A stretch of DNA of 64,000 nt, taken from contig CALWRH010000004.1 in NCBI GenBank assembly GCA_944383895.1, forward strand, positions 86,404-150,403, in the 5' to 3' direction. Below are positions 1 through 64,000 of the stretch, in pieces. The notes beneath the pieces are model-generated. The model was not told the origin of the DNA. It worked only from the letters and a program-made list of their open reading frames with translations, and made no database searches. This stretch comes from an uncultured Christensenellaceae bacterium (GTDB lineage: Bacteria > Bacillota > Clostridia > Christensenellales > UBA3700). The translations under genes were made by a program, and so were the position numbers. How positions within the stretch are numbered: position 1 is the first letter of the stretch; every line of letters begins with the position of its first letter.

Positions 1-737
1 ATACTTCTGCTCTCTATGAACTCGTAACGAGAAATAAAGGCGATCTGTCCGCGGCGGAAGTGAAAGTGACGGTAACGTTCAATAAGCGCATTTCTTCTGA
101 CGGAGTTACGCTCGAGGACGTAGAAAACGCGCTTGTGCAGAAAGTAACGCTTACGCTGAAAATGGCTGACAAGCGCAAACTGTCCGTAGTCTATACGGGA
201 GCTACCGAAGGCAACTATCTGACAGTCGATCCGTACAAGTATTATCTGTATAAAGTTACGGGCGACGAGAGTTACAACCCGATACCGTCAACGGTAACGG
301 CGACCTACGTCGACGGAACCAAAGAAACGATAAGCGTTATTACAGAGTTCGGCGACGACGCGGATTGGAGCTATATGACTAACAGTACAGTCAAAGCGAC
401 GCTTAAAACAGACCCTGCCGCTTATGAAGGCAAAGGCTATTTTGACGAAAACATGCAGATAAGCATAAATATCAGCAGAAACGTTATCGCGGCGGTTTAC
501 TTTGACGAGGCAAAGACTCAGAACTATATAGTCAGAGGACAGAGTTACAAGACTGCTACGGTGGTATTCACCAACGGACTCGAACTCGTTATGCCCGTAG
601 CTGTTGTGGAAAACGGAAATACGGCTGACGTATATATAGGTTTTGATGTGGAAATGTACAACGAATACGGCAAGATAGCCGCGTTCAGCGAAATAAACGG
701 CACGTTGTTGCAGGCGTTTACCGTAGAAATCAGATAA
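1..737 (+). CDS. 3' end of a large, probably extracellular protein (5'-truncated by window edge)
   Basis: Frame is open from base 3 to the stop at 737, upstream of the ORF-track start at 60; Thr/Val/Tyr-rich beta-type composition like the downstream giant protein. Confidence 0.7.
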   Translation, partial: TSALYELVTRNKGDLSAAEVKVTVTFNKRISSDGVTLEDVENALVQKVTLTLKMADKRKLSVVYTGATEGNYLTVDPYKYYLYKVTGDESYNPIPSTVTATYVDGTKETISVITEFGDDADWSYMTNSTVKATLKTDPAAYEGKGYFDENMQISINISRNVIAAVYFDEAKTQNYIVRGQSYKTATVVFTNGLELVMPVAVVENGNTADVYIGFDVEMYNEYGKIAAFSEINGTLLQAFTVEIR

Positions 738-756
738 AGAGGCAGGAGAGAAGTTT

Positions 757-3700
757 ATGAGTAATACTAAAAAAAGATTGCTTTATACGGCTGTCATCGC
801 AGTGGCGGTGCTGCTGGCTTTTGTAACGGTTGCGTTTTTAACGTTGCCGGACGGAGCACCTATCGTCGGCGAAAGCGGTTCGGGGCAGACTCCGCTGAGC
901 AGCGTGACGGTAACACCGTCAAACGACAGCGGATATAACGAGCTTGACGTTGTTTCGAGTATCGGCGGTCCGGGAACGGTCGGTTCGATCATAACGAGCA
1001 ATACAGAAGGCGTTCCGAGTACGGCATCACCGATCACGAACTCTTCGCAACTCGATGCCGCGCTAAAGACCAACGGGACGTATTATCTGACGAACGATAT
1101 CGATTATACCGCGTCTAAGTCAAGTTCATCGGCTGCTGCGGGAGGTTCTTTCAGCGGCATACTTTACGGCAACGGACATACGGTAACCGTTAGCGTAAAT
1201 ACAGGTAATTATACGAGCTCTGACAGCAAGAATTACGGATTTCTCGTAAAAACGCTTTCGGGAGGTACAATAAGAGATCTAAATCTCGTCATTGCTGCAA
1301 ACGGCAGCGTTTCCTTCGGTAAAGCTGTTGGCAACAGAAACATATATACTATGAACATCTCAGAAGGTGAGTCTGTCGACCAGTACATTATGCAGATCGG
1401 CGGCATTGCGGGCGAGATGACGGACGGTCTTATACATAACTGTACCGTTAAATATACGGGCAATATGAGATTGATCATAGACGGAACTCAGGATACGAAT
1501 TCAAGTACAAACACTTACGGCGGAAATAACGTTGCACGCATATTCGGCGGTTTTGTCGGAAGTATGAGCGGAGGCGTGATTTCGTATGCAACGCTCAATC
1601 TTGAAGGTCAGGTTTACAACGCGGGCATGCAGTCCAACAACGGAAAAAACCACATGTTCGTTCTCACGGGCGGTATCGCAGGCGTGGTAGAAGGCAGCGT
1701 GGCGATGAGAAAGATAACCGTTGCGGGCAGCGGTTTCCTTGTAGGACAGGTGCATACTTACGATACAAAGGGTTGGTTTACTACCGCTGAGTCCAGTACC
1801 GACGCATTTACGGGAGCTGTTATAGGCTATGTTACGGGTTACGGCGTGCCAAATATAAACGGCGTATATCTCAATCTCACTTATTCGTCGTCGAGCGGTG
1901 ACAGCGACACGTTCGAAGGCGCAGTGATGAGTAACGGATTTACGGGCTCTATGAAGACTTATTATACGAGAACGGGAGGCGTTACAAACAAGGCATATAT
2001 CAATCAGTACGACAGCAGAGAAAACGATAACGGCGGCAACGTCGCGCAGTCTTCATATACCAGCGAGATGAGAACTTCTTACGGTATAGGCGCGGTTGAA
2101 ACTTCCGGCATCAACAACGTTACTTTCAATAACGTTTACGTTTCTTCGACGATGGATAACGTCATCAAAAACCATCACCCGTATGCGATGAACGAAATCA
2201 ATTACGGTCAGAGCGTAAGCGAAAACTATTTCCTTACGAGATGGAACTGGACATACACGGTAATAGATTCTACCACTTTGAGTTCGAACGCGGTATTTGC
2301 TCCTACTACTGGAATGGAGGGTGTTTATACATACTCTTCGTCTACCGTGAACGATTCGAACGAACAGAGAGGTCTTTATTTCAAACTTTCCAATCAGGGA
2401 ACGAACAATTTTGTATACAAGATCACTCAGGGTACGCCCAATGTTAACGACGTATACGAAATTTACACCAAGACTTACGATAAGTCAGGCACTCTTTATG
2501 TACCCGTTATGTATCCGGGATACAAATCAAACGTAGAGCACAGCGTTAAGCGCGAAGGTATGAATTATACCAACGCGAATACGGGAAATAACGACGTGTC
2601 GATATATGCAAACGACGTTTCGGCGTCTACGGGTTCTTACCTTTATATGGACTTCGATATGTCCAGGACGTACAACGGTACCGACAGATATGCAGACGGC
2701 TATCAGGGCAGCGGAAACAGCTATACCTATACATATAACGGCGACAGATTGTACGTCCCCGCCTTTGCAGGTTACAAGACGTCTTACGGTGCCGGCGAGA
2801 AGGTAAGCTTTACCGAGGACGAGGTCAATGCTCTTCTCGGAAGTTCGACCAATTTCTCGTTGTCATCCTCTTCCACGATAGTCAATTCTGGTAATACGGA
2901 TTACAGTCATTATAATTATCTGCATTGGGACGGCGCAGGCAACGTCGGAACGTATTCGATGACTTACAACAAACCGAATAACGACGCTAAATTTATCACC
3001 AAGGACGGCAAGAATTATTATTGCGCGTTTATGGACAGCTATCCCGCAAAGACGATAAACGTCGTTCCTTGCGAGCTCGAGCTTGATTGGAATACAGGGA
3101 ATTTCGTGTATGACGGTACGGGTAAAGACGTAATGACGTCGTTCAGAGAACTTCCTTCCGGCAACGGACTCGGCAACAACGATTCTGCTCAGCTCGGCAT
3201 TGCTGTCACTTACTCGGCTGACAATCCGGCTCTTCTCGTACAGAACAAGCCCTATCATGCGGGCGACTATAAGGCTACCGCGACTCTGACTTACGGCGGA
3301 ACGACCGAAAGCGCGAAGACGGGCAACTTTACGCTTGCAGTGTCGGAACAGGCGTTTACCGTGGGCAAGGTGCAGATGACCGTCACGCCCGAAGATACGG
3401 TATCTTATTACGGCGACGATCACTCTTCGTTGCTTGCGGGTGCAAAAGTCGCTGTCAGCGGCAATTGGGTAGGAGATGACGAAACGTGGTTCGTCTTCAC
3501 GGCAAAGGCCGTAGACGATACGATAAACTTCACGACGACAAAGGGCGAATATCCTACTACGGTAGAGGCGTCATTGGCAGAAGGAGCTACGCCTGAACTT
3601 CTCGGCGACTACAACTTCGTCGTGACCAACGGAAAGCTCGTCATAAACGAAAGACCGATCAACGGTACTCTCACGATAAACGGAGGCGTATACAACGGCT

Positions 3701-6700
3701 CCGAGTACGTCGCTACGCTCAGCCTCGACGAGGGAGTACAGGTGAGTACGGACAGAGTATACACGCTCGACTATATGCTTGACGGACAGCCTGTTTCAAT
3801 AGTAAGAAACGCAGGCGAATACGTTATCAGAATAACCCCCGAGAGCGGCAAATACGCTATCGGCACGATAATCATAAAAGATAAGGACGAGCTTTACGAG
3901 TACGGTACTACAAAGCTTGTAGTAGAACAGAGAAGCGTAGACGTGACTCTGTCTTTTGACAACGGATACGTTTACGACGGCGCAGATAAAGTAACGGGCG
4001 TTGCAATTCAGGGACAGGAAGGAAACGCAGGCGTTCTCAAGGGCGAAAACGCAGAGCTCGTTATGTATTACAACGGAGTCGAACATGCCGTGATGCCTGC
4101 GGATTACACCGCTACGGCTGTATTCGGCAACAAAAACTATAAGGCAGGAGCGATAAACGGCGGCACGTTTACCGTAGAAAGAGCAGATCTTGCCGATATC
4201 CGCATAGATTCTCTCTCGGCAGACTACGACGGCACAGAAAAGAATATCGGATATACTCTTGTCGGAGTTGCAGGAGAGGAGGATATAGCAAGCCTTGCAG
4301 GCGCGGTGACCGTAACTTACAATAAATCGACTTCTGCACCTGTAAACGCCGGAGTATACGAAGTGGAGATATCCGTTGCGGAAGGCAGCGCGTATAACGC
4401 AAAGAGCGTCAGCGCGACGTTTACCGTCAACAAAGCTCAGATCGTCTTCGATCCCGTCAGACAGACAGTTTATACGGGCAGAAACATCGAACCCGAATAT
4501 TCTATAACCGCTCCCGGTATGGACGACGCGTCTTCGCTCAAGAGTTTAGTGAACGTCAGCCACACCGTGATATTCAACGCGAGCACATACGACGTCACGC
4601 TCGATTTTGCGGGAACGGTAAACTACGAGGCAAAACAGGAAAAATATCAGCTCGAGGTTACACGCGCAGACCTTGCGGTAACTCTTGAAGACGGTCAGGT
4701 AACGACCTATAACGGCAGTGCACAGATGCCCGACTACGAAATAGCGGCATTGTTTGCAGGCGACGAATACGGCGATGTAACTATTACCGTATCCGGAGAT
4801 AAAGTCAGCGGAGATCAGGCAGTCAATGCTGGCAGCTATACGTTTACGCTCGATATAGCGCAAAGCGTCAATTACAACGCTTTCAGCAAGACCGTAAACT
4901 TCACGATAGACAAATACGCTCTGGAGTTCATAGGAGCGACAGAACAGTTCGTTACCGTCATCAGCGACGACGGAGTGACCGAAGTAACCGAGATCAACCG
5001 TTATATCCCGTCCATGGACGTTGCGCTCATCGACGATACGGGAGTTTATAACAACGATAGCCTCAGATACGTCACAAGGGTAAACGGCGAAGAGGCAAGC
5101 GATCTTGTCTTCAGCGGCGGCAAGGCGGTATTTACGGCAGAGATCACCGTCGAAGGACTCGATACCGAAAACTATACCTTCGCAGGTGCGACGATCACGG
5201 TCAACGTGCTTGACGCGAGCATCACTATCACCGTCAACGGTGAAGAAACGACGATCACGTCTATCACGTTCGGCGACGAGCTTACCGTATCCGCAAAGGG
5301 CAGTTACGGCGATTCTCAGCAGGAAGACGTGCAGGAAGTGACCTGGTACGCTAAGGGCGAGAGCGGAGATTACGACGTTACGCTCGAAGGCGCGCCGACA
5401 GACGCGGGCGATTATATGGCAATGTTCAGATATACGTTCGGAGCCGACAGCAATTTCGTGACCAGAGCCCTCTATCTTACAGTGTCGCCCAAGGCGGTAA
5501 CGGTAACTCTCGACGGTTCTAAGGTGAATATTACTTACGGCGACGACGTTACCGAAGAGTCTTTCGCTGCTGCGACTTATACAACAAACACGGGAGATCT
5601 CTCTCTCACACTCGCATATTCGAGCACTGCAGAAAAGTATTCGTCCGTAGGCAATTATACGCTTAACGGTGAGGTAACGGCTGTGGCGGACGGCAATATT
5701 TCAAACTATGACTTTACCGTCGTGCCCGGTTCCGTAAAAGTAGTGAAGAGAACCGTTTACGTCAAGGCAAACGACGTTTCCGCTATCTACGGCGACGAAG
5801 TGATACTCAGCGGATTCGACGTTTACAACGACGCAGAAGGAGCCGCGCTCTGGACCGATTATGCGGGAGCAACTCCGCTTAAGGTCACGCTCGAAGTGAA
5901 AGACGGCATACTTCTTGTCGGAGAATACGACATAACCGTATCTTCCGTTGACGGCGAAAATGCAAATTACAACGTTCTCGCTACTACCGAAAGCGGAAAA
6001 CTTACAATAGAAAAACGCAGCATAGTGATCACTGTAAACGATATCAGCGTTGTTTACGGAACGCAGCAGTTGCCTTCTATTTCGGGAAGTATCACCAGAG
6101 GAACTCTCGTCAACGGCGATAAGCTCAGCGAGATAACGGGAGAGTGGACGGGTTCCGATGCACTCGACTCGCTCGACGTAAACGCATATACGCTGACGGA
6201 TTTCGTAACGCTTTCGGCAAAGCTTATGTCCGATCAGGACGGGGTAAATTACGATATCTCTTTCGAAACCTCTGCGGTATTGAACGTAACTCCCAAGAAA
6301 GTTACCGTCACCTTTACCGGCTGGCAGTCCGAAGGTACGGTTGCCGCTGGAGAAACGACGGTTTACAACGCTAAAGCGTGGACTCCGTCAGGTACTGTCG
6401 ACGGAGTTATAAACGGAGACGACGTTTTCGTGGTAAGCAATGACGGAAGCGAAATAAAGAACGCGGGCATTTACGCAAGACAGCTTTCTCTTGACGGCGC
6501 AAACGCAGGCAATTACGTTGCGGACGCATGCACCGCAAATCTCGAGATACTTCCTTACAAGACGGAGATCTCGGTAGACCAGGCAGATTACGTTTATACT
6601 TACGGCGACGAAAAGACGGCGATCAACCCGACGCTGCGCATGCTCGAAGGCGATTCCGAAGAGGGCAGTTTCGTACAGAAAAACTATGTAGGTACCAATA

Positions 6701-9700
6701 CGGGCGTTACGGGTACGCAGGTAGGCTGGGACGAGGTATGGAACGCAGGTTCTTATACCGTAGTCGTAACTTACAGCGGCAGCAACTATACGGCTGATCC
6801 CGTGAACATAACCGTTACGGTAAACAAAAAAGTGATCGGCAAGGTAGACGCAAACAACGGCGGAAATCTCGGTTCTTCTGTCTACAACGCTACCAACGTG
6901 GTTATTACGGCAGATACCGTTGCCGATCTCAGTTCCTTCACGGGACTCGAAGATTATATCTATGTCGTATATATGCTCGGCGATACGCAGTCTGCGGTAG
7001 TCAGAAACGCGGGCGTTTATACCATTGATCTCAGACTTGCAGAAAACGGCAATTACGAGATAGAGGGAGGCGGAGATTCTCTTCTCAACGCTCCCGCGAC
7101 TTACGAGATAGCAAAAGCGCCTTCTTCCGAACTCAATTTCTCGCTGACTTACGCGAATAAGGTGTACGACGGCAACGATATGACCGATTATATCAAGTCT
7201 GTCATCGCTGTCAGCGGCATAAACGGAGAACCCGTTACGGGCGCTGCGCTCACTCTCACCGTTACAGATGAGTCGGGACTCGAGAGCGTACCTGTCAATT
7301 CGGGAGTATACGTCGTTTCCGTAACGGCTACCTCGATGGCGAATTACGAAGATATGCAATCTTCTTACAGGATAGGCAACTTCACTGTCGACAAGGTGTA
7401 CGTTGCGGTCGACGCGATAACCCTTGACGACAAGACTGTGGCTTACGATTCAGCCGTAAAAGTACTCGAAGGTGCGGGCATTCAGTCCAGCGCGGCACTT
7501 AAGAAAGTTTCTTACGAATACTCAGACAGTCTGGGCGTTGTTTCCGAAACGGGAGTGACGGACGCAGGCGAATACAACGTAAAGATGACCGTCATGTTCG
7601 ATAAGCTCAACACGAGATTCAGCGATGACGTTGTCCTCAATACGGCGACAGACCCCGAGTTCGGAGAAGTGTACGTCTTCGAATTCAATGCTAAACTTAT
7701 TGTAAACAAGGCAATTCCCGAAATGGCGATAGACAAAAACACTCTCGCTAAATACTTTGACGGATACGCTCACGCGATAGAGTTTACTCTGTCGGGAGTC
7801 GGTGCGGATAAAGCGATCGCAGGTTCTTTCGATTCTCAGACGGGAGCTGCTACCGTAGTTACCGTGGAAGGACTCGGTACGTTTACCGTTACGTATTATA
7901 CCGACGCCGCATACGGCAATCTGCTGAAAGACGCAGACGGTAAAGCTGCGCTTCCCGTCACCGTGCTGACGAGCGGAGGAAAGACCGTGCCGTACTACAT
8001 GCTCGTGGAATTCACGTCCTCTAACCCCAACTATTCCGACAACGTGTATAAGAACAGCGGTTACGATATGGCTCTTTACATAATGCAGTCTTTGGTTACG
8101 CTGTCTTTCAACAGTCTGTCCGTACCTTACGGTCAGCTCGCATCCCAGGCGGCGGCTAACGAGTACGTTACCGCTAATATGAAGTATACTTATACCGTCA
8201 ACGACGAGGGCGACCAGTCCGTAAATTACGATCCCGAGGCAATGCTCGATATCACGTACAACATGATATCTTTCAACGTCAATACGGGTACGTACGATAT
8301 CGCCGTCAACGCCGTAGCGGCAAAGACGGAGTTTGCCGGTTCGGTAGTTGCCGTGATAAGAAACGCAGAATCGATCAAACTCGATATAACCCCCGCGGCG
8401 GTAACCGAAAGCATGAAGGCTGCGTTTACGTCTATGTCCGATACTTACGGAAACAAGACTTATACGCAGGAAGACTTCGTATGGAACGTAAAGGGAATCA
8501 TGAACGAGGATATAAGCTATACAGTTTCGTATAACGGCGAGAGCGAATTCTCGATAAGAGATGCAGGTGAGTATACGCTGACGGTAAGTATCCCCGAAGG
8601 CAACTACAAGGCATGGTCGGGCAACGTGAATCTCTCTATCGCAAAAGTCGGACTCGACGTGGTATGGACTATGGGCGGAGAAGCTCTGAGCGACGGAAAG
8701 TTCGTGAAGACTTATGACGGACAGCCCGCCGATATAGCGATAGAAGTTCTCGGAGCGGACGGAGTCGTTGCAAATTGCGTTTACGTCAATTCCGAAGGCG
8801 AAGAAATAGACGCTCCCTATGCGGTAGGTTCGTACACCGCAAAGGCAGTTCTGTCGGACGACAACTATTACGTCAATCCCGACTGCGAAACGGTAAATGT
8901 AGTTATCGAGGCGATAGAGCTCAACGAAGATACGATAAGAGGCTGGATCTCTGACGACAGCGATGTGTACGGCTCTGTACAGGGTATAGACATCACGGGA
9001 CTTCCTGAAGGTTACGGAGCAACTTCGATCGTCTATTCCGACGGCAAAGCGACTTACGATTCGACGACGATAAAGACCGCAAAGGCGGGTGTTTACAGCG
9101 TCACCGTAACTGTCAGCAATTCTACCAGCTCCGGCAGCGCGACTTTCAATTATACGATCGAAAAGCGCAAGATAGTGTTTACCGCAAGCGCGAGCGTAAC
9201 GACGGGCAAAACTCCCGAGGCGTCTGACGTAACCGTCAAGGCGGACAAGAATCTCGCAAGCGGCGACGTCGCAAGCGTTTCAGGCATAGTTCTTTCGTCC
9301 GAATACAGCGATGCGCTCGCGTTCGGAATATACGATATGAAGGATTACTTCGATTCCGTCACTATCGCATTTAACCGCAATGCGGATTGTTACGAATATA
9401 CGGTAGAGATGGGTGAGTTCACCGTCACGCCGTCCAAAGCGCCCGAGATAGACGAGATCAGGTCCAATTACAATTCTGCGACAGTAAAGATGAAGACATC
9501 AGGCTTGTATGCTTACAGAGTAGGGCTACGCGGAACGTGGGTCACGCTGACGAGCGAAAGCGATACGATCATCGTGCCCGGACTCAAGGCAGATACGGGA
9601 TATACGATCTACGTCGCATACGCAGGATTTACTTCTGTCAACTCTTCAAAGGCTACGACCACGACTCCCGATCCGAACGTTCTCACTCAGATGATAGAAG

Positions 9701-10032
9701 ACATCAGGGAAGGTGGATTGTCGCTGGATAAGAAAGACGAGTTCGATAAGATACTCGCATACTACGAAACGATAGCTGAGACGGACAGACCTCTGATACA
9801 GGACGAATACGACGAGCTGATCGCACAGTTTAACGCGCTCGAAAACGGAGGCGATGAGGACCCCGAACAGCCTGAAAAAGAACCCGAGGTCAAAAATCTC
9901 GCAGTTATCATTGTAAGCATCGTATGTCTTGTGATAATCGTGATATCTATAGCAGGCGTTATCGTAGCGTATATCGTAAAAAAACGCAAAGCAAACGATG
10001 AATTCAGACACGACGACAGCAGTCTCGTATAA
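757..10032 (+). CDS. Giant surface protein/adhesin (3091 aa): GLUG-like N-terminal region, many MBG/YDG-like Ig repeats, C-terminal membrane anchor
   Basis: AGGAG RBS; N-terminal signal/TM (KKRLLYTAVIAVAVLLAF); GGIAG/GGFVG repeats; recurring Y(D/N)G...(N/D)AGxYxV units; C-terminal hydrophobic helix followed by KKRK. Confidence 0.8.
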   Translation: MSNTKKRLLYTAVIAVAVLLAFVTVAFLTLPDGAPIVGESGSGQTPLSSVTVTPSNDSGYNELDVVSSIGGPGTVGSIITSNTEGVPSTASPITNSSQLDAALKTNGTYYLTNDIDYTASKSSSSAAAGGSFSGILYGNGHTVTVSVNTGNYTSSDSKNYGFLVKTLSGGTIRDLNLVIAANGSVSFGKAVGNRNIYTMNISEGESVDQYIMQIGGIAGEMTDGLIHNCTVKYTGNMRLIIDGTQDTNSSTNTYGGNNVARIFGGFVGSMSGGVISYATLNLEGQVYNAGMQSNNGKNHMFVLTGGIAGVVEGSVAMRKITVAGSGFLVGQVHTYDTKGWFTTAESSTDAFTGAVIGYVTGYGVPNINGVYLNLTYSSSSGDSDTFEGAVMSNGFTGSMKTYYTRTGGVTNKAYINQYDSRENDNGGNVAQSSYTSEMRTSYGIGAVETSGINNVTFNNVYVSSTMDNVIKNHHPYAMNEINYGQSVSENYFLTRWNWTYTVIDSTTLSSNAVFAPTTGMEGVYTYSSSTVNDSNEQRGLYFKLSNQGTNNFVYKITQGTPNVNDVYEIYTKTYDKSGTLYVPVMYPGYKSNVEHSVKREGMNYTNANTGNNDVSIYANDVSASTGSYLYMDFDMSRTYNGTDRYADGYQGSGNSYTYTYNGDRLYVPAFAGYKTSYGAGEKVSFTEDEVNALLGSSTNFSLSSSSTIVNSGNTDYSHYNYLHWDGAGNVGTYSMTYNKPNNDAKFITKDGKNYYCAFMDSYPAKTINVVPCELELDWNTGNFVYDGTGKDVMTSFRELPSGNGLGNNDSAQLGIAVTYSADNPALLVQNKPYHAGDYKATATLTYGGTTESAKTGNFTLAVSEQAFTVGKVQMTVTPEDTVSYYGDDHSSLLAGAKVAVSGNWVGDDETWFVFTAKAVDDTINFTTTKGEYPTTVEASLAEGATPELLGDYNFVVTNGKLVINERPINGTLTINGGVYNGSEYVATLSLDEGVQVSTDRVYTLDYMLDGQPVSIVRNAGEYVIRITPESGKYAIGTIIIKDKDELYEYGTTKLVVEQRSVDVTLSFDNGYVYDGADKVTGVAIQGQEGNAGVLKGENAELVMYYNGVEHAVMPADYTATAVFGNKNYKAGAINGGTFTVERADLADIRIDSLSADYDGTEKNIGYTLVGVAGEEDIASLAGAVTVTYNKSTSAPVNAGVYEVEISVAEGSAYNAKSVSATFTVNKAQIVFDPVRQTVYTGRNIEPEYSITAPGMDDASSLKSLVNVSHTVIFNASTYDVTLDFAGTVNYEAKQEKYQLEVTRADLAVTLEDGQVTTYNGSAQMPDYEIAALFAGDEYGDVTITVSGDKVSGDQAVNAGSYTFTLDIAQSVNYNAFSKTVNFTIDKYALEFIGATEQFVTVISDDGVTEVTEINRYIPSMDVALIDDTGVYNNDSLRYVTRVNGEEASDLVFSGGKAVFTAEITVEGLDTENYTFAGATITVNVLDASITITVNGEETTITSITFGDELTVSAKGSYGDSQQEDVQEVTWYAKGESGDYDVTLEGAPTDAGDYMAMFRYTFGADSNFVTRALYLTVSPKAVTVTLDGSKVNITYGDDVTEESFAAATYTTNTGDLSLTLAYSSTAEKYSSVGNYTLNGEVTAVADGNISNYDFTVVPGSVKVVKRTVYVKANDVSAIYGDEVILSGFDVYNDAEGAALWTDYAGATPLKVTLEVKDGILLVGEYDITVSSVDGENANYNVLATTESGKLTIEKRSIVITVNDISVVYGTQQLPSISGSITRGTLVNGDKLSEITGEWTGSDALDSLDVNAYTLTDFVTLSAKLMSDQDGVNYDISFETSAVLNVTPKKVTVTFTGWQSEGTVAAGETTVYNAKAWTPSGTVDGVINGDDVFVVSNDGSEIKNAGIYARQLSLDGANAGNYVADACTANLEILPYKTEISVDQADYVYTYGDEKTAINPTLRMLEGDSEEGSFVQKNYVGTNTGVTGTQVGWDEVWNAGSYTVVVTYSGSNYTADPVNITVTVNKKVIGKVDANNGGNLGSSVYNATNVVITADTVADLSSFTGLEDYIYVVYMLGDTQSAVVRNAGVYTIDLRLAENGNYEIEGGGDSLLNAPATYEIAKAPSSELNFSLTYANKVYDGNDMTDYIKSVIAVSGINGEPVTGAALTLTVTDESGLESVPVNSGVYVVSVTATSMANYEDMQSSYRIGNFTVDKVYVAVDAITLDDKTVAYDSAVKVLEGAGIQSSAALKKVSYEYSDSLGVVSETGVTDAGEYNVKMTVMFDKLNTRFSDDVVLNTATDPEFGEVYVFEFNAKLIVNKAIPEMAIDKNTLAKYFDGYAHAIEFTLSGVGADKAIAGSFDSQTGAATVVTVEGLGTFTVTYYTDAAYGNLLKDADGKAALPVTVLTSGGKTVPYYMLVEFTSSNPNYSDNVYKNSGYDMALYIMQSLVTLSFNSLSVPYGQLASQAAANEYVTANMKYTYTVNDEGDQSVNYDPEAMLDITYNMISFNVNTGTYDIAVNAVAAKTEFAGSVVAVIRNAESIKLDITPAAVTESMKAAFTSMSDTYGNKTYTQEDFVWNVKGIMNEDISYTVSYNGESEFSIRDAGEYTLTVSIPEGNYKAWSGNVNLSIAKVGLDVVWTMGGEALSDGKFVKTYDGQPADIAIEVLGADGVVANCVYVNSEGEEIDAPYAVGSYTAKAVLSDDNYYVNPDCETVNVVIEAIELNEDTIRGWISDDSDVYGSVQGIDITGLPEGYGATSIVYSDGKATYDSTTIKTAKAGVYSVTVTVSNSTSSGSATFNYTIEKRKIVFTASASVTTGKTPEASDVTVKADKNLASGDVASVSGIVLSSEYSDALAFGIYDMKDYFDSVTIAFNRNADCYEYTVEMGEFTVTPSKAPEIDEIRSNYNSATVKMKTSGLYAYRVGLRGTWVTLTSESDTIIVPGLKADTGYTIYVAYAGFTSVNSSKATTTTPDPNVLTQMIEDIREGGLSLDKKDEFDKILAYYETIAETDRPLIQDEYDELIAQFNALENGGDEDPEQPEKEPEVKNLAVIIVSIVCLVIIVISIAGVIVAYIVKKRKANDEFRHDDSSLV

Positions 10033-10052
10033 TAAGAAGTAAAACAAAATAA

Positions 10053-10084
10053 AAGCGCGCACCCGACGGTGCGCGCTTATTTTA
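10053..10084 (+). terminator. Intrinsic terminator (likely bidirectional)
   Basis: AAGCGCGCACC-CGAC-GGTGCGCGCTT hairpin with A/T tracts, between convergent genes. Confidence 0.8.
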
Positions 10085-10185
10085 TATATTTTTGATCAAA
10101 CGTAACGATGTCAGACTCGGACTCGCGGCGGCAAAGACAGCGTCATAGCCGTTTAAGGCCGCTAAGAGAGCACCTGCGCGTATTT

Positions 10186-11934
10186 TCAGTCGAGCGGGTT
10201 GAATTCCTCGCCCTTGTTGATCGCGCCGCTGTAAAGCGCGATTCTGAGCGTTTTTGCGCCTTTGCCGTAATCGTACTTTACGGTGAGATCGAAATTCTCG
10301 TCCATAGATACGTCGAGTATCTTCGCGCGTTCGGAGTCAAAGACGTGTCTTAACGCTTTCATCTGCAGATCGTTGTATTCTGCCACATTGTCCGACGTGA
10401 ACAAAACGCTGCCGAAAAGCTTGTTTATCTCAGCAAGAGCGGTCTTTTGTCTGAAAGTCATATCGAGGTTTCCGTTTCTGAGAAGGAAAACGTCGGGGTC
10501 GTTGCCGAAAGCTCGTCCGTCGAGGTGACGGCGGAAAGCTGAGTTCGCTACCGCGTGAGATGTCGATACGCCCTCTCTGATGTCCATTGAGTTCTTGTGC
10601 CAGTTCAGAGAGATATCGGATCCTATGCGGCAGTAGTCGACCTTGCCGAAAGCGGGCATGAGCGGAACGCCGCAGCCGAGTATCAGCTTTTCGCCTACGC
10701 ACTCGCGCAGCAGATCCATAGCGTCGTACATTATTTTTGCGCGGCAGTTGCCGTGATAAGGCAAAAATGCCGCCGAATACAAAAAGTCGAGTTTTACGAG
10801 GTCGAATCCCCACTCGTTCAGCACTACGTCAAACACTTTTTTCAGGTGCTCGCGCACTTCTTCGTTGTATATGTCGAGCGCGTAGAAACCGCCCCAATTC
10901 AGACCGGCTTTAGCGGGTTTGCCGTTCTTGCCTTTTATCAGCCAGTCTTTGTGTTGTCTGAAGACTTCGCTTGCAGGAGTAACGGCAAACGGTGCAAGCC
11001 ACAGACCTGCGAGCATTCCTTTGGAGTGTATAGAATCAGCAACGGATTTCAATCCGCTGTCCGTTTCGAGGGCAGAAGACTTGGCGTCGGACGGATTTTT
11101 CTCTTCAGTAAAGTTATTGAAGAAATCTTTTTTGAGTTCGAGCCAATCGCCTACTGCGCGCTGATAGCCGTCGTCTATCTGGAACACGTCCGTTTCGCAA
11201 CCGCATTCGTTAAGGGCATTGAGATCGCGTTCTATTATAGAAGAATCGATGTCCGCATAATAGTTGTACCAGGTCGTGTAGCCTTTTCTGAGAGGGCAGG
11301 GACGGCATTTGATGCCCATTGCTTTGAAATATCTGTCGAACACGTCGTCGTATCCGCCGCTGAGGACGGTTATTTTTGCAAGGACGTTATCTCCCTCGGC
11401 AAGTTTTCTTCCTTCGAGATCCACGCTTATATAGATCTTATTTTCTGCGGTGTCGAAGTCGAATATCGTATATCCCGTGCTGTCGTCGAGAGAGCCGAAC
11501 AGGGTTATGCTTTCGCCGACTCTGACGTATCCGTATGAAAAGCCGTAGAATCTTCCTTGTCTGAAAGACGGTTTATAGATAGAGTAGTCGCCCGAACAGG
11601 AGAACCCTGACTTTGCCGCTATACCCGAGTATGCGATTTTTTTCATTATCGGGGCGGGAGTATACTGTTTTGCGTTGCGCGGATATTCCATTGTGTCAGT
11701 CCAGGACTGATATCCGTTTACGAAGACGCGGCAGTTTTTGTCATAGCTGTAATCGGCAGTTAACTGAAAGGATGTGAATTCGGTCGGTTCAGAACATTTC
11801 GCAATAATAGTCATTGCGTCGCCTTTGCAGTCGAAATCGAGTTTCACTTTGTCCGAAGACGAAGAGTATTTTGCGTTGATTTTCCCAAGCAGCGGGGTAG
11901 AGATGCCGTTGAGTACGACAGGTTTTTTGTGCAT
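10186..11934 (-). CDS. Alpha-galactosidase-like glycoside hydrolase (GH36)
   Basis: Motifs TTWYNYY, FQIDDGYQ, GLWLAPF, LVKLDFLY, CRIGSD, NDPDVFLLR. Confidence 0.88.
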   Translation of the reverse strand: MHKKPVVLNGISTPLLGKINAKYSSSSDKVKLDFDCKGDAMTIIAKCSEPTEFTSFQLTADYSYDKNCRVFVNGYQSWTDTMEYPRNAKQYTPAPIMKKIAYSGIAAKSGFSCSGDYSIYKPSFRQGRFYGFSYGYVRVGESITLFGSLDDSTGYTIFDFDTAENKIYISVDLEGRKLAEGDNVLAKITVLSGGYDDVFDRYFKAMGIKCRPCPLRKGYTTWYNYYADIDSSIIERDLNALNECGCETDVFQIDDGYQRAVGDWLELKKDFFNNFTEEKNPSDAKSSALETDSGLKSVADSIHSKGMLAGLWLAPFAVTPASEVFRQHKDWLIKGKNGKPAKAGLNWGGFYALDIYNEEVREHLKKVFDVVLNEWGFDLVKLDFLYSAAFLPYHGNCRAKIMYDAMDLLRECVGEKLILGCGVPLMPAFGKVDYCRIGSDISLNWHKNSMDIREGVSTSHAVANSAFRRHLDGRAFGNDPDVFLLRNGNLDMTFRQKTALAEINKLFGSVLFTSDNVAEYNDLQMKALRHVFDSERAKILDVSMDENFDLTVKYDYGKGAKTLRIALYSGAINKGEEFNPLD

Positions 11935-12114
11935 AGATCCAACTCCTTATTATTGTGAGCATTATCAAAATGAATTTTGGCAAAAAGTCATTGATAGTAA
12001 TACCGTATAAACGCTTATGTGGTATATTACCAAACATTTCAGCATTGCCAAAGAGCAAATAATATGCTAATATAATAATAGCACAAATTAAAAATTTGTA
12101 AATAGGGAAAATTT

Positions 12115-12969
12115 ATGACGAGCAGAAAGACTTACGACAGCGACAGCGCAATAGATTTATGGCGATTTCACGACGAAAACGAACCCTTTAACGTAAACAT
12201 GATAGGCTTTACGGATTGTACGCTCAATAAAAACGCAAAATACCGCATAGAGAGGACGGATTCGAGTGTAGCCGCCATAGAGTATATCAGAGAAGGCAGC
12301 GGTATATTTGAGATAAACGGCAAGAAATATCGCCCGTGCAAGGGCAGTGTGATGATATTGACGAGAGGCAGCGATCACGTTTATTATCCCGATGAAAAAG
12401 ATATGTGGAAAAAGGATTGGGTTATCGTTGACGGACCTTTCGCCGACGCGCTTTTGAACAGCTATCTGCCCGAAGGAGAATATTGTCTCGACAATTGCGA
12501 TATTTCCCTGTTTTTCGAGCGACTGCGCAAACTTGCCGGAGAAACGCCGTTCAATTATACGGGATTTGTGGACAATGCGGTATTTCTGTTCTGCGACGCG
12601 TTGCAGACTATAAAAAACATGAGCAGAAAAAAATGCAACCGTATCGCGCTTGCGGTAAAAACGGCATTGGATTCCAACGTCGAAGGTTGCATAACGATAG
12701 AAGAGATCGCCGCGTCGTTGCATTATTCCCCCAACTATGTCATACGACAGTTCAAGGATCAGTACGGATGCACGCCGTATAAATACTATCTTGACAGAAA
12801 GCTGAAACTTGCGAGACTTTATCTCAGGAATACGGAGCTCAGCGTTACCGAGATTGCCGAAAGACTGTGTTTTGCAGATCAGCATTATTTTTCCAACGTA
12901 TTCAGACAGAACAGCGGTATGTGCGCAAGCGACTACCGCAGACAGTACGCTCCTTGCTCGGACGATTAA
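12115..12969 (+). CDS. AraC-family transcriptional regulator
   Basis: N-terminal cupin-like region and C-terminal double HTH (SVTEIAERLCFADQHYFSNVFR); divergent from the GH36 gene. Confidence 0.92.
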   Translation: MTSRKTYDSDSAIDLWRFHDENEPFNVNMIGFTDCTLNKNAKYRIERTDSSVAAIEYIREGSGIFEINGKKYRPCKGSVMILTRGSDHVYYPDEKDMWKKDWVIVDGPFADALLNSYLPEGEYCLDNCDISLFFERLRKLAGETPFNYTGFVDNAVFLFCDALQTIKNMSRKKCNRIALAVKTALDSNVEGCITIEEIAASLHYSPNYVIRQFKDQYGCTPYKYYLDRKLKLARLYLRNTELSVTEIAERLCFADQHYFSNVFRQNSGMCASDYRRQYAPCSDD

Positions 12970-13018
12970 AGAGAATCAAAAGAAAAGAGTATAAATTGAG
13001 ATTACGCCGTGCCGCTGT

Positions 13019-14290
13019 TTATGCGGTGCGGTTTTTATTTTGATCGGGCTTGTCCATCGCGCCGATAGCGAAAAGACATAAGAGAAGTACGAGAGGGAAA
13101 AACATGCCGGCGAGTATTCCGCCTCTGAGGCCGACCTGTTCTGCAGACAAACCTGTCGTCGCAGATATTTCGGCGACGAAAGAAGAGCCGCTTATCGCGT
13201 CGGCAACAAGACCTGCGATTCCGGGACCTGCTGCACAGCCGAGATCTCCGAAGAGGGCGCAAAGCCCGAACATCGCCGTGCCTCCGTAAGGGAAACGCGC
13301 GCTCGTATTGCTTATCGTGCCCGGCCACAGCATGCTGACTGTAAGACCAGTGAATCCGCACGCGAGAAGAGAAATTATAGGCTCGGGGACAAATATCATA
13401 AGGACATAACAGATTATGCAACCGACTGTCAGCAGCTTGAGTACGCGCAACAGGTTTAGCTTTGATCCGAACAGTCCGAAGACGAGTCTGCCTGTGCCCA
13501 TAAGTGCCGCAAACAGACACGGACCCAATAAATCTCCGAGAAATTTAGATACGCCGAGACCTTTTTCCGCAAACAGGGAAGACCATTGAGATACTGTCAG
13601 TTCGCTTGCTCCCGCGCAAGTCATCACTATAAGAGCGAGCAAAAAGCGCTTGTCTTTCAGCAGGTGAATAAGCGGAGTGCGCTTTTCTTCGGGTATCGTA
13701 TCGACCACGGGCACGAAGAGGAACCATATAATGTTTCCTACGGGCACTACCGCCCAGACGAACGGCAGGACGTACCACAGAGAAGAATCGAATATTTTTA
13801 TAAACAGAGTAGAAAGCAGCACGACGACCGTCTGTCCCCAGCAGTAGAAGGAGTGGAGCAGAGCCATAGTGCTTTTCTTTTCGCCGAGAGGCAGGAGCTC
13901 TGTAAGAGGACTTATCACGACTTCAATAAGTCCGCCGCCTATCGCGAAAACGATCGTGGCGATCATAAGCGCAGCAAAGGTGTTCGACCATACCATAGGC
14001 AGAAGACCGAGAAGTATGAGACCGACGGACGAAGTTGCCATAGCGGCGATAACGACGGCGCGGAAGCCGAATTTATCCGTAAGTTTTCCCGCAAAGGCGT
14101 CTACACACAGCTGCGTCAGGAAATTCACGAGTATGACCACGCTGAGCATGGAAAGATCCAGCCCGAATTCGTCCTGGAAAACGACGAACAGAAGCGGAGC
14201 GAGATTGTTGTTTATTGCCTGTACGACAAATCCCGTCATACAGCCGCACAGCGTGTGTTTATAGTTGAGAGCGGATTTCATCTGTATCAT
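13019..14290 (-). CDS. MFS transporter (sugar permease-like)
   Basis: About 12 hydrophobic helices, GKLTDKFGFR motif A; start placed at the internal Met (MIQMK), uncertain. Confidence 0.88.
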   Translation of the reverse strand: MIQMKSALNYKHTLCGCMTGFVVQAINNNLAPLLFVVFQDEFGLDLSMLSVVILVNFLTQLCVDAFAGKLTDKFGFRAVVIAAMATSSVGLILLGLLPMVWSNTFAALMIATIVFAIGGGLIEVVISPLTELLPLGEKKSTMALLHSFYCWGQTVVVLLSTLFIKIFDSSLWYVLPFVWAVVPVGNIIWFLFVPVVDTIPEEKRTPLIHLLKDKRFLLALIVMTCAGASELTVSQWSSLFAEKGLGVSKFLGDLLGPCLFAALMGTGRLVFGLFGSKLNLLRVLKLLTVGCIICYVLMIFVPEPIISLLACGFTGLTVSMLWPGTISNTSARFPYGGTAMFGLCALFGDLGCAAGPGIAGLVADAISGSSFVAEISATTGLSAEQVGLRGGILAGMFFPLVLLLCLFAIGAMDKPDQNKNRTA

Positions 14291-14408
14291 TATATGAAAG
14301 CGGCGGATAAAACGCAAGCGCATCGACGCGTTAAAAAATAAATGTGCGAAAAACAGCGTTGACTTTGGCGCGGATATGCCGTAAAATTGTAGTCAGTGAG
14401 GTGAGATC

Positions 14409-15440
14409 ATGCAAAACAGACTGACAAAAGGCAGACTTCTCGACGATGAAGGCAGACTGCTGCAGGCAGGATATTCGACCGTGATGTCCAGAAGATACGA
14501 CCGCAAAAACATCGCGGCGAGCAAATGGCGCATAAAAGAGTGGGATTATTACATAATTTCTGACGGCAGGAAGAGCATTGCGTTTACGATTTCGGACATA
14601 GGTTATCTGGGACTTATGAGCGTCAGCGTGATCGATCTTGAAGAACCCGCTTGCCGTACAAGCTCTAAGATAACGCTCTTTCCTTTCGGCAAATACGATT
14701 TTCCGAAAACATACGAAGACGGGGACGTTAAATTCAAATCCAAGGCGCTGAAACTGTATTTCAGAAACGACAAAGGAGAGCGCGAGATAGAGTGCGAATA
14801 CAAGAAGTGGGACGGACAAAACACTTTGAAAGCAAAGATAAAGCTCACCCGTCCGCCGCGCGACGCAATGGTGATAGCTACGCCTTTCAAAGAAGACGAA
14901 CGCGCTTTTTATTACAATGCAAAGCTCAACTGCATGACGGCGCAGGGATATTACGAGATCGGCGGTCAAAGATACGAGTTCGATCCTCAGGTTGCGCTCG
15001 GCACCCTCGATTGGGGCAGAGGTGTCTGGACTTATAAAAACGTCTGGTATTGGGGCAGTATGCAATGGAGGCTCAAAAACGGACACACGATAGGTTTCAA
15101 CCTCGGGTACGGTTTCGGGGATACGTCGCAGGCGAGCGAGAACATGTTTTTTACGGACGGCATCGCGCACAAGCTTGGCAAAGTCACTTTCGATATACCG
15201 CAGAGAGACGGCAAGGACGATTTTATGAAAGAGTGGGCGATCAGGGACGACGAAGACAGGCTGTTCATGCGTTTCAAGCCCATAATAGACAGATGCGACA
15301 GAGTGAACGCTCTTCTGGTGTCAACCAACCAGCATCAGGTATTCGGAGAGTTTGACGGGTACGTCAGGTTGGATGACGGCACGCTTATCGAGTTTTCCGC
15401 ATGCAGAGGTTTTGCAGAGAAAGTAGTCAATAAGTGGTAA
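14409..15440 (+). CDS. DUF2804-family protein
   Basis: GAGGTG RBS; RIKEWDYY, LDWGRGVW, GFNLGYGFGD, QHQVFG, GFAEKVVNKW motifs. Confidence 0.8.
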   Translation: MQNRLTKGRLLDDEGRLLQAGYSTVMSRRYDRKNIAASKWRIKEWDYYIISDGRKSIAFTISDIGYLGLMSVSVIDLEEPACRTSSKITLFPFGKYDFPKTYEDGDVKFKSKALKLYFRNDKGEREIECEYKKWDGQNTLKAKIKLTRPPRDAMVIATPFKEDERAFYYNAKLNCMTAQGYYEIGGQRYEFDPQVALGTLDWGRGVWTYKNVWYWGSMQWRLKNGHTIGFNLGYGFGDTSQASENMFFTDGIAHKLGKVTFDIPQRDGKDDFMKEWAIRDDEDRLFMRFKPIIDRCDRVNALLVSTNQHQVFGEFDGYVRLDDGTLIEFSACRGFAEKVVNKW

Positions 15441-15473
15441 AATAAAATTGCAGTTAATCAACACGGGCAAAGA

Positions 15474-15509
15474 AAAACGAAGAGCACGCGCTCTTCGTTT
15501 GACTTTTTT
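15474..15509. terminator. Bidirectional intrinsic terminator
   Basis: AAACGAAGAGC-ACGC-GCTCTTCGTTT hairpin between convergent genes. Confidence 0.7.
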
Positions 15510-15530
15510 GGCTATCTTTTGTATATCATA

Positions 15531-15677
15531 TTAAAGATCGTCCGCGTCCTGACACGGAACGTCGTCGTTGCCGAGTCCCGTATAGCTGCCCAGCGGATCG
15601 AAACGGTCGTCTGCCGTGTTGTAAGCATCGACAGCCTTGTTTTTGTCTGCGCGTTCAGTGCGTTTGCGTGTAGCCAT
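15531..15677 (-). CDS. Small conserved-type clostridial protein (48 aa, DPLGSYTG...QDADDL)
   Basis: GGAGGT RBS before ATG 15677; C-terminus DPLGSYTG...VPCQDADDL resembles small proteins recalled from Clostridia. Confidence 0.7.
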   Translation of the reverse strand: MATRKRTERADKNKAVDAYNTADDRFDPLGSYTGLGNDDVPCQDADDL

Positions 15678-15825
15678 ATAATTACCTCCGGTATTGCCGA
15701 ACGAGCGGCGTTTTGTCTTATTATACGCAAGTAAAATCATTGTAAACATTTGCCGAGGCAAACCCGATAGTATAGACATCGGGGCGGTGCTGTGCTATAC
15801 TTTAGTCAAACTAACGGGGTGAAAC

Positions 15826-16326
15826 ATGAAAGGAAAAAAGTTGCTGAAAAGATGTATAACCTCTTTCAATATGTACTTTTTCGCAAAGGCAGTCGTCTGC
15901 TGCAGCAGATATGACGAGGACTTCAAAAAGTACGTCGGCATGCTGCCGGAAAGATTCGTGTTCAGATTCAGGATCCTGCCGGACGGAGCGTCCATGACGC
16001 TTGTAAAGAACAACGATCGCCTTAGCGCGTCTACGGGCAAAGAACTTCTTCACAAGCCCGACGTAGACGTCTGTTTCAAAAACGTAGAAGGCGGTTTCGC
16101 TTTCTTTTCGGGCAGGAAATCTTTTGCCAAGTGTTTCGCGCAATCCGCTTTCGTCATATACGGTGACGTATCGGGCATGATGACGGTTTCGCATATGTTC
16201 GATATAGTAGGATCTTATATACTCACCAAGAGGATGCTCAGAAAATACGACAGGGCATTGTTGCCTCGAGACGCGGGAGTACACAAAGTGCGTTTCTTGA
16301 CTTTGTTCGGGAGGTTCGGACAATGA
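15826..16326 (+). CDS. Hypothetical protein, possibly SCP2/sterol-carrier-like fold
   Basis: Overlaps the start of the next gene (ATGA); first gene of the Fe-ADH operon; fold call is tentative. Confidence 0.55.
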   Translation: MKGKKLLKRCITSFNMYFFAKAVVCCSRYDEDFKKYVGMLPERFVFRFRILPDGASMTLVKNNDRLSASTGKELLHKPDVDVCFKNVEGGFAFFSGRKSFAKCFAQSAFVIYGDVSGMMTVSHMFDIVGSYILTKRMLRKYDRALLPRDAGVHKVRFLTLFGRFGQ

Positions 16327-17507
16327 AAAACAGCGGTTTTTATTATGAGTTTTACAATCCCTCCAAAACGGTCTGCGGAGTGAATTGCCTTGCAGGGGCG
16401 GTAGAACGTCTGCCTCGCCTCGGTCTGCACAACGCGTTTTTCGTCTGTGACGACATAGACAAGAGCACTGCAGTGGATGAGGTCCGCAAAGCGGTAAACG
16501 CAGTAAAAATAAAGACGGGGGCAATGTACGTCATTTCCGAAAAAGCGGTCTGTCTGGACAGCTTAAGGGAAATGCGCAACGTTTACAGGGTAAACAACTG
16601 CGATTGCATAATAGCGTGCGGCGATTATAAAGTTATAAATACGGCTAAGACGCTCAGGTTATTGTTGTCTGCTCAGGTGGCGCGTTTCGAGGATGTGAAA
16701 GGCATCAATGCCGCGAGAAAAAAAACGGATATACCGCTTGTCGTAATACCGACCAGCGTAGGTATAAGCAACGTAATGACCAGCAGCGTGTCGGTAAAGG
16801 ACGATAAAGGTCAGACGTTTGAGTGTTTGTCGCCGCTTGCAGCGCCCGATTATTGTATCGTGGATCCGACTCTGACGTCGGTGTTCGACGCTCCTACCAC
16901 TATCGCGGGGGCGCTCGAATCTTTTGCGAAAAACGTTGAAGAATTCGTCAGCAAACAGGCAGTTACTCTTACCAAGTGCATGAACCTTATCGCTATAAGA
17001 GAGATAAGGGATAACGTTTTCAAAGTCGTAAACGATCCTATGGACGTGCACGCTGTACTCGGCTTGCAACGGGCAGGATTACTTGCGGGCATTTGCTATT
17101 CAAATGCGTCGGCAGGAATCACGCATGCGTTGGCGGGAGCGCTTTCTATCGTGTCGGGTGCTGAAAATTACGTTTGCACAGGCATTGTTTTCGCTGCATG
17201 CATGCGTTACAATCTCGACGTTGCCGAACGCGATTACGCACAGGCTTTGTACTATATCGTAGGCGACGACAAGTACGCCGCAACGCCTGCCGAAGACAGG
17301 GCGCGCACTCTTATCGAAACCGCGGAAAGACTTATAAAAGAACTGTTTGAAGAAAACGGTCTGCCTATGAGCCTTACGCAAATTAATGTTAAAGAAGAGG
17401 ATCTGGACAGGATTGTTGAAGAAACGATGAAGTCTTATACGCTTGTCACAAATCCGAAAAACGTCAAAAAAGAAGACGTGTATGCGATTTTAAGGAGCGT
17501 GATGTGA
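16323..17507 (+). CDS. Iron-containing alcohol dehydrogenase-like protein (degenerate motifs)
   Basis: CDCIIACGDYKVINTAK, PLVVIPT, PDYCIVDPTLT, GITHALAGAL, TNPK; canonical GGGS is absent. Confidence 0.8.
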   Translation: MKNSGFYYEFYNPSKTVCGVNCLAGAVERLPRLGLHNAFFVCDDIDKSTAVDEVRKAVNAVKIKTGAMYVISEKAVCLDSLREMRNVYRVNNCDCIIACGDYKVINTAKTLRLLLSAQVARFEDVKGINAARKKTDIPLVVIPTSVGISNVMTSSVSVKDDKGQTFECLSPLAAPDYCIVDPTLTSVFDAPTTIAGALESFAKNVEEFVSKQAVTLTKCMNLIAIREIRDNVFKVVNDPMDVHAVLGLQRAGLLAGICYSNASAGITHALAGALSIVSGAENYVCTGIVFAACMRYNLDVAERDYAQALYYIVGDDKYAATPAEDRARTLIETAERLIKELFEENGLPMSLTQINVKEEDLDRIVEETMKSYTLVTNPKNVKKEDVYAILRSVM

Positions 17508-17508
17508 T

Positions 17509-18690
17509 ATGAGTACGTTCAGTTTTTTCAACGATACAAAGATACTTTGCGGAGATCATGCTCTCGACAATCTGCCTTTCGAGCTCAGAGAGAGGGATTG
17601 CACGCGTCCGCTGTTTATTTCTGACGAAAGGTCTTACAGGCTCGGCTTTGCAAAAGAAGTAAAACGCGCCATGGACAACGATATCATAGATTTCGGCGCG
17701 ACTTATTTCAAGCTCGCAGAAAAAGCGTCGCCGTCAGAGTGCGACGACATAATAAATCTGTACAAGGCTCACGACTGCGACGGCATTATCGCCCTCGGAG
17801 GAGAAAACGTGACGCAGTGCGCCAAAGTTGCAAAACTCATGCTGCTGCAAGGTGTCGGAGATTTTGTCTATTTCAACCATAAAGCGGATATGGACGCAGA
17901 TAAGGCGACTTATTCCGACGTGCCTTTGTTTATATTGCCCACGGATATCCCTTGCGGTATAGAGGCAACCGACAGAGCAATGATCTACGACGAGAAGAAC
18001 AACGTATTTTACAATTTCAACAGCGTTCTTTCAAGAGCGAGCGCAGTTATTCTCGACGTAAGACTTACGGATATAATGCCTGCAAAGGCTATGGCTACCG
18101 CAGGACTCGGAGCTCTGGCAATGGGCGTTAAAGGATTTGTCGACAATTCTGACAATCCTATCGCGCTTGCTTACGCAACGGGAGCTATACACACGCTCAT
18201 CAACGAGCTGCTGCCTGCTATGAGACACAATTCAAACTCCGATTACAGAATAAGCATATACTCATCGATAATAAACGCCGGGGTAGCGTATTACGCTGTA
18301 AAAGAAAGCCTTATGAGAGATATGACCAACGAGCTTTCAATAAAGACTTCGCTGTCTGCGTTGCAGATACTCTCTATCCTTTTCCCTGTTTACTATAAAG
18401 AAAAAGTCGGCAAGGACAGAGTTTTCAAAAGCGTGCTCATGCCGCTCGTAGGAGAGGAACAGTATGCGCTCTCCAACGCTAAGTCAAGAGAAATAATAGC
18501 TCAGGACGTGCTCAGGGAGTTCTGGCAGAAAGTCGTTTCGCTCGCGGAAATACCGTCTTCGTTGCATGAGATAGGCGTCGAGCAGTCTGATTTCGTAAAA
18601 TTGGCAGATGCAGTAATAACCCGTTACAAGGGAAACGATCCTCACAATAATTTCACGACGATAGTCAAGCTTCTCGAGGAGGTATTTTGA
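17509..18690 (+). CDS. Second Fe-ADH-like protein (more degenerate)
   Basis: KILCGDHALDNL, CDGIIALGGENVTQCAK, PLFILPT, GIEAT, IPSSLHEIGV; conserved His ligands not evident. Confidence 0.75.
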   Translation: MSTFSFFNDTKILCGDHALDNLPFELRERDCTRPLFISDERSYRLGFAKEVKRAMDNDIIDFGATYFKLAEKASPSECDDIINLYKAHDCDGIIALGGENVTQCAKVAKLMLLQGVGDFVYFNHKADMDADKATYSDVPLFILPTDIPCGIEATDRAMIYDEKNNVFYNFNSVLSRASAVILDVRLTDIMPAKAMATAGLGALAMGVKGFVDNSDNPIALAYATGAIHTLINELLPAMRHNSNSDYRISIYSSIINAGVAYYAVKESLMRDMTNELSIKTSLSALQILSILFPVYYKEKVGKDRVFKSVLMPLVGEEQYALSNAKSREIIAQDVLREFWQKVVSLAEIPSSLHEIGVEQSDFVKLADAVITRYKGNDPHNNFTTIVKLLEEVF

Positions 18691-19289
18691 AAGATTATAT
18701 AATGCGCGCCGACGCTGTAAAGGAACAGCTTAAGAGCGAAGGCAGGCGCAAAAGCATGCTTCTGCACAGTTGCTGCGGTCCTTGCAGTACCTCATGCATA
18801 GAATACCTTTCAGAAGTTTTCGACGTTACGGTATTGTTTTACAATCCGAACATTGCGCCGGAAGACGAATATGCGCTGCGCGCAGCAGAGCAGCAGAGAT
18901 ATATACGCGACTTTACAAAAGGAGTCGGATGCATTGTCTGCGATTATAAACCCGAGGTGTTTTACGAGGCGGTAAAAGGACTCGAGAGTTGTCCCGAGGG
19001 AGGAGACAGGTGCAAAGTGTGTTTTGACATAAGACTCGACTTCTGTGCAAAAAAAGCGAAAGAACTCGGGTTCGATTATTTTTGCACCACGTTGACGGTC
19101 AGCCCTCACAAAAACGCAGAACTCATAAATCTTATCGGTCAGCAAAAGGCAGAAAAATACGGCATAGAATTTTTTCCTTCGGATTTCAAAAAGCACGACG
19201 GGTATCTGAAATCGGTAAAACTTGCAAAAGAGGCGGGACTTTACAGACAAAATTATTGCGGGTGCGCTTTTTCGCTGCGCAAAGATTGA
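18687..19289 (+). CDS. queH: Epoxyqueuosine reductase QueH
   Basis: LLHSCCGPCS, FYNPNI, RCKVCF, TTLTVSPHKN, LYRQNYCGC motifs. Confidence 0.93.
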   Translation: MKDYIMRADAVKEQLKSEGRRKSMLLHSCCGPCSTSCIEYLSEVFDVTVLFYNPNIAPEDEYALRAAEQQRYIRDFTKGVGCIVCDYKPEVFYEAVKGLESCPEGGDRCKVCFDIRLDFCAKKAKELGFDYFCTTLTVSPHKNAELINLIGQQKAEKYGIEFFPSDFKKHDGYLKSVKLAKEAGLYRQNYCGCAFSLRKD

Positions 19290-19448
19290 TCGTTTTAACT
19301 ATATCTCTTGTTCCTATAAATTTTTTCTTTTCTGCTTTAATTTAATATAAATTATTAAAATTGCATAAAATATTGTCGACAAAAAACGAATTTTGTTTTA
19401 CAATGTAGTTAACGTGGCTGAGTGGCACGTCAACGTTCGGAGGTTAGT

Positions 19449-20861
19449 ATGCAGGACAACAGAAAAGAATTTACTCTCAAGCAGATGGGCGAAGTCTTCA
19501 AAAGGGGTTGGCTGACTATGCTCATCTATATACTGATCGCGGCTATAGTGTTCGGTTCGGTTGCGGCGATATATAAGACGACGTCTACGACAAGCGAATA
19601 CCGCGCAAAGATCAGTTTTGCAAGCGCCGTTGACGACGATATGCTGACGGATCTCAATTCGTCTGCAAACGTCAGCAAAGCACTTACGGATCTCGGCATG
19701 AAAGAAGACGAAATTCCTGCTTACGTCGATGCGATCAGATCCGCGATTTCCATTACCCCTATCGTCTATTCCAATCAGACGGATACCGAAACTCAGTTTA
19801 TCCCCAGCAGCTATTGGGTGACCATGGGCGAGATCTCAGGCCTCAGCGAGGCGAGATGTACGCAGATACTCAACCGCATAATCGCCAATTTCATTGACGA
19901 ATACAATCTCAAGAACTCTTCTTCGACCGTAACTTCTGAAAACGAACAGGCATTTGCAGACTATTCTTCTTTCGATTACGTCGAGGTTATATACGAGATG
20001 AACGCAAAGCTCGATACTATGAAATTCACCGCAGAAACGCTCAGTGCGCGTGCCAACGGTTTTGTTTCTTCTTCGAGAGACATCACTTTCGCGGTGTTTA
20101 TTTCGAGAATAGAATCCTTGCAGAAACAGCTCACCAATTACGAAGAGTGGATAATGAACAAGGGTATAACCAAAGAAACAAACAAACTTACCGCAAGCGA
20201 ATATATCGCTATGAGAGTCAGAATTGCAGAACAAACTGCCAGCAAGTACGAAAATATCGCTACCAAGTGGAAAGAGGCTATCGATCTTATAGAACTCAAC
20301 GGTAGTTTCAGCGGTACGATAGACGGACAGATCATAAACGTAGATATTTCTTCTTATATCGATTTCGTCAATAAGTATACAGAGCAGGTCGTGCCTCAGT
20401 ACGAAGAAGCTGCAATGGTTCTTGAAGAGTGGCAGTCCAAACAAACTACGTTTGACTCTGCAACCGATTTCCCCAACGCAAGCGATGACGATAAAAAAAC
20501 TTATCTTGCATCCGCAGACGCAGATATGGAGGATCTCGTAACCAACACGACTCAGCTTATCGAGATCTACAACGACATGATCAAGGACTATAACAAGAGC
20601 GGTATTTCTTCTTCGTCGTCCGCAAGTCTGATAACGCCGGCATACGTTTCTTCTACCTCGAAGATATCCAATACCGTGATACTGCTTATCATCGCGCTTG
20701 CAGTAGTGCTTGCAGGACTGATAGGATTCGTTCAGACGAGAAACAGATATCTCAAGCTGCTCGATGCTGAAGATCAGAAGGCGATCGCACTTGCCGAAGA
20801 AACTCTGCCTGAAGAAAACAAGGCGGAAAACGCAGAAGACGACAAGTCAGAAAAACAGTAA
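19449..20861 (+). CDS. Membrane protein with Wzz/chain-length-determinant-like topology
   Basis: GGAGGT RBS before ATG 19449; N- and C-terminal TM helices flanking a long coiled-coil region. Confidence 0.6.
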   Translation: MQDNRKEFTLKQMGEVFKRGWLTMLIYILIAAIVFGSVAAIYKTTSTTSEYRAKISFASAVDDDMLTDLNSSANVSKALTDLGMKEDEIPAYVDAIRSAISITPIVYSNQTDTETQFIPSSYWVTMGEISGLSEARCTQILNRIIANFIDEYNLKNSSSTVTSENEQAFADYSSFDYVEVIYEMNAKLDTMKFTAETLSARANGFVSSSRDITFAVFISRIESLQKQLTNYEEWIMNKGITKETNKLTASEYIAMRVRIAEQTASKYENIATKWKEAIDLIELNGSFSGTIDGQIINVDISSYIDFVNKYTEQVVPQYEEAAMVLEEWQSKQTTFDSATDFPNASDDDKKTYLASADADMEDLVTNTTQLIEIYNDMIKDYNKSGISSSSSASLITPAYVSSTSKISNTVILLIIALAVVLAGLIGFVQTRNRYLKLLDAEDQKAIALAEETLPEENKAENAEDDKSEKQ

Positions 20862-20881
20862 TGACGATCGAAAAAATAAAC

Positions 20882-20911
20882 AAGCCTCCGCAATGCGGGG
20901 GCTTTTATTTT
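20882..20911 (+). terminator. Intrinsic terminator
   Basis: AAGCCTCCGC-AAT-GCGGGGGCTT followed by a T-rich run. Confidence 0.75.
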
Positions 20912-21161
20912 GACTACAATGTATAAAAAAAGAAAACGACCGCTAACGCAAAGGAAAACGACCGCTCTCTCTCAACGCCTTTCCTCTTAGGAAAGTATTT
21001 ATAATTTACAATATTTTTCTGAATTTGTCAATAGGTTTGTCCGAAAAAAATACAAAATGCGACAAAAAACAGAAGATAATCCGATTTATCAATAAATATT
21101 CAGCAATCTTCCCGTGCTGTACCGCTTAGGAACAGAGCGATATTAATATAAGTGAAGGACG

Positions 21162-21890
21162 TCAGACTATAAAACCGCCGTCTACGCAAAGCGTTTGTCC
21201 CGTGATGTAATCCGATCCGTCAATAAAGAAAAGCACAGCCTTTGCAACGTCTTCGGGCGTACCGAGTCTGCCGAGAGGTATTTCTTCTTTCAGGACTTTC
21301 AGGTCGTCCTCGGAGAGGTGAGCGTTCATGTCCGTGTCTATGACTCCGGGGCATATGCAGTTTACGGTAACGTCGGATAAGGACAGTTCTTTTGCGAGCG
21401 CTTTGGTAAAAGCTATAAGACCGCCTTTTGTCGCGCTGTAAACGCTTTCGCACGACGCGCCGGTTATTCCCCATACAGAAGAAACGTTGACTATCCTGCC
21501 TTCGCGTGCCGACGCCATATAAGGGCACACGAGTTTTGTCAGAGTTATCGCGCCTTCGAGGTTGACGGACATCATGCGCGAAATATCGTCGTCCGACGTA
21601 TCAGCAAGCGGAGATATTACTGAATAAGCCGCATTGTTCACGAGAGCGTATATTCCGCCGAAACGCGCTGTCACGTCGTCTACGACTCTTCTGAGAGCGT
21701 CTTTGTCGGAGTTGTCCGCCTTGTAAGCGCTGACCATGCAGCCGTCTTTGGCGAGCTCCGCTACGAGTTCCGCCGCGTCGCCGTCGCTTTGTCTGTATGT
21801 GAAGGCGACAGCGTATCCGTTCTTTGCCATAAGTTTTACTACGGCGCGTCCGATGCCTCTCGAACCGCCGCTTACGAGAACCGTTTTCAT
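21162..21890 (-). CDS. Short-chain dehydrogenase/reductase (FabG/YmfI-like)
   Basis: SGGSRGIG, LVNNA, NVSSVWG, YSATK, YITGQTLCVDGG. Confidence 0.92.
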   Translation of the reverse strand: MKTVLVSGGSRGIGRAVVKLMAKNGYAVAFTYRQSDGDAAELVAELAKDGCMVSAYKADNSDKDALRRVVDDVTARFGGIYALVNNAAYSVISPLADTSDDDISRMMSVNLEGAITLTKLVCPYMASAREGRIVNVSSVWGITGASCESVYSATKGGLIAFTKALAKELSLSDVTVNCICPGVIDTDMNAHLSEDDLKVLKEEIPLGRLGTPEDVAKAVLFFIDGSDYITGQTLCVDGGFIV

Positions 21891-21946
21891 ATCTCAATTA
21901 TATTATTTTGTTTGGATAAAATCAAGTTTTGTTGTATCATAAACGT

Positions 21947-23605
21947 ATGGAACAGATAAAGTACGAAGACTTCAGAAATTTCGGATTGCCGCAGAGCATA
22001 ATACGCGCGCTGGACGAAGAAGGGATATCGACTCCTACCGAGATCCAGCAAAAGGTGATACCTCTCGCAAATGCAGGGGCGGACGTTATAGCTAAAGCTC
22101 CGACGGGTACGGGCAAGACTCTCGCGTACGTCCTGCCGTTGCTTAAAAACGCAGACGTTGAGTCTAAGACAGCGGGAGCACTCGTATTGTGTCCTACGAG
22201 AGAACTCGCTTTGCAGATAGGTGACGTGATAAAGAGCGCGACCAAGTACACCGAGGGCATACGCACGGCGGTGCTTTACGGCGGACAGGATATCCAAAGG
22301 CAGCTTTTTCTTTTGAGAAAGAAACCGCAGATAATAGTCGGTACGGTAGGCAGAGTGCTCGATCATATAGAGAGAAATACGGTTAAACTTCAGCAGCTCA
22401 AAACGCTTGTGCTCGACGAGTGCGACGTCATGTTGGATATGGGGTTTATCGGCGATATAAGAAAAATCGTTGCTAAAACAGACACGGACAGGCAAAATCT
22501 CGTATTTTCCGCTACGATACCCGCGGCTATCGAGAGCCTGTGCTCAGAGATGATGAGAGATCCCGTAAGAGTTCAGGCAGAGTGCGAAGGCAAAGAACTT
22601 CCCGACGTAAAGCAATACTACGTTCTCTTAAAGGACAGCCAGAGAGTGGAGTGTCTTTGCGCGTTGCTTAAAGAGTACGCGCTCAGGCGCACGATTGTTT
22701 TCTGCAACACAAAGTTCAGGGCGGAAAAACTCGCTCACGCAATGAAGAACAAGGGGGTTGAGTGCTGTCTTCTGCACGGAGATCTCGATCAGAAAGAGCG
22801 CAACGCTGCGATGAAAGGTTACAGAGAGGGCAAATATACGATGCTCGTAAGTACCGACGTTTCCGCACGCGGCATAGACGTTGACGACGTGGACGCGGTT
22901 ATCAATTTCGACCCGCCTGCGGACGAGGATTATTACGTCCACAGGATAGGAAGAACTGCGCGCGCGTTCAGAAAGGGCGCTGCCTTTACGCTTGCAGAGG
23001 CTTATCAGCTGTCATATATACAGGCTTATATACGCAGAACGGGTACGGAGATAACGCCGATCGAACCTGAATTCGATTATTCTGCAAGTTACACTTTGCC
23101 CAAGGACGGCTCAAATAAGAGGGAACTCGAGGCAAGAGCGCGCGACGCCGAAAATTCGACCCGTTTCTTTATCAATATAGGAAAAAAAGATATGCTCGAC
23201 AAGCCTTCGCTTGTAAAACTCGTATGCGGAAAGACGGGCGTCAGCGAGTATAAGATAATTGATACTAAAATACGCGACACATATTCTTTTATTCAGGTGA
23301 CCAACGACGAGGCGGATAAAATCGGAAAACTAAAAGGGCTCACTGTCGGCACACGCAGAATAAACGTGGAACTTGCGTCTGAGGATGCAGAAGAAAAGGA
23401 GAAAAAACCGCGCAGGAGCAAAGAGCGTGCCGAGGCTGTCGGGAAAAGGCAGAAACCCGAACGCAAAGAGGGTAAGGACGCTCGAAGGAAGAGCGGCAAG
23501 GATAACAATAAAAACGTCGGCGGCGTAAAGAAAGGAAAAGTATATAATGCAAAAGGACAACTGCAAAATCCTAAGCCGAGGGCAAAACGCACTAAAAAGT
23601 TTTAA
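21947..23605 (+). CDS. DEAD-box RNA helicase with DbpA-type RNA-binding domain and basic tail
   Basis: Q motif, APTGTGKT, PTRELA, DECD, SAT, ARGID, HRIGRTAR. Confidence 0.93.
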   Translation: MEQIKYEDFRNFGLPQSIIRALDEEGISTPTEIQQKVIPLANAGADVIAKAPTGTGKTLAYVLPLLKNADVESKTAGALVLCPTRELALQIGDVIKSATKYTEGIRTAVLYGGQDIQRQLFLLRKKPQIIVGTVGRVLDHIERNTVKLQQLKTLVLDECDVMLDMGFIGDIRKIVAKTDTDRQNLVFSATIPAAIESLCSEMMRDPVRVQAECEGKELPDVKQYYVLLKDSQRVECLCALLKEYALRRTIVFCNTKFRAEKLAHAMKNKGVECCLLHGDLDQKERNAAMKGYREGKYTMLVSTDVSARGIDVDDVDAVINFDPPADEDYYVHRIGRTARAFRKGAAFTLAEAYQLSYIQAYIRRTGTEITPIEPEFDYSASYTLPKDGSNKRELEARARDAENSTRFFINIGKKDMLDKPSLVKLVCGKTGVSEYKIIDTKIRDTYSFIQVTNDEADKIGKLKGLTVGTRRINVELASEDAEEKEKKPRRSKERAEAVGKRQKPERKEGKDARRKSGKDNNKNVGGVKKGKVYNAKGQLQNPKPRAKRTKKF

Positions 23606-23692
23606 TACGGTAAATCAATGCTGCAATAACGCGTGCCGTTCGGCGCGCGTATATTTTTTGCTTTTTCGGAAACAATATATCCGAGGAAAGTT

Positions 23693-23929
23693 ATGAGAGA
23701 GATCAGATACGGCTTAGATGCAGCTAAAAAGAGAGTGGGTCTGCTCGCAGGACGGGATATAACGCTCGTCGTGAACAGGGGCAGAAACAAAATAGAGAAA
23801 CTGCACGGCAGAATAGACGAAGTGCACGACAGCATATTTACGCTCAAGGAAGTTGAAGGGAAAGTCAATTCTTTTTCATACAGCGACGTACTGACTAAAA
23901 GCGTTAAGTTTTTTCCGCCCGAAGGTTAA
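23693..23929 (+). CDS. veg: Veg-family protein
   Basis: VNRGRNK, SIFT, SFSYSDVLT motifs; ATG at 23693 after GAGGA. Confidence 0.85.
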   Translation: MREIRYGLDAAKKRVGLLAGRDITLVVNRGRNKIEKLHGRIDEVHDSIFTLKEVEGKVNSFSYSDVLTKSVKFFPPEG

Positions 23930-24030
23930 AAAGTTTACAGCCGCGACAAGCGGCTTTTTTTATTCTCCTGTAATATTTGCAGAAGTCGCAAATATAATTG
24001 TTAATGACAAAACTTCATTACGGGGGCAAT

Positions 24031-25521
24031 ATGACTGTTCAAACCAAATTCAATAAGTACGAAAACGACAGCTTAGTAACGGAAAAATGCGAGCAAATCG
24101 TACTCGCGTGCACCATAGACACATCGCTGAAGGGCGGTGCGGACAAGGTGCTCTGTTGCAGAGCGAGCGTATCGGGAATACGCGTGGTTGCAAGCGACGC
24201 TCAGGCGGCAGTAAGCGGAAAACTCAACGTAAAGGCGATATATATTACGCCCGAAGGGGAGCCTGACAGCATAGATTACGTTTCGGATTTTTCCAAGACA
24301 ATTGCGTGTCCGTCTGCGGTGGACGGCGCGTTCATAAGGGTAGATGCCAAGGTGATCGACGTACAGGCGGCAACTGAAGGCGGAACCGTAAAGATACAGA
24401 CGGTCGTGGAATTCTGTCCGCACGTCGTCGTACACAGAGAATACGAATTGCTTGAGGATGCAGAGGGCGCGTTCATAAAAAGAGGAACGAGCACTTTCTG
24501 CAAATTCGAAGGGCTGACCGAAACCGGGATCACTGTAAACGAGCAGTACGCTACGGGGGCGATCGTAGAAAAAGTGCTCGCATTCGATACGTCAGCAGCG
24601 GTATGCAAGGTGACCGAAGACGGTGAAGGAGCGTTGGCAGAAGGAGAGGCGTGCGTTACTCTCGTCTATCAGAGCGAAGGCAAAGCCGTGCAGAAAAACA
24701 TGGTCCTGCCTTTCGTCCAGAGGATAGAGGGTAAAGAGGGCGCTATTTACGACGTGCGAGCAGAAGTAAAGGATTCCAAACTCGTTATCGGCGGCGGAGC
24801 AAACGAAAACGTCTTTGAAGTAAACGTAGATGTATGTCTTTCCGCAATGGTGTTCAGGATGACTGAGGCTGAGCTCGCGACAGATGCGTATTGCCCGACT
24901 AAAGAATTGAAATTATCGCGTATGTGTTCGTCTTACAAGTATTTGTGCAAAACTATGCGTACAAGAGAAAGGATAAGCGGCAGCGTAGAAACGGGTGCCG
25001 ACGATCTCGGGGTAAGCAGAGTGGTAGCGGCGTTCGAGACTGACAACGCTCTTGCTACCGTCGACGTCGGAGAAGACTGTATAAGAGCCGAGGGCGCGCT
25101 TGCCGTATGCGTGATATACAAAGACGACAACGAAGATTATAAAAACGTGTCCATAGATCTTCCCTATACGATCGAGTTGCCGGGAAAAGGAGATGCGGCT
25201 ACGGTCGAAGTTCGTGCATGCGATATTACGGCAAAGGTAAAACGCGACAGCGAGATCGAAGTTACGGCGACCGTATGCATGAGCATAGACGACGTCTGTG
25301 AAGGACGTATAAACGCTATCGACGGAGTAGAAGAAGGTGCGGATATGCAGCCATGCGAAGACGCGGTGAGCATATATTACACAAAACAAGGGGAAACGCT
25401 CTGGGATGTCGCTAAAAAACTCAGTATGTCGCCCGAGGCGATCGCGGCGCAGAATCCTTCGCTCGGAGAGCAATTGAGCGCGGGAGATAACGTTGTGGTT
25501 TACAGAGAGGTCGCCGTGTGA
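24031..25521 (+). CDS. SPOCS (DUF3794) repeat + C-terminal LysM spore coat assembly protein (SipL-like)
   Basis: Three repeated beta-rich domains, LysM YYTKQGETLWDVAKK; typical veg-SPOCS-ispE order. Confidence 0.8.
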   Translation: MTVQTKFNKYENDSLVTEKCEQIVLACTIDTSLKGGADKVLCCRASVSGIRVVASDAQAAVSGKLNVKAIYITPEGEPDSIDYVSDFSKTIACPSAVDGAFIRVDAKVIDVQAATEGGTVKIQTVVEFCPHVVVHREYELLEDAEGAFIKRGTSTFCKFEGLTETGITVNEQYATGAIVEKVLAFDTSAAVCKVTEDGEGALAEGEACVTLVYQSEGKAVQKNMVLPFVQRIEGKEGAIYDVRAEVKDSKLVIGGGANENVFEVNVDVCLSAMVFRMTEAELATDAYCPTKELKLSRMCSSYKYLCKTMRTRERISGSVETGADDLGVSRVVAAFETDNALATVDVGEDCIRAEGALAVCVIYKDDNEDYKNVSIDLPYTIELPGKGDAATVEVRACDITAKVKRDSEIEVTATVCMSIDDVCEGRINAIDGVEEGADMQPCEDAVSIYYTKQGETLWDVAKKLSMSPEAIAAQNPSLGEQLSAGDNVVVYREVAV

Positions 25522-25533
25522 TATAATTGACTT

Positions 25534-26343
25534 ATGGAAGAAATCAGACTCAAGGTACACGCAAAAATAAATCTCACGCTTGAAATCACGGGCGTCAACG
25601 ACAGGGGCTATCACGAGCTTGACATGTTGTGTTGTTCGATCTCTCCTTACGACGAGGTATGCGTGAGAGTTTCGGACTCTGTAAAAGTAACAATGGACGG
25701 TACGGTAGCGGGAAGCGAGAACACCGCATACCGTGCCGCTCTTGTCGTTTCAGAACAAAGCGGAACAGCTCTCGACGTAACGATAAAAAAGGGTATACCG
25801 TCTTCGGCAGGACTCGGAGGTTCGTCCGCGGACGCGAGCGCGGTATTTTACGCCGCGGTAAAGCTCGGGCTCGTAGACACGGATACTGCTGAAAAGCTTT
25901 GCGTCAAGGTCGGCAGCGACGTATCGTATATGATGCGCGGAGGATATTGCAGACTACGCGGAGAGGGAGAGAGAATAACTCCTTTAGGCAATGTCGATTA
26001 CACCGTTGCCGTCGTGCAGAAAGAGATAGGCGCGTCTACTGCGGAAGTTTACAGGGGATACGACGAAGCCCCCGTCAAAGGGATAGGAGTCGATGCGGTA
26101 TTGAGAGGAGAGCCTTATTATAACGTGCTTGAAAAGTCTGCCGTCAAAAGGTGCGGAGCTATCTCAGAAACAAAGCGTCGTCTTGAAGAGTTGTACGGCA
26201 ACGCAGTAATGACGGGCAGCGGCAGTGCGGTTTTTGCGATAGTAGCGGACAATGCGGACGAAAATCTGCTCAAAGAAAAGTTTGCAGACTGCATGTTTGC
26301 CGAAATAGTCAGGACGTGTCCTTCGGGCATAGAAGAAATATGA
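25534..26343 (+). CDS. ispE: 4-diphosphocytidyl-2-C-methyl-D-erythritol kinase
   Basis: AKINLTL, GYHEL, IPSSAGLGGSSADA, GSDV, MTGSGS. Confidence 0.93.
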   Translation: MEEIRLKVHAKINLTLEITGVNDRGYHELDMLCCSISPYDEVCVRVSDSVKVTMDGTVAGSENTAYRAALVVSEQSGTALDVTIKKGIPSSAGLGGSSADASAVFYAAVKLGLVDTDTAEKLCVKVGSDVSYMMRGGYCRLRGEGERITPLGNVDYTVAVVQKEIGASTAEVYRGYDEAPVKGIGVDAVLRGEPYYNVLEKSAVKRCGAISETKRRLEELYGNAVMTGSGSAVFAIVADNADENLLKEKFADCMFAEIVRTCPSGIEEI

Positions 26344-26471
26344 TTTTTATATAGAACTCAATTGTTTACCCCTTCCGTTTCGGGAGGGGTTTTTCTTTAT
26401 TGTATAAAGGCTTTGTCACGAAAAGAATAAAATCCGTAAGACTGTCAATAATCGTTGCAGGAGGACAGGAT

Positions 26472-27008
26472 ATGAAAAAAGTATTTGTTATCATAGCGGC
26501 ACTCGTATTGCTGCTCGTAGTGATAAATTTTGTATTTGCAGATAAAGACGAGGACAACGGCGTAAATGCGGATTATCTCAGGATACATATTCGTGCCAAC
26601 AGCAATTCAGAGGCGGATCAGAATATAAAATATGAAGTGAAAGCCGCCGTAGTAGACGCGCTCACCCCTGAACTTCAGGGAGTTACAAGCAAGAAAGACG
26701 CGATGAAAATAATAGAAAAAAACATCTCAGAGATAGATGACGTCTGCGAAAACGTGCTAAGACAACACGGTTATTATTACGGCGCAGAAACAAGGCTTTG
26801 TCAGGATAGTTTCCCTGCAAGAACGTACGGAGAACTTACACTCGAGAGCGGTGTTTACGACGCGCTTATCGTAGATCTCGGCAGCGGCGAAGGCGACAAT
26901 TGGTGGTGCGTTGTATTTCCTCCGCTTTGCTTTGTCCCGGACGGTGACGGAGAGAAAGTTACATACAAATCGTTGATCGTCGAGTGGTTTGAAAAACTGT
27001 TCGGTTGA
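26472..27008 (+). CDS. spoIIR: Stage II sporulation protein R
   Basis: LRIHIRANSNSEADQ, FPARTYG, GDNWWCVVFPPLC; signal peptide; GGAGG RBS. Confidence 0.93.
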   Translation: MKKVFVIIAALVLLLVVINFVFADKDEDNGVNADYLRIHIRANSNSEADQNIKYEVKAAVVDALTPELQGVTSKKDAMKIIEKNISEIDDVCENVLRQHGYYYGAETRLCQDSFPARTYGELTLESGVYDALIVDLGSGEGDNWWCVVFPPLCFVPDGDGEKVTYKSLIVEWFEKLFG

Positions 27009-27021
27009 TCTTTGGAGGTAT

Positions 27022-27720
27022 ATGAAAAAAACAACTGTATTGAGAGCGGTATGCGCAGTGCTTATACTTGCTGTCATCGCGGTGCCGATAGCCGTATTCG
27101 GCGGAACGGACGCTTCTGAAACAGAGGACAGCGTAGTTCTCAAGGTCGGATCGAGCGGCGCGCAGGTAAAGACGTTGCAGACAAAGCTCAACAATTGGGG
27201 TTACGATGCGGGCACCGTAGACGGCATCTTCGGATCGAAAACGCAAGCCGCGGTAAAGAGGTTTCAGCAGAAAAACGGACTTGTCGCCGACGGGATCGTG
27301 GGAGCAAAGACTGCGGCTGCGCTCGGCATGACTCTGACGTCGTCCTCGAGTTCCAACAGCAGCTATTCGTCGCAGGACGTCTATCTGCTTGCAAAATGCA
27401 TCCACGCAGAGGCGAGAGGAGAGCCTTATGTCGGACAGGTCGCGGTAGGCGCGGTCGTGCTCAACAGAGTCAGAAGCAGCAATTTTCCCAACACGATAGC
27501 GGGAGTTATTTATCAGCCTTACGCTTTTACCGCCGTCATTGACGGACAGATGAATCTCGAGCCCAACGAAACGGCTTATAACGCTGCGCGCGACGCAATG
27601 AACGGCTGGGATCCCACAAACGGGTGTATATATTATTACAACCCTGCCACGGCAACGAGTTCGTGGATATGGTCGCGCCCCGTCATGATAACGATAGGCA
27701 AGCACAATTTTGCGAAATAA
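27022..27720 (+). CDS. sleB: Spore cortex-lytic enzyme
   Basis: Signal peptide, peptidoglycan-binding domain, AEARGEPYVGQVAVGAVVLNRV, IGKHNF. Confidence 0.93.
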   Translation: MKKTTVLRAVCAVLILAVIAVPIAVFGGTDASETEDSVVLKVGSSGAQVKTLQTKLNNWGYDAGTVDGIFGSKTQAAVKRFQQKNGLVADGIVGAKTAAALGMTLTSSSSSNSSYSSQDVYLLAKCIHAEARGEPYVGQVAVGAVVLNRVRSSNFPNTIAGVIYQPYAFTAVIDGQMNLEPNETAYNAARDAMNGWDPTNGCIYYYNPATATSSWIWSRPVMITIGKHNFAK

Positions 27721-27729
27721 GAGGTGTAA

Positions 27730-29109
27730 ATGGATCCTGAAATGAAAGAAATGACAACAAAATGTTTCAGAGGACGTCTGAAGACCTTTCATTACGTCGC
27801 ATGGGCGTTTGTCGTGCTGCTTGTAGCGGCGGTGATAACGCTCGGCGTGTTTCTCGGAATAACGGTAAACGATAAAAACGCTTTGACTATGCGTTCTGAA
27901 AACGGGTATCTGTCCTCTTATTATACGTTGACGGACAGTCTGTTGCAGATAGAAAACAACCTCAGCAAAATGCGCGTGGTCAGGACTCCGTCTCTTCAAT
28001 CCGAGCTCCTGACAAAGGCGGCTATAAACGCAGAGGTTTCGGAGCAGTGTCTTTCCGCGCTGAGTATTTCGGACGCGAATATGCAGAGCACGGTAAAATT
28101 CTGCAATCAGGTCGGAGATTACAGCCTGTATCTTCTGCGAAAGCTCCACAGCGGAGAAAGTCTTTCCGATACCGATTATTCCACTCTCGACAAGCTGTAC
28201 GAAACGACCCGTCTGCTCGGAGAAAAGATGAATTCGCTTTCCGAAAAGATATCATCCGGAGATTACTCTTTTTCTGCTGATCTCGGGGCTGAAGACGACG
28301 CTTTTTCGTCCATAGTTTCGGATATAGCTGACGGAGCTATCGAGTATCCCGCGCTGATATACGACGGACCTTTCAGCGACGGTCTGGACGATCCTTCTCC
28401 CGTTGCGCTCGAAGGTGAAGAAATATCGCAGGAGAAGGGCGCGGAACTGCTCAAGACCTATCTCACCGATTACAGCAACGTCAGCGTGAAGTACGAAGGC
28501 GAGCTCGGCGGATTTATCGAGTGTTACTCTTATTCCTTTACCGCGGGTGAAGTTTCGGGCAACGCGCAACTCAGCAAGATCGGAGGTAAACTCGTTATGG
28601 CTGACGTGAACGACAGCGTCAGCGATCCCAAGTTCACCAAGGAAGAGGGCGTAGAACTTGCAGAGCAGTACTGCGAGAAAATAGGTATAGATAATATGTC
28701 GGCAGTGTGGGCTTGCGTTACGGACAGCGAACTTTACGTCAATCTCTGTTACAAAGAAGACGGCATCGTATTCTATCCCGATATGGCGAAGATCAAAGTG
28801 TCTTTGCAGACGGGCAGAATAACGGGGTTCGAGGCAAGAGAATATATCTATAATCATACAGAGAGGGATACCGACTATACCGTATCGATAACCGAAGAAG
28901 AGGCTCTTGCGGTCGGTTACGGAGAGATGAAAGTCGAAAGTGTTCGTCTTGCAGTAATACCGATGGACGCAGGCGGCGAAAAGCTGACTTACGAGGTGTA
29001 CGGTACGATAGACGGTTACGGATTTTTCGTTTACGTCGATGCGGCAACGGGCAAGGACGTGAGAGTTCTGCAGGTCATAGACAGCGACGAAGGCGAATTG
29101 CTTATGTAA
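27730..29109 (+). CDS. ypeB: Germination protein YpeB (PepSY domains)
   Basis: N-terminal TM, KFCNQVGDYS, YPALIYDGPFSD; follows sleB. Confidence 0.92.
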   Translation: MDPEMKEMTTKCFRGRLKTFHYVAWAFVVLLVAAVITLGVFLGITVNDKNALTMRSENGYLSSYYTLTDSLLQIENNLSKMRVVRTPSLQSELLTKAAINAEVSEQCLSALSISDANMQSTVKFCNQVGDYSLYLLRKLHSGESLSDTDYSTLDKLYETTRLLGEKMNSLSEKISSGDYSFSADLGAEDDAFSSIVSDIADGAIEYPALIYDGPFSDGLDDPSPVALEGEEISQEKGAELLKTYLTDYSNVSVKYEGELGGFIECYSYSFTAGEVSGNAQLSKIGGKLVMADVNDSVSDPKFTKEEGVELAEQYCEKIGIDNMSAVWACVTDSELYVNLCYKEDGIVFYPDMAKIKVSLQTGRITGFEAREYIYNHTERDTDYTVSITEEEALAVGYGEMKVESVRLAVIPMDAGGEKLTYEVYGTIDGYGFFVYVDAATGKDVRVLQVIDSDEGELLM

Positions 29110-29233
29110 ACAATATAAAATATAAAAAAATAGAACGACGCGTCCGAAAGGGCGCGTTTTTTCATGCGAAACCGTGGTCTTGTATGAGCAAACTTTTTAT
29201 GTTATAATTAAAAAAAGCGCGGGGGTTACGCTT

Positions 29234-29932
29234 ATGCCGAGATTTGATTTTTACGTCGGATTCGGTTTCGACGATTACGACAGTGCGGCAAGGATCGCAA
29301 GAGAATTGCAGGCGGACGGCAGGACGTGTTTTACAGACTCTTATATCTGTGAAGAAGTACTGCGTGAAGAAGATGTAAGCGTCGCGCTCGATTACAGCGA
29401 CGGCGCGGTGATGATCATAGGAGAAAGCGGCGACGGCACTGTCCGTATGGCTGAGATTGCCGCAGGGATAGGACTTCCCGTTTCGCTTATCGTGCCGCAG
29501 GGCAAAGCTGTGCCGAGAAGTCTTGCCGGATACGAGGGACTCAAAGTTTATGCGCGGGGCGGAGAAGAGTGGGAAAAAACAGTCGCCGACGCGATCGTCA
29601 AAGACAATCCGATTGACGAAGACACCGCTCGGCTTCTCAAAATGATGTCGGTATTCGAACAGGACAACGGCAGGTTCGAGATAGAGTTTTCGCTTAAGAA
29701 ATTATCGGCTCTCCGAGAAGTCGCAAAAGTCAGGCAAGAACTCGTTCCCGTATACATCAAAGGGATATTCGAGAGTGCGAAACTCGATTGGAACAACGCA
29801 GACAAAGAGGAGCTTAAAGGTTGGTGGGACGCCTTGACGTTTGCGAGAGAAAATGCCGGCAGCGGGTCGCTTGCCGACATAAGACTTCTTGAATCGATAA
29901 TGTACAGAGTCAGGAAAGTTCTGTTTCCTTGA
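29234..29932 (+). CDS. Hypothetical protein with TIR-like N-terminus
   Basis: FDFYVGFGFDDYDSAARIARELQADGRTCFTD loosely matches the TIR betaA-alphaA-betaB pattern. Confidence 0.5.
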   Translation: MPRFDFYVGFGFDDYDSAARIARELQADGRTCFTDSYICEEVLREEDVSVALDYSDGAVMIIGESGDGTVRMAEIAAGIGLPVSLIVPQGKAVPRSLAGYEGLKVYARGGEEWEKTVADAIVKDNPIDEDTARLLKMMSVFEQDNGRFEIEFSLKKLSALREVAKVRQELVPVYIKGIFESAKLDWNNADKEELKGWWDALTFARENAGSGSLADIRLLESIMYRVRKVLFP

Positions 29933-29998
29933 TACATATTTTGTATTGTTTGTCAACACGGGCACGAAAAAAAACTGCGACGTATCCGTCGCAGTTTT

Positions 29999-30226
29999 TC
30001 AAAGCGTTATTTCGACTATCGTTTTGCCTTCTTTGTTGGTTATTTCTACCAGCTTCAGTTTTCCGAAGTTTTTGCGCGCCTTTTTCAGCTCTTTCGTCAG
30101 TTCGCCTACCGACGGCTTTTTGTTAGTGCCGTCATCTTTCATGACGTATTTGATTATCCCCCACGCGGCGATTCTTGTAGGGAGATACAGTTTTATTTTT
30201 ATGTCGTCGTTTACTAATATCTTCAT
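29999..30226 (-). CDS. Small hypothetical protein
   Basis: 75-aa ORF directly downstream of the XRE gene; hairpin terminator at about 29971-29999. Confidence 0.65.
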   Translation of the reverse strand: MKILVNDDIKIKLYLPTRIAAWGIIKYVMKDDGTNKKPSVGELTKELKKARKNFGKLKLVEITNKEGKTIVEITL

Positions 30227-30230
30227 ATCG

Positions 30231-30734
30231 TCAGAGTTGTTCTACAATGATTTTTACGGTGTCGCCGTCCTTGCTTTTAATGTCTACGATCGTGCCGAGA
30301 AGTCCCATCTTTACCATTTCGTCTATCTGGTCAAAGTCGACGTTCTGCAATACCGATCCGCTCTTGTTTCCCATAGAGATTCCCGATGTCAGAAAGGCTT
30401 TGCCGAGTTTATAGGGGATGTTGACCTTTACCGTGTCGTCGTCTGAGCTCTCTACCTGGATCTTAAGCAGGAGTTTGTCGGGATTCAGCGTTTCGGGCTT
30501 TACCGCGGTAGCGTTTTGCTGTTTGAGTCCGAGCAGTTCGTCCGTGGTTATACCGAACAGTCCCGCAAGGGTGCCGAGCAGAGTGATGTCGGGCGCTGAG
30601 AGGTCGTTTTCCCATTTGCTCACTGCCTGAGAAGAAACGCCGCATTTTTCGCCGAGTTCTTCCTGAGTTATGTTGCGCGCTTTGCGGTAATAAGATATTC
30701 TTTGTCCGAGTGTTTTATTGTCGATGTTATTCAT
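30231..30734 (-). CDS. XRE-family HTH regulator with C-terminal domain
   Basis: ITQEELGEKCGVSSQAVSKWENDLSAPD; AAGGAG RBS. Confidence 0.9.
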   Translation of the reverse strand: MNNIDNKTLGQRISYYRKARNITQEELGEKCGVSSQAVSKWENDLSAPDITLLGTLAGLFGITTDELLGLKQQNATAVKPETLNPDKLLLKIQVESSDDDTVKVNIPYKLGKAFLTSGISMGNKSGSVLQNVDFDQIDEMVKMGLLGTIVDIKSKDGDTVKIIVEQL

Positions 30735-30999
30735 ATATTTATTCTCCTTGTTATTCTTGATTTTTGTCGGCGTTCAGATCGTCGCTGCAGGCGTAAACCC
30801 GTATATCAACGTTCTTGATTGCCAGTCTTTTACGGCGACTGCCGTTGCTTTTGCGGAGCGGTAATAATTCAGCCTTTCTCCGAAGTTCATAAATTTTGAC
30901 GATTTCATTGCGGTTTCTCCTTTGACTTGCGTCCCTTTTGTGATTTCATCATATCATCGGTAAAGGACATAATCCACAGACCAAAGGTTGAAATCGCCA

Positions 31000-31032
31000 A
31001 ACCGTTAGTTGAATTTTATCCAACTGACGGTT
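31000..31032. promoter_or_regulatory. Inverted repeat, candidate XRE operator
   Basis: AACCGTTAGTTG-N9-CAACTGACGGTT (11/12 match) upstream of the XRE unit. Confidence 0.45.
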
Positions 31033-31150
31033 GAACCGTATAAAATTATACTATATCTGACGTTTTACGGCAACAAAGCTGATACAAAACGCGCTTTGTG
31101 CTTGAGAAATTTTATTTTCGGGAATACAATTAACAGAGGAGGACAGATTT

Positions 31151-31522
31151 ATGAAATTCAGACCTGTACACGAAAATTACAACGTAACCGATCTCGAGAG
31201 ATCGAAATCTTTTTACAAAGAGGCGCTCGGGCTTGAAGAAGTCAGAAGGATAAATGCAGACGACGGTTCTTTTACGATAATCTATCTTGAAAGCGGGGAC
31301 GGAGGTTTTCAGCTCGAGCTGACTCATCTTCGCGACTTTGACAGAAAGTACGATCTCGGCGACAACGAGTTTCATCTCGCTTTCGAAACAGAAGACTACG
31401 ACGCTGCTCACGCATTGCATGAGAAAATGGGTTGCATCTGTTTTGAAAATCCCGCCATGGGCATTTATTTTATAGAAGACCCCGACGGATATTGGCTTGA
31501 GATAGTCCCTTCAAAGAAATAA
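31151..31522 (+). CDS. VOC-family protein (lactoylglutathione lyase-like)
   Basis: HENYNVTDLERSKSFY, LELT, FHLAF, YFIEDPDGYWLEI. Confidence 0.9.
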   Translation: MKFRPVHENYNVTDLERSKSFYKEALGLEEVRRINADDGSFTIIYLESGDGGFQLELTHLRDFDRKYDLGDNEFHLAFETEDYDAAHALHEKMGCICFENPAMGIYFIEDPDGYWLEIVPSKK

Positions 31523-31737
31523 ATTCCGCGCTTTTTGCAGACTTTTTTGTCAGAAAAACTGATGAAGTCATAGCGGCAATGCCGCTGGTTTTCGGCTGTA
31601 AAAAAATTTTATAAAATTTGCAAAAAACCATGTTCAACCTCTTGACAAGCCGCATAAGCAGATATATAATGTGGGCGAAATCCGAGAGGAAGTAAAAATC
31701 CTGAGGATGAGAAAACTTAATACAGGAGGTGAGTGGT

Positions 31738-31806
31738 ATGAAATCGATGTGGCTCGCTTTCAGAGAGTACGTTCGCAGATACGGTCTTTACATAAAAATC
31801 TGGTAA
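31738..31806 (+). CDS. Putative 22-aa peptide MKSMWLAFREYVRRYGLYIKIW
   Basis: TTGACA-N17-TATAAT promoter (31642-31670), AGGAGGTG RBS, downstream hairpin with T-run. Confidence 0.55.
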   Translation: MKSMWLAFREYVRRYGLYIKIW

Positions 31807-31932
31807 AAGACGTTCAGCGAACGAAACAGAGGACAATGCAAAGTGCATTGTTATTTTTTTGCCCTTTTTCACCTTTATTTTCTAAATTTCAGTCTGAAAA
31901 ACATAACTTTGAATACAATTTTATCAATGCGA

Positions 31933-31961
31933 TTGACTAACCGTTGTCGATTTGGTATACT
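31933..31961 (+). promoter_or_regulatory. Sigma-A promoter for the repeat/tRNA-Ser transcript
   Basis: TTGACT-N17-TATACT. Confidence 0.7.
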
Positions 31962-32020
31962 CAAAAGGCACTGAAGGGTGCAAGCCCACATGAGGTATAT
32001 AAACAATTAAATAATTTAGG

Positions 32021-32465
32021 CATGGAGGCTAATTCGCTTACGCGAAAGCGACCGAAATGGGTCTTTGCATGGAAGAAGGATATAGTCGGATCGCCGAAGC
32101 GGTTATAACGAGGCGGTCTTGTAAGGAGCGTAGCAACGGAATAGCGAGCGGCAGAAAGTATCTTAAGAGCAGGACAATTTCTGCGAGCGTCAAACTCGTT
32201 TGGGTGCAAGCCCATAAAGAATAAAAAATTTTAATATTAAAGGCATGGAGGCTACTTCGCTTACGCGAAAGCGACCGAAAGGAGTCTTTACATAGAAGAA
32301 AGATATAGTCGGATCGCCGAAGCGGTCATAACGAGGCGGTCTTGTAAGGAGCGTAGCAACGGAATAGCGAGCGGCAGAAAGTGTTTTAAGAGCAGGACAA
32401 TTTCTGCGAGCGTCAAACACGTTTGGGTGCAAGCCCATAAAGAATAAAAAACTGAATATATTAGG
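32021..32465 (+). repeat. Two tandem ~223-bp repeats made of interrupted tRNA-Ser fragments
   Basis: Units start at 32021 and 32244; each contains GGAGGC, CGAAGCGGTYATAACGAGGCGGTCTTG and CGTTTGGGTGCAAGCCCA matching the adjacent tRNA. Confidence 0.9.
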
Positions 32466-32468
32466 CGT

Positions 32469-32557
32469 GGAGGCGTATCGAAGCGGTCATAACGAGGCGG
32501 TCTTGAAAACCGTTTGGGTGCAAGCCCACGGGGGTTCGAATCCCTCCGCCTCCGCCA
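32469..32557 (+). tRNA. tRNA-Ser (anticodon TGA)
   Basis: Acceptor GGAGGCG/CGCCTCC, anticodon arm GCGGT-CTTGAAA-ACCGT, long variable arm TGGG-TGCAAG-CCCA, GGTTCGAATCC, encoded CCA. Confidence 0.96.
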
Positions 32558-32595
32558 AGAGGAATCGTGTTTGAACACACGGTTCCTCTATTTTT
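32558..32595 (+). terminator. Terminator after tRNA-Ser
   Basis: AGAGGAATCGTGT...ACACGGTTCCTCT followed by ATTTTT. Confidence 0.7.
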
Positions 32596-32757
32596 CTATA
32601 AAAGGCATTTGCGGTATCATTATCAATACCAAAGTTTACATCCCGCAATGGTCAGACTTCTACTTGACGCAGAAAAGAGATAAACACGGCAACTATACAA
32701 AATAGACGGATTTTTGCCGTCTATTTTGTTTGCATTAAAACTTGTTTTTGCTACGAC

Positions 32758-33885
32758 TCAATTATCTGATGGTTTTTCTTGTAACATCATTATAATCGAA
32801 GGCAAATATAGTAAAACTTCCTCAAAAATTTCTTCTTTATTACACAAATAGTCCGCTATTATCCGCAAATTCAGATATAACAATAACAGCTTTACAGCAG
32901 AATACTTATCAACGTCAATCAAATTGCTATCATAATCTCCATGTATAATTGTATTTCGATGAATTACTCCCTCAACCGGAACTGTTGCATAAACTTTTTG
33001 ATAGTAACTATCAATCTTATTCCACGCACTTTCAATCCATGGATCATCAGTATTATCGATTAATTCATCAATTTTTTGAGCACGTTGATGACCTTTTTTA
33101 TATTGTTTTCTTTTCGCTACTATTCCCTCATATGTATTTGCTGCTTTTTTATGTTCGCTGTCCAATAAAGCAAATAAATTTCTTACTGCGCTTCTATAAT
33201 ATCCACAATTTATCAATTCTATTGTTGCTCCAATATCTTCTTGCTTTCTTATCATAGAAATTCCTGGATTCTTCATGTTTAGCAATGTCGATAATAATAC
33301 ATTTAATCCTGCACAATCTGAATACAAAAAGGCATCAATTATATCTTCCGCTTGAATATCTTTATCCAATATAGGCAAATCTGGCGTTTCTAAATAATAC
33401 AAAAACAACCCCTCATCGGCATAAAAAGCCATTTTCTCTTTATATTCTGCAGAAAATAATTCCTCCCTGTCTTTTTTCAACTTTGACTCAAAATTAGAAA
33501 ATGCCACAATATATTCATAAAAAGCTTTTGTGAATTCAGGTTGAATCTTGTCATACTCATTGAGCTCTGAAATCTTTTTCCTTTTTTCTAATATTTCAGA
33601 ATGCTTTTCAGGCTCCTTTCTTGCGACGTCGAGTACCTGTTGAATTATGCCTAATTTTATGTCTTCTTTAGGGATCACTTTATTTAATTCAGGATATTTT
33701 TCTAATAATTTTCTTGTTCCTTCGTGTAATAAAACAAATGATTGTTCCCAATAATTGTCATACACACTTCTTTTCTCCATCATTTCTTTTGACAATCTTT
33801 CTTGCTCTTCGATGGCTTTCAATACTTCTGGTGTTTGACACTGCTCTTTTTGTTTGATAAAAAAGTTTAATATATTTTCGTTCAT
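32758..33885 (-). CDS. Hypothetical protein with C-terminal HEPN-like RxxxxH motif
   Basis: IHRNTIIHGD near C-terminus; helical; AT-rich; AAGGGGG RBS before ATG 33885. Confidence 0.65.
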   Translation of the reverse strand: MNENILNFFIKQKEQCQTPEVLKAIEEQERLSKEMMEKRSVYDNYWEQSFVLLHEGTRKLLEKYPELNKVIPKEDIKLGIIQQVLDVARKEPEKHSEILEKRKKISELNEYDKIQPEFTKAFYEYIVAFSNFESKLKKDREELFSAEYKEKMAFYADEGLFLYYLETPDLPILDKDIQAEDIIDAFLYSDCAGLNVLLSTLLNMKNPGISMIRKQEDIGATIELINCGYYRSAVRNLFALLDSEHKKAANTYEGIVAKRKQYKKGHQRAQKIDELIDNTDDPWIESAWNKIDSYYQKVYATVPVEGVIHRNTIIHGDYDSNLIDVDKYSAVKLLLLYLNLRIIADYLCNKEEIFEEVLLYLPSIIMMLQEKPSDN

Positions 33886-33954
33886 ATGAACCCCCTTGAT
33901 ATAATACAATCAGTATATCACATATTGCTTAATATGGAACACTACACTCCAATT

Positions 33955-34179
33955 TTTTGCCGTTTCGGAGAGGCTATCGTAGCACGGATTTCTCATAAGT
34001 CAAGGCGAAAAAATTGTTTTTATTTTGCTGTGCATCAACTGGGAAGTGATCTTCTCGGTTGATTTATTTTTCTATTCAACACAATTTTTTATCTTCTTCC
34101 CTTGACTTCTGAACACATTACAAATCAACACTTATACATTTATCAATCAGTGCTACTTGCCTCGTGCCGAAAGGCAAAA
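33955..34179. promoter_or_regulatory. Long imperfect hairpin, Frpo/ssi-like single-strand promoter or origin
   Basis: Nested arms TTTTGCC/GGCAAAA, TTTCGG/CCGAAA, GAGGC/GCCTC, GTAGCAC/GTGCTAC, AAGTCAAGG/CCTTGACTT, AAAAAATTGT/ACAATTTTTT; minus strand of left arm reads TTGACT-N16-TACGAT. Confidence 0.7.
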
Positions 34180-34200
34180 TAAAAATTGGAGGTATAGTAT

Positions 34201-34461
34201 ATGGAAAAATCAGTTTCCAAAATTCCCGAGTTCAAACAGTATTACCTTTCTGAATTTGAATTCTTTGACGGTGATGAGTTTATCACTTTCAACATTGTCG
34301 GTATCAACGTAACAAGAAACACTATTGCGATAGCGGTGTCCGACAGAGGTAAGATCAGCATTATCGACTTCGACCTTATGTCGGATAAAGACGGTAATCT
34401 TTACTTCGAGTACGGTTGCACGTTCAAAAAGATCTATCTCGATGACTTCACGGAGGTATGA
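34201..34461 (+). CDS. Small hypothetical protein (first gene of leading-region-like operon)
   Basis: GGAGGT RBS; overlaps start of next ORF. Confidence 0.75.
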   Translation: MEKSVSKIPEFKQYYLSEFEFFDGDEFITFNIVGINVTRNTIAIAVSDRGKISIIDFDLMSDKDGNLYFEYGCTFKKIYLDDFTEV

Positions 34462-34877
34462 CTATGAAACTTACATTAGCTAACGTCAAAGACCTTAAAA
34501 AAGGCAGCAATAACAAGCTGACGAAAAGGGTCTGTAATTACGTCATGTCCAGATGGAGCGACTACGACGATAAAAAGCATATCTTCACGGACGTGCTCAA
34601 TTATGGCTGTCAGTCGGGCGTTGTAGGCGAACTTATCTATTACTCCGATACGGTGCGCTTCTACAAGCTGTATAAAGACGAAATCAATGCGCTTTTGTAT
34701 GACGCAATGTACGGAACGGGACTCTACTCTCCGTCCGATCTGTTCGGCAATAAGTGGGATAAGGAAGATCCGTTGGCGCAGGACACTTACAATCAGAATC
34801 TTCTGGCGTGGTTCGGCTTTGAAGAAACACTCAGAAAAATCGGTTACAACTTTGAAAAACTCGAAAATTTTATCTAA
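34458..34877 (+). CDS. Hypothetical protein (mobile-element type, GCQSG/NLLAWFGFEE motifs)
   Basis: GGAGGT RBS; tightly packed operon; start may be 34464. Confidence 0.75.
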   Translation: MTMKLTLANVKDLKKGSNNKLTKRVCNYVMSRWSDYDDKKHIFTDVLNYGCQSGVVGELIYYSDTVRFYKLYKDEINALLYDAMYGTGLYSPSDLFGNKWDKEDPLAQDTYNQNLLAWFGFEETLRKIGYNFEKLENFI

Positions 34878-34890
34878 GGAGGAAAAAACT

Positions 34891-35301
34891 ATGAAAACAA
34901 CAATCACCAAGAAAGAGAAAGCAATCGAAATCCTGAAAAGGATGGACATTTACAAGCCGTACATAAAGGGCTTTGAGGAAGAAGACAAGGTATGCTTCTT
35001 TGAACAGTTCGGCGGTTTCTGGATAGATCAGGAGCCGGAAGTATACGCAAAGATGAAAGCCATCGAAGAAAAGCATAAGTGCAAAGTTTACGCCGTTACG
35101 CACGAGTACACGGAGTTCGGAGAGCTTTACTCCTTCCTTATCGTTACAGATTATCCCGAAGAGTGGGACGATCTCGTATACAGCGAAGGAAATCAGCATA
35201 CGGCATTTGCCTACGTCTGGAACAAAGACGACGATTATTGCTCCGAATTCGGCAGCGTTACCGTACAGAGTTTCGGTGGCGGAATAAGAAGGATCGCGTG
35301 A
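34891..35301 (+). CDS. Small acidic hypothetical protein
   Basis: AAGGAGG RBS before ATG 34891; YVWNKDDDYCSEFGSV...GGGIRRIA. Confidence 0.75.
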   Translation: MKTTITKKEKAIEILKRMDIYKPYIKGFEEEDKVCFFEQFGGFWIDQEPEVYAKMKAIEEKHKCKVYAVTHEYTEFGELYSFLIVTDYPEEWDDLVYSEGNQHTAFAYVWNKDDDYCSEFGSVTVQSFGGGIRRIA

Positions 35302-35309
35302 GGTGAAAT

Positions 35310-35621
35310 ATGAAAGTATATCTCGTAAAACTTGATTGGTCTACCGAAGACAGCAACGACGTGGAGATAACCGTTTGCGGTACATACGAAAAAGCATACG
35401 AAAAGTTCAAGGAACTGATCGCAGACGAAATGAATCCGCAAAATTCCTGGGCGGGCGAAATTGAATGGGATAACGACGTCCCGAAAGACGACAAAATCGA
35501 ATTTGACTTCCTCGACCGCAGGAACGACACCGATGAGACCGAGTGTTATTGGATGATTACCGATACATGGAATTACGGAGTGCATACCTTTATCTCAATA
35601 GAAATTAAGGAGGTCTTATGA
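35310..35621 (+). CDS. Small highly acidic hypothetical protein
   Basis: GAGGTG RBS; very D/E-rich 103 aa. Confidence 0.75.
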   Translation: MKVYLVKLDWSTEDSNDVEITVCGTYEKAYEKFKELIADEMNPQNSWAGEIEWDNDVPKDDKIEFDFLDRRNDTDETECYWMITDTWNYGVHTFISIEIKEVL

Positions 35622-35624
35622 AAT

Positions 35625-35999
35625 ATGGCAAAACTCAACGACCTTAAGAAGTACATTGATTACGAATTTTCGTCCGGATGCTATACGGGCGAAGATTACA
35701 AATCCTTTCAGACGAAGTACATAAATTACCTGAGAGCGATGTGCAAAGAAAACCATTGGGAGCTTGTCAAGGTAGGCAAAAACCATTACTGCTTTTCGGC
35801 GTTTATCAAAAGCTCGGAAAATAAGTGCGTTTACCTGTCTATCAGCGACGTGAGATACTTCTCCAACGAGTGGTACAGCCACATACTCGTCCGCACGGCG
35901 AAAAACGAGGTAGATTACAGAGGCGGTTTCAACAACTATACGACGCTCGAAAATCTGGACTACACCGTGGCAAAACTTCTCAAAGACTTGCCGTTTTAA
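35625..35999 (+). CDS. Hypothetical protein
   Basis: In operon; YLSISDVRYF, ILVRTAK, DYRGGFNNY motifs. Confidence 0.75.
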   Translation: MAKLNDLKKYIDYEFSSGCYTGEDYKSFQTKYINYLRAMCKENHWELVKVGKNHYCFSAFIKSSENKCVYLSISDVRYFSNEWYSHILVRTAKNEVDYRGGFNNYTTLENLDYTVAKLLKDLPF

Positions 36000-36010
36000 G
36001 GAGGAAGACA

Positions 36011-36664
36011 ATGAAACTCGATCTTGAAGCTAAAACAAAAGAACAGGAACTCGTAAAAGCGTATCTCGAAGAGAACGCAAGCGAAGTCCTGGCAGAGAAA
36101 ATCAACAACGGAGTCCGTATCGAAAAAGACGACAAAACGCTGATAAACAAAAAGACGTTGGACGGCTTTATGAAATACGCATCTGACGAGGCGAGGAAAC
36201 TTGCCTCCAAGGGTGCAAATTCAGCGTGCGTTGAAGATAGAGTCGTGTACGGCTGGGCTGTGCATTACTTTGAAGAAGACTCGATAGAAGGTACTCTTTA
36301 CAACGAGGACGGAAGCGAATATAAGCCCGCGCCTAAGGTTACGGACAAGCCTGTCGTTAAACCTGTAAAACCCAAGGACAGCTCCGCTCAGATCTCTATG
36401 TTCGATTTTGAGGAAAAGGAAGAGCAAAAGAACGAAGACGAAGAGGAAGAAGACGTCGAGGAAAAAGACAAAGACGATGACGACGAAGAGCCGCCGACAC
36501 AGGAAGAAATCAACGAAATGCTTGCAGAACTTGCCGAAGACGAAAAGTTAAGCAATATGCAAGAAGTAATTGACGTTGAAACCGGTGAGATAATCTCCGA
36601 GTCTAACGACGAAATAATAAGCAAGCTGAGGGACATTCTCGGCGACTGCTTTATAGTGAGGTGA
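36011..36664 (+). CDS. PcfK/AcrIIA9-like protein with acidic C-terminal tail
   Basis: KTLDGFMKYASDEARK...EDRVVYGWAVHYFEED, QISMFD; directly upstream of the PcfJ-like gene; AGGAGG RBS. Confidence 0.7.
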   Translation: MKLDLEAKTKEQELVKAYLEENASEVLAEKINNGVRIEKDDKTLINKKTLDGFMKYASDEARKLASKGANSACVEDRVVYGWAVHYFEEDSIEGTLYNEDGSEYKPAPKVTDKPVVKPVKPKDSSAQISMFDFEEKEEQKNEDEEEEDVEEKDKDDDDEEPPTQEEINEMLAELAEDEKLSNMQEVIDVETGEIISESNDEIISKLRDILGDCFIVR

Positions 36665-36668
36665 AATT

Positions 36669-37985
36669 ATGAAAGTGACAGACATCAGACCTATTCCGAA
36701 ATACATATTGAACAAAATCAGAAAAGCGGATAACAAAAACTGTCCGAGTCCTGACGGTCACGTTCGCTGCTATGCATACTTGACTACTTGGAAAAACGAA
36801 CTTATAAAAGTGACCGTTGCAGTCAAACACCGTTACAAAAAATGGTACTGTAAGCAAGTTGCCGTTCACGGACTGAACTCCGAAAAATGCTTCGTGAAAG
36901 ATATGGAATACTGTTACTGTGCAAGTATGGGATTCCGTTTCGGCTGGTACGACGAAGGTTTGCAAAAATACAAAAACTGGTACGAACGCGGTTGGTGCTG
37001 GGCAGACGATAAATATTACGACCCGTATGCGGAGATTGTCAATCTCGATTTTATAGACCGCTTGCCGGAGTTCAAATACAGCGCATATAAACTTTACCAG
37101 GGCTGCAATATCTTCAAATATTTACGTCTTTATAGACAGTATCCCCAAATGGAACTGTTGATGAAATTCGGTTTTGCGAGTATCGCTCAAAGCAAAATGA
37201 TATTGAAGCTGACCGCAAAAGACAAGAAATTTTGCAAATGGCTGATACGCAATAAAGAACAGATACTCGATTCGTATTGCTATATCGACGTTATCATAAG
37301 GGCGTACCGTACAGGAAGAGAAATCGCATGTCTGCAAGCGTACAGACATGCTAAATTGGCACTCCGTACGGACAACCATAGAGATGAAATAAAGGAACTT
37401 TTCAAAGGCAAAGACCTCGAAAAGTTCTTTGACTATATAGCAAAGCAAAAGACGAATATAAACAGTTATTGCGACTACATAAAGGCTTGCAAACGTCTCG
37501 GCTTGGATCTTACGCAGGAAAAGAACTTGCTGCCTCACGACTTCAAGCGTTGGCACGATATACGAACAGACGAATACGCAACTCAAAAGGCTCTCGAAGA
37601 CGAAGAAAAGCGTAAAGAACTCTATGCGAAATTTGCGGAGATTGCTCGAAAATATACATCTCTCGAACACGCAAAGAAAAGCGCGTTTGTCTGCATTATA
37701 GCGAAAAGCCCTGCAGACCTTATCCGAGAAGGCGAGGTACTGCATCACTGCGTTGGGCGTATGAATTACGACCAGAAATTCGTAAGAGAAGAATCGCTTA
37801 TCTTCTTCGTTCGTAATAAAAATAATCCCGACGTCCCGCTCGTTACTCTCGAATATTCGGTGAAAAACAAAAAGATACTGCAATGTTACGGAGACCACGA
37901 TACTAAACCGAGCGAAAACATACTGCATTACGTCAACAAGATATGGCTGCCGTATGCGAGAAAAACAATAAAAAACATAGCATAA
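36669..37985 (+). CDS. PcfJ-domain protein
   Basis: YCDYIK, LLPHDFKRWHD, LIREGEVLHHCVG, IFFVR, TLEY, QCYG. Confidence 0.85.
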   Translation: MKVTDIRPIPKYILNKIRKADNKNCPSPDGHVRCYAYLTTWKNELIKVTVAVKHRYKKWYCKQVAVHGLNSEKCFVKDMEYCYCASMGFRFGWYDEGLQKYKNWYERGWCWADDKYYDPYAEIVNLDFIDRLPEFKYSAYKLYQGCNIFKYLRLYRQYPQMELLMKFGFASIAQSKMILKLTAKDKKFCKWLIRNKEQILDSYCYIDVIIRAYRTGREIACLQAYRHAKLALRTDNHRDEIKELFKGKDLEKFFDYIAKQKTNINSYCDYIKACKRLGLDLTQEKNLLPHDFKRWHDIRTDEYATQKALEDEEKRKELYAKFAEIARKYTSLEHAKKSAFVCIIAKSPADLIREGEVLHHCVGRMNYDQKFVREESLIFFVRNKNNPDVPLVTLEYSVKNKKILQCYGDHDTKPSENILHYVNKIWLPYARKTIKNIA

Positions 37986-37997
37986 AGGAGAAAGACT

Positions 37998-38282
37998 ATG
38001 AACAATTATTACAGAATTACAGCATATCACCCCGCAGAAGATTTATCCGTTATTGCGGATAGCAACGGCAAGTTTGAAAAGCTCTGGGAGTTTTCGGCTT
38101 ATCTGGTATCCAAAGGTTTCAAGGTAATAGCCGTAAACAAAGAAGAAGGCTTTGAAATTGGCAATTTACCTAAAATCGCTCTGAATAATGATAAAATTAC
38201 AATTCAGGCATATTTTAAAGGTAAACCAGTTGTAGAAGGTAAAATGATTTCCGTAGGTTCAAGTTATTATAATATTTTATAA
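37998..38282 (+). CDS. Small hypothetical protein
   Basis: AAGGAG RBS; last gene of operon before the terminator. Confidence 0.7.
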   Translation: MNNYYRITAYHPAEDLSVIADSNGKFEKLWEFSAYLVSKGFKVIAVNKEEGFEIGNLPKIALNNDKITIQAYFKGKPVVEGKMISVGSSYYNIL

Positions 38283-38286
38283 TATT

Positions 38287-38321
38287 AAAGCCGAGACTCG
38301 TACAGAATCTCGGCTTTATTT
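38287..38321. terminator. Bidirectional terminator
   Basis: AAAGCCGAGA...TCTCGGCTTT between convergent operons. Confidence 0.75.
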
Positions 38322-38337
38322 ATGATAACATGATTTA

Positions 38338-40638
38338 TCATTTATGCAAGTTATGTAAACAATTATATGCTTCTTTTATGAAGGATCTCTTTTCTTCTTC
38401 TGAATAGCAATTAAATGAATGCGAAGAATCGTTTAAAAATCTTAATCTGTCTAATAATTCGTCTTCACATTCACTTGAAAGATATCCATTCTTTGCGAGG
38501 ATTGTTATAAAATCATGCAAGCTCTTACCTTTCAGCTCACAAGTTTTAGATGTTTCGTATGCATAATACATATGCAAATACTTCTCGAACAGAATACGGA
38601 CATCGTTTTCCGCAATATCGTTAATATCGGCATTAATAAACCTAATTACTTTGTCTAACAACGCCTCGTAATTGTCTTTAAATATGTTATCGTCTGTTGA
38701 TAGAGGTACAAAAATATGATTATCTTTATCTTTCTTTATTTGCAAAATAGATTTGTTTTCCTTTGTAAAAGTATTAATGACTCTGAAAAAATTTTCATAG
38801 TGCATCAATAGAATAACTTGCGCAAAACAACTTTTACTCAACTCTTGCAACAACAAAGCAAAAAGCCTCATTCGATCTTGATCAAAACTAGTTATAGGAT
38901 CGTCTAAGACTAAAATCATATTAGGATTTTTGTCTACTTTAATTTTAGCCAAAAATATGGACAACGCCAATGCCCTTTTATCAGACTCACTTAAGCAAAA
39001 CCTATTTTGATCCACTAAATTATCTTTAAAGTAAATCTTAACACCATAAACTTTCTTTTTACCGCGCGGTGGCGTTTCTCTCTCCAACCTATAATTTTCG
39101 CTTCCCAATTTTTTATAGATTTCTTGAATCTCTGCAAAATATGTATCTAAAAATTTTGATTCACTATCATCTATTTTAGTTCGTATATCTTTAATCTTTT
39201 TTCGAATTTCAGTAATATGATCTTCAAGCTGAATCAACCTCTCGATCTCATCATTTTGCATACCGCGAATTAATACTAAATTAGCACCATAATACTCACT
39301 GTTTAAAACTTTAATCTTATTATCTATCGATTCAAGAGTAAGACTATTTTTAAACTCTTCAAAAATAATATTGATCGCGCTGATTCCTTCATTTAAATCA
39401 GCAACTTTTAATTCAAGTTCTTCGATAACTTTTATCGCGGCATTAGTATCGGTAAAGTCATAGTCGCAACAAGTAAACGACCGTAATTTATCGGTTAACG
39501 CAGAATACAACTCTTCACGAGACCTATCTATAGCAGTTCCTAATCTTATATCAAGCTCGCTTATTTCGTCTAAAGCTTTTTCTATTATTTCGCACTCATC
39601 ACGCAATGCATATTGGCTGATGTTTGTTGTCTGCTGTCTAATCTTATTTATTAAAGTGCCGATGCTACAATTTCGATAGTGTCTCATAACCTTCGATTGC
39701 GCATTTTCAACTTTATCTAAAAGTGCAACAATCAATTCCGAAAAATATTCAGAAAAAATTTTAACGCGTCTATTTTGCGCTATATCTTCGCCACAAAAAG
39801 GGCATTTGTTTGTTTTTAATTTTATTCCTTCTTTTATCCACGAATCTGACAAATTTGGAGTTTCTTCTTTGAACTTATTGATATCTTTAAGCAGTTTCGT
39901 GAGATCAACATCAATTACAACCCCGCAAATCTCTTTTACCTGTTTGACTATATCTTTAATTGAATTACAGTCTATGCTCAACAACGATATGCTGGGAATT
40001 TTTTTTATATCGGATATATTGCTTTTCTGTTTTACATATTCTTTTAAAGCCTCTTTTATTGATATTAACAAGGATTCTTTATCTTTAAAATTTTCATCAT
40101 ATGGAATCTTACGAATAGTATCATAGCTAATATCTCCAATATTCTTTTCCAAAGAACTTTTTAAACTCTCAAACTCTTCTTTTTTTTGGGATGAGGCATT
40201 TTCTAATTCGCTCAATATTTTTACTAATTCAACGCTTCTTTCGCCAAGAATAAAATTAGTTAAATTTTCTTTATTTTTATGCTCAATTACTCCATTAGTA
40301 AAAACATTTTCTTCCACAAAATTAACATCAAATACTTCAATGTTTTTGCTAATATCCGCATCCGCAGGAATGATCCATGTACTACCATCAAATTTAACAT
40401 TTTTTCCGCTAATGGTAAAATCTACTTCACATTTTTCAGTTGGTTTAATCCCAATTCTTCTACGTTTTAATATATACGAGCAATCGAGCGTCTTCAACGA
40501 ACGGATAATATCGCAAAACGTCGTTTTACCATATGTGTTTGCCGCATAAATATAAGAAAACCGATCTAATTCAATTCGACCATTTCCAGAGTTTTCATAT
40601 GTCCCAATATTTTTTATGCTCTTTATACGTTCAATCAT
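38338..40638 (-). CDS. RloC-like SMC/ABC ATPase (AAA_13) with zinc hook and C-terminal HEPN-like domain
   Basis: Walker A AANTYGKTT, FDVNFV, CPFC hook within coiled coil, LSESDK signature, VLDDPITSFD, RILFE, RFLNDSSH. Confidence 0.8.
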   Translation of the reverse strand: MIERIKSIKNIGTYENSGNGRIELDRFSYIYAANTYGKTTFCDIIRSLKTLDCSYILKRRRIGIKPTEKCEVDFTISGKNVKFDGSTWIIPADADISKNIEVFDVNFVEENVFTNGVIEHKNKENLTNFILGERSVELVKILSELENASSQKKEEFESLKSSLEKNIGDISYDTIRKIPYDENFKDKESLLISIKEALKEYVKQKSNISDIKKIPSISLLSIDCNSIKDIVKQVKEICGVVIDVDLTKLLKDINKFKEETPNLSDSWIKEGIKLKTNKCPFCGEDIAQNRRVKIFSEYFSELIVALLDKVENAQSKVMRHYRNCSIGTLINKIRQQTTNISQYALRDECEIIEKALDEISELDIRLGTAIDRSREELYSALTDKLRSFTCCDYDFTDTNAAIKVIEELELKVADLNEGISAINIIFEEFKNSLTLESIDNKIKVLNSEYYGANLVLIRGMQNDEIERLIQLEDHITEIRKKIKDIRTKIDDSESKFLDTYFAEIQEIYKKLGSENYRLERETPPRGKKKVYGVKIYFKDNLVDQNRFCLSESDKRALALSIFLAKIKVDKNPNMILVLDDPITSFDQDRMRLFALLLQELSKSCFAQVILLMHYENFFRVINTFTKENKSILQIKKDKDNHIFVPLSTDDNIFKDNYEALLDKVIRFINADINDIAENDVRILFEKYLHMYYAYETSKTCELKGKSLHDFITILAKNGYLSSECEDELLDRLRFLNDSSHSFNCYSEEEKRSFIKEAYNCLHNLHK

Positions 40639-40714
40639 TATTTATCCTCAGCAAAATCTTCATTTACATACTTCATTAATAGAAATCATATGTAATAAAC
40701 TTAACTTCCCCTTT

Positions 40715-43700
40715 TTAATACACTAAGAGTGGAATTTCTTCGTTGACAATACCATGCAATACCTCATCAACTTTAGAAACATATTGCATCTGCTTTGCTA
40801 TTTTGTTTAAAAGATCCAAAAAATCTTTGAAGTCATCATGTGTAAACTCACAGTGTGTATATCTAAAAGAATGGAATTTTAACCAGCAATCTTTAATGAC
40901 ATTATAGCCCGCCACTGTAAATCTTAAAATTTCTATTGGACAAGGAACCATTATTTCTATGCCGGAAATTTCGTCACGAAGTACAATAAGTTCATGTTCC
41001 TCATCAAATGGATTTTTTGATGCAGATCTGCTATGTTCTAACTTAAACCCAGTTGGCAACTGCTCCAAAAGCATATCATAATCCAAGCCCAATACATTTT
41101 CTATAGTAACATTTTTCTTTTCAAGATTCGCAATCTTTTCCCCAAGTGTTGATAGTAGGAAAAAGGCATCACTAGAAGCCACAATTGGAATTCTAGCTCG
41201 ACTTTCAGACTGATTAACCACATAAAGAGCGCCATAAAATTCATCCAAATAGACTTGAGAACAAAATATTGCATACGCATAAAAAACCATTTTTCTAGCG
41301 CATTCGCTCTCATTCATCCCCGTTAATGAAATAATATGATCGAGAAGTGTTCTATGTATATTATTAACTATTTCGTTCGTCCTAGTATTAGGAATATATT
41401 GGTTTAAATAAATATGCCCATTTCCCCTACGACTAAGATCGTTGTCAGGGAAGTACCAACAAAATGATGCAAACTGTCCAAGAGATTCATCTAAATCTTT
41501 AGGAGCGTGCGCTAAAGAAAAACCGATAGTATCCTCGTGTTCATAAATAGCTTTTATTTCCGGTCTAATTCTAGTACCTCCTCCACCAACTCCAGCTTGA
41601 TATTCAAAAACAGTACTCCATAATAGAGCATTAGAGTTAACAAAGGGTCTGAAGGAACACTGCCGTATATTATCTTCTAACACAGTATCCAATTGTTGTC
41701 TATTCGCACAAGTGTTCAAGGCGTTTTGAAATGCTGCTATTTTTAAAGAAACTACAGTCTTATCCTGACGCCCAATCCATTCCTGTGCCTTTAAAACTCC
41801 ACCAATTGCAATCTCTCGACTACGTCTTTTAAGCATAGACCGTTTAACATGAGTTAAAAGTGCAGTCGGAGCCATTTTTGAGCCTGAACATTGATTAAGA
41901 AACACAGCCTTCCCGCTATCATTACTTATAGGCCAAAAACGAGCATACATTTCCCGATTAAAGGGTTTTACTGGCAAAAATGAATACATTACATCTGAAA
42001 CAGGAAATGTTTCAAACGACTCAATTATTGATTGAATGTCCGTTTCAAGAGCTGATATTTTTTCTGTTCTCCGACCCCTTGACATATCAATATAATTAAT
42101 CTCATTAATATGGGTATTTTCACCATACTTACGAGTGAGTAAAATTATTGCCCTACCTTGCATGGTATAGAATAGGCTATCTCCGCGAATACCACTTCTT
42201 GCATCGGCATCAATAGCAATCGCCCAAATATGGGAGAAATGTTCTATTAAATATTTTCTTGCATATTTATACGACTCTGCTTCTAAAAATGAAAGAGGAA
42301 CAACAAACGCCAAAGCAGAATGACATTCAGAATCCAAAAGTTTTTTGCAACTCCAACGCAAAAACTGCATAAATGGATTATTGATTTGTTTTTGAATATT
42401 TTGGCGATTGTGTCGACGCTCAATAGGTGGACGAAAATCATCCATCATTTCAGAAATGCGTGAAAAATCATCGGATGAAGCATTACGACTAGAATCCGAA
42501 CAAGGAGGATTACCAATAATAAGTTTTATAGGCTTTGAAGACAACTCGTTTGCGCGAATTAACTCTCTGCCTTCAATAGATGCCGAGTTAGCCTTTTCTC
42601 CTAAAAGACAATTACTTAAAGTATTAGCAAGTATAATACTTGCTTTTAAATTCCTTTTATCATATTGACGCTCCACGATAGACATACGATAGTTGGCAAG
42701 CATATAAGGGGCTGGCAAAATCTCAAATCCACACAAATTATATGCACCATCGCCATCATCATGCGCTATAATTTGCTCTAAAAACGACCCTGTTCCACAG
42801 CACGGATCAATAATAGTATTTCCGTCATCATAAATGGATGCCCCGTCGAACTTATCATGGACAATTCGGTTTATTAATCTGACAATAAAATCAGCAAGAA
42901 CTTTTGGAGTATAATATGCACCATAGTCAAATCGTGATTTCTCATCAAACTTTGTCAAGAACATTTCAAAAAGATGGTGATAGTCAGGATTCATAAGTTG
43001 ATCGTCTGTCATTTGTACGAAAGAAAGAAAATCTATACACTCATCAACCCATTGATCAATAAAAGTAGCGTGCCCAGCATTATCTCGCAAATATACCATT
43101 AAATTGCGGAAAGGAAGCAACACTTCACCATCATCGATATCCTTAAACGCGTACTCTCTTATTTTGGCAGCCTTTAGAGCGGGAGAATCACAACTTGCAC
43201 AAAAAACTCTATGCGCATACAACAAACAAAACATAATCACCTGAGCTACAAAATCAGAAAAAACACCTCCTGTACGAAGCATAGGGTCATTATGATTGTA
43301 AATAAGCTCCTTTAATCCATCTAATAACGTAATTATATGGCGCTCATCTTCATTTATCGCTTCTTCCATTCTTAAATCTGATTGGGCCAATATTTCATCC
43401 GCGAGATTTCTTGTTCGGACAGCTACCAATTCTACTAGTTTTTCCTCATTCACTCTTTGCGGTGCTGGATTCGAAAAAAACTGCTCCATATAAAAACGGA
43501 ACAAAGGATTTATGGGTAAACGGGACCAATCCGCAGTATTTACCATATCCTTATCGATAAGCGAGACAACGGTAGGATTGTCTGTAAAACAAAAGACAAA
43601 GTCTATCCCGTCGGTTATAATCAACTTATGCCCCAATGTTAAATATCGATTAATCTGATCCTTGTAAGGGGTTATATCAAATGGATCTGCAGAAGGACCT

Positions 43701-43963
43701 TTGCCCTCAATATACCCATACACACCGAGGGATACCGCGTCTTGTATTCTCCAATCAGGTCTTCCCATGCGTCCTTGATTTTTAGGTTCTAAAATAATAT
43801 CAAAATTTCCACAAGGGTTCAAGTCATGTGCAATACGCTTAAACAATGTATGCATAGGCACCCGGAATGATAATTCGGCAGTATGTTGCCCACCGCGAAT
43901 CGCTGCGTCATATTCTCGCTGATATTCACGCAAATAATTTTTTACATCTACATCAAATGCCAT
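40715..43963 (-). CDS. Type IIG/ISP-like restriction-modification enzyme (nuclease + N6-MTase fold + specificity domain, no helicase)
   Basis: RPDW...GYIEGK nuclease motif, GAYYTP, DPCCGTGSF, GNPPC in place of NPPY, C-terminal GYNVIKDCWLK resembling type ISP C-terminus. Confidence 0.8.
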   Translation of the reverse strand: MAFDVDVKNYLREYQREYDAAIRGGQHTAELSFRVPMHTLFKRIAHDLNPCGNFDIILEPKNQGRMGRPDWRIQDAVSLGVYGYIEGKGPSADPFDITPYKDQINRYLTLGHKLIITDGIDFVFCFTDNPTVVSLIDKDMVNTADWSRLPINPLFRFYMEQFFSNPAPQRVNEEKLVELVAVRTRNLADEILAQSDLRMEEAINEDERHIITLLDGLKELIYNHNDPMLRTGGVFSDFVAQVIMFCLLYAHRVFCASCDSPALKAAKIREYAFKDIDDGEVLLPFRNLMVYLRDNAGHATFIDQWVDECIDFLSFVQMTDDQLMNPDYHHLFEMFLTKFDEKSRFDYGAYYTPKVLADFIVRLINRIVHDKFDGASIYDDGNTIIDPCCGTGSFLEQIIAHDDGDGAYNLCGFEILPAPYMLANYRMSIVERQYDKRNLKASIILANTLSNCLLGEKANSASIEGRELIRANELSSKPIKLIIGNPPCSDSSRNASSDDFSRISEMMDDFRPPIERRHNRQNIQKQINNPFMQFLRWSCKKLLDSECHSALAFVVPLSFLEAESYKYARKYLIEHFSHIWAIAIDADARSGIRGDSLFYTMQGRAIILLTRKYGENTHINEINYIDMSRGRRTEKISALETDIQSIIESFETFPVSDVMYSFLPVKPFNREMYARFWPISNDSGKAVFLNQCSGSKMAPTALLTHVKRSMLKRRSREIAIGGVLKAQEWIGRQDKTVVSLKIAAFQNALNTCANRQQLDTVLEDNIRQCSFRPFVNSNALLWSTVFEYQAGVGGGGTRIRPEIKAIYEHEDTIGFSLAHAPKDLDESLGQFASFCWYFPDNDLSRRGNGHIYLNQYIPNTRTNEIVNNIHRTLLDHIISLTGMNESECARKMVFYAYAIFCSQVYLDEFYGALYVVNQSESRARIPIVASSDAFFLLSTLGEKIANLEKKNVTIENVLGLDYDMLLEQLPTGFKLEHSRSASKNPFDEEHELIVLRDEISGIEIMVPCPIEILRFTVAGYNVIKDCWLKFHSFRYTHCEFTHDDFKDFLDLLNKIAKQMQYVSKVDEVLHGIVNEEIPLLVY

Positions 43964-45018
43964 TTTTTTTTACCTGCTTTTTCATAACTTTTAATAATGC
44001 TCTTCCCAATACATTCAGCCATAACAGGAGGAACAGCATTACCTATCTGCCTAGCAATATCAACTTTATTTCCAACAAACTCGAAATCTATAGGAAATGT
44101 TTGTAATAATGCACCCTCACGCAATGAAATACTACGATCCTGTATAGGATGACCAAATTTTCCTCTGGTAAAGCTATCAAATCTAGCTGTTATCGTAGGA
44201 GCGACATCGTCCCAAGCCATACGCCCATATACATTGCGAAATCCTATCACCGAACTATCAATTTTATGACAGTCTGCTAACAAATCATCTGGAAGATCAT
44301 CACGTCCTTGCCCCTCCTTAATAGCGCGAATCCGTTGCAAATTGCGTTCAGATAAATGATCGCGCCGATGAAGCGGTAACACTGGATGATCCGTTCCATC
44401 TTGCGGGGGCTCAGGAAGGTCTCCTATTGTATCACGAACCGTATGACGTATTCCTGTAGGTGCAGGATACTCGTAATAATTTCCAATGTCCTTTCGTTCG
44501 CCAATAACTATATATCTTTTGCGTCTCTGCGGAACACCATAATTTTGAGCATCTAAGAGCTCGATATGGACATAATAACCAATTTGTTCAACGTCTTCAA
44601 TAAGTTGCTGCAATATTGTCTTTCCACGTTTGCCGGCAATACCAGACACATTTTCCATAACAAAATATTTTGGATATAATTCATCAATTAAATTTCCATA
44701 CTTTAAAACTAGTCCGTTTCTTGAATCCGTATCACTACCTCTTCTCTGAACCGAAAAGCCTTGGCAAGGTGGACCTCCAGCTAATAAAAATAAATCACCT
44801 CGGCTAAGATTACAACGCTTAAGTAAGTTTCCATTAAGCATTTCTGCAATATCAGCAACAATGGCAGTATGATCAAAATACTTTTTATTTCTTTTTATTG
44901 TATCTATACATAGTTTATCTATATCAAAGCTCAATAAAATATTGAACCCTGCCCGCTCAAGCCCTAAACCTAGTCCTCCCGCACCACAGAAACTATCAAT
45001 ACAAGTATATTTAGTCAC
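43948..45018 (-). CDS. DNA cytosine-5 methyltransferase (M2)
   Basis: FCGAGG, GGPPCQGFS, ENV, QRRKR, QIGNAVPP. Confidence 0.93.
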   Translation of the reverse strand: MTKYTCIDSFCGAGGLGLGLERAGFNILLSFDIDKLCIDTIKRNKKYFDHTAIVADIAEMLNGNLLKRCNLSRGDLFLLAGGPPCQGFSVQRRGSDTDSRNGLVLKYGNLIDELYPKYFVMENVSGIAGKRGKTILQQLIEDVEQIGYYVHIELLDAQNYGVPQRRKRYIVIGERKDIGNYYEYPAPTGIRHTVRDTIGDLPEPPQDGTDHPVLPLHRRDHLSERNLQRIRAIKEGQGRDDLPDDLLADCHKIDSSVIGFRNVYGRMAWDDVAPTITARFDSFTRGKFGHPIQDRSISLREGALLQTFPIDFEFVGNKVDIARQIGNAVPPVMAECIGKSIIKSYEKAGKKKWHLM

Positions 45019-45020
45019 TC

Positions 45021-46340
45021 CTACACCCTCCCACGAGTTTTAATACCAGCAATAACACTTGAATATGAATTACTTACAGGCTCATTGATTGACTGAGGAC
45101 TATCATTTAACTCACATATGGTTGGAGATACAGACAACAATTCAATCAAAACACTAGCTGCAATAGCGGAAGACAGCATGGGCGGCACCGCTTCGCCGAT
45201 TTGTCTATATATATCATCGGATTTACCGCTAAACTCAAAGCCATTAGGAAAACTTTGAAGAAGTGCCGCTTCTCGTGCAGTAAGTCCGCGATCTTGTTCT
45301 GGATGAGTATATCGTCCACTTGCGGGGTTCCTTGCATAGTGCGTAATTGTAATTGATGGTTTATCCCAAAAAAGTCGTCCATACACATCTGAAAAGCCCT
45401 TCGTTTTATCTAAGCATTTAGGTCCAACCCCAGCAGGTCTATTTCCACCATTATGTGGAACCTTTTGAATAACCTCAATGGTGCTTTTTTTATGTGCAGC
45501 ACTTTTATGCATAGCATCATGTGGATCTGCAACGCCAGCCTCTACTGAAGGCAAATGACCAATAGCATCTCGCACAGTCCTATATTCCGAAGACTTCAAA
45601 TAGCCCGATGGTAATACAAAATTCTTTTTCATTCCGATTATAATTGAGCGGAAACGCTCTTGTGGAACGCCAAAAGCTGCCGCATTGTAAATATTTGCTT
45701 TTACAATATATCCCATTTCTTCATAGGTTTTTTTTGCGGCAGAAAAATATTTCCAATATCGCGTTGATAAAAATTCTGGTACATTTTCCATAAGTATAAC
45801 ATCCGGCTGAACTTTCTTAACAATCTCTGCAAAAGCCATAATTAAGCTGTTGCGAATATCATCCTCTTCGTTCCAGTGTTTTTTTCTATGTGAGGAAAAA
45901 CCCTGACAGGGAGCGCATCCAATCATAACGGTTGGCTTATTCTTGTCATATCCGATCATATCCAATAATGTCGTAAGCGCTCCATTTGCAAATGCCAAAT
46001 TGGTAATATCTTCATGAATAAGCGGCGTTCCAAAATTATGGCTATATGTCATTGCAGACATCTCGTTAACGTCACATCCTCCTAGCATTTTAAATGCAGG
46101 AATCACACTATTAAGTGCAGCAAATCCCAATGAAGTCCCCCCCGCTCCTGAAAAAAAATCTATCAATTGAATGGGGTTGTTTGCATAATCTAAACGTTGG
46201 ATAGGACAAAACTTCTCCAAGGCGAGTTGCGCGGCAGAAATCAACTGTTTGCTATATGGTCTAAAATCTAATGACTTACTTTTTCCTTGCAAAACATTTT
46301 TCATAAGCGTTATCCATGTCTCACACTCTCCTTTATTCAT
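45021..46340 (-). CDS. DNA cytosine-5 methyltransferase (M1)
   Basis: FSGAGG, GCAPCQGFS, ENV, QERFR, QIGEAVPP. Confidence 0.92.
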   Translation of the reverse strand: MNKGECETWITLMKNVLQGKSKSLDFRPYSKQLISAAQLALEKFCPIQRLDYANNPIQLIDFFSGAGGTSLGFAALNSVIPAFKMLGGCDVNEMSAMTYSHNFGTPLIHEDITNLAFANGALTTLLDMIGYDKNKPTVMIGCAPCQGFSSHRKKHWNEEDDIRNSLIMAFAEIVKKVQPDVILMENVPEFLSTRYWKYFSAAKKTYEEMGYIVKANIYNAAAFGVPQERFRSIIIGMKKNFVLPSGYLKSSEYRTVRDAIGHLPSVEAGVADPHDAMHKSAAHKKSTIEVIQKVPHNGGNRPAGVGPKCLDKTKGFSDVYGRLFWDKPSITITHYARNPASGRYTHPEQDRGLTAREAALLQSFPNGFEFSGKSDDIYRQIGEAVPPMLSSAIAASVLIELLSVSPTICELNDSPQSINEPVSNSYSSVIAGIKTRGRV

Positions 46341-46496
46341 ATATCGCCTCCATAATATTAGCTTTATGCCTTTTTCTTTGCAAATTCATAACTATTGTTT
46401 CTCTAGCATTGAAGTAAAAGTTGATCCTCATTTTCTTTTGACATTATACTTTGCCATATCGTTCTTATTTCTTTCATTTGGAAAGATAAATTGCTA

Positions 46497-46688
46497 CTAT
46501 TTATCAAATATAATATTGTTATTTTCGCAAAACTCTGCGAACTTGCGTTGCATGATATAGTTAGGATGCCTTACTCCATTCTCCCATTCGTTAACAGTTG
46601 AAAAGGCTACCCCCAATGTCTTTGCAAAATCTGCCTGACTTAGCATCAACTTCTGCCGAGCAAACTTAACCTTGTCTTTGTACTCCAT
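46497..46688 (-). CDS. Small XRE HTH protein (controller-like)
   Basis: LSQADFAKTLGVAFSTVNEWENG; upstream of the R-M operon. Confidence 0.85.
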   Translation of the reverse strand: MEYKDKVKFARQKLMLSQADFAKTLGVAFSTVNEWENGVRHPNYIMQRKFAEFCENNNIIFDK

Positions 46689-46785
46689 CAATATGTAACC
46701 CCATTTTATCTTAATAGTATTATTATAGCAGACTTATCGTAATAAATCAAGCTCCGATTGCCCCTTTAACTGGACTCCAAAAATC

Positions 46786-46817
46786 AATTTGCAACCCTTG
46801 CGTGTGTTTGTCTTGAT
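46786..46817 (+). repeat. 32-bp direct repeat, copy 1 (truncated nick-site copy)
   Basis: AATTTGCAACCCTTGCGTGTGTTTGTCTTGAT; 31/32 identical to 54163-54194. Confidence 0.9.
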
Positions 46818-47022
46818 TAGAGGTCGTTACAAATGACAAAAAGAGCAAGGGGCTCAAGACAACTGCTGTCTTTGCAATATATAGGTAAAAGATAGACAAA
46901 AAAGCGCGCACCTAAATTGCCTTGTGCGGAATAACAGGTATCCTTCCTAAAATTCATAATCTATTGCGTTTTCGCGGGGAACGTGCTACAATATAGCCGA
47001 AAAAGATACCAGGGGGAATTTT

Positions 47023-48423
47023 ATGTCAGATAAAAAAAATAAGGCACAGGAGCGTTACGATAAACTCGCCTATGTCAAGAAGAACTATTTTGAAGAGGCA
47101 TCCAAGAATGAGCGCAATGATATCTATGCCTATGCCGAAGGATACAAGGCGTTTCTCGATGCCGCTAAGACGGAGCGAGAGGCTTGTGTAGTGGCGGTTT
47201 CAAGGGCAAAGGAGCAGGGATTCACAGAATATCATTTTGGAGATGCGCTCGTTGCTGGCGACAAGAAGTATTTTGTCAACCGTGGTAAATCTGTTGTCGT
47301 ATTCCGTGTCGGGACACGCAATCTTGAGACGGACGGCATGCGCCTTATCGCCTCGCACATCGATGCACCTCGCGTTGACATCAAACAGATCCCGCTATAT
47401 GAGGACAGTGGCATGTGCTATCTCAAAACGCACTATTACGGCGGCATCAAGAAATATCAGTGGACAGCGATCCCGCTTGCGCTACACGGCATCGTCATTC
47501 TCAAAGACGGCACAAAGGTCTCTATCAGAGTGGGAGAGAATACCAAGGATCCAGTGTTCTACATCGATGACCTGCTTCCGCACCTCAGCGGTGAGCAGAT
47601 GGCAAAGATAGGCGGCAAGATCATTGAGGGCGAACAGCTCAACGTAGTAGTCGGCGGTTTGCCCCACGCTGATGCCGAGGCTGGCAAGCGCATTAAGTAC
47701 ACTGTGCTCGACTATCTAAACAAGGAATACGGCATGTGCGAGGAGGACTTCATCTCCGCAGAGCTAAGTGCCGTTCCCGCATATTCCGCACGCGACATTG
47801 GCTTTGACCGTGCCTTTATCGGCGCTTATGGCCACGATGACCGCGTCTGTGCATATACCGCACTTACCGCCGTCCTCAACAATGAGAGCGAGCACACCGT
47901 GCTTGCCATGCTTGTTGACAAGGAAGAGATCGGCAGCGAAGGCACGACGGGGATGCAGTCTAAGATCTATGAGGATCTCATGGAGGACATTTGTGCGGCG
48001 CTCAGTGCAAACTTTCGCAAAGTGCGCTATGCATCCAAATGCCTTTCTGCCGACGTGACCGCCGCATTCGACCCCAACTTCTCGGGTGTCTTTGAAAAGC
48101 TAAACGCCGCAATCGTCTCCTGTGGGACCTGCATGAGAAAGTTTACGGGTGCACGTGGAAAGAGCGGTTCCAACGATGCTTCTGCCGAATTTGTTGCTGA
48201 AGTCCGCAAGATATTCGATAAAGAGGGTGTCATATGGCAGACCGCAGAGCTCGGCAAAGTGGATGTGGGAGGCGGCGGTACGGTGGCAAAGTTTCTCGCC
48301 AAGCTTAACATCGACACCATCGATCTGGGCGTTCCCGTCATCTCCATGCACGCGCCTTGGGAACTCATCTCCAAGGCTGACCTCTACAGCAATTATCGCG
48401 CATTTCTCGCTTTTATGAAATAA
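47023..48423 (+). CDS. M18-family aminopeptidase
   Basis: KTERE, SHIDAPR, THYYGGIKKYQW, GHDDRVC, DKEEIGSEG, SADV, GGGTVA, SMHAPWE; promoter TTGCGT-N17-TACAAT at 46964-46992. Confidence 0.92.
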   Translation: MSDKKNKAQERYDKLAYVKKNYFEEASKNERNDIYAYAEGYKAFLDAAKTEREACVVAVSRAKEQGFTEYHFGDALVAGDKKYFVNRGKSVVVFRVGTRNLETDGMRLIASHIDAPRVDIKQIPLYEDSGMCYLKTHYYGGIKKYQWTAIPLALHGIVILKDGTKVSIRVGENTKDPVFYIDDLLPHLSGEQMAKIGGKIIEGEQLNVVVGGLPHADAEAGKRIKYTVLDYLNKEYGMCEEDFISAELSAVPAYSARDIGFDRAFIGAYGHDDRVCAYTALTAVLNNESEHTVLAMLVDKEEIGSEGTTGMQSKIYEDLMEDICAALSANFRKVRYASKCLSADVTAAFDPNFSGVFEKLNAAIVSCGTCMRKFTGARGKSGSNDASAEFVAEVRKIFDKEGVIWQTAELGKVDVGGGGTVAKFLAKLNIDTIDLGVPVISMHAPWELISKADLYSNYRAFLAFMK

Positions 48424-48852
48424 CGCGGCGCAGCGGGCATCTTCCTGTAAAATTGCCCTTTTCCACATGAGCGGCACTTACGCTGTCATGCCGTTCATTC
48501 AAACGAAGTCGTTGCCGGTTTCAGATATGCATGTAACCAGAAAACATGTCGGTAAAATACTCGGTATATTCCGAACGTATTTTTATGGTTGCTTTGTAAA
48601 AAGTGCCAATAAGGGTATGATCATTGCAGGAAAAAGAAAGAACGAATAATGTTTTGAGAAGATGCAAATAGGCGCAAGAGCTACAAAGCAAATTCGTAAA
48701 GGAAAACTAGAGGGGGTGTTCTGTTGTCGGAACACTTCCCAGTTTTTTTGTACTTATAGGGGGATAAAATTCAAATTTATTCAATAGAATTTTCAAAATA
48801 TTTATTACACAGTAGCGTCAATCCTGCAATTATTAAAAATGCTTGATCCCAC

Positions 48853-48881
48853 TTGACAAAATTAAAATTTTTAGGTATAAT
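48853..48881 (+). promoter_or_regulatory. Consensus sigma-A promoter of precursor 1/rSAM1
   Basis: TTGACA-N17-TATAAT. Confidence 0.8.
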
Positions 48882-48902
48882 TTATTCATAGGAGGTAATA
48901 TT

Positions 48903-49004
48903 ATGATTTTTTATGACGATATTGAAACATCGTATGCTGCTGATTGCAAGTGCGATGACTATTGTTCCGATTGTCCCAATAATTCAACTGGTTGCGATGA
49001 ATAA
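48903..49004 (+). CDS. Putative RiPP precursor 1 (33 aa): MIFYDDIETSYAADCKCDDYCSDCPNNSTGCDE
   Basis: Translated by hand; AGGAGGT RBS; 5 Cys; followed by hairpin 49011-49038 and a radical SAM gene. Confidence 0.8.
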   Translation: MIFYDDIETSYAADCKCDDYCSDCPNNSTGCDE

Positions 49005-49066
49005 CGCACGTACTCTCTCCTACACTAGGGGGAGAGTATATTATTTTTCAAGGCTTATATTGTATC

Positions 49067-50341
49067 ATGAATTACAAGAAATCTTTATATAATCTGCTTA
49101 TTCCTTATACCAATAATGAAACCATCATTTTTAACTCTTTTACTGGTGCTATTGGAAAACTTGATAAAAACACCTTAAAGCATTACAATGAAAATCAATT
49201 TTCAGAAACAGAAATTGAGATTCTTTCCAAAAAGGGAATATTAATACCCGTTGATTTAGATGAAAAGAGTAAAATTAACAGTGAAAGAAAAAAAGGCATT
49301 GAAAATAACCATGCGAAACTTTTTAGAATTTGGCCCACCTCTGGTTGCAATGCAAGATGTTATTACTGTTTTGAAAAAGGCATAAAAATTACTAATATGT
49401 CGAAAAAGACGGCAGATGATGTAGTCAATTTCATTGATAATACACTAAACGAAGAAGATGTTTTAAGATTAGAGTGGTTTGGTGGGGAGCCGCTTTTAAA
49501 TGTCGAAATAATTGATTACATCATGGATAAATTAAATATTATCTGCGCAAATAAACGGTGTGAAATTCAGAATTCCATGATAAGCAACGGAAGTTTGATT
49601 ACTGAAGATTTAGTATTAAAAATGAAAAACAAATGGAATATACAATCCATCCAAATCACTTTAGATGGTTATGACTCAACTTACAACCAAATAAAAAATT
49701 ATTATAATCCAGTTACTTGCAATTTTAAAAAAGTGATTGAAGCTATAAAATTACTTTCTAAAAGTGGCATAAAAACAGCTATCCGTATGAATTACGATAC
49801 AAAAAATTATCAGAGTCTTGTAGAATTAATCGAATTTTTACATATAGAGTTAAGTGGATATAAAAAGCTAATATATTATGTCTTTCCTGTTTGGAGTTCC
49901 ACTGATGAATATGCCGAAAATTCATATTCTTCCACTACTATAGCAGATATGAACTTATTGTCATTATTTGACTTATTAGTAAAATATCGAATGAGTACCA
50001 TCAAAGCCATAGCTCGACTTAATTATAAAGCACATGCTTGTCAAGCTTGGAATCTTCATAGTTATGCAATTTTACCCAATGGCGACATTGCTAAATGTTG
50101 TGAATCGTACAATCAAGTGATTGGTTCTGTTACACAAGGGATTACAGATATAGACACATATAATTTTTGGACAACTTCAATTTTAGAAGAAAAATGCGAT
50201 TCATGTATTTACCTGCCTCTTTGTCAAGGTGGCTGCAAGTCATCCTACTTTAATAGAATGCCGCATTGTTTTGCCTTTAAACCAATTATCAACGAAATAC
50301 TAAAATGGTATGTTTCTTACTTAGACAACCAATGTAAATGA
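49067..50341 (+). CDS. Radical SAM/SPASM peptide maturase 1
   Basis: CNARCYYC, WFGGEPLL, ITLDG, SPASM cysteines (CQA...KCC...CDSCIYLPLCQGGC...C); N-terminal RRE-like segment. Confidence 0.9.
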   Translation: MNYKKSLYNLLIPYTNNETIIFNSFTGAIGKLDKNTLKHYNENQFSETEIEILSKKGILIPVDLDEKSKINSERKKGIENNHAKLFRIWPTSGCNARCYYCFEKGIKITNMSKKTADDVVNFIDNTLNEEDVLRLEWFGGEPLLNVEIIDYIMDKLNIICANKRCEIQNSMISNGSLITEDLVLKMKNKWNIQSIQITLDGYDSTYNQIKNYYNPVTCNFKKVIEAIKLLSKSGIKTAIRMNYDTKNYQSLVELIEFLHIELSGYKKLIYYVFPVWSSTDEYAENSYSSTTIADMNLLSLFDLLVKYRMSTIKAIARLNYKAHACQAWNLHSYAILPNGDIAKCCESYNQVIGSVTQGITDIDTYNFWTTSILEEKCDSCIYLPLCQGGCKSSYFNRMPHCFAFKPIINEILKWYVSYLDNQCK

Positions 50342-50419
50342 ATTCAATCCCGATTTTGGTTAAAATCAAAGAAATGGGGGTTTTATATCTAATTGTGATT
50401 GTACAAATTTAATCGATCT

Positions 50420-50811
50420 TTATCTTTTTTGACGAATTGAACAATAATTAATATAACACTTTAAAATGTTACCTAATATTGGCTTATATACAAAATATTT
50501 AGGCTTTCTTGTAAAATTTGATGTTTTATAACCACCTTGACAGATGGGTTAATACATAATATCTTTACATTTTTTTTATCATCGATTCCCTGTCTTCTAT
50601 CGTTATTAACCTTAAGACTCTCATTATAATTATTGAGAACAATAATTCCTTTCCTTAATAAAATAGAGCTTCTTGCAAAAGATTTAACGAATTATATCTT
50701 TCCATTAAATTATCTTCAAATAAACCAATTACGCCAGATAAAGTATCGAATATTATTGTCTTAACAGCCAAAGGGAATAAACAAGTTGTATCTTGATTTT
50801 TTATACTTAAT
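50420..50811 (-). pseudogene. Internally deleted, frameshifted paralog of radical SAM 1
   Basis: Fragments KYKKSRYNLFIP / KTIIFDTLSGVIG / ILLRKGII...NNDRRQGIDD...CINP / CQGGYKTS...YKPILGNILKCY match the N- and C-termini of 49067-50341; start reads ATT after GGGAG. Confidence 0.8.
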
Positions 50812-50828
50812 CGTTTCTCCCTACTTAC

Positions 50829-52139
50829 TTAAGAAGTATATTTTTTGCCTTTAGAAATATATTCTAAAACTTGATTCTTAATCTTAGCTAATAAAGCATT
50901 ATATATCAAACAGTTCCCGTTCTTTACAGAACAATCATAGATACCAAAACATTCACACTGACATGCTGGATATAAATCACATGTTTGACATCCCAAATTC
51001 ATATTGCCCATAGCACTTTGTTTTTGAGCATCATTGTAATATAATCCATCAAAAATAGATCCTATGACTTTATTCCCCAACCCAATATAATGCTCACATT
51101 TATACAATTCTCCACTTGGACCTATAACGAAATTATTTTTCTTTGCCATCCCACAAAAAACTGGCTGAAAAAAAGGGGGCCGTTCTACTGATTGTTTAGG
51201 ATATAGGCTTTCTTGTGAAAGTTTATTATAAAATCTTTTTTTTACAAGGGAAAATTCATCAACAAAATAACAGTTTCCACATAAATTATCAATATAGTCT
51301 CTAATATTGGAAAGACTGATTTTTATTTTCCCTTTAAGCCCTAAACCTTTCAATAAGTAATATGCTAATTTATAAAGTTCATGCAAATTTTTTTTATCAG
51401 CGTTCAGTCTAATGGTAACTGTTAATATATCCGCTATTTCTTTTATGTTATTTACAACGATATAAAAATTATTTTTATCCGTTCTTTTTCGCATTGCGTA
51501 CGTTTCGCTAAATCCATCTAAGGTAATTTGCACGCGATTAATTCTTGCATCAGTAACTAATTTTTCAGCACGCTCTCTAGTTAATAATAATCCATTAGAA
51601 ATCATACTTGCATTATACTCAATCCCCAATGGCTTAAGTAAGCATAAAAGTCTTTCACTAATATTTAATATCAAATCATAGCAAAGCATTGGCTCCCCGC
51701 CAAACCAACAAATCTTAAGCTTTTTGATGCTTTTCTTGTTTTTTATCGTTTTAACAATAAATTGTATGACTTTATCCGCAGTTTCGGTCGTCATTACAAC
51801 TTCTTTATCGCTGTTCGCCTCAAAGCAATAAACACAATTCATATTGCATTTCATTGTAGGAGCAATAACATAAGACAACGAATCTACCTGATCAGATTGC
51901 AATTTAGAATGCATTATATATTTAGCTTTAAAAAATTCATTTTGACAATTTGGTACTAGAAAACCTTGCCTTATTAAATCATAATGAATTTTTTCAGAAC
52001 ATTGAATTTTTTCCCCCAATAATTCTTGATATATAACATTTTCCAATCTAACAATTGAACCAGAAAAAGTATTATATAAAATGACAGTATTTTCATCTTG
52101 AGAAATCTTAATAGAATACTTTGATAGTTTATAAATCAT
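50829..52139 (-). CDS. Radical SAM/SPASM peptide maturase 2
   Basis: CNMNCVYC, WFGGEPML, QITLDG, CG...GELYKC...CQTCDLYPACQCEC. Confidence 0.9.
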   Translation of the reverse strand: MIYKLSKYSIKISQDENTVILYNTFSGSIVRLENVIYQELLGEKIQCSEKIHYDLIRQGFLVPNCQNEFFKAKYIMHSKLQSDQVDSLSYVIAPTMKCNMNCVYCFEANSDKEVVMTTETADKVIQFIVKTIKNKKSIKKLKICWFGGEPMLCYDLILNISERLLCLLKPLGIEYNASMISNGLLLTRERAEKLVTDARINRVQITLDGFSETYAMRKRTDKNNFYIVVNNIKEIADILTVTIRLNADKKNLHELYKLAYYLLKGLGLKGKIKISLSNIRDYIDNLCGNCYFVDEFSLVKKRFYNKLSQESLYPKQSVERPPFFQPVFCGMAKKNNFVIGPSGELYKCEHYIGLGNKVIGSIFDGLYYNDAQKQSAMGNMNLGCQTCDLYPACQCECFGIYDCSVKNGNCLIYNALLAKIKNQVLEYISKGKKYTS

Positions 52140-52142
52140 CTT

Positions 52143-52331
52143 TTAGTCCCTATCACACATATCGCATCCATCACAGAAACAATTATCACAATCACAGCTA
52201 CAATAATAATCGCAATTACAGTCATCGCAATCGCAACGACAAGGCCAATCATGACTGTCAGGACAATCATCGCGATTCAACCAACAATCACCAACACTTA
52301 ATAAAATACCCGTTTCTAAAATAATATCCAT
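52143..52331 (-). CDS. Putative RiPP precursor 2 (62 aa, 14 Cys, CxCD repeats)
   Basis: MDIILETGILLSVGDCWLNRDDCPDSHDWPCRCDCDDCNCDYYCSCDCDNCFCDGCDMCDRD; AGGAG RBS; TTGACA-N17-TATCAT promoter near 52407. Confidence 0.82.
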   Translation of the reverse strand: MDIILETGILLSVGDCWLNRDDCPDSHDWPCRCDCDDCNCDYYCSCDCDNCFCDGCDMCDRD

Positions 52332-52580
52332 TATTCTTCTCCTGATCATATACACATAAAACATTATTGTGTGAGAAAATGATATCATAAGAAAACTACT
52401 TTGTCAATGTGCAACGTAGTTTTCTAATTTTTTCGAATCAGCCTCAAAAATATCACCTTTTACTTAGCGACACCATGGCACAGAACTGCGGTATAACTAA
52501 AAATAAACCGCATAAAAAAGACAAGCATTCCATCTATTATCAACAAGTACTTTTATGTTTTACTAATATGCAATAATACT

Positions 52581-53792
52581 TTATTCATTATGCATCCAAC
52601 GTCCCTTTTTAGGAGAGTAAAAGCAACGAGGATTCTTTTGTTTAATACTTCCCGCAGCTATACCTAAAGGTCTACAATCCTTGCAAGCATATCTAAATTC
52701 ACATTGTTTACATTCATCCAATTTTGAAAAATCATAATGCCAAAAATTTTTACATGCATTTGAGTTTAATATTTCAAATATAGACTTATCTTTCACATTT
52801 CCATATACTATTTGTCGTTCAAAAACACACGGCAATACATCTCCTGTTTCACTTACAACAAATTTTCCATACCAACATGTATTTCTTTGTTGTGCAGCAT
52901 GAAACCTTTGCTCAGATATTGAAAAACGAGGTTTCGTTCTACATTTTAGTTCAATTAGATCTTTCCTTGTTGCCTCATGAAATTTATCCCCACAACTTTT
53001 TACAGATCTAACTAAATCAAATTTATATTTTTTTATGCCAAGCTCTCTAATAAATTTAATCGTATCGTTATAGTACTCTTCATTTTCACGCATGATTGAT
53101 ACAGCTATTGTAATAGATAAATTATTGTCCAACATCCTATGTATATTATCAACCGTTTTATTAAAGCTGCCTTGCGTTAAAGTTATAGCATCATGAATTT
53201 GAGCATTAGGTCCATATAATGACACATTGATACGGACAGAATTTCGAACGAAACATTTTAACAACTCGTCATGTAAAATTGTGCCGTTTGTGAAATACGA
53301 AATGCTTTTAAAGTTTAAGTTTCCTGCATAATCTATCAATTTAATAATTTCATTACAACACGAAGGCTCCCCTCCGATAAACTGAATATGCTTACAATTC
53401 AATGTGTTTAATTGATCAAGAACCAAAAACCATTCTTCTGTTTTTAACTTATTGCTTTTTGACTCATGAGTTATACCCTCATAGCAATGTATACATTTAA
53501 GATTGCAGGACTGCGTAACTTCAAGCCAACAAAAATTTATTTCTGTATCAAATTCTTCTTTAAAATTAAATTCTTTATAGCTATATTCAGGATCAATTAA
53601 TTCTTTGGAATATAGCTCGTACAAATATCGTTGCTCATCAATATTTTCTACACGATTTGTTTCTATATAATTTTTAAGAAAAACACAGGCTTCGTGATTT
53701 ATAGCATAAATCCTACTTCTTTTAAAATCATATATTGCACCATTAACGGCTCCAAATACTACTGCTGTTGTTTTAGAAAGAGAAATTACCAC
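52581..53792 (-). CDS. Radical SAM/SPASM peptide maturase 3
   Basis: CNLKCIHC, FIGGEP, VSLYG, CWYGK...LPCVF...CKQCEFRYACKDCRP...C. Confidence 0.9.
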   Translation of the reverse strand: MVISLSKTTAVVFGAVNGAIYDFKRSRIYAINHEACVFLKNYIETNRVENIDEQRYLYELYSKELIDPEYSYKEFNFKEEFDTEINFCWLEVTQSCNLKCIHCYEGITHESKSNKLKTEEWFLVLDQLNTLNCKHIQFIGGEPSCCNEIIKLIDYAGNLNFKSISYFTNGTILHDELLKCFVRNSVRINVSLYGPNAQIHDAITLTQGSFNKTVDNIHRMLDNNLSITIAVSIMRENEEYYNDTIKFIRELGIKKYKFDLVRSVKSCGDKFHEATRKDLIELKCRTKPRFSISEQRFHAAQQRNTCWYGKFVVSETGDVLPCVFERQIVYGNVKDKSIFEILNSNACKNFWHYDFSKLDECKQCEFRYACKDCRPLGIAAGSIKQKNPRCFYSPKKGRWMHNE

Positions 53793-53812
53793 AACACACC
53801 ACTCCTACAGAA

Positions 53813-53840
53813 AAATAAGCAACAATATTGTTGCTTATTT
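53813..53840. promoter_or_regulatory. Perfect 28-bp palindrome between precursor 3 and rSAM3
   Basis: AAATAAGCAACAAT|ATTGTTGCTTATTT. Confidence 0.6.
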
Positions 53841-53856
53841 ATTTCTGATCAATTAG

Positions 53857-54036
53857 TTAATCTGGATTACAATCACCATAGTCTGGTCCGCAATTCCCCG
53901 AAGGAGCATCTTCAGGCGAGCATATATCAGGATTACACCACCCACTATCTGGGTTACATGTGCTTGGATCATCATATGAAGGATTACACATTGTAATTAC
54001 TCTAACGGTATCAGTAACATCTTCTAATAACAACAT
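53857..54036 (-). CDS. Putative RiPP precursor 3 (59 aa, six CxP repeats)
   Basis: Translated by hand: MLLLEDVTDTVRVITMCNPSYDDPSTCNPDSGWCNPDICSPEDAPSGNCGPDYGDCNPD; GAGGTG RBS; TTGACA-N17-TATACT promoter at 54082-54054. Confidence 0.82.
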   Translation of the reverse strand: MLLLEDVTDTVRVITMCNPSYDDPSTCNPDSGWCNPDICSPEDAPSGNCGPDYGDCNPD

Positions 54037-54162
54037 AGTTCACCTCTATTTATAGTATACAACATCTTAAATTATATGTCAATACATATAAACATCTTTT
54101 ATTACAGATATCTTACGCAAAGCAGAATATATAATAAGTATCGTAAACAAGGTAATTAATTT

Positions 54163-54330
54163 AATTTGCAACCCTTGCGTGTGCTTGTCTTGATACGAGA
54201 GCGCCGGCACTGCGTGCCGTCGCGACAAGCACACGCAAGGCTGAAATCAGCAGGATAAATCAAACAAAGCGCGACGGAAGCGGAGTCGCACGCTGAACCG
54301 CTTTTTGCGACTTCCGCTTTTCCGTCTCGC
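54163..54330 (+). other. Putative rolling-circle double-strand origin (includes direct repeat copy 2)
   Basis: Stem CCTTGCGTGTGCTTGTC...GACAAGCACACGCAAGG enclosing CTTGTCTTGATAC, similar to the pC194/phiX174 nick motif CTTG/ATA; second hairpin at about 54270-54330; lies just past the rep stop. Confidence 0.7.
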
Positions 54331-54367
54331 GGCATTTTGTTTTTGACGTATATCCTTTTACTGTATT

Positions 54368-55402
54368 TCAGTTGCCTTTGCGCAATTTTTCTATTACGTC
54401 CTTGCTTACTGGTCCAATATACTCGCCCTCGTCCCAGCATATGAAGTTGTCAAAGAGCAATAATTTCGATTCCTCAACACCGATTTTGCAGACAATATCG
54501 TCATCTTCGATATCAGAGTAAAAGAATTGAGGAAGACCTTTCGAATACACGATCTTCTCTCCTGTCTTTTCCATATACTTTGCCAGATATGCTATTGCGC
54601 TGCCGAGATCGGTTTTGCTGTCAACCGCCTTAAAATCAGATCTGCCGAAACGTTCGTTGAAGTACGTATTCTGGGTCGTGACCTGCACTTTGTCTTTTAT
54701 CGGAGAATAGTCTTTAACGACTATCAGTTCACCAGGCATGCTTCCATCTGGAATATAGAACAAACCGTGAAAATGCAGTCTTTTCTTTTCCGGAGACCTC
54801 TCCCAAACCCCGGCATACTTCCATTTCTTTCTGTGACACATCATCTTGAAACAACATCTCAACTTTTTCTTAAAATCGCTTTCGGACAGTTTTGACCCGT
54901 CATAGGTAAACGTGCAGAAGTAATTAAACTCCTGCAAATTTATCTTTCTTGTCAACCTGATACGCCGGCAGATAAGATTGCGTTGCTTTCTCTCAAACTG
55001 ACTGTCAACATAAAGCTTCGCAGTCTTTCTATCTTTGAAATACGGAAGCATCTCTTTGAGAATACAACTCTTTCGTTCGTTTCTTTTCAAGTTAATGTTT
55101 TCAGCATATAGTCTTTCAAACATCTCCTTTTTAGTTTCCGCTCTTAGCTGTTGACCAGATGCTTTTTTACTGTCATAGTTGTCGCTCGCAGTTAAATCGG
55201 CATCATTTTCAATCTCTTCTTTATCGACAGAAAAAGGCAGTTCGTCAGTTTCCACCTCTTGACACTCCGACTTGATATCTCCTGTTAAAGAATCTATCTC
55301 ATCGTCAATCTGAACAGACCTTTTTTTCGCAGGACGTTCCGTGTGCGGAATAGCAATATAATGACTTCCGTCAAAATAAACTTTGCAGTTGCTGTACGGC
55401 AT
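54368..55402 (-). CDS. HUH rolling-circle replication initiator (two-Tyr type)
   Basis: Motif I FCTFTY, motif II RLHFHGLF, motif III YLAKYMEK; AAGGAGGTG RBS. Confidence 0.85.
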   Translation of the reverse strand: MPYSNCKVYFDGSHYIAIPHTERPAKKRSVQIDDEIDSLTGDIKSECQEVETDELPFSVDKEEIENDADLTASDNYDSKKASGQQLRAETKKEMFERLYAENINLKRNERKSCILKEMLPYFKDRKTAKLYVDSQFERKQRNLICRRIRLTRKINLQEFNYFCTFTYDGSKLSESDFKKKLRCCFKMMCHRKKWKYAGVWERSPEKKRLHFHGLFYIPDGSMPGELIVVKDYSPIKDKVQVTTQNTYFNERFGRSDFKAVDSKTDLGSAIAYLAKYMEKTGEKIVYSKGLPQFFYSDIEDDDIVCKIGVEESKLLLFDNFICWDEGEYIGPVSKDVIEKLRKGN

Positions 55403-55414
55403 ATTATCACCTCC

Positions 55415-57523
55415 TTATTTTACGTCTTTATACAGAGTGTTAATGAAATAACTGTTCTGCATTTTGAGTTCCTCAACGGTAGCCTTTTCGGATGCGTATT
55501 CGAGATAATCGCTCAGCCCGACGTTGGTCTTCTTCGCCATATCGTTGAAGTAGTCGGAAAAACAGTCTGTCGAAAAACGACGCGAGTAAATCTTCTTGTT
55601 CATCAGATAATACTTTTTCTTCTCGCACCGGGCATTCATTGTGCCGCGTTCTTTTTCTATACGCAAAGAACAGTAACCGAACCTGTTGTACAGCCTGATA
55701 TTGCGCCTCCAAAGCCACGAAGTAACAGTCTTTAGAAGATAGACCAGCAAAGTGTTGTCTCCTCGCTTAAAACGGAAATCGTAGTACAGAGAAATAAAGC
55801 GGTTAAAGAACCACTCGCTTATCATCTCCTCAATGGTATAGAAAGGCATTGCAAGCCTCTGTTCGCTCGAATCCACAATATGGATAATATCGCACAAATC
55901 TCTTGCGTCCGCTCCCCAGGATTCCGGTCTCTGTTCGTCCGTAAAAACTTTGATAAAAGGATAATTGTCTATCGTCGCGCTGTGACGGCACATTTTCAGC
56001 CAACTGTTGAACAAGTCGTTCTTCTGATTCGTTTCATCTGTACCTTTCTTAACTTCCTTTAATTCAAGATTATTTCCGCGCTCCTTTCCGATCTCAGATA
56101 TGGCTATTACACCAAACTCAAAGCTGCCTGTTTTCGGGTTGTTTTCTATCAGCTTTTTACCTAGTCGCAAAGCGTCGAAATCTATGATATGTGCGTGTCT
56201 TCCGTCAGTGATGCCTTCCGGGAAAAAGTCCATTACCCAGACAGGAAAATTACCACGGTCTAACAGCGTATTATCTACACGGACAGAATAATTTGACACG
56301 ATAAGACTGCTTTCCGTAACGTAGACGAAATACGCTAATGCGTATGTCTTCAACACGTCGAAAAGGGCGCAGACTTTGAGTGCGTCGTTATAATAAAAGC
56401 CGTACCTCTCGACGTCGTAACCGTACAGTTGCAAGTCGGCGTTTTCGTGCCTCTCAAACCGTTCTCTTTTCTTCTTGATCCACTCCTTGACGGTAGCAAG
56501 ATTATATACCGTTCCGTACTCGATACAGAGTCTTAATTCGTCCTCAAACGCTATCCACGGGAAGTATGGAAACTTCATATCGTTGTCCTGCAAAATCTTG
56601 TACGCCTTCTGACGGAACATTACTTCCTGAGAAAGTGCCATATCGGTAATCAATGTCGTTTTCTTCTTTCCCATGCTTCCGCAGGATATGGACACAATGG
56701 GAACTTCATTGATAAATCCGCAGTTCTTTGCCTCGAAATATCGTAGCGTAGAATCAGCTATATTCTTTCTGATCTTATCAAAAATCAGCCATGCGACAAT
56801 ACCTATGATCCACCACGGGAAAGCCTTGAATATCACCTGCAAGTCGATAAACAGTTTGCATATTTGCAGATACAGCGTGTCTATCTTATACGATACCGCG
56901 AAGTAAAAATAATACGCGAAAAACTCCACGATAATCGAAGCTATGTTGAGATTGAAACACCATATCGCCACCCATAAGACGATCAACACGTTATGCTCCC
57001 TGAGATAACCGATATAGTTTACTATATACCGCTTTAACGGCTGGTACGTCACGTTAGATACCTTCTTGAATATGCGTAATGGCAGAGTGTCTTCATTGTG
57101 TCTCGTGTTGTCTTTGCTGTACAGTTTCTTGATAATGAAAAACAAGATAAGAGTACACGGCAGCGCAATGACCAATGCCTTCGCTATGTTTCCCGTAGTT
57201 CTTCCGCTATGAACGAGCCAGGACTTGAAATTGTTCTCGTCTACCAGAAGCGAGAAATAGGCTTTTGCCTTCTGCGTAAAGCTCTCAAAATCGGCAGGCA
57301 GAAGTATATTCCAGGACATTACGTCCGAACGGCTTAAAACCGTGGCTTCCACGCTGTATCTTATCCCGAATATCTCGCAGAAGTATATCCGGACGCTGTT
57401 CCAGAGATCCTTTGCGCTCTCGGCAAATCGAAGGTACGACGTATCGAAAACGAAGAAAGCCAAAGCGACAAAAGTAGCCGTCAGAACAAAGCTCGTTATT
57501 ATGTTAGATACTTTGTATTTCAT
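55415..57523 (-). CDS. Multi-TM P-loop ATPase, Zot/inovirus pI-like
   Basis: Several N-terminal TM helices, Walker A-like GSMGKKKTT, IAISEIGK, KMCRH, DEQRP; adjacent to Rep. Confidence 0.6.
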   Translation of the reverse strand: MKYKVSNIITSFVLTATFVALAFFVFDTSYLRFAESAKDLWNSVRIYFCEIFGIRYSVEATVLSRSDVMSWNILLPADFESFTQKAKAYFSLLVDENNFKSWLVHSGRTTGNIAKALVIALPCTLILFFIIKKLYSKDNTRHNEDTLPLRIFKKVSNVTYQPLKRYIVNYIGYLREHNVLIVLWVAIWCFNLNIASIIVEFFAYYFYFAVSYKIDTLYLQICKLFIDLQVIFKAFPWWIIGIVAWLIFDKIRKNIADSTLRYFEAKNCGFINEVPIVSISCGSMGKKKTTLITDMALSQEVMFRQKAYKILQDNDMKFPYFPWIAFEDELRLCIEYGTVYNLATVKEWIKKKRERFERHENADLQLYGYDVERYGFYYNDALKVCALFDVLKTYALAYFVYVTESSLIVSNYSVRVDNTLLDRGNFPVWVMDFFPEGITDGRHAHIIDFDALRLGKKLIENNPKTGSFEFGVIAISEIGKERGNNLELKEVKKGTDETNQKNDLFNSWLKMCRHSATIDNYPFIKVFTDEQRPESWGADARDLCDIIHIVDSSEQRLAMPFYTIEEMISEWFFNRFISLYYDFRFKRGDNTLLVYLLKTVTSWLWRRNIRLYNRFGYCSLRIEKERGTMNARCEKKKYYLMNKKIYSRRFSTDCFSDYFNDMAKKTNVGLSDYLEYASEKATVEELKMQNSYFINTLYKDVK

Positions 57524-57650
57524 AGGCAATCCTTCCTGATAGTGCAACAGTTTCGACAGATAGTCGGCTACCTGTGTAAACGAGATAACCGACCAGAGCT
57601 GCGATTGCGACCAAGAGGAGAATTGCGATTATCCTCTTAATCTGTTTCAT
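57504..57650 (-). CDS. Small single-TM protein (48 aa)
   Basis: Translated by hand: MKQIKRIIAILLLVAIAALVGYLVYTGSRLSVETVALSGRIAYEIQSI; AAGGAGGAG RBS; fills the gap between genes. Confidence 0.7.
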   Translation of the reverse strand: MKQIKRIIAILLLVAIAALVGYLVYTGSRLSVETVALSGRIAYEIQSI

Positions 57651-59051
57651 TTACTCCTCCTTTTTTCGTATTTTCTTGATTGCTTTTGCAATCCCTTTGA
57701 TAACGGCGCCGATGAGCTTGAACGGCAGCGTTATAAGCCAGATAACCAGCTTGATTATGTACGGCAAGACAGGAGCGCATAGGATTATGAAAAGGATTAT
57801 GATTACAAGCAAGATAATCGTGCCTGCGAGTTTCGCCCAGTCCATATCGTCAAAAGACGGCAATTCCCACTCGTTTGTGTTTTCGTTATCAGGAAGCTGT
57901 CCAGGCGCAACCGTTTGTTTGTTATCGACTACTCCGAGATTATAAACAACCCCGTCCGTCTCGAATTTTAACCGCAAAATGGTAACGTCGTTTACTTTGG
58001 TAGACTGTTCCGTAAACGAATTAGAGCCTTGAACAAACGAGTAATCGGCTTCGTAAAAGCGCAGAACCCAACTCTTATTTTCAAGATCTGCAAGTCCTTC
58101 GTCAGTCAGTTCCTCATTTTCAATAAACTCGTCAACGCTTTCTATGCGTTTCCATGTGTACTTTTTCGCAAACAGTCCGCCGCCTTCGTGTTCAACTACG
58201 GTATCGTATGTAAGCGTTAATTCGTGTTCCTCCGCATCTTCATAAGTCATAGTGTCCTCTCCGGGATCCAACTGCGCCCAATTCGGAGTACGGTGGTAAT
58301 ACCTGTAATCCTGCGTTACGAAGTAGATGTCTGCTTCGTACAAATTGTCGATAGGCAGATCCGTATCAAAAGCAACGAAATACGCAAGGCAGGACGAGGC
58401 ACACAAGTCAAATCCGTTAGAATACTTCATGTATCCAACGTATTTGTCCGTGATCTCTATCACCTGTGTTTCGATGCAAGAATAGGACACCTGTCCGTTC
58501 AGCGTAACTGCCGTAAACAGTTTTGCGACCTTGAAAGACACTTCCGATATTTCGTTCTCGTTGGTTTCAGATAATCCGGCATCAACGTCCTTGTCGTACT
58601 TACGGAAGATAGACGATATGTCATAGTACCTCAACACGTCTTCTTTGACTGTAAAGTCGCTGACTCGGTACTTACAGAATACTCCGTCTTTGCTGAGCAA
58701 TTCCAGCTTATAGTTTTTATAATACAAGCTGTCGTTGATCGCCGTAGATATATTGATAGACGTTGCCGCATAGTCTTTTACTCCGTTAGACGGTTGATAG
58801 ACGTAGACAAGAAGTTCTCCGTCTGTACTTTCGGCTATCTGCACGACTTGCAGGCTGTAATCCTTTTCGTTAGCCGGATAAAGGCTTTCGTCAAAGTTTG
58901 CATCGCTTTTCAGGTCGTCGACAGGACTGCTGTATTCAACACCTTCCAAAGTCGCCGCATACGCTGTCGCAGGAAACAAACCTGTCAACAGCGATAAGCA
59001 AACGACAAGAAGAAGTGCGAATACGACATATCTTTTGTATAAATTCGTCAT
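57651..59051 (-). CDS. Secreted protein with C-terminal membrane anchor (pIII-like topology)
   Basis: Signal peptide ending AYAA; long C-terminal hydrophobic and amphipathic basic tail. Confidence 0.7.
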   Translation of the reverse strand: MTNLYKRYVVFALLLVVCLSLLTGLFPATAYAATLEGVEYSSPVDDLKSDANFDESLYPANEKDYSLQVVQIAESTDGELLVYVYQPSNGVKDYAATSINISTAINDSLYYKNYKLELLSKDGVFCKYRVSDFTVKEDVLRYYDISSIFRKYDKDVDAGLSETNENEISEVSFKVAKLFTAVTLNGQVSYSCIETQVIEITDKYVGYMKYSNGFDLCASSCLAYFVAFDTDLPIDNLYEADIYFVTQDYRYYHRTPNWAQLDPGEDTMTYEDAEEHELTLTYDTVVEHEGGGLFAKKYTWKRIESVDEFIENEELTDEGLADLENKSWVLRFYEADYSFVQGSNSFTEQSTKVNDVTILRLKFETDGVVYNLGVVDNKQTVAPGQLPDNENTNEWELPSFDDMDWAKLAGTIILLVIIILFIILCAPVLPYIIKLVIWLITLPFKLIGAVIKGIAKAIKKIRKKEE

Positions 59052-59066
59052 ATCGCACCTCCTCGT

Positions 59067-59666
59067 TTAGAAAGTTATCGACTCTTTGTCGAGTTCTACG
59101 CCTGTGACCTTATCCGGGCAGCAGAAGTATACCGTCACGCTCGCACTTTCGTCATACGACGTAACAACCAGTGCAAACATGTTTTCATAACGATTAACAC
59201 CTGAACAATCAATTTCCGCAGTAGGATAAACCCCCTGCATGATTTCATTGAAATTTCCGAGAGGAGTCAGCGTAAAGCTGTTCTCCCCGTACTCAATATT
59301 GAATCCCGCAGTCAGATCCTTTTGCGCCTGAAAAGACTGTTTTTCTCCGTCCACCTCAAACTCGAAGTCTTCGCCTTCAACTACGTTCGGAACGACTTTT
59401 ACCTTATATCCCGTTTCACCTTCGCTGGCAAAACCGAAAACGTATTTGACGTCAACCATGAGCGGATTTTCACTGTCAACGGAATATCCGGATGCACTGG
59501 TCAAAACGTCTTTTCCGTCAATGGTGAGATAGAACGTCTTGAATCCGCTCGAAAATCCTCCCGTGAAATAAGCGACAACACCGATAACACCGGCTAAGAC
59601 CATAACGACAAGTATGTAGCTGATGACCTTGATTACCGTATTAGTCAATTTTGCATTGTTGCTCAT
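59067..59666 (-). CDS. N-terminally anchored membrane protein
   Basis: TM helix near N-terminus; ends VTGVELDKESITF. Confidence 0.7.
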   Translation of the reverse strand: MSNNAKLTNTVIKVISYILVVMVLAGVIGVVAYFTGGFSSGFKTFYLTIDGKDVLTSASGYSVDSENPLMVDVKYVFGFASEGETGYKVKVVPNVVEGEDFEFEVDGEKQSFQAQKDLTAGFNIEYGENSFTLTPLGNFNEIMQGVYPTAEIDCSGVNRYENMFALVVTSYDESASVTVYFCCPDKVTGVELDKESITF

Positions 59667-59677
59667 AGGCGTACTCC

Positions 59678-60796
59678 TTAGAACGTGATTTCGGTATCGC
59701 CGAGTGTTACACCTGTTACGGCAGTAGACGATAAAGTAACGTAAATAACTTTGGACAAGCCGCTCTTTTTCTCCGTGACTCTTATCGCATAACCGCAGAA
59801 GTCGTCGAAATCGACTCCGTCAGGTTCATAATCGGTGCTTCCGATATCGTGCAATTGCGCGCTTGTGGCGAAGAACTTACCCTTGTAAGACCAGTGTCCC
59901 AACCACTCCTGCTGGCAAGACTCGTAATAGCTTTCAAAACTTTTCAGGAAATTCACTGTGATAGTGGACCCGCTTATAGTGCACGAAATAAACGTGTTTT
60001 TAAGAGAATCTACGCTCAATGTTTTGAAAGTATCGGTATTCGTAAACTGAACACCGTCCGCAGCTGACATCGTCGCGTCGCCGACAACGATATATCCGTG
60101 TCCCGTAACGCTGGTTATTTCATAATTTGAGTACGACGAATTTACGTCATGAAAATTGTTGTCTGCCTTGACCGTAATATCGTTGTTTCCGACACCGAGC
60201 AAATACGCAGTGCCGATATCGTAACTCGCCGTAGAATAATTCGAGGAAAAACTCAACTCGGTAGGAACACCCATATATTTCACGACACAAAAAGCCTGGA
60301 ACCCGGATTCACGCGTCGTTACAATGATTTGTATGTCATACGAGAAAGCCTTCTTACAAGTAACAGTCGCAGTCGTGCTGCCATCCGATTTCGGAGTTAC
60401 CGTAACATAATCGGTTACTGTGCCCGTAGCTTCGGAATCCAGCCACTTGACTGTCCAATCGACAGCTTTATTCAAAGCCGTAGAAGGATAAACTGTCGCA
60501 TTGATGTTTACCGAAATACTGTTGCCGTCAGCCAATGCAAGCGCGTTAGAAGTGAAATTTAACACCGCCGGCATGGAATATACCGTATCTTCTTCGAGTT
60601 CGTTACCGTTTTCATCGGTAACTACGGCATAGGCAGACGTTTCGCTTTCTCCGGTATTCATGAATACGTCAAACGGCTTAATATCCGTAAACGCTTGCAA
60701 AGATACCAGTACCGTACTTATTACCAGCACAAGTACAACAGCGAACGTAACCGCCCATTTGATATTGTCATATCTTTTTTCTTTGTTGTTAGTCAT
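59678..60796 (-). CDS. N-terminally anchored protein with Big_2-like Ig domain
   Basis: NATVYPSTALNKAVDW Big_2 signature; ends VTGVTLGDTEITF. Confidence 0.72.
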   Translation of the reverse strand: MTNNKEKRYDNIKWAVTFAVVLVLVISTVLVSLQAFTDIKPFDVFMNTGESETSAYAVVTDENGNELEEDTVYSMPAVLNFTSNALALADGNSISVNINATVYPSTALNKAVDWTVKWLDSEATGTVTDYVTVTPKSDGSTTATVTCKKAFSYDIQIIVTTRESGFQAFCVVKYMGVPTELSFSSNYSTASYDIGTAYLLGVGNNDITVKADNNFHDVNSSYSNYEITSVTGHGYIVVGDATMSAADGVQFTNTDTFKTLSVDSLKNTFISCTISGSTITVNFLKSFESYYESCQQEWLGHWSYKGKFFATSAQLHDIGSTDYEPDGVDFDDFCGYAIRVTEKKSGLSKVIYVTLSSTAVTGVTLGDTEITF

Positions 60797-60953
60797 TTCT
60801 TTTACCTCTCTTTTGTTTATTTTTGTAATGATTTTCTATCTCGCCGACGATACCGAACGCTACCAGGAAACAAAGTCCGACTGCGATAACAGTCAATATA
60901 CTTGCCAAGAAAACGTTCGGATCTGTCAGCCAGAGTTCAAGCAGGGTCAGCAT
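60789..60953 (-). CDS. Small single-TM protein (54 aa) with basic C-terminus
   Basis: GAGGT RBS before ATG 60953; central hydrophobic helix; KNKQKRGKR tail. Confidence 0.65.
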   Translation of the reverse strand: MLTLLELWLTDPNVFLASILTVIAVGLCFLVAFGIVGEIENHYKNKQKRGKRND

Positions 60954-60954
60954 C

Positions 60955-61848
60955 TTATGCGACCTCGCCAGAATAGTTGATAACGACAACGTTAATAACG
61001 TCTATGTCGCAAATTACACGCGCTTCTGTACTTGAAAACACTGAATACATAAGGCGGTCGCGTACAAATTTCGTTGAGTAGAAATTGTACGACAGGAACT
61101 CAAACTCATCGCCTTCCTTCAGGTACATTTCCAGATTGTCTCCGGCATTAAGATACATCAAAGCATTTGCGTCCATGTTATTAACGGTATAGATATAGTT
61201 CTGATTGGTATCGTCCAACCCAACATACTTGCCATTGTATCTGCCGTAAATCCATGGATATCCGTATATGTTCAACGCATCGACACTGTTGCCGTCTACG
61301 GTCGCTTTTATGTATACGGGATACAAAGATGAGAGCCTGGCGGCATTTGAAGTTATTGATCCGTAATACGGAAGAACAGGATTGAATTTGCCGTTAATGA
61401 GGATGTCTCCTTCGGATGCGTCAGCATAAGAGGACACTTTAACGATATTCGGAGTCAAAAGGTAATAAAAGTTATACCCGGTGATTCCCTTAAAATTAGA
61501 ACCGCCGTCGACGGTCTCGGATTTTATCAACTCATAGTCGGCAGTCCAATAATTTATCACGCATTTTTCGTCCGTAGAAACCGTTTTTGTAGCCATAGGC
61601 ATTATATCTGCGATATGAACGCCGCACTCAGTGCAAACGCCGTATTCGAATTGATGCTCGCACTCAGACGGTTCTTCCGTGCTCGGCAGCTCGTCTTTGA
61701 TACCTGCAGACAAATCAGGCTTGGAGAGATCAATCGAAGTCTTGACCATCAATCCGATCATAGAGAATGCAAGAATACCAATCAAGACGAATACTACGAT
61801 CCACTTAATGCTGTCACTTTTCTTGTGTTGCTGAAGTTCGTTTTTCAT
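60955..61848 (-). CDS. N-terminally anchored extracellular protein
   Basis: AGGAGGT RBS; DSIKWIVVF TM; CEHQFEYGVCTECG motif. Confidence 0.7.
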   Translation of the reverse strand: MKNELQQHKKSDSIKWIVVFVLIGILAFSMIGLMVKTSIDLSKPDLSAGIKDELPSTEEPSECEHQFEYGVCTECGVHIADIMPMATKTVSTDEKCVINYWTADYELIKSETVDGGSNFKGITGYNFYYLLTPNIVKVSSYADASEGDILINGKFNPVLPYYGSITSNAARLSSLYPVYIKATVDGNSVDALNIYGYPWIYGRYNGKYVGLDDTNQNYIYTVNNMDANALMYLNAGDNLEMYLKEGDEFEFLSYNFYSTKFVRDRLMYSVFSSTEARVICDIDVINVVVINYSGEVA

Positions 61849-61862
61849 GTTTTACCTCCTTT

Positions 61863-61899
61863 GAAAAAGGCGGCAAGCACCTTCATATGCAAGCCGCCT
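61863..61899 (-). terminator. Terminator/attenuator between early and structural genes
   Basis: Minus strand AGGCGGCTTGCA...TGCTTGCCGCCT followed by TTTT. Confidence 0.55.
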
Positions 61900-61917
61900 A
61901 CGTTGTTTTATTGCGCT

Positions 61918-62274
61918 TTATCTGAGCAGCATGTCCAAAAGCGCTTTGTCGGACTTACGCGCCGGCTTGACTGCACATTCGTACACTTCGCCGTTTTCGT
62001 CCGTACTCTGTACCGCATACGTATTGCCGCTGATCGTTCTGCCGGTAACGTCGTCTTTGATTTCGTACGGCTTTACCACGAGATCCGCCGCCATAGCTTC
62101 TCCGAATACTATATCCAGCACGGCATATCCGCCGATGTCCGGGGGCATAATGCCGGCCCTCACTTCTTTACCTCTGACGGTGCCTTTGATAAAGTACGAG
62201 AAGAAAGTCTTGCCGTTCTTTTCGTAGGTGTCGCGTTCGACCACGATTCTGTTCGTTACATTATTCTTTGCCAT
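61918..62274 (-). CDS. Small beta-rich protein, putative ssDNA-binding protein
   Basis: 118 aa, beta-strand pattern, position in the rolling-circle module; function inferred. Confidence 0.55.
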   Translation of the reverse strand: MAKNNVTNRIVVERDTYEKNGKTFFSYFIKGTVRGKEVRAGIMPPDIGGYAVLDIVFGEAMAADLVVKPYEIKDDVTGRTISGNTYAVQSTDENGEVYECAVKPARKSDKALLDMLLR

Positions 62275-62279
62275 GTGTT

Positions 62280-62570
62280 TTATTCCTCCTTTTTCTTGCC
62301 CCTTGTCTGGGATATTTTCTTGGCTTCTGCCTTGCTCTTGCCCTCATCGCGGGCTTTCTTGTACTTGTAGATACCTGCGTGGTCGCTCTGACAGAGCAGA
62401 TATCCGGATCGGAGACCCGCTTCGTAATCCGTCAGTTCCTGACCCTCTTTGGGTCCGTAGGTATGCACCTTTTGCTTTCTGTCTTTCGCATAACTTTCAG
62501 CCCTCTTTTTGGGGACCATCCATTTGCGTACAGAGTAATCTTTTTTTGCCAAAGTTTTGTCCTCCTGCAT
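62280..62570 (-). CDS. Small basic hypothetical protein
   Basis: 96-aa K/R-rich ORF directly upstream of the putative SSB gene. Confidence 0.65.
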   Translation of the reverse strand: MQEDKTLAKKDYSVRKWMVPKKRAESYAKDRKQKVHTYGPKEGQELTDYEAGLRSGYLLCQSDHAGIYKYKKARDEGKSKAEAKKISQTRGKKKEE

Positions 62571-62726
62571 GTTGAATTTTTCCTGCCCGTGTTGATTGCC
62601 GATAGCACAGCTATTAAGTTGTATATCTGAACTTTTATCCGAGAACTCTCCATGCGGTTTATCGGTCTGCGGCCGCTATACACCGATATAATTTCCACCT
62701 TACACTGCAAGTCCAGATATTATTGG

Positions 62727-62969
62727 TCAGTCTACATATGTACGCACATACGTGTTGGAAGGAAGCCTTTTTCCGTCGATATGCTTTCTGTCTTTGTACA
62801 GCATCAAATACTTGCTATCCCTCAGCAACGTTCTGCGATAATATGTATCGACACTCAGTACCGCATTGTTTTCTTCAATATTTATCAGAACATAGATGTT
62901 CTGCTTGACAATGAAGTCTTTTGTGCGGTACACGTTTTCCGTAAATTTTGTTACCTCTGTTTTGCTCAT
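62727..62969 (-). CDS. Hypothetical protein
   Basis: AAGGAG RBS; 80 aa. Confidence 0.6.
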   Translation of the reverse strand: MSKTEVTKFTENVYRTKDFIVKQNIYVLINIEENNAVLSVDTYYRRTLLRDSKYLMLYKDRKHIDGKRLPSNTYVRTYVD

Positions 62970-63192
62970 TGGTTTTTTCTCCTTGTTTTTTATTATTTAT
63001 GATTTCGGCAATTTGCCTTTCATATCTCTGCATCAATGCTTCTGACACTTTGTGCATAAGTTCTTCCCTCTGTTCCGTAACTTCCTTTTCACCTGAATCC
63101 GAAAGTTTTATATAAACCGGAACGGTCACAATCTCCGAAGACTTTCCTTTTCTAAGTCCTACACACGCTATCAACTGATATTTCTCGCTCAC
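62875..63192 (-). CDS. Hypothetical protein
   Basis: AGGAGG RBS before GTG; its 3' end overlaps the next gene by 95 bp, so the end is uncertain. Confidence 0.5.
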   Translation of the reverse strand: MSEKYQLIACVGLRKGKSSEIVTVPVYIKLSDSGEKEVTEQREELMHKVSEALMQRYERQIAEIINNKKQGEKTNEQNRGNKIYGKRVPHKRLHCQAEHLCSDKY

Positions 63193-63267
63193 TTATGCCC
63201 TCCTTTTTTGTCGTGATTTTCATCAGCCCTCACTTATAAGGGAACGAAAACGGCAAAAATGGACCCC

Positions 63268-63666
63268 CTATTTCAAAAATTTTTTCATTTTCGCATAAAT
63301 TTTTCTCAATCTATTTCGTATTGCCGTTGGATCGATCTCCATTTTTTTCGCAATTTCAATTTGATTACGTCCGCAAAAGTAAACCTGATAAATCAACCAT
63401 TTTTGTTGAGGCTCCAAACTTTCTATCGCTTTATAAAACATCTCTAAATCGCTTTGCCGAATAAATAAGTCTTCTATATTACTGTTCGGATCTTCAGCTT
63501 GATACCCTGATTCAATCATTGCGTCCAATGAGCTTTCCTTGTGTTTCTTATTGCGCCAATGCTGATGTTTAGATTCTGCTTGCATTTCTTCAAATTGCAT
63601 TGCAAATTCTTCTGTTACTTCAATGTCGATTTGCTTACCGTTGACCTCGTATTTTATAATTTTCAT
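63268..63666 (-). CDS. Sigma-70 region 4 HTH protein typical of Bacillota mobile elements
   Basis: LEPQQKWLIYQVYFCGRNQIEIAKKMEIDPTAIRNRLRKIYAKMKKFL. Confidence 0.85.
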   Translation of the reverse strand: MKIIKYEVNGKQIDIEVTEEFAMQFEEMQAESKHQHWRNKKHKESSLDAMIESGYQAEDPNSNIEDLFIRQSDLEMFYKAIESLEPQQKWLIYQVYFCGRNQIEIAKKMEIDPTAIRNRLRKIYAKMKKFLK

Positions 63667-64000
63667 ATAATTTCCTTTCCCCTAAGCTCAATGGGGGCGA
63701 GCGATTTTTCATAAATCGCTGTCGGAAATCTCTGATAGAAAAAATCCCGACAGCAGCGAACCGAATCACTGCTATCGGGAATGAAAAGTCTTTCGGGCAT
63801 AAAAAAAGACCCGGCAACAGACTAATCACAATAATGTGATCGGTTCTATTGCCAGGGCTCTTAGTGGTTCTCTTTCAACCTAACGGTCTGCCAGGTCCAG
63901 CCTCTCTTTTGTTACATAACGTAACTGCGACAATTTTTGTAACGGGTAGTACCTCTTAACGGTTCGCTTCGATACTTACTGTATGCCGAGTACAGGTTTT

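Follow-up and report, generated by a model that had tools for sequence, protein, structure and literature searches.

The tRNA-Ser(UGA) gene in the analysed 64,000-nt stretch of DNA (the window) is preceded by two tandem partial copies of itself, and each of these units carries two inserts which belong to multi-copy repeat families, here called module 1 and module 2. On balance, with a modest lean in its favour, the units are best read as non-functional partial copies of tRNA-Ser(UGA) that were colonised by two non-coding, non-autonomous, structure-dependent repeats targeting the hairpin loops of tRNA genes; the leader units would then be passengers. Judged from the occurrence of its sequence pattern, module 1 appears to be a portable element of Christensenellales-type gut Clostridia. 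The modules seem to be undescribed: open-access literature, searched by words, yielded no account of elements of this kind.

Organization of the tRNA-Ser locus

The sole tRNA of the region, according to ARAGORN and Rfam, is tRNA-Ser(TGA) at 32469-32557, and Tandem Repeats Finder reported a 223-bp period at 32018-32451 (1.9 copies, 95% matches). One promoter, two units of 223/222 bp and an intact tRNA-Ser(UGA) had been reported in a preliminary description of this DNA, and all of them are present. The features are as follows.

31933-31961, + strand: promoter-like site TTGACT-17-TATACT, TG-extended, upstream of the leader array and the tRNA and driving both
31976-31988, + strand: solo variable-arm remnant GGGTGCAAGCCCA, at the left edge of the repeat array, directly past the transcription start
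32018-32240, + strand: unit 1, tRNA-Ser 5' leader and tRNA positions 1 to ~53, with two inserts
32030-32094, + strand: insert 1 of unit 1, a module 2 copy (sequence reading and homologous copies)
32122-32192, + strand: insert 2 of unit 1, a module 1 copy, after GGTCTTG of the anticodon loop
32241-32463, + strand: unit 2, 95% identity to unit 1
32253-32317, + strand: insert 1 of unit 2, a module 2 copy (sequence reading)
32345-32415, + strand: insert 2 of unit 2, a module 1 copy (sequence reading)
32469-32557, + strand: intact tRNA-Ser(UGA), CCA encoded (ARAGORN, Rfam)
32558-32589, + strand: intrinsic terminator of the tRNA-Ser transcription unit

The units are 223 and 222 bp in length, with inserts of 65 nt and 70 nt in each; the sequence reading placed the 70-nt insert at 32122-32191 and 32345-32414. 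Reading of the sequence bore out the two inserts and the missing T-arm and 3' acceptor strand that had been noted for each unit; what is lacking is the T-loop, the 3' strand of the T-stem and the 3' strand of the acceptor stem. The units are not tRNA genes: their cloverleaf is incomplete, and neither the Rfam RF00005 model nor ARAGORN calls them. The variable-arm hairpin was recovered at all four positions previously listed, as exact copies of GGGTGCAAGCCCA at 31976, 32202, 32425 and 32516 in the window, whereas the expectation from shuffled sequences is 0. The promoter (GCGATTGACTAA...TATACT) also precedes tRNA-Ser(TGA) in four other genomes (G005, G009, G011 and G013).

Insert 1 of unit 1 (module 2) is composed of a hairpin TTCGC-TTAC-GCGAA, which contains GCGAAAGC, and a long hairpin that ends in GGATCGC and abuts CGAAGCGG of the D-arm. 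Homologues of module 2 were found at C4:14955 (tRNA-Ser GGA), at C13:45728-45916 and in the Arg array of C3, and also in the Ser units of G013, G005 and G012. Insert 2 of unit 1 (module 1) reads TAAGGA, the P1 hairpin GCGTAGC, AACGGAATAGCGA, the P2 hairpin and GAGCGTCA. A group I intron has a catalytic core of about 200 nt or more, is recognised by the Rfam Intron_gpI model and lies inside an otherwise complete tRNA; the anticodon-loop insert is not of this kind, since it has 70 nt, has no Rfam match at E up to 1, and interrupts an incomplete host copy.

Reality of the array and variation among relatives

The array is not a one-off assembly product, because arrays of 1-3 units with diverged sequence precede tRNA-Ser(TGA) in six further genomes (the congeneric G013, G005, G012, G010 and G008, and G046 of genus g3), and a DNA contig from a public run spans the junction between unit 1 and unit 2 with zero differences. 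An artefact of assembly from short metagenome reads, with a repeat collapsed or a chimera formed, is therefore a very improbable source of the tandem units. In related assemblies contigs often end in repeats of this family, and no single contig of the public runs compared spans the whole array; however, one of the six comparable arrays is in a single-contig genome, and unit 2 is linked with the tRNA by contigs from RNA libraries. The exact unit number in this strain, taken from short-read assemblies, is provisional.

Depending on the species of the genus, 0, 1, 2 or 3 full units precede tRNA-Ser(UGA). No full unit is present in the congeneric G007, G009, G014 and G011, which have just the variable-arm remnant and the spacer at this locus. 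The two inserts occur independently of each other; for example, the last unit of G005 and that of G012 contain module 1 and have an empty module 2 site. Copy number also varies at the tRNA-Cys locus, which is empty here and has 5 units in G010.

Distribution of module 1 and its association with tRNA genes

Module 1, the anticodon-loop insert at the Ser locus, has the pattern TAAGGA-hairpin-GACGGAATAGCGA-hairpin-GAGCGTCA. Its 40-100 nt comprise TAAGGA, the variable hairpin P1, GAC, a bulge GGAATA, the helix P2 (which begins with GCGA and bears a variable hairpin), GAGC and GTCA; a right-hand extension reads NATTTCRRAC. This genome contains 11 exact-pattern copies, 9 of them outside the Ser locus; 8 of these 9 lie beside the tRNAs Trp, Thr, Arg, two Pro and Leu, and a partial copy beside tRNA-Asn fails the exact pattern. 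The pattern was found in 40 of the 74 genomes of the family, at 1-23 copies per genome (the reversed-pattern control gave 1 match), and in 16 of the 201 genomes sampled across the order. It also occurs in two other families of the order; genera g1, g9 and g11 and families f36 and f42 are module-positive, and genera g10 and g8 module-negative. At least 120 stretches of public MAGs contain module 1, and the public records with the module are labelled Christensenellaceae and Ca. Coproplasma.

A total of 136 copies were examined with their surroundings. Most of them (83) are antisense to and downstream of a tRNA gene, 77 of these within 600 nt, and are joined exactly to a duplicated tRNA 3' end which is broken between T-loop positions 55 and 56. 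Nine copies are on the same strand and upstream, all 9 in anticodon loops of tRNA-Ser(UGA), and 2 are antisense and upstream. The other 42 have no tRNA within the stretch fetched, and most of them still have TGG and a reverse-complemented tRNA 3' end at the left. The left junction always follows YTYG, mostly TT(C/T)G, at a site inside a 7-nt hairpin loop. The target loop is nearly always the T-loop read antisense, which places the junction between tRNA positions 55 and 56, and the tRNA species found next to the module end number at least 17.

At the T-loop-type loci tRNA positions 56-76 are duplicated downstream, whereas at the Ser locus the 5' part is duplicated upstream. The upstream, same-strand site in the anticodon loop of the Ser locus can be explained because the anticodon arm of tRNA-Ser(UGA) (GGCGGTCTTGAAAACCG) is similar to a T-arm in reverse complement (GGCGGGACTTGAACCCGC in tRNA-Leu). 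The rule that integration scars normally duplicate the 3' tRNA end downstream, which had earlier been set against a scar at this locus, stands, and such a duplication is the usual context of the module; the Ser locus is the exception. The tRNA fragments lie 83-945 nt away from their tRNA, and each T-loop-type unit carries the tRNA 3' end, the trailer and the terminator. On the far side of the module the tRNA 3' end recurs once more, in inverted orientation. Simple insertion, as envisaged in the preferred reading, does not explain this inverted end.

The modules have been transferred between loci; an identical 49-nt module is located behind tRNA-Ser(GGA) in G003 and tRNA-Arg(CCG) in G010. In G191 the module has become a component of mosaic repeats scattered at a distance from tRNAs. 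The genome-wide search of the inserts, also beside other tRNAs, had been proposed as a check in the preliminary description, and both inserts proved to be multi-copy families, always at loops of tRNA fragments. Its suggestion that the units are footprints of a miniature tRNA-targeting mobile repeat fits these data, as copies are found beside many tRNAs and the unit number and insert content vary among relatives. The mobility rests on between-species comparisons, since no fresh insertion with a same-species empty site was seen.

Secondary structure and covariation of module 1

Folding and covariation analysis, another check named beforehand, gave a covarying secondary structure for module 1. 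In an alignment of 37 sequences 89.9% of the cells pair, versus 73.9% in shuffles, and 62 double-sided changes were counted, versus 20.8 in shuffles (0 of 500 shuffles reach the observed level); helix covariation of this kind separates neither strand from strand nor RNA from DNA. For example, the pair 33-50 is C-G in 30 sequences and U-A in 7, with 0 mismatches. P1 begins 6 nt inside the module, and 18 G.A oppositions, mostly tandem, were found in the P1 stems of the TAAGGA strand; the P1 counts of G.U versus A.C (4 versus 2) are too few to separate the strands. Among the 136 loops 96 are triloops, of which 57 are GNA. Of 105 modules, 93 have a better fold on the TAAGGA strand than on the complementary one, an asymmetry due in part to the G-rich composition.

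Across families the single-stranded motifs do not vary, and P1 is retained in orthologous copies via compensatory changes. These two properties would also be compatible with a selected function, for example as RNA. In the comparison of module 1 with Rfam 15 only tRNA passes, and the other matches are far under the thresholds and off the modules. DNA mini-hairpins of the GCGNAGC and GCGNNAGC types are reported to be of exceptional stability and to occur where single-strand replication is initiated (PMC13037366).

Proposed mechanism and candidate enzymes

In the preferred reading the module would act as single-stranded DNA, with hairpins of the very stable GCGNAGC / GCGAAAGC DNA mini-hairpin type, and might be placed at exposed tRNA-gene hairpins by an enzyme or by template switching at hairpins. 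A damaged gene copy would survive solely because an intact copy adjoins it, and the arrays might expand and contract by unequal recombination between the repeats. At the Ser locus transcription would make the array part of a long tRNA leader, which RNase P would then cut off; the tRNA "mimics" are most likely junk carried in this leader, and no function is proposed for them. A broader proposal, tentative and rather doubtful, is that module 1 and its companions represent a new class of miniature mobile element. Its folded single-stranded DNA would recognise tRNA-gene hairpins (T-arm or anticodon arm) at a fixed loop position, and its movement would depend on housekeeping functions of the host (such as a Xer-type recombinase or the replication/priming apparatus), not on its own transposase; the arrays of tRNA fragments would be a by-product.

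The search for an enzyme able to move the modules gave no positive result. In the genomes searched, module 1 does not share its distribution with any transposase, integrase, reverse transcriptase or nuclease, and these negatives mean "not found" and not "absent", because the genomes are only 91-96% complete. A Y1 transposase was rejected as the mobiliser; PF01797 was detected in 2 of the 15 genus members but not in G010, which has 23 module copies, so there is no phyletic match. RVT_1 was likewise rejected, being found in G011 and G071 but not in G000, G010, G013 and G003. Profile searches of the same 91-96% complete genomes found neither a TnpB/Cas12f-like TNB nor an IS110 DEDD transposase. 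A small GIY-YIG nuclease was not found either, the sole GIY-YIG match being a 617-aa ORF of UvrC size. IS200 was also rejected as the parent: its two 707-bp copies, the only IS compared, are inserted behind terminators, and their ends and end hairpins are unrelated to the modules, so that no autonomous IS with the same ends was found.

Insertion 3' of a fixed short target, with no duplication and with a subterminal hairpin, is shared with REP/IS200-IS605 elements as a behaviour and not as family membership. No target-site duplication was found at the Ser site, where the filled site reads CTTG-module-AAACCG and the empty site CTTGAAAACCG. The terminal inverted repeats of a MITE are lacking as well: the module's own ends (TAAGGA... 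and ...GCGTCA) are not inverted repeats, and the inverted repeats seen around the modules are copies of the local tRNA. Two other origins of the fragments were discarded. The partner strand is not a tRNA "minihelix" (deletion of positions 8-48), because the copy matches the sense 3' strand at G.U positions in 10 of 11 cases. A restriction cut at TTCGAA was rejected by reasoning as the cause of the break, since the T-loops TTCAAAT and TTCAAGT are broken at the same position.

Site-specific recombination as an alternative

The units might instead be miniature circles or cassettes that move via conservative site-specific recombination by a tyrosine recombinase, possibly the resident XerS-like enzyme, with the tRNA fragments as att-site duplications; this is quite unlikely. 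The breakpoints do lie in both kinds of 7-nt loop with 5-bp stems (T-loop and anticodon loop), and Williams is said to have described in 2002 that tyrosine integrases prefer exactly these loops, 7 nt long and flanked by 5-bp stems. Moreover, the arrays are head-to-tail at a fixed site and variable in number, the T-loop-type unit with its tRNA 3' end, trailer and terminator is like a gene-restoring attP, and a Xer-like recombinase of 351-359 aa is encoded in every genome checked (best NCBIfam match XerS, below cut-off). The arms of the L. lactis difSL, TTTCCGAAAA and TTTTCTTGACA (PMC2965235), resemble the target YTTYG|AA and the right end of the module, ATTTCGGA, although this resemblance was judged by eye alone. 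However, neither an integrase nor cargo lies between the tRNA and the fragment in the 136 copies, the junction flanks are not inverted repeats of each other, and the inverted tRNA 3' end beyond the module is not predicted. The use of one module end on at least 17 tRNA species would also be hard for a system needing identical overlap. No dif-like site was found near the XerS-like gene or elsewhere in the genome by a pattern search too loose to inform.

The supply of recombinases was also surveyed. G000 has 5 large serine recombinases, none beside an array, and tyrosine recombinases number only two each in G000 and in G010, the latter a complete genome with 23 copies. Movement by a recombinase would be comparable to an integrative element exploiting Xer, or to integron cassettes.

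Transcription and possible RNA function

The module strand is the promoter strand at the Ser locus. RNA-library contigs of 252 nt from runs X15 and X16 cover 32246-32474 (unit 2 to the tRNA start), with depths of 40.9 and 5.7 versus 2.9 for the neighbouring ORF region; such contigs are no proof of transcription, and their absence over 31836-32243 is uninformative. Transcription of the module strand here, as the promoter and these contigs would have it, stands against the preferred reading. At the tRNA-Thr array of this genome the terminators are on the tRNA strand, and neither strand has a promoter-like site. The modules are non-coding, as no recurrent ORF is located beside the arrays; the ORF clusters considered came either from neighbouring orthologues read in antisense or from the repeats themselves in translation.

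An unlikely explanation is that module 1 and the Ser leader units are functional structured RNA, whose copies persist next to tRNA genes because they influence how the tRNA is expressed or processed. Such an RNA might serve in cis as a leader element, or might act as a decoy for a tRNA-handling protein or for the ribosome, given its start UAAGGAG. The conserved single-stranded motifs and covarying helices point in this direction, as do the tRNA-Pro(CGG) orthologous copies of several species, which keep P1 by compensatory changes, and the tandem G.A pairs and GNA/GAAA loops, which are located on one strand. At the Ser locus a good promoter precedes that strand, and the unit 2 contigs are deeper than those of the ORF region; these contigs, however, do not establish transcription. 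In addition, among the 94 copies for which the fetched sequence includes a tRNA, 85 have TAAGGA on the strand opposite to that tRNA, and the tRNA-Thr array of this genome has no promoter-like site on either strand and terminators on the tRNA strand only. The units are dispensable at the Ser locus, because four congeneric species lack full units and others have 1-3. The position of the G191 module in dispersed mosaic repeats, the lack of a start codon after the Shine-Dalgarno-like start and the lack of a matching Rfam family also argue against an RNA function.

As its other reading the preliminary description had offered decoys binding SerRS or a nuclease, or regulatory leaders. This proposal keeps a small probability at the Ser locus, where the units are on the promoter strand and present in RNA-library contigs. 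It found no support: full units are missing from four congeneric genomes, and elsewhere the module is antisense to tRNAs and promoterless.

Comparison with known systems

The repeats REP/BIME, REPIN-RAYT, ERIC, RUP, BOX and Correia are short, non-coding, multi-copy and hairpin-forming intergenic sequences, which often lie just behind genes, in mosaic arrays, and vary in number between relatives. The modules resemble them in all of these respects: they are short, non-coding, multi-copy and intergenic, form hairpins, and occur in mosaic arrays of variable number. In contrast to those repeats, the modules are placed at one exact position of a tRNA hairpin loop, together with a duplicated tRNA fragment, and have long invariant single-stranded motifs between hypervariable hairpins. 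They are also not accompanied by a RAYT/Y1 gene, which was detected in 2 of the 15 genus members. The E. coli rtT RNA (Rfam RF00391) consists of tandem repeats with tRNA-Tyr 3' ends behind tyrT and is co-transcribed with the tRNA. The Ser units are similar in being tandem, beside a tRNA gene, each with a piece of that tRNA, and co-transcribed. No Rfam match was found here, and whereas the rtT repeats belong to one locus, the modules are genome-wide and family-wide with a conserved structure of their own.

Islands and prophages leave partial tRNA copies (attL/attR), with the 3' end downstream and the break in the T-loop or anticodon loop (PMC9897764). The module loci are like such scars in the 3' end duplicated downstream of an intact gene, the loop break and the possible tandems. 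They differ in units of only 130-370 bp with no cargo or integrase, in the 5' part duplicated upstream by the Ser units, in the same module end on many tRNAs and in the inverted tRNA 3' end across the module.

Folded single-stranded DNA sites are known from integron attC, rolling-circle ssoA-type origins and GCGAAAGC primase sites (PMC5703833, PMC4598088 and PMC13037366). An ssoA-type origin is a folded single-stranded DNA of some 160 nt, in which RSB precedes CS-6, and it is primed by RNA polymerase in an orientation-dependent manner. The modules resemble these sites in being orientation-specific, with variable hairpins between short conserved boxes and with GCGNAGC / GCGAAAGC mini-hairpins. 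For example, the module bulge contains TAGCGA (compare TAGCGT of the ssoA CS-6), and one P2 subtype contains ATGCCGAGA, which is 9 nt of RSB; both similarities are short and were found post hoc. The two boxes are in reverse order relative to the example of plasmid pSELNU1, and unlike at ssoA and attC neither a Rep gene nor an integron integrase is near the modules, in a comparison made from sequence alone.

Integrase scars and CRISPR spacers are the two sources of partial bacterial tRNA genes listed in PMC9897764. If the preferred reading is true, tiny structured repeats homing to tRNA hairpin loops would be a third source of tRNA gene fragments. The family would then also be a system for studying how DNA or RNA hairpins of tRNA genes get recognised, and by which enzyme; its junctions are sharp, its fold covaries strongly, and its copies in uncultured Christensenellales of the gut run to hundreds. 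The module repeats can mislead tRNA annotation, and they break assemblies at tRNA loci, where many copies terminate contigs.

Structure and transcription of the tRNA-Ser locus

The array upstream of tRNA-Ser(UGA) agreed base for base with the preliminary description, which had listed a promoter, two units with inserts and missing parts, and an intact tRNA. The variable-arm hairpin was likewise recovered four times in the window, where no copy is expected.

Features of the tRNA-Ser(UGA) locus (window positions)
31933-31961: promoter-like site TTGACT-17-TATACT, upstream of the units
32018-32451: 223-bp tandem unit, 1.9 copies, 95% matches
32030-32094 and 32253-32317: 65-nt insert 1, directly after GGAGGC
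32122-32191 and 32345-32414: 70-nt insert 2, directly after GGTCTTG of the anticodon loop
32469-32557: tRNA-Ser(UGA), the only tRNA of the window
32558-32589: intrinsic terminator after the tRNA

Each unit contains, in order, the tRNA 5' leader, GGAGGC (the 5' acceptor strand), the D-arm, the 5' and 3' halves of the anticodon arm, and the variable arm; as read from the sequence, the T-loop, the T-stem 3' strand and the acceptor 3' strand are absent. Two 252-nt contigs from RNA libraries of two studies (depths 40.9 and 5.7) cover 32246-32474, and the ORF region upstream of the units has a depth of 2.9. The contig coverage is consistent with a joint transcript of units and tRNA but is no proof of one, as such libraries may contain DNA. 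The units are dead partial copies of tRNA-Ser colonised by small modules, and it is the module family that is of interest.

Definition of the modules

Unit 1 was used as a query against its own genome (1.85 Mb, 18 contigs), and the first 27 nt of insert 2 recurred elsewhere. Insert 2 is a copy of module 1, which consists of TAAGGA, a hypervariable hairpin P1, (G/A)ACGGAATAG(C/T)GA, a variable region P2, and then GAGCGTCA or CGCGTCA. In this genome module 1 adjoins tRNA-Trp, Thr(GGU), Arg(ACG), Pro(GGG), Pro(CGG) and Leu(CAA); a partial copy lies beside tRNA-Asn, and one site has no called tRNA. Insert 1 is a copy of module 2, a hairpin TTCGC-YTRC-GCGAA containing GCGAAAGC, followed by a second hairpin with the end GGAT(T/C)GC. 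Near-identical copies adjoin tRNA-Ser(GGA), lie within the array behind tRNA-Arg, and occur on contig 13. Among the 42 CGCGAAAGC sites of the genome, 15 are at most 1300 nt from a tRNA, a zone of at most ~7% of the genome. The genome-wide search thus assigned each insert to a multi-copy family with copies beside other tRNAs. Long mosaics of several further small modules, such as GGGATTCG|GCGGC-loop-GCCGCTTTCGCGGTTTGCAATAA, were also seen on contig 3 (30535-31583, behind tRNA-Arg(ACG)) and contig 13 (45680-45960); the latter precedes an AAA-ATPase gene, with no tRNA nearby.

Distribution of module 1

Of 74 family genomes, 40 contain the pattern TAAGGA-N(5-35)-ACGGAATAG(C/T)G, in 1-23 copies each; the reversed-pattern control gave one match in total.

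Genomes with the module 1 pattern, by genus
Own genus, window's genome not counted (g1): 14 of 14
g9: 17 of 23
g11: 6 of 7
g3: 1 of 8
g5: 1 of 1
Six other genera of the family: 0

In an order-wide sample the pattern occurred in 16 of 201 genomes, several from two other families; the few lone long-gap matches there are probably due to chance. Among public species genomes, at least 120 stretches contain an exact 25-nt version of the pattern. The titles among the matches listed include Christensenella, Christensenellaceae, Candidatus Coproplasma, Ca. Limihabitans, Ca. Scatosoma, and plain Clostridia or Eubacteriales bacterium, with an animal-gut source throughout. The window's organism is a spore-former (YpeB), and its DNA is present in chicken-gut runs. 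In short-read MAGs the arrays lie very often at contig ends (e.g. stretches L052, L053, L058, L060, L063, L069); the tRNA loci of carrier organisms are therefore systematically fragmented, and module copy numbers are probably underestimated.

Position relative to tRNA genes

About 100 stretches around pattern matches were fetched, yielding 136 exact-pattern copies, decayed ones being missed. Antisense copies downstream of a tRNA predominate (83, of which 77 within 600 nt); two are antisense and upstream, both in tRNA clusters. Nine are upstream on the same strand, every one in the anticodon loop of tRNA-Ser(UGA), and are hosted by five genus genomes besides the window's and one g3 genome. For the other 42 the fetched stretch contains no tRNA, often through a contig end; most of these copies still have TGG and a reverse-complemented tRNA 3' end to the left.

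On the left, the junction is precise to the base: TAAGGA directly follows the reverse-complemented tRNA positions 76 to 56, which end in ...(A/G)(T/C)T(T/C)G. The T-loop is therefore broken between positions 55 and 56. The tRNAs concerned belong to at least 17 species (Cys, four Leu, Trp, Thr, four Ser, two Arg, two Pro, Val, Ala, Asn). In the tRNA direction, an array runs from the tRNA through a trailer with terminator to repeated units. Within each unit an inverted tRNA 3' end comes first, and the module, positions 56-CCA and another trailer with terminator follow. Three 132-nt units of this T-loop type stand behind the tRNA-Thr of the window's genome, and five 157-nt units behind the tRNA-Cys of the related genome G010.

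The anticodon arm of tRNA-Ser(UGA), GGCGGTCTTGAAAACCG, nearly equals a reverse-complemented T-arm, e.g. GGCGGGACTTGAACCCGC of tRNA-Leu(CAA), and CTTG precedes module 1 in both settings. With this shared target rule, module 1 therefore ends up in the tRNA-Ser anticodon loop and on the same strand as the gene. The module-bearing fragment at this locus comprises the 5' part of the tRNA and precedes the gene. Module 2 is joined to CGAAGCGG in the Ser D-arm, and in the same way to CGAACCCTC in a reversed T-arm that precedes tRNA-Ser(GGA). The likeness of the targets is plain from the sequences; that likeness may be the cause of module placement at the Ser locus.

Variation between species

Full units upstream of tRNA-Ser(UGA)
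None: G007, G009, G014, G011 (only a variable-arm remnant and spacer, after the promoter)
One: G010, G008
Two: the window's genome, G013, G005
Three: G012

In the last units of G005 and G012, module 1 is present and the module 2 site is uninterrupted (GGAGGCGTATCGAAGCGG); the two inserts are therefore independent events. In other genera of the family, G018, G022 and G016 are without Ser units. The tRNA-Cys locus is empty in the window's genome versus the five units of G010. Identical 49-nt modules follow tRNA-Ser(GGA) of G003 and tRNA-Arg(CCG) of G010. G191, from another family, has twelve copies inside two dispersed mosaic repeats of ~215-280 nt, away from tRNAs. Together, these differences show that the module is portable and that the arrays are dynamic and dispensable. 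The two G191 mosaic-repeat families measure about 215 and about 270 nt, and several of their loci (stretches L137-L148) hold inverted copies of one another's pieces.

Fold and strand of module 1

An alignment of 37 short-form modules supports a fold in which hairpin P1 is followed by a GAC/GUC helix of 3 bp, by GGAAUA as a six-base bulge, and by helix P2. The first pairs of P2 are G-C and C-G; next come a tandem G.A/A.G, or its Watson-Crick equivalents, and a variable hairpin. The covariation test supported this fold: 89.9% of cells were paired versus 73.9% in shuffles, and two-sided changes occurred in 62 cells versus 20.8, either value being reached by 0 of 500 shuffles, although the modules are relatives and these statistics overstate independence. 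In slid controls, 7-45% of cells paired. At pair 33-50, 30 modules have C-G and 7 have U-A, with no mismatch, and double changes occur at all six P1 pairs. In orthologous copies behind tRNA-Pro(CGG), P1 reads, by species, CGCAC/GTGTG, CGCAT/ATGCG, CACAT/ATGTG and CGCAC/GTGCG. Long-form P2 has an extra hairpin pair with a conserved loop (Y)AGGG.

Watson-Crick covariation cannot distinguish the strands. However, there are 18 G.A oppositions within P1 stems, mostly tandem, which are C.T on the other strand; 96 of 136 P1 loops are triloops, 57 of these GNA and nearly all C-G closed. The predicted folding energy is lower on the TAAGGA strand in 93 of 105 distinct modules (means -15.8 versus -12.8 kcal/mol), an advantage stemming partly from its G-richness. 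These features point to the TAAGGA strand as the folding one. It is the transcribed strand at the Ser locus and antisense to the tRNA in T-loop-type arrays. In the tRNA-Thr array of the window's genome, the tRNA strand bears three terminators; over 750 nt, neither strand shows a promoter-like site. Because of the antisense orientation and the promoter-less tRNA-Thr array, a role for folded single-stranded DNA is favoured. Both P1 in its short form (GCGNAGC) and the core of module 2 (GCGAAAGC) are "mini-hairpin DNA" motifs. PMC13037366 reports these motifs to be exceptionally stable as DNA and to occur where single-strand replication is initiated in phages G4, St-1 and alpha3 and in ssiA. In the tRNA-Cys array of G010 (L041, 1467-2278), each long-form module has a weak promoter-like TTGCCG-16-TATCAT (9/12) on the TAAGGA strand, within P2; these sites could be chance or could be tied to the resemblance to single-strand origins.

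Inverted flank and candidates for module movement

Right of the module, many T-loop-type units have NATTTC(G/A)(G/A)AC and, 2-3 bases beyond, a second copy of the tRNA T-stem and acceptor 3' strands. This copy runs opposite to the left one, and a long hairpin could therefore form with the module at its tip. In a gapless test, 17 of 117 units reached a stem score of at least 8, versus 0 of 117 shuffled flanks. Where tRNA stems have G.U pairs, 11 positions are informative (9 units, four tRNA species), and at 10 of them the right copy agrees with the sense 3' strand. The flank is therefore an inverted duplication rather than the tRNA's own 5' strand. The Ser unit of G010 and G008 also has an inverted anticodon-arm copy. 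Template switching at quasi-palindromes could yield such a duplication.

Among the genes and domains searched in genomes 91-96% complete, no mobiliser candidate was found. RVT_1 was not detected in the window's genome, G010, G013 or G003, and searches for TnpB-type domains, IS110 transposases and small GIY-YIG nucleases, as well as for a recurrent ORF beside arrays, were negative. The ends of the resident IS200 (two 707-bp copies) are unrelated to the modules, and the Y1 transposase was found in only 2 of 15 genus genomes and not in G010, which has 23 module copies. The IS200-type copies (C3:230320-231026 and C7:62531-63237, outside the window) are 99.9% identical; each encodes a 160-aa Y1 transposase and is inserted directly after the stem of a terminator-like hairpin. 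A rival explanation is that an Xer-type recombinase moves the modules. The window's genome and G010 have two tyrosine recombinases each, one being an Xer-like protein of 351-354 aa that adjoins lexA in the former; XerS is its best NCBIfam match, under the cut-off. The L. lactis difSL half-sites presented in PMC2965235 somewhat resemble the target and the module right end. The dif site of the carrier genomes was looked for and not found; the Xer idea is therefore only a rival and not a result.

The family behaves like small structured repeats of other bacteria, but differs in its very precise preference for tRNA-gene hairpin loops and in carrying tRNA fragments along. No description was found in the full text of open-access literature, and the modules matched no Rfam family. 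For prokaryotic tRNA gene fragments, PMC9897764 lists integration scars and CRISPR spacers alone.

Surroundings of the tRNA-Ser locus

No second copy of the tRNA-Ser 3' end was found in the window. An island directly after tRNA-Ser (32758-46340) encodes a 383-aa ORF with no Pfam match, DUF7222, a PcfJ-like protein, a 766-aa AAA_13 ATPase, a 1082-aa type ISP-like restriction-modification protein and two C5 cytosine methylases. Just past the window's end, at C4:152007, there is a gene for a large serine recombinase. Upstream, a perfect sigma-70-type promoter TTGACA-17-TATAAT (12/12, 31642-31670) is followed by a ~70-nt leader, a 22-codon ORF (31739-31807) and a terminator (31832-31852), a region (31642-31852) with no Rfam match. 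The leader and ORF are kept upstream of tRNA-Ser in G007 and G011.

Follow-up and report, generated by a model that had tools for sequence, protein, structure and literature searches.

A half-copy of a conserved Rep origin borders predicted peptide-antibiotic-like genes in a tRNA-integrated element of a chicken-gut Clostridium

The window analysed here, a stretch of 64,000 nucleotides from the draft genome of a chicken-gut Clostridium, contains an element of about 31 kb integrated at the 3' end of a tRNA-Ser gene (tga; 32469 to 32557, plus strand, ARAGORN). Homology among copies of the element, as found by blastn, starts at 32529, within the 3' end of this tRNA gene, and thus marks the left end of the integrated element. 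From left to right the element is composed of a conserved module A, a variable cargo region, an origin hairpin, a gene for an HUH Rep, both internal to the element, and a run of membrane-protein genes, and a small sigma-70 region-4 protein (63268 to 63666, minus strand; Pfam and PHROGs) is encoded close to its right end. Module A (32529 to 38293, plus strand; Pfam) is kept in all relatives and comprises, among others, a minus-strand open reading frame (ORF) of 383 aa, DUF7222, a PcfJ-like protein and a weak PcfK-like match. The host assembly consists of 18 contigs and holds several near-identical copies of the origin, one of them at a contig end. At least four related copies of the element are found in the genome, so that exchange partners are present, and two of them flank a LexA-like gene, one on each side.

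The older part of the variable cargo region (38294 to 46748, minus strand; Pfam) encodes an AAA_13 ATPase (38338 to 40638), an N6-methylase with a Type ISP C-terminal domain (40715 to 43963), two C5 cytosine methylases (43948 to 45018 and 45021 to 46340) and a small HTH protein (46497 to 46691), and blastn finds no counterpart of this part in the variable regions of relatives. Nearer the origin lies an M18 aminopeptidase gene (47023 to 48423, plus strand; PF02127, E = 1.5e-88), followed by three radical-SAM genes, one of them with SPASM, each adjoining a Cys/Asp-rich ORF of 53 to 81 aa, an arrangement assigned to RiPP biosynthesis. The first gene (49067 to 50341) follows its small ORF (48843 to 49004) on the plus strand; the second (50829 to 52139, small ORF at 52143 to 52388) and the radical-SAM/SPASM gene (52581 to 53792, with a small ORF of repeated CNPD motifs at 53857 to 54036) are on the minus strand. 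The GC content is 0.51 across 47001 to 48000, on the M18 side, and 0.29 to 0.32 across 49001 to 54000, in agreement with the initial annotation, which had described a GC-richer aminopeptidase gene and an AT-rich RiPP block between two copies of a nick site. Judged by gene content, this 7.3-kb block between the nick-site copies is predicted to carry peptide-antibiotic-like genes. A donor of the cargo was not found, the closest radical-SAM relative being 37 % identical.

The rep gene (54368 to 55402, minus strand) encodes a two-tyrosine HUH protein with the motif H210-F-H212 and with Y272, K275 and Y276. Its match to PF23343 (REP_ORF2-G2P; 43.5 bits, E = 4e-11) exceeds the cut-off of 27.8, and a Pfam scan at E up to 0.01 returned PF23343 alone and no IS91-type transposase domain (Pfam Y2_Tnp). 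An alignment of 14 Reps (41 to 100 % identity) shows no variation at H210, F211, H212, Y272, K275 or Y276, and PF23343 is carried by 120 of 120 Rep homologues among the matches listed. Rep homologues number 3195 proteins at E up to 0.001, rep was found in 28 of the 74 genomes of the host's family, and the element family may be widespread and undescribed.

Beside rep lies the gene for a 710-aa membrane protein (55415 to 57547, minus strand) with four predicted N-terminal helices and a P-loop NTPase domain. Relatives of this ATPase form 1163 clusters, and no Pfam or PHROGs match was obtained even at E up to 10; its structural model is confident (pLDDT 94), yet gave no significant structural match, and an Atlas search pointed to a Zot cluster (0.88, rank 21) as a lead. 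Further genes on the minus strand (57504 to 61848) encode proteins of 48, 466, 199, 372, 66 and 297 aa, each with an N-terminal hydrophobic segment and conserved in relatives; the 372-aa protein has a weak Big_2 match, under Pfam's cut-off. ICE-type families (relaxase with oriT, coupling protein, VirB4-type ATPase) had no Pfam matches in the ORFs scanned, where a PcfJ domain and a weak PcfK match are present, and the HUH Rep and the adjoining membrane P-loop ATPase could conceivably act as relaxase and coupling protein. Genomes of the Inoviridae are about 5 to 15 kb in size and encode a Rep, a ssDNA-binding protein, coat proteins and an ATPase. The inoviruses of gut Clostridia, as far as the consulted part of one report describes them (Enterocloster inoviruses, PMC10061712; see also Roux et al. 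2019, PMC6813254), share with the element an ORF2/G2P-family Rep, a membrane-bound P-loop ATPase beside rep, a series of proteins of varied size, small and large, that have membrane segments at the N-terminus, and an integrated, cargo-bearing state. Unlike them, the element has no Zot or other phage match by Pfam or PHROGs, and the membrane part of its ATPase is N-terminal; a small Inoviridae-like genome was ruled out by the length of about 31 kb, the PcfJ/PcfK-like genes and the 16-kb cargo region.

The full origin (54163 to 54240, plus strand) lies 3' of rep and comprises a left arm with the nick motif (GTCTTGAT/ACGAG), an inner hairpin and a right arm. Its 17-bp arms (54173 to 54189 and 54224 to 54240) are perfect, and the DNA fold of -30.4 kcal/mol (z = -6.6) was equalled by 0 of 200 shuffles. 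Among 15 origins compared, 13-bp arms (GCGTGTGCTTGTC and its complement) are invariant or nearly so, as is TTGATAC(G/A)AG, in origins adjoining Reps down to about 40 % identity; covariation is seen at two outer arm pairs (UA in 6, GC in 6), and the pairing of the inner hairpin is kept despite differing sequences. The motif GTCTTGATAC, of the pC194/phiX174 type, adjoins the 17-bp arms and is conserved in the 15 origins. Where the motif was met in IMG/VR, a true origin was present in just 1 of 61 places. On the rep strand, a long inverted repeat precedes a T-run (54269 to 54335, minus strand; read by eye); this structure is conserved along with the origin and is probably the rep terminator.

Part of this origin occurs a second time, on the far side of the M18 and radical-SAM genes, as the left copy of a 32-nt direct repeat (46786 to 46817 and 54163 to 54194). 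The initial annotation had reported such repeats with one mismatch, an end of identity at TCTTGAT in the region of the predicted nick, and a right copy that alone extends into the full hairpin beside rep, and each of these points was confirmed. The copies are identical at 31 of 32 positions, with T at 46807 against C at 54184 as the sole mismatch; a 29-nt pattern allowing up to three mismatches matches the window at these two copies only, and 0 of 100 dinucleotide shuffles gave two matches. Past TCTTGAT the left copy continues into TAGAGG and the right copy into ACGAG. The right copy equals the left arm plus CTTGAT of the conserved hairpin 3' of rep, and this comparative evidence places it within a genuine Rep origin that is conserved. 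The left copy (plus strand) is a solo half-site, that is, the origin left arm and TCTTGAT, at which the right arm is absent and the DNA to the right of TTGAT has no origin similarity (local score 12, compared with a mean of 14 for shuffles). This right flank, designated r', and the region upstream of the M18 gene occupy 46818 to 47022 (plus strand), and a 19-mer search with r' gave chance matches only. Sequence comparison with solo half-sites in other genomes shows that the 37-nt flank to the left (46749 to 46785, plus strand), taken with the arm, is 85 % identical to those in G058:C9 and G066:C15.

For an 18-contig draft with several near-identical origins, a chimeric contig joined at the shared repeat is an obvious concern, and one that we regard as highly improbable. 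A 16,041-nt contig of run X1, which may be the source sample, spans 43000 to 54192 with 0 differences, run X2, which belongs to a different study, supplies a 617-nt contig that matches 46735 to 47351 with 0 differences, and the left junction is therefore not an assembly artefact of the window; in addition, the variant base of the left copy makes its 31-mers unique.

Downstream of the left copy, GCAAGGG at 46846 to 46852 is complementary to CCCTTGC of the arm, with which it can form a weak hairpin (z = -3.1), and the region folds better than shuffles, of which 1 of 200 was equally good. This short complement is not explained by a join made by Rep and counts against that reading. The fold, and the near-perfect arm and 37-nt flank conserved with solo sites elsewhere, would suit a half-site kept by selection, either as a programmed terminator that excludes the cargo from a packaged or transferred single strand or as a Rep operator before the HTH or M18 genes. 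Against such selection, which seems quite improbable, the second site is absent from the origin-side cargo region of 7 of 8 related element copies, the exception being G004:C27, and the solo sites of G066 and G043 adjoin ordinary genes with no Rep within 14 kb.

A variable cargo region is present at this place in every relative compared. The suggestion that related elements would vary in cargo at the exact junction held in part: the cargo here differs, whereas in all 7 relatives compared the border falls at the outer edge of the repeat (54158 to 54175), about 30 nt left of the nick, so that ordinary cargo turnover at a hotspot needs neither nick nor Rep. The arm-plus-nick motif occurs at 22 places in the 74 genomes and is doubled in this element only, no other element of the sample having a further half-site that stops at TTGAT; the other doubled arm lies on G004:C27, a small separate contig, and its break is displaced 7 nt to the left, to the position where serine-recombinase elements insert. 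Solo left arms lacking a right arm were found at eight places in the fetched loci, three of them with one common junction, and every break falls in an interval of about 16 nt around the nick. An independent junction is present in G066:C15, G058:C9 and G043:C45, where the arm ends in CTTTGAT or CTTTTAT and is followed by ACGAGCGGGAATGA. In G030:C1, ACGAGCGGGAATGA closes an intact methyltransferase-like ORF, of which it supplies the last five codons and the stop, and is preceded by GGGATCCCG; orthologues in G032 and G034 likewise end in (A/C)CGAGCGA, so that the end of this gene looks like a native pseudo-site. The sequence X shared by the independent junction is 95 to 99 % identical across two genera and the adjoining gene 70 to 80 %, so X may be mobile and G030 may not be a true empty site. 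The independent junction stops at the same TTGAT position as the left copy in the window, against unrelated DNA, which is what a Rep-made join predicts, and both events can be accounted for by a join after TTGAT without further assumptions.

The same junctions bear on a rearrangement independent of nicking, in which related tandem or co-resident elements would have recombined or undergone a deletion, the end point falling by chance at the end of the arm and the arm surviving by selection as a Rep-binding site. Several element copies in one genome, among them the pair at the LexA-like gene, would provide the partners, and the border outside the hairpin in all relatives points to ordinary recombination as the main source of cargo change. 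We consider this explanation unlikely, since a chance end point no more than 2 nt from the predicted nick would be improbable in a 31-kb element, the second junction stops at the same position, and the arm is 31/32 intact with everything rightward unrelated.

Elements encoding a large serine recombinase also insert into the origin arm. G034 carries a 7.4-kb insert bounded by GCTTGT on one side and GTCTTTGAT on the other, with GT at both ends; in G010:C29 a recombinase gene abuts GTCTTGATAC, and a copy in the host's own genome, at the beginning of C4, ends in a like manner within rep. Such insertions would favour site-specific accretion, in which a recombinase-less island (CIME-like) was mobilised by a recombinase at an att site overlapping the origin arm, the 32-nt repeats being attL and attR. 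These insertions, however, cross at GT, 7 nt left of the end of the window repeat, and a direct repeat of 32 nt is at odds with the 2-bp overlap that serine recombinases leave; neither a recombinase gene nor a fragment lies in 46818 to 54162, and the element's own chromosomal junction is the tRNA-Ser gene, not the origin. Accretion thus appears distinctly unlikely.

It is somewhat probable, from the position of the junctions, that the left copy arose when Rep joined the origin's 3' side to a pseudo-site. From the observed anatomy, conservation and junction positions we infer that Rep would nick the plus strand within GTCTTGAT/ACGAG, leaving the left arm as the 3' (termination) end of the displaced strand and the remainder of the hairpin as the 5' end held by Rep. 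The left copy would be the scar (L/r' junction) of a Rep-made, or at least nick-dependent, join that ligated the 3' side of an origin, with the defence cargo on its left, to a pseudo-site lying upstream of the M18 gene, and the M18/radical-SAM block would have come to lie between half-site and intact origin. The join may have arisen by read-through of a split origin into neighbouring DNA and termination at the next left arm, as in IS91/ISCR, by insertion through Rep catalysis of a circle carrying a hybrid site, or by strand transfer between co-resident elements.

Work by Michel and Ehrlich and by Gros et al. reportedly indicates that a short part of an origin suffices as an end point. In the consulted parts of Wassenaar et al. 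(2016; PMC5037232), CTTG/ATA is given as the nick motif of pC194-type origins, and their qacC model invokes homologous recombination of a nicked fragment and not Rep joining. This canonical nick position is 2 nt left of the end of identity and counts against a join made by Rep. The pC194/pUB110 family of rolling-circle plasmids, to the extent that this source describes it, resembles the present case in its HUH Rep, a nick motif containing CTTGATA, and junctions and mobile segments bounded by the double-strand origin nick. Unlike in these plasmids, the origin here belongs to a chromosomally integrated element of about 31 kb, lies 3' of and antisense to rep and has a long conserved hairpin, and its Rep is of PF23343, not Rep_1.

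In IS91, CTTG adjoins the origin end, and ISCR elements capture adjacent DNA when termination is missed. The proposal in the initial annotation of an IS91/ISCR-like capture by Rep is probable as to manner, with the independent half-site junction at TTGAT in its favour, and falls as to family, with a Rep of PF23343 only and a tRNA-integrated island: the proposed capture would work like that of IS91/ISCR, yet the element is not of that family. Shared features, in the consulted part of PMC5714925, are a two-tyrosine HUH enzyme, an origin downstream of its gene and an antisense displaced strand. Unlike IS91/ISCR, the element has no IS91-type transposase domain and no ori91/ter91 ends, exceeds them 20-fold in size and integrates at a tRNA site of its own, and the half-site duplication is a single case in the sample and not its mode of moving. 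A small element bounded by origin and terminator was ruled out by the internal position of the origin in the tRNA-Ser-integrated element.

More broadly, and as a tentative possibility, these may be a family of tRNA-integrated gut-Clostridia elements of about 30 kb in which a phiX174-like two-tyrosine Rep doubles as a recombinase that joins the 3' side of the origin to pseudo-nick sites, solo arms being its footprints; defence and RiPP cargo would be gained and shed at the nick, in an ISCR-like capture on a phage- or ICE-sized element, and the origin would serve also as a landing site for serine-recombinase elements. If Rep makes such joins, the origin of a common gut-Clostridia element would be a gene-capture site, which would explain the defence systems and peptide-antibiotic-like clusters beside it, and loss or retention of cargo would be predicted to depend on the point of rolling-circle termination. 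The element family has no functional annotation, and its defined origin and nick motif make it experimentally tractable.

In f1 and in pT181 or pC194 two-origin constructs, nick sites in direct repeat allow replication to start at one and end at the other, giving a circle of the interval, and a truncated origin terminates but cannot initiate. Those constructs are laboratory-made, whereas the window would be a natural case, known here from its sequence; the half-site offers a natural test of truncated-origin termination, a process described for plasmid and f1 constructs. During rolling-circle replication of the excised element the fork would reach the left half-site before the cargo, and termination there would yield a cargo-free circle with the origin restored. 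A start at the left half-site is less likely because its right arm is missing, and loss of cargo by early termination would be likelier than the self-replicating cargo circle that the initial annotation had envisaged. Neither a cargo circle nor a deletion joint was seen in contigs. A contig of run X6 holds 46801 to 53811 at about 99 % identity with different sequence on either side, and the cargo, with part of the arm, therefore exists in another context.

The 32-nt sequence at 46786-46817 (left copy) is repeated at 54163-54194 (right copy) with a single difference, T at 46807 versus C at 54184, which confirms the pair of 32-bp repeats with one mismatch described in the initial annotation. A 29-nt pattern, searched with up to three mismatches, matched the window twice, at the two copies, and none of 100 shuffled sequences contained two matches. 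As that annotation also stated, the last identical bases are TCTTGAT and a hairpin continues at the right copy only, where an inner hairpin is enclosed by perfect 17-bp arms at 54173-54189 and 54224-54240, with a folding energy as single-stranded DNA of -30.4 kcal/mol (z = -6.6). Its GC-richer aminopeptidase gene and AT-rich RiPP block are likewise present between the copies, as an M18 aminopeptidase gene (47023-48423, GC 0.51) and then three radical-SAM genes at 49067-50341 (plus strand), 50829-52139 (minus strand) and 52581-53792 (minus strand, with SPASM), each adjoining one small Cys/Asp-rich ORF in DNA with a GC of 0.29-0.32. The best relative of the second radical-SAM gene among species representatives is 37% identical. 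A precursor-like ORF (53857-54036) has five CNPD repeats, and the ORF at 52143-52388 has a C-terminal dense C/D run. The left junction was crossed without differences by contigs of sequencing runs from two studies.

The repeat pair is located in an island integrated at a tRNA-Ser gene (32469-32557), and the sequence from 32529 onward is common to own-genome copies at the start of contig C4, at C4:153736-158317 and on C17, and to relatives. All copies of the element have one gene order: module A, a variable region, the origin, rep, the gene for a 710-aa protein and a row of genes for N-terminally hydrophobic proteins. Module A (32529-38293) is conserved and contains DUF7222, a PcfJ domain and a weak PcfK match. 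The variable region measures 3.2 kb in G014 (G-numbers denote genomes of the host's family, G000 being its own), 5.5 and 6.8 kb in the first and second copies of G058, 6.3 kb in G037, 7.9 kb in G042, 8.9 kb in the own copy at the start of C4, 15.9 kb in the window and 16.4 kb in G035. The initial annotation had proposed comparing related elements for variable cargo at the nick junction; the cargo is indeed variable at this place, but in the seven relatives with both sides on fetched DNA, similarity to the window ends at 54158-54175, the outer edge of the right copy, and not at the nick. From the variable regions of the relatives, the sequence between the copies is the origin-proximal half of a cargo hotspot, which the left copy splits into a defence part (AAA_13, a Type ISP-like methylase, two C5 methylases and an HTH protein) and the M18/radical-SAM part. 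A DNA search with 46400-49000 for the cargo donor in 74 family genomes matched the arm region only, and a 19-mer from the sequence right of the left copy (r') had no match in the genome contigs; two metagenome-contig matches of this 19-mer were rejected as chance, being otherwise dissimilar to the window. A 13.7-kb contig of run X6 matched 46801-53811 at about 99% (57 differences, 6 gaps) and had 4.4 kb and 2.2 kb of other sequence flanking the cargo, and the run gave no cover of 43000-46500; by these flanks the cargo and at least part of the arm exist in another context.

The rep gene (54368-55402, minus strand) matches PF23343, and residues H210-F-H212, Y272, K275 and Y276 are invariant across 14 aligned homologues, which makes Rep a two-tyrosine HUH enzyme. 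In an alignment of 15 origins, taken from elements whose Reps are as little as about 40% identical, TTGATAC(G/A)AG and the two 13-bp arms were invariant or nearly so, two outer arm pairs covaried (UA in 6, GC in 6), and the inner hairpin varied in sequence with its pairing kept. The nick motif of pC194-type origins is CTTG|ATA, as given in PMC5037232. In the window the nick motif is on the plus strand, antisense to rep, and the origin is located 3' of rep. The phiX174 motif is identical to CTTG|ATA. Given this strand and position, the displaced strand would have ACGAG... at its start, pass rep, follow the excised circle round, and have the variable region and then the left arm as its last part. 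Such a predicted geometry is that of IS91, as described in part in PMC5714925. Two origins have CTTTTA(T) in place of CTTGAT: an orphan at G000:C3:101292-101459 with no rep nearby, and one in G049:C1 (locus L022) with an intact rep alongside. A scan of IMG/VR for doubled nick sites returned 61 places with the 16-mer, 60 by chance and one a true origin, and none was doubled.

Right of TTGAT, the local alignment score between the left copy and the origin was 12, below the shuffle mean of 14, and the possibility that the left copy is a decayed full origin was rejected on these dissimilar right flanks. An 8-mer, TTACAAAT, common to the flanks of the left copy and of a half-site in G004 was attributed to chance, as 624 of 2000 shuffles scored as well. 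On the other side, the arm of the left copy plus its 37-nt left flank has 85% identity to sites in G058:C9 and G066:C15. In G066:C15 (L208), G058:C9 (L209) and G043:C45 (L210) the left arm ends with CTTTGAT or CTTTTAT and is followed by ACGAGCGGGAATGACC..., a continuation that is 95-99% identical among G066, G043, G034 and G030 over more than 200 nt. In G030:C1 (L212) the same continuation is preceded by ...TATCTTTGGGATCCCG and itself supplies the closing codons (D-E-R-K-stop) of an intact ORF of 111 aa, which by eye looks like an alkyltransferase/methyltransferase-type protein; the orthologues in G032 and G034 likewise end with (A/C)CGAGCGA, and the uninterrupted site of the G030 type is GGGATCCCGACGAGCGG. 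Most simply, these sequences would reflect the joining of a left arm to a native pseudo-site that resembles the origin on its right side (ACGAG). As ACGAG is common to both sides, the G066/G058/G043 junction can be placed only to within 5 nt; it and the junction of the window are both compatible with a join after TTGAT, and a join at CTTG|AT would require AT to open both targets, which is not so in G030. The sequence shared by G066, G043, G034 and G030 is far more similar across two genera (95-99%) than are the orthologues of the neighbouring gene (70-80%), and it may itself be mobile, and G030 may not be the true empty site. Contigs of four runs, compared at 90% likeness on 43000-58000, contained no joint of 46817 to 54195 and no circle joint, a result that is uninformative because contigs drop rare variants. 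The end of an X1 contig at 54192 was discarded as a hint of nicking, since it is expected from a k = 31 graph with shared sequence starting at 54163.

All fetched family loci were scanned for solo arms, meaning left arms without a right arm. The left copy of the window breaks after TTGAT, those of G066, G058 and G043 have one common junction, and the arm of G051:C24 breaks 8 nt right of GAT. Others break after GCTTGTC (G031:C86) or GCTTGT (G034 and G004:C27, L244), the last continuing into the fragment VYKLDRFSR, which is resolvase-like by eye. In G034 (L240, 10143-17574) both ends of a 7.4-kb insert with a serine-recombinase-like gene and a distant rep were seen, bounded by GCTTGT and GTCTTTGAT with GT at either side. 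A large serine-recombinase gene in G010:C29 (L055, 1-1400) ends 45 nt from ...TTGCA|GTCTTGATAC, and the rep of the own-genome copy at the start of C4 (G000:C4:1-74, corresponding to window 54913) is interrupted by the same kind of end, TGCAACCTAATTTTATGG. The origin arm is thus also the landing site of a serine-recombinase element, which in one case uses rep instead. The end of that element reads TGCAAC..AATTTTATGG. Its crossover is 7 nt to the left of TTGAT, on the GT of GCTTGT|C, and not at the junction of the window. In the 4520-nt contig G004:C27, whose layout resembles that of the window, about 4.1 kb with methylase genes separates a full origin from an additional arm copy upstream; the break of this copy is at the recombinase position, and a stray GTCTTGATAC precedes it. 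The arm-plus-nick motif occurs at 22 places in 74 genomes, with two in one element only in that of the window.

We lean slightly towards reading the left copy as the result of a join, Rep-made or nick-dependent, between a pseudo-site and the 3' side of an origin (L|r', L being the left arm). The order to be explained is V1-L|r'-cargo-L|R-rep, where V1 is the older defence cargo and R the rest of the origin hairpin, and three candidate routes would all yield it. Replication could run through a split, Rep-integrated origin into the DNA beside it and stop at the next left arm; a circle with a hybrid L|r' site could insert into an intact origin; or co-resident elements could exchange strands and then be resolved by homologous recombination in module A. 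Starting from the intact origin, replication would reach the left half-site before the cargo, and termination there would give a cargo-free circle with the origin restored. Truncated origins terminate in pC194 and f1 constructs. Excision of the cargo as its own circle, as proposed in the initial annotation, would need a start at the half-site, which is without a right arm, and the substitute hairpin there is weak (CCCTTGC with GCAAGGG, z = -3.1, 1 of 200 shuffles as good). Rolling-circle plasmids are known for joins at the nick site and for gene movement bounded by the origin, and IS91/ISCR for capture by missed termination. The case described here would work as these do and is not a member of either, as its Rep belongs to PF23343 and it is a large tRNA-integrated island. 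The earlier interpretation, Rep-mediated capture of an IS91/ISCR-like kind, is partly supported: the likeness is one of working, with junctions compatible with a join after TTGAT, and not one of family membership. Three features are new: a natural pairing of a half-origin with a full origin around a RiPP-like block, solo arms that recurrently end at TTGAT, and a serine-recombinase element that uses this same arm.

The element family is uncharacterised and common. Rep homologues are present in 28 of the 74 genomes of the host's family, and 3195 were found in a large protein collection at E up to 0.001, the few named ones being called hypothetical; no plasmid record matched, and NCBIfam gave no match for 10 element proteins. 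Four helices are predicted at the N-terminus of the 710-aa protein (55415-57547), which also has a P-loop, GSMGKKKT (GxMGxGKTT in the family consensus), and an invariant E485; its family forms 1163 clusters at 50% identity. Sequence searches with it gave no match in Pfam, PHROGs, NCBIfam or PDB at the usual thresholds. A model from 7 sequences was poor (pLDDT 44.5) and one from 105 sequences was good (pLDDT 94.1); Foldseek searches of PDB and BFVD with the latter had no hit at E up to 0.001, and there was one Atlas lead to Zot-like proteins (0.88). The membrane-anchored proteins in a row and a small protein of 118 aa are reminiscent of an inovirus morphogenesis module, and in its size and PcfJ/PcfK-like genes the element resembles conjugative or mobilisable elements; it could be assigned to neither group.

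A repeat of the tRNA end at the right border (attR) was not found by short blastn. Directly upstream of tRNA-Ser, a tandem repeat (31976-32474, period about 226 nt) holds partial tRNA copies (32095-32121, 32197-32214, 32318-32344 and 32420-32437), which may be remains of earlier integrations. A 383-aa ORF (32758-33909) adjoins the tRNA-Ser end of the element, the expected place of an integrase; Pfam and NCBIfam gave no integrase match for it, the sole similarity being a weak one to HEPN. Immediately beyond the right end of the window (G000:C4:151099-161405), a second element of the same family begins after a LexA-like gene and has a 522-aa large serine recombinase in place of this ORF, followed by module A, AAA_21/RloB and DUF2971 genes, and the contig end. 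The 57-kb unverified "Bacteriophage sp." scaffold MT835493.1 (L056), from human faeces, has the same gene order, including the LexA-like gene following the element, and may represent a piece of chromosome and not the genome of a phage. The window from 1 to about 30000 is ordinary spore-former chromosome (SpoIIR, SipL, YpeB, a DEAD helicase and others), syntenic within the genus. The 3091-aa ORF at 757-10032, with a weak MBG-domain match only, probably encodes a giant surface protein.

What the first reader, a model, noticed from the sequence alone, without database searches (positions are those of the whole stretch)
48853..54082. Array of three independent precursor + radical SAM/SPASM units with no exporter
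Seen: three two-gene units, each with its own near-consensus TTGACA promoter, a short leader plus Cys/Asp-rich core, and a different maturase; hairpins separate precursor and enzyme in units 1 and 3. No transporter, C39 peptidase or immunity gene is present. Established: SPASM enzymes make Cys thioether crosslinks (sactipeptides, ranthipeptides), including to Asp beta-carbons. Inference: an undescribed mobile multi-RiPP locus whose strongly acidic products may act inside the cell (metal binding, nucleic-acid mimicry, defence or anti-defence).
Basis: partly seen in the sequence, partly recalled or inferred. Interest (0 to 1): 0.85.

Follow-up and report, generated by a model that had tools for sequence, protein, structure and literature searches.

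The report
Three exporter-less radical SAM peptide units
Three self-contained gene pairs, each a small cysteine- and aspartate-rich peptide plus the radical SAM enzyme that probably cross-links it, sit as imported cargo beside a mobile element in a chicken-gut bacterium, in a slot where related elements carry anti-phage defence genes.

Summary
Window 48853-54082 holds three two-gene units. Each has the best promoter-like site of the region, a small acidic Cys/Asp-rich ORF and its own radical SAM/SPASM enzyme. Hairpin plus T-run separates peptide and enzyme in units 1 and 3. No exporter, C39 peptidase or immunity gene lies inside.

All three peptides are real genes. Relatives of each enzyme in other genomes and metagenomes carry small ORFs with the same leader and core motifs. 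Only 4 ORFs in the 1.85-Mb genome fit a Cys/acidic filter, and all four touch a radical SAM gene.

The enzymes have an N-terminal RRE-like domain, CX3CX2C and seven SPASM cysteines. Their nearest solved relatives are the thioether-forming RiPP maturases CteB (units 1, 2) and SkfB (unit 3), not anSME. None reaches any curated NCBIfam cut-off, so these are three uncharacterised families of a known kind.

New context: the 30% GC array, with a decayed fourth maturase, lies next to the conserved end of a multi-copy Rep element. Five related copies carry R-M, Ssp/Pbe, DISARM-like, Tmn or Gabija-like genes there.

Thioether chemistry, expression and biological role were not tested. Defence is a lead only.

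The parts
48853..48881 (+). Unit 1 promoter-like site (TTGACA, 17 nt, TATAAT)
   Evidence: 12 of 12 consensus matches, the best of 55 sites in 48400-54400. An AGGAGG lies before the ATG.
48903..49004 (+). Unit 1 precursor, 33 aa, 5 Cys, 7 Asp, net charge -8.5
   Evidence: 16 of 19 E1-type loci carry ORFs with the same M-x-F-F/Y-acidic leader and two invariant Cys-Asp pairs. A profile of the family finds 22 further small proteins of 30-67 aa.
49010..49039 (+). Hairpin plus T-run between precursor 1 and E1 (probable leaky terminator)
   Evidence: Terminator-like site. Fold -18.3 kcal/mol, z -6.4.
49067..50341 (+). E1, radical SAM/SPASM maturase, 424 aa, with an RRE-like N-terminus
   Evidence: PF04055. 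Best NCBIfam match is CefB, 179.6 bits against a cut-off of 600. C94/C98/C101 and seven conserved C-terminal Cys. AF2 pLDDT 92.1. Foldseek top hit is CteB 5why, E 1.1e-18.
50423..50811 (-). Remnant of a fourth E1-type maturase gene: N-terminal and C-terminal pieces with stops, radical SAM core deleted
   Evidence: blastn to E1-type genes of other loci. tblastn: 50% identity over E1 residues 375-418. blastx pieces to residues about 1-94 and 375-428 of family members, with in-frame stops.
50829..52139 (-). E2, radical SAM/SPASM maturase, 436 aa
   Evidence: PF04055. Best NCBIfam match is TIGR04463, 183.7 bits against 525. C98/C102/C105 and seven conserved C-terminal Cys. PDB profile best hit is CteB, E 1.8e-26.
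52143..52331 (-). Unit 2 precursor, 62 aa, 14 Cys, 16 Asp, net charge -14.5. Its stop lies 3 nt before the E2 ATG.
   Evidence: The two close E2 relatives (L223, L224) carry 4 and 3 ORFs with the same M-E/K-I-L-I leader and Cys-x-Cys-Asp cores.
52379..52407 (-). Unit 2 promoter-like site (TTGACA, 17 nt, TATCAT, TG before the -10)
   Evidence: 11 of 12 matches. Sequence read.
52581..53792 (-). E3, radical SAM/SPASM maturase, 403 aa, GTG start, with an RRE-like N-terminus
   Evidence: PF04055 and PF13186 SPASM. Best NCBIfam match is AhbD, 111.6 bits against 500. C96/C100/C103 and seven conserved C-terminal Cys. AF2 pLDDT 89.3. Foldseek top hit is SkfB 6efn, E 3.4e-18.
53813..53840 (-). Palindromic hairpin plus T-run between precursor 3 and E3
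   Evidence: Self-match on the opposite strand. Terminator-like site. Fold -17.7 kcal/mol, z -5.2.
53857..54036 (-). Unit 3 precursor, 59 aa, six Cys-x-Pro motifs (five followed by Asp or Glu), net charge -11.5
   Evidence: 10 of 13 full-length E3 relatives have an ORF with 3 or more Cys-x-Pro motifs in the locus, 8 of them directly adjacent.
54054..54082 (-). Unit 3 promoter-like site (TTGACA, 17 nt, TATACT)
   Evidence: 11 of 12 matches. Sequence read.
54150..54245 (-). Conserved end of the Rep element: a long hairpin whose last 32 nt (54163-54194) recur at 46786-46817. Variable cargo starts right after it.
   Evidence: Direct repeat. 2 matches in the window against 0 in 100 shuffles. Alignment of 6 Rep ends shows conservation stopping at this point. 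Fold -46.1 kcal/mol, z -5.9. Metagenome contigs break here.
46786..46817 (-). Second, partial copy of the Rep-end sequence (right arm only). It closes the 7.4-kb segment holding the M18 gene and the array.
   Evidence: Contigs of runs X3, X6 and X20 begin at 46792-46808.
47023..48423 (+). M18 family aminopeptidase, 466 aa, inside the same repeat-bounded segment. A terminator-like site at 48712-48739 separates it from unit 1.
   Evidence: NF002600, 633 bits against a cut-off of 529. PF02127. Not found in 18 same-family genomes, found in 3 of 12 other families. Terminator-like site.
54368..55402 (-). Rep protein of the mobile element (ORF2/G2P type), 344 aa
   Evidence: PF23343, E 4e-11. 4 copies in this genome. 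Matches in 26 of 74 genomes of the family.
55415..57547 (-). 710-aa membrane protein with a P-loop, conserved partner of Rep. A Zot-like assembly ATPase is a lead only.
   Evidence: No Pfam, NCBIfam or PHROG hit. 64% identical in MT835493.1. Atlas lead to PF05707 Zot at 0.88, below the 0.9 mark.

Best explanation
The locus is a tandem array of three autonomous RiPP units, plus the wreck of a fourth. They belong to three different, so far uncharacterised families of precursor plus radical SAM/SPASM maturase. The array was imported as low-GC cargo next to the end of a Rep-bearing integrative element.

Proposed working, with shown and inferred steps marked:
1. Each sigma-70-type promoter drives its own precursor. 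In units 1 and 3 a leaky hairpin terminator lets only part of the transcripts reach the enzyme gene, giving much peptide and little enzyme. In unit 2 the enzyme is translationally coupled. The anatomy is shown. The transcription behaviour is inferred.
2. The conserved N-terminal leader of each peptide docks as a strand on the enzyme's N-terminal RRE-like domain. This is modelled for unit 1 and inferred for units 2 and 3.
3. The radical SAM core abstracts a hydrogen from an acceptor residue, and a Cys thiol held at a SPASM auxiliary cluster closes a thioether. Repeating this gives small rings. I infer Cys to Asp beta-carbon links of the ranthipeptide type for E1 and E2, whose precursors have invariant Cys-Asp pairs. 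For E3, whose relatives conserve only Cys-x-Pro, I infer Cys to a neighbouring residue, more likely an alpha-carbon link of the sactipeptide type. All of this is inferred from the nearest characterised enzymes.
4. The products are compact, protease-resistant, strongly acidic peptides. No dedicated exporter or leader protease exists in any of the three families. The peptides therefore probably stay in the cytoplasm, or leave by lysis or general routes. Any leader trimming would be done by general peptidases. The co-travelling M18 aminopeptidase is a candidate only.
5. The role is accessory and tied to mobile elements. I cannot say which role it is.
For: Peptide genes are real.
- Genome-wide filter: 4 hits, all beside a radical SAM gene.
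- U1-type ORFs occur in 16 of 19 E1-type loci. The 3 without one have the enzyme cut at the contig start.
- 14 aligned U1-type precursors have invariant M1, F3, C17-D18 and C31-D32.
- A profile search of 1.84 billion proteins finds 23 hits at E<=0.001, of which 22 are 30-67 aa proteins matched end to end.
- U2-type ORFs: 4 and 3 copies next to the two close E2 relatives.
- Cys-x-Pro ORFs: in 10 of 13 full-length E3 relatives across Bacillota, Bacteroidota, Patescibacteria, Nitrospirota and Latescibacterota.

Enzymes.
- CX3CX2C and seven conserved SPASM Cys in all three.
- PDB profile hits: E1 and E2 to CteB at 3.6e-27 and 1.8e-26; E3 to SkfB at 5.7e-25.
- AF2 models have pLDDT 92.1 and 89.3, each with an N-terminal three-strand-plus-helices domain.
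- Foldseek top hits: CteB, TigE, SuiB for E1; SkfB, SuiB, CteB for E3.

Leader docking.
- The complex model supports binding: score 0.76, best of 3 controls 0.01. That mark was reached by 58 of 80 solved complexes and 2 of 110 mismatched pairs.
- The runs agree in at least 44% of contacts, and the partner's pLDDT is at least 51.
- Peptide residues 1-15 touch E1 residues 26-33, 36, 49, 52 and 56.
- Like complexes are solved (CteB, SuiB), so the pass may reflect likeness.

Chemistry precedent. PapB links Cys to Asp or Glu in Cys-X3-Asp motifs and accepts Cys-Xn-Asp with n = 0-6 (PMC9413430, abstract and passages).

No exporter in the families.
- Among 69 neighbour ORFs of 12 E1/E2-type loci, ABC_tran and C39 are not in the 25 listed families. 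The 15 unlisted families have at most 1 member each.
- Among 94 neighbours of 13 E3-type loci, ABC_tran matches 2.

Mobility.
- GC 0.29-0.32 over 49-54 kb.
- By DNA, the island was found in 0 of the 14 same-genus genomes searched.
- E2-type genes were found in 0 of 20 genomes of the same family and in 17 of 401 of the order, counting this genome.
- An E1-type unit lies between a holin/endolysin pair and two serine recombinases in L109. The same unit is on an IMG/VR contig, L176.
Against: - No mass spectrometry or biochemistry exists, and no RNA evidence was obtained.
- All three enzymes score far below every curated NCBIfam cut-off, so they are members of no characterised family and their chemistry is extrapolated.
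- Of the six catalytic-site positions defined on CteB (PMC10288494, section 7), E1 and E2 share only 2 identical residues (Phe, Phe) plus one Ser-to-Thr change.
- Pfam's SPASM model hits only E3.
- In E3 relatives outside Bacillota the residue after Cys-x-Pro is not acidic. An Asp acceptor therefore cannot be general, and Cys-x-Pro also recalls the anSME target motif (a recalled fact).
- The complex model could pass by likeness to solved RRE-leader complexes.
- The unit 2 start codon was chosen by me from the ribosome-binding site. The ORF is open 19 codons further upstream.
Confidence: 0.75

Rival explanations
1. The units are an intracellular, mobile-element-borne anti-phage (or counter-defence) function. 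The acidic cross-linked peptides would act in the cytoplasm, for example as mimics of nucleic acid or as inhibitors of a phage protein. This is a rival on role, not on biosynthesis.
For: - The array fills the slot right after the conserved Rep end.
- In 5 of 5 related copies first examined, that slot holds proteins matching PADLOC models. They are a type II MTase and REase (L013); SspA/B/C, BrxP and PbeA (L221, MT835493.1); DrmB and a NERD-helicase (L011); Tmn (L012); and a GajB-like helicase (L015).
- On the other side of the segment lie a PDC-S06/LmuB-like ATPase (E 2e-112), a type ISP-like MTase and two C-5 MTases.
- A second Rep copy in this genome (C9) carries a GajB-like helicase followed by a PapB-sized radical SAM gene and a 99-aa Cys/Asp-rich ORF.
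- The units have no exporter.
- Precedent: lanthipeptide clusters in defence islands protect Streptomyces from phages (10.1101/2024.06.26.600839, abstract).
Against: - This is guilt by location only.
- In 13 further Rep slots from 9 genomes, 0 hold a radical SAM plus Cys/Asp-rich ORF. Several hold sigma-factor/surface-protein sets or integrases rather than defence genes. The PADLOC tally there lists only DNA methyltransferase models, matched by 3-4 of 80 ORFs.
- Neighbours of the three families elsewhere show few PADLOC matches: 19 families, each with 1 of 69 ORFs; and 23 families, each with 1-2 of 94 ORFs.
- E3-type units often sit among housekeeping genes.
- E1-E3 match PADLOC only weakly, through the generic radical SAM part of pVip.
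Confidence: 0.2
2. The peptides are secreted products (bacteriocins or signals) that use an exporter and a leader protease encoded elsewhere, or are released when the element or a prophage lyses the cell.
For: - Thioether RiPPs related to the nearest enzymes, such as SkfA, are exported toxins or signals (recalled).
- Many RiPPs rely on host proteases not encoded in the cluster, including aminopeptidase trimming (PMC10885120, passages).
- An E1-type unit lies beside a holin/endolysin pair in L109/L176.
- The M18 aminopeptidase gene travels with the array: the X6 contig spans window 46801-53811.
Against: - There is no double-glycine or other recognisable export leader. The U1 leader has only about 14 residues.
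- No immunity gene is present.
- The net charge of -8 to -15 is unlike most membrane-active bacteriocins (the comparison is recalled).
- No transporter is linked in any of the three families.
- M18 genes in three other genomes are not next to radical SAM units.
Confidence: 0.2
3. One or more of the enzymes, most plausibly E3, does not make thioethers. It performs another radical modification of the Cys-x-Pro sites, such as oxidation of Cys to formylglycine as anSME does, epimerisation or a C-C link.
For: - Only Cys and Pro are invariant in the E3-family cores.
- anSME is among the structural neighbours of both models, with Foldseek E 4.6e-15 for E3.
- Close relatives in this branch perform varied chemistry. 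PMC10288494 (passages) says sactisynthases share a clade with enzymes doing C-O, C-C and rearrangement chemistry.
Against: - The best solved matches are thioether formers: SkfB at E 5.7e-25 against anSME at 3.4e-13 in the profile search.
- E3's radical SAM motif starts at residue 96, behind an RRE-like domain, and its substrate carries a leader. The anSME chain aligns from residue 13.
- Cys is the repeated residue, as in all thioether RiPPs.
Confidence: 0.15
4. The small ORFs are unmodified metal-binding (metallothionein-like) peptides, or are not expressed at all, and their position beside radical SAM genes is incidental or a decaying relic.
For: - The Cys/Asp-rich composition suits metal binding.
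- One unit of the array has already decayed.
- No RNA evidence was obtained.
Against: - Peptide and enzyme co-occur across many loci and phyla, with leader motifs specific to each family.
- The three enzyme genes are intact, with all cluster ligands.
- Strong promoters and ribosome-binding sites are present.
- The array is kept in metagenomes of other studies: X6, 57 differing letters and 6 gaps over 7 kb.
Confidence: 0.05

Closest known systems
SCIFF peptides and their maturase (CteB/ScfB; ranthipeptide thermocellin type)
   Same: - A two-gene unit of a Cys-rich peptide plus an RRE-radical SAM-SPASM enzyme, with no exporter or protease (the SCIFF anatomy is recalled).
- CteB is the best solved relative of E1 and E2 by sequence profile and by fold.
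   Different: - TIGR03974 scores 53.3 (E1) and 59.4 (E2) against a cut-off of 425.
- The precursors hit no NCBIfam model, and their leaders and Cys/Asp cores differ.
- SCIFF is a conserved single-copy chromosomal pair in Clostridia (recalled). These units are patchy, multi-copy mobile cargo.
- Only 2 of 6 CteB catalytic-site residues are identical.
PapA/PapB (freyrasin), Cys-to-Asp beta-carbon ranthipeptide
   Same: - Repeated Cys...Asp motifs in an acidic core.
- PapB accepts Cys-Xn-Asp with n = 0-6, which would cover the Cys-Asp, Cys-x-Cys-Asp and Cys-Asn-Pro-Asp motifs seen here (PMC9413430).
- The PapB model aligns over the catalytic part of E1 and E2.
   Different: - NF047865 scores 99.6 and 107.1 against a cut-off of 340.
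- E1 and E2 have about 90 extra N-terminal residues.
- The motif spacing differs from Cys-X3-Asp.
Sactipeptide maturases SkfB, AlbA and StsB
   Same: SkfB is the best solved relative of E3. AlbA, StsB and SkfB models all match E3. All have an N-terminal RRE and act on a Cys-bearing peptide.
   Different: - Scores are 66.8-73.9 against cut-offs of 300-850.
- The substrate is a Cys-x-Pro repeat peptide, unlike any of theirs.
- There is no ABC transporter or immunity gene.
NCBIfam bioinformatic families CefB (NF038107), TIGR04463, geopeptide (TIGR04280) and Clo7bot (TIGR04334)
   Same: These are the best-scoring models for E1 and E2. They are full-length alignments to radical SAM/SPASM maturases of Cys-rich peptides.
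   Different: - Scores are 136-184 bits against cut-offs of 400-600.
- These families are themselves defined by genomics only, as far as I know. My search for their names was swamped by an unrelated acronym and showed nothing on them among its 12 listed papers.
Anaerobic sulfatase-maturing enzyme (anSME)
   Same: Same radical SAM/SPASM fold and seven-Cys SPASM domain. The target motif contains Cys-x-Pro (recalled).
   Different: - TIGR03942 scores 49.8 and 48.5 against a cut-off of 349 for E1 and E2, and is not among the 25 best for E3.
- anSME has no RRE-like N-terminal domain.
- This genome has its own anSME-like gene beside a sulfatase-like ORF on C2.
Lanthiphages (anti-phage lanthipeptide clusters in defence islands)
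   Same: RiPP genes located among defence systems on variable islands (10.1101/2024.06.26.600839, abstract).
   Different: Different RiPP class, enzymes and phylum. Anti-phage activity was shown there and is not tested here.

Membership tests
Radical SAM superfamily | CX3CX2C cluster motif and the PF04055 domain | tested here: met
   PF04055 E-values are 2.6e-20, 1.2e-13 and 8e-19. Invariant cysteines: C94/C98/C101 in E1, C98/C102/C105 in E2, C96/C100/C103 in E3.
SPASM subfamily | C-terminal domain with seven conserved Cys for two auxiliary 4Fe-4S clusters | tested here: met
   Seven invariant C-terminal Cys in each family alignment. Pfam PF13186 itself matches only E3. E1 shows fold likeness to CteB and anSME.
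RRE-dependent RiPP maturase | N-terminal RiPP recognition element (three strands plus helices) that binds the leader | tested here: met
   AF2 models show strands 9-15, 18-23 and 28-33 plus helices in E1, and strands 9-13, 18-22 and 27-31 plus helices in E3. In the complex model, leader residues 1-15 lie on E1 residues 26-33 and 49-56; score 0.76 against control 0.01. These are models only. Pfam's PqqD model did not match at E<=0.01.
RiPP (precursor plus maturase pair) | A small ORF with a conserved leader and a variable core, co-inherited with the enzyme | tested here: met
   16 of 19 E1-type loci, 2 of 2 close E2-type loci and 10 of 13 E3-type loci. Alignments A6-A8.
Ranthipeptide / sactipeptide | Cys sulfur to acceptor-carbon thioether links in the mature peptide | not testable with these tools
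   This needs MS/MS and NMR of the products.
PapB family (NF047865) | Score at or above the curated cut-off of 340 bits | tested here: not met
   E1 99.6 bits, E2 107.1 bits, not in E3's top 25. The C9 enzyme scores 65.3.
SCIFF maturase (TIGR03974) | Score at or above 425 bits, and a SCIFF precursor | tested here: not met
   E1 53.3 bits, E2 59.4 bits. The precursors hit no NCBIfam model.
CefB (NF038107) / TIGR04463 | Score at or above 600 / 525 bits | tested here: not met
   E1 179.6 / 163.5 bits. E2 157.6 / 183.7 bits.
Sactisynthases AlbA (NF012164), StsB (NF045574), SkfB (TIGR04403) | Score at or above 850 / 625 / 300 bits | tested here: not met
   E3 scores 73.9 / 72.1 / 66.8 bits.
anSME (TIGR03942) | Score at or above 349 bits, no leader-binding domain, a sulfatase as substrate | tested here: not met
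   E1 49.8 bits, E2 48.5 bits. E1 and E3 have an RRE-like N-terminus. No sulfatase gene lies in the island.
Known anti-phage defence system (PADLOC 2.0) | Match to a system's protein models | tested here: not met
   Only weak pVip matches over the generic radical SAM part, E 1e-13 to 1e-19.
Defence-island resident | Located among known defence genes on a variable island | tested here: met
   PDC-S06/LmuB-like, type ISP-like and two C-5 MTase genes lie at 38-46 kb. The equivalent slot in 5 of 5 related Rep copies holds PADLOC-matched genes. In 13 further slots the picture is mixed.

The most novel reading that the evidence does not exclude
A family of Rep-bearing integrative elements in small-genome gut Bacillota, possibly inovirus-like, has a cargo slot at its conserved hairpin end that swaps anti-phage systems. 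In this genome two such slots hold exporter-less radical SAM peptide units instead. On this reading, the hyper-acidic thioether-knotted products are a new kind of cytoplasmic, peptide-based anti-phage or counter-defence effector. The widespread Cys-x-Pro, M-x-F-F and M-E-I-L-I families, like SCIFF, would then be intracellular RiPPs rather than secreted antibiotics.
Probability: 0.18. Interest if true: 0.85.

Novelty: new variant of a known kind. Interest (0 to 1): 0.62.

Why it matters
- Radical SAM/SPASM peptide pairs without exporter or protease, such as SCIFF, are very common in anaerobes, and their purpose is an old open question.
- This locus gives three compact, promoter-to-terminator units that can each be tested by co-expression. 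Each has defined leader motifs and clear relatives.
- One of them, the Cys-x-Pro repeat family, spans several phyla including Patescibacteria and appears undescribed.
- The location suggests a role that can be tested with ordinary phage assays. The units sit in a mobile-element slot that elsewhere carries restriction, phosphorothioate, DISARM-like, Tmn and Gabija-like genes.
- The very short U1 leader (about 14 residues) and dense small-ring motifs would also interest peptide engineers.
- If the role proves ordinary, the finding still adds three new precursor/maturase families and a new cargo-carrying element family in the chicken gut.

Tried and rejected
Rfam: 0 matches at E<=0.1 in 44-64 kb, so the Rep-end hairpin is no known RNA family.

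PHROGs: no hit for Rep, the 710-aa protein or their neighbours, except a sigma-like protein and a weak tail-protein match.

Expression: no RNA holder is listed. The one run labelled RNA (X20) is 'probably DNA' and gave only scattered contigs. Nothing can be said on expression. Parts of the island without cover in X2 and X20 are not evidence of anything.

Catalytic-site profiling after PMC10288494: I could map the six CteB positions onto E1 and E2. E1 reads F, F, I, T, C, E and E2 reads F, F, I, T, E, H, against F, F, T, S, H, Q in CteB. The reference profiles of sacti- and ranthisynthases are in supplementary figures, which are closed. The sacti-versus-ranthi call is therefore left open. The same paper's supplementary dataset of 3,421 clusters may already list members of these families, and I could not see it.

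M18 aminopeptidase as a dedicated leader peptidase: rejected as a claim and kept as a lead.
- M18 genes of G025, G019 and G021 have ordinary neighbours.
- Peptidase_M18 is not among the listed neighbour families.
- 'M18' occurs 0 times in the leader-protease review.

A Rep gene next to E1-type units elsewhere: 0 of the 125 loci L096-L220 match Rep or its partner genes. My impression of a shared non-coding element in L096, L109 and L176 was wrong, since blastn found none.

Att-site repeats: no direct repeat of 16 nt or more links the recombinase end (62-75 kb) with 44-55 kb. The element limits remain undefined.

Literature searches found no paper on these three families, or on Rep elements of this kind carrying RiPPs. 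One search was swamped by an unrelated acronym. The library lacks most subscription journals, so 'not found' is weak.

The viral scan with the E3 alignment gave only 1 weak relative.

Full report
WHAT IS THERE

The window is G000:C4:86404-150403 of a 1.85-Mb, 18-contig genome. Between 49 and 54 kb the GC content falls to 0.29-0.32, against 0.41-0.51 in the bins either side.

The ORF list and the sequence show three units:
- U1 on the + strand: promoter 48853-48881, AGGAGG, a 33-aa ORF at 48903-49004, a hairpin at 49010-39, then E1 at 49067-50341.
- U2 on the - strand: promoter 52407-52379, AGGAG, a 62-aa ORF at 52331-52143, then E2 starting 3 nt after the peptide's stop (52139-50829).
- U3 on the - strand: promoter 54082-54054, AGGTG, a 59-aa ORF at 54036-53857, a palindrome at 53840-53813, then E3 at 53792-52581.

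The mechanical scan ranks these three promoters first, second and third of 55 sites (12, 11 and 11 of 12 consensus matches). The two hairpins fold far better than shuffles (z -6.4 and -5.2), and no hairpin lies between the U2 peptide and E2.

A filter for small acidic Cys-rich ORFs was run on all six frames of the whole genome. It returns only four ORFs: these three and one on contig C9. Each of them abuts a radical SAM gene. This is not chance.

THE PEPTIDES ARE CONSERVED GENES

I fetched relatives of each enzyme and looked beside them.

E1 type:
- 16 of 19 loci with 44-57% identical enzymes carry one to three small ORFs, upstream or downstream.
- These begin M-x-F-F/Y-acidic-acidic and end in a Cys/Asp-rich core.
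- The other 3 loci have the enzyme cut by the contig start.
- In 14 aligned precursors, M1, F3 and two Cys-Asp pairs are invariant.
- A profile of them finds 23 proteins at E<=0.001 among 1.84 billion representatives. 22 of these are 30-67 aa long and matched end to end.

E2 type:
- The family is rarer. The best relatives are 46, 45 and 43% identical.
- Two genomes of the same order, G325 and G025, have close copies with 4 and 3 precursors. These share the leader M-E/K-I-L-I and Cys-x-Cys-Asp cores.

E3 type:
- 10 of 13 full-length relatives have an ORF with three or more Cys-x-Pro motifs, and 8 of these are directly adjacent. Examples are Lutispora thermophila, Selenomonas ruminantium, and Bacteroidota, Patescibacteria, Nitrospirota and Latescibacterota MAGs.
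- In 11 of the 67 more distant loci the same pattern appears only as scattered ORFs in GC-rich DNA. I take that as chance.
- Only Cys and Pro are invariant. The Asp or Glu after Pro is a Bacillota feature.

None of the precursors hits an NCBIfam or Pfam model.

THE ENZYMES

- All three have PF04055, the CX3CX2C motif and seven invariant C-terminal cysteines.
- E1 and E2 share 28% identity.
- NCBIfam places E1 and E2 nearest to CefB, TIGR04463, geopeptide, Clo7bot and PapB maturases. It places E3 nearest to AhbD, NirJ, PqqE, AlbA, StsB and SkfB. Every score is far below the curated cut-offs.
- Profile searches of the PDB give CteB as the best hit for E1 and E2 (3.6e-27, 1.8e-26) and SkfB for E3 (5.7e-25). 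anSME lies ten or more orders of magnitude behind.
- The AF2 models are confident (pLDDT 92.1 and 89.3). Both show an N-terminal three-strand-plus-helices domain before the TIM-barrel core.
- Foldseek ranks CteB, TigE and SuiB first for E1, and SkfB, SuiB and CteB first for E3.

A complex model of E1 with its precursor supports binding. The score is 0.76 and the best of 3 controls 0.01. That mark was reached by 58 of 80 solved complexes and 2 of 110 mismatched pairs. The runs agree in at least 44% of contacts and the partner's pLDDT is at least 51. The leader (residues 1-15) lies on strand 26-33 and helix 49-56 of the N-terminal domain. Complexes of this kind are solved for CteB and SuiB, so the pass shows likeness, not proof.

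NO EXPORTER, HERE OR IN THE FAMILIES

Inside 48.8-54.1 kb there is nothing but the six genes and a wreck.

Tallies of neighbour ORFs:
- 69 ORFs from 12 E1/E2-type loci. These are 10 of the 19 E1-type loci, dropping near-duplicates and stubs, plus both E2-type loci. ABC_tran and Peptidase_C39 are not among the 25 listed families, and the 15 unlisted families have at most one member each. Recombinases, integrase, IS200/IS605, a holin, amidases and a restriction enzyme are listed.
- 94 ORFs from 13 E3-type loci. ABC_tran matches 2 and Radical_SAM 3, among many housekeeping families.

The minimal two-gene format is thus a family trait, as in SCIFF.

CONTEXT

Directly after U3 comes the conserved end of a mobile element.
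- Its genes are a Rep of ORF2/G2P type (PF23343), a 710-aa membrane P-loop protein and further membrane proteins. Beyond the window lie a LexA-like repressor and a large serine recombinase.
- The 710-aa protein has only a sub-threshold Atlas lead to Zot. 'Inovirus-like' is therefore a lead, not a finding.
- The element is 71-81% identical in three same-genus genomes and 53-64% identical at protein level in GenBank MT835493.1.
- Rep matches 26 of 74 genomes of the family, often in several copies.

An alignment of six Rep ends shows conservation running through a long hairpin (-46 kcal/mol) and stopping at window 54163. Everything after that point differs.

What follows that point elsewhere (PADLOC):
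- a type II R-M system (own contig start, L013);
- SspA/B/C, BrxP and PbeA (MT835493.1);
- DrmB plus a NERD-helicase (G011);
- Tmn (G014);
- a GajB-like helicase followed by a PapB-sized radical SAM gene and a 99-aa Cys/Asp-rich ORF (own contig C9).

In 13 further slots from 9 genomes I saw methyltransferases and other enzymes. I also saw sigma-factor/surface-protein sets and integrases, and no radical SAM peptide unit. The slot therefore takes mixed cargo, and defence genes are frequent in it.

The last 32 nt of the Rep end recur once, at 46786-46817.
- They bracket a 7.4-kb segment holding the array and an M18 aminopeptidase gene.
- That gene was not found in 18 genomes of the same family, but is present at 48-57% identity in 3 of 12 other families searched.
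- Left of the second copy lies a defence island: PDC-S06/LmuB-like, type ISP-like and two C-5 methylases.

In public data the island's words are held at half or more by runs of five studies other than the possible source, all gut or chicken-gut metagenomes. Of the four runs laid, X6 has one contig over window 46801-53811 (57 differing letters, 6 gaps) and X3 covers all 30 bins. Contigs of X3, X6 and X20 start or stop at the two repeat copies.

An E1-type unit also sits at the end of a tailed-prophage-like region, between holin/endolysin genes and two serine recombinases. It is on an IMG/VR contig.

DECAY

The 487-nt gap between E1 and E2 holds the N-terminal (about residues 1-94) and C-terminal (about 375-428) pieces of a fourth E1-type gene on the - strand. 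It has stops, and the catalytic core is deleted. The array turns over.

HOW IT MOST LIKELY WORKS

Shown: the anatomy, the co-inheritance of peptide and enzyme, the cluster ligands, the fold class and the mobile, patchy distribution.

Modelled: leader docking on the RRE-like domain.

Inferred from the nearest characterised enzymes:
- Repeated thioether closure between the many Cys and nearby acceptor residues.
- For E1 and E2 the invariant Cys-Asp pairs, together with PapB's known tolerance of Cys-Xn-Asp for n = 0-6 (PMC9413430), point to Cys-Asp links.
- For E3 the non-conserved acceptor and the SkfB/AlbA/StsB affinity point to position-defined links, perhaps on the alpha carbon.
- Hairpin attenuators would set a high ratio of peptide to enzyme.

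Role: unknown. I put about 0.2 on cytoplasmic anti-phage or counter-defence action, about 0.2 on secreted or lysis-released products, and the rest on other intracellular roles as for SCIFF.

COMPARISON AND NOVELTY

This works like SCIFF/CteB and PapB (E1, E2) or SkfB-type (E3) systems, but it is a member of none. Every membership score that I could test fails.

It is a new variant of a known kind:
- three undescribed precursor/maturase families;
- stacked as independent units;
- carried in a mobile-element cargo slot shared with defence systems.

I found no paper on them. The library is incomplete and supplements were closed, so the Mitchell-lab dataset (PMC10288494) may list some members.

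CAVEATS

- There is no chemistry and no expression data.
- The defence link rests on location only, and it weakens in the wider sample of slots and in the other loci of these families.
- The limits of the element are undefined.
- The neighbour tallies list only the top 25 families.

Noticed in passing
window 50423-50811 (- strand): Wreck of a fourth E1-type maturase gene in the E1-E2 gap. N- and C-terminal pieces with in-frame stops remain, and the radical SAM core is deleted.
   Followed up: yes
G000 contig C9, locus L246:5366-6741 (Rep at C9:56034-57023): A second Rep copy in the same genome. It is followed by a GajB-like UvrD helicase, an XseA-like fragment, a PapB-sized radical SAM/SPASM gene (357 aa, no N-terminal extension) and, directly after it, a 99-aa ORF with 22 Cys and many Asp.
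   Followed up: partly
window 54150-54245 and 46786-46817: The Rep element ends in a long hairpin (-46 kcal/mol). Its last 32 nt recur once, 7.4 kb away, bracketing the M18 gene and the array. Metagenome contigs break at both copies. Whether this is an origin, a recombination site or a cassette boundary is unexplained.
   Followed up: partly
window 47023-48423: The M18 aminopeptidase gene has host-like GC (0.51). It was found in none of 18 same-family genomes and is 48-57% identical to genes in three other families. It seems to have come in with the cargo.
   Followed up: partly
window 38338-46691: Low-GC defence island: a PDC-S06/LmuB-like ATPase (766 aa), a type ISP-like methylase-nuclease (1082 aa), two C-5 cytosine methylases and a small HTH regulator.
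   Followed up: partly
window 54368-64000 and beyond (to about 67.2 kb in window numbering): An integrative element with a G2P-type Rep, a 710-aa membrane P-loop protein, several membrane proteins without any family hit, a sigma-like protein, a LexA-like repressor and a large serine recombinase. It is multi-copy in the bacterial family (26 of 74 genomes, up to 8 matches in one). It may be a filamentous-phage-like element of Bacillota, but that is unproven.
   Followed up: partly
loci L018, L020, L021 (Bacteroidota and Patescibacteria MAGs): The Cys-x-Pro precursors there share a different leader (M-F/E-E-L-K-K-V-T) and lie downstream of the enzyme. The family thus has at least two leader subtypes across phyla.
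   Followed up: no
locus L152 (metagenome contig), about 4.8-11 kb: Five radical SAM-motif ORFs in a row on one strand. This is another multi-maturase array and was not analysed.
   Followed up: no
window 32469-32557 and 32758-33909: A tRNA-Ser gene is followed by a drop in GC (0.32 at 33-34 kb) and a 383-aa ORF on the - strand. It may be another integration site.
   Followed up: no
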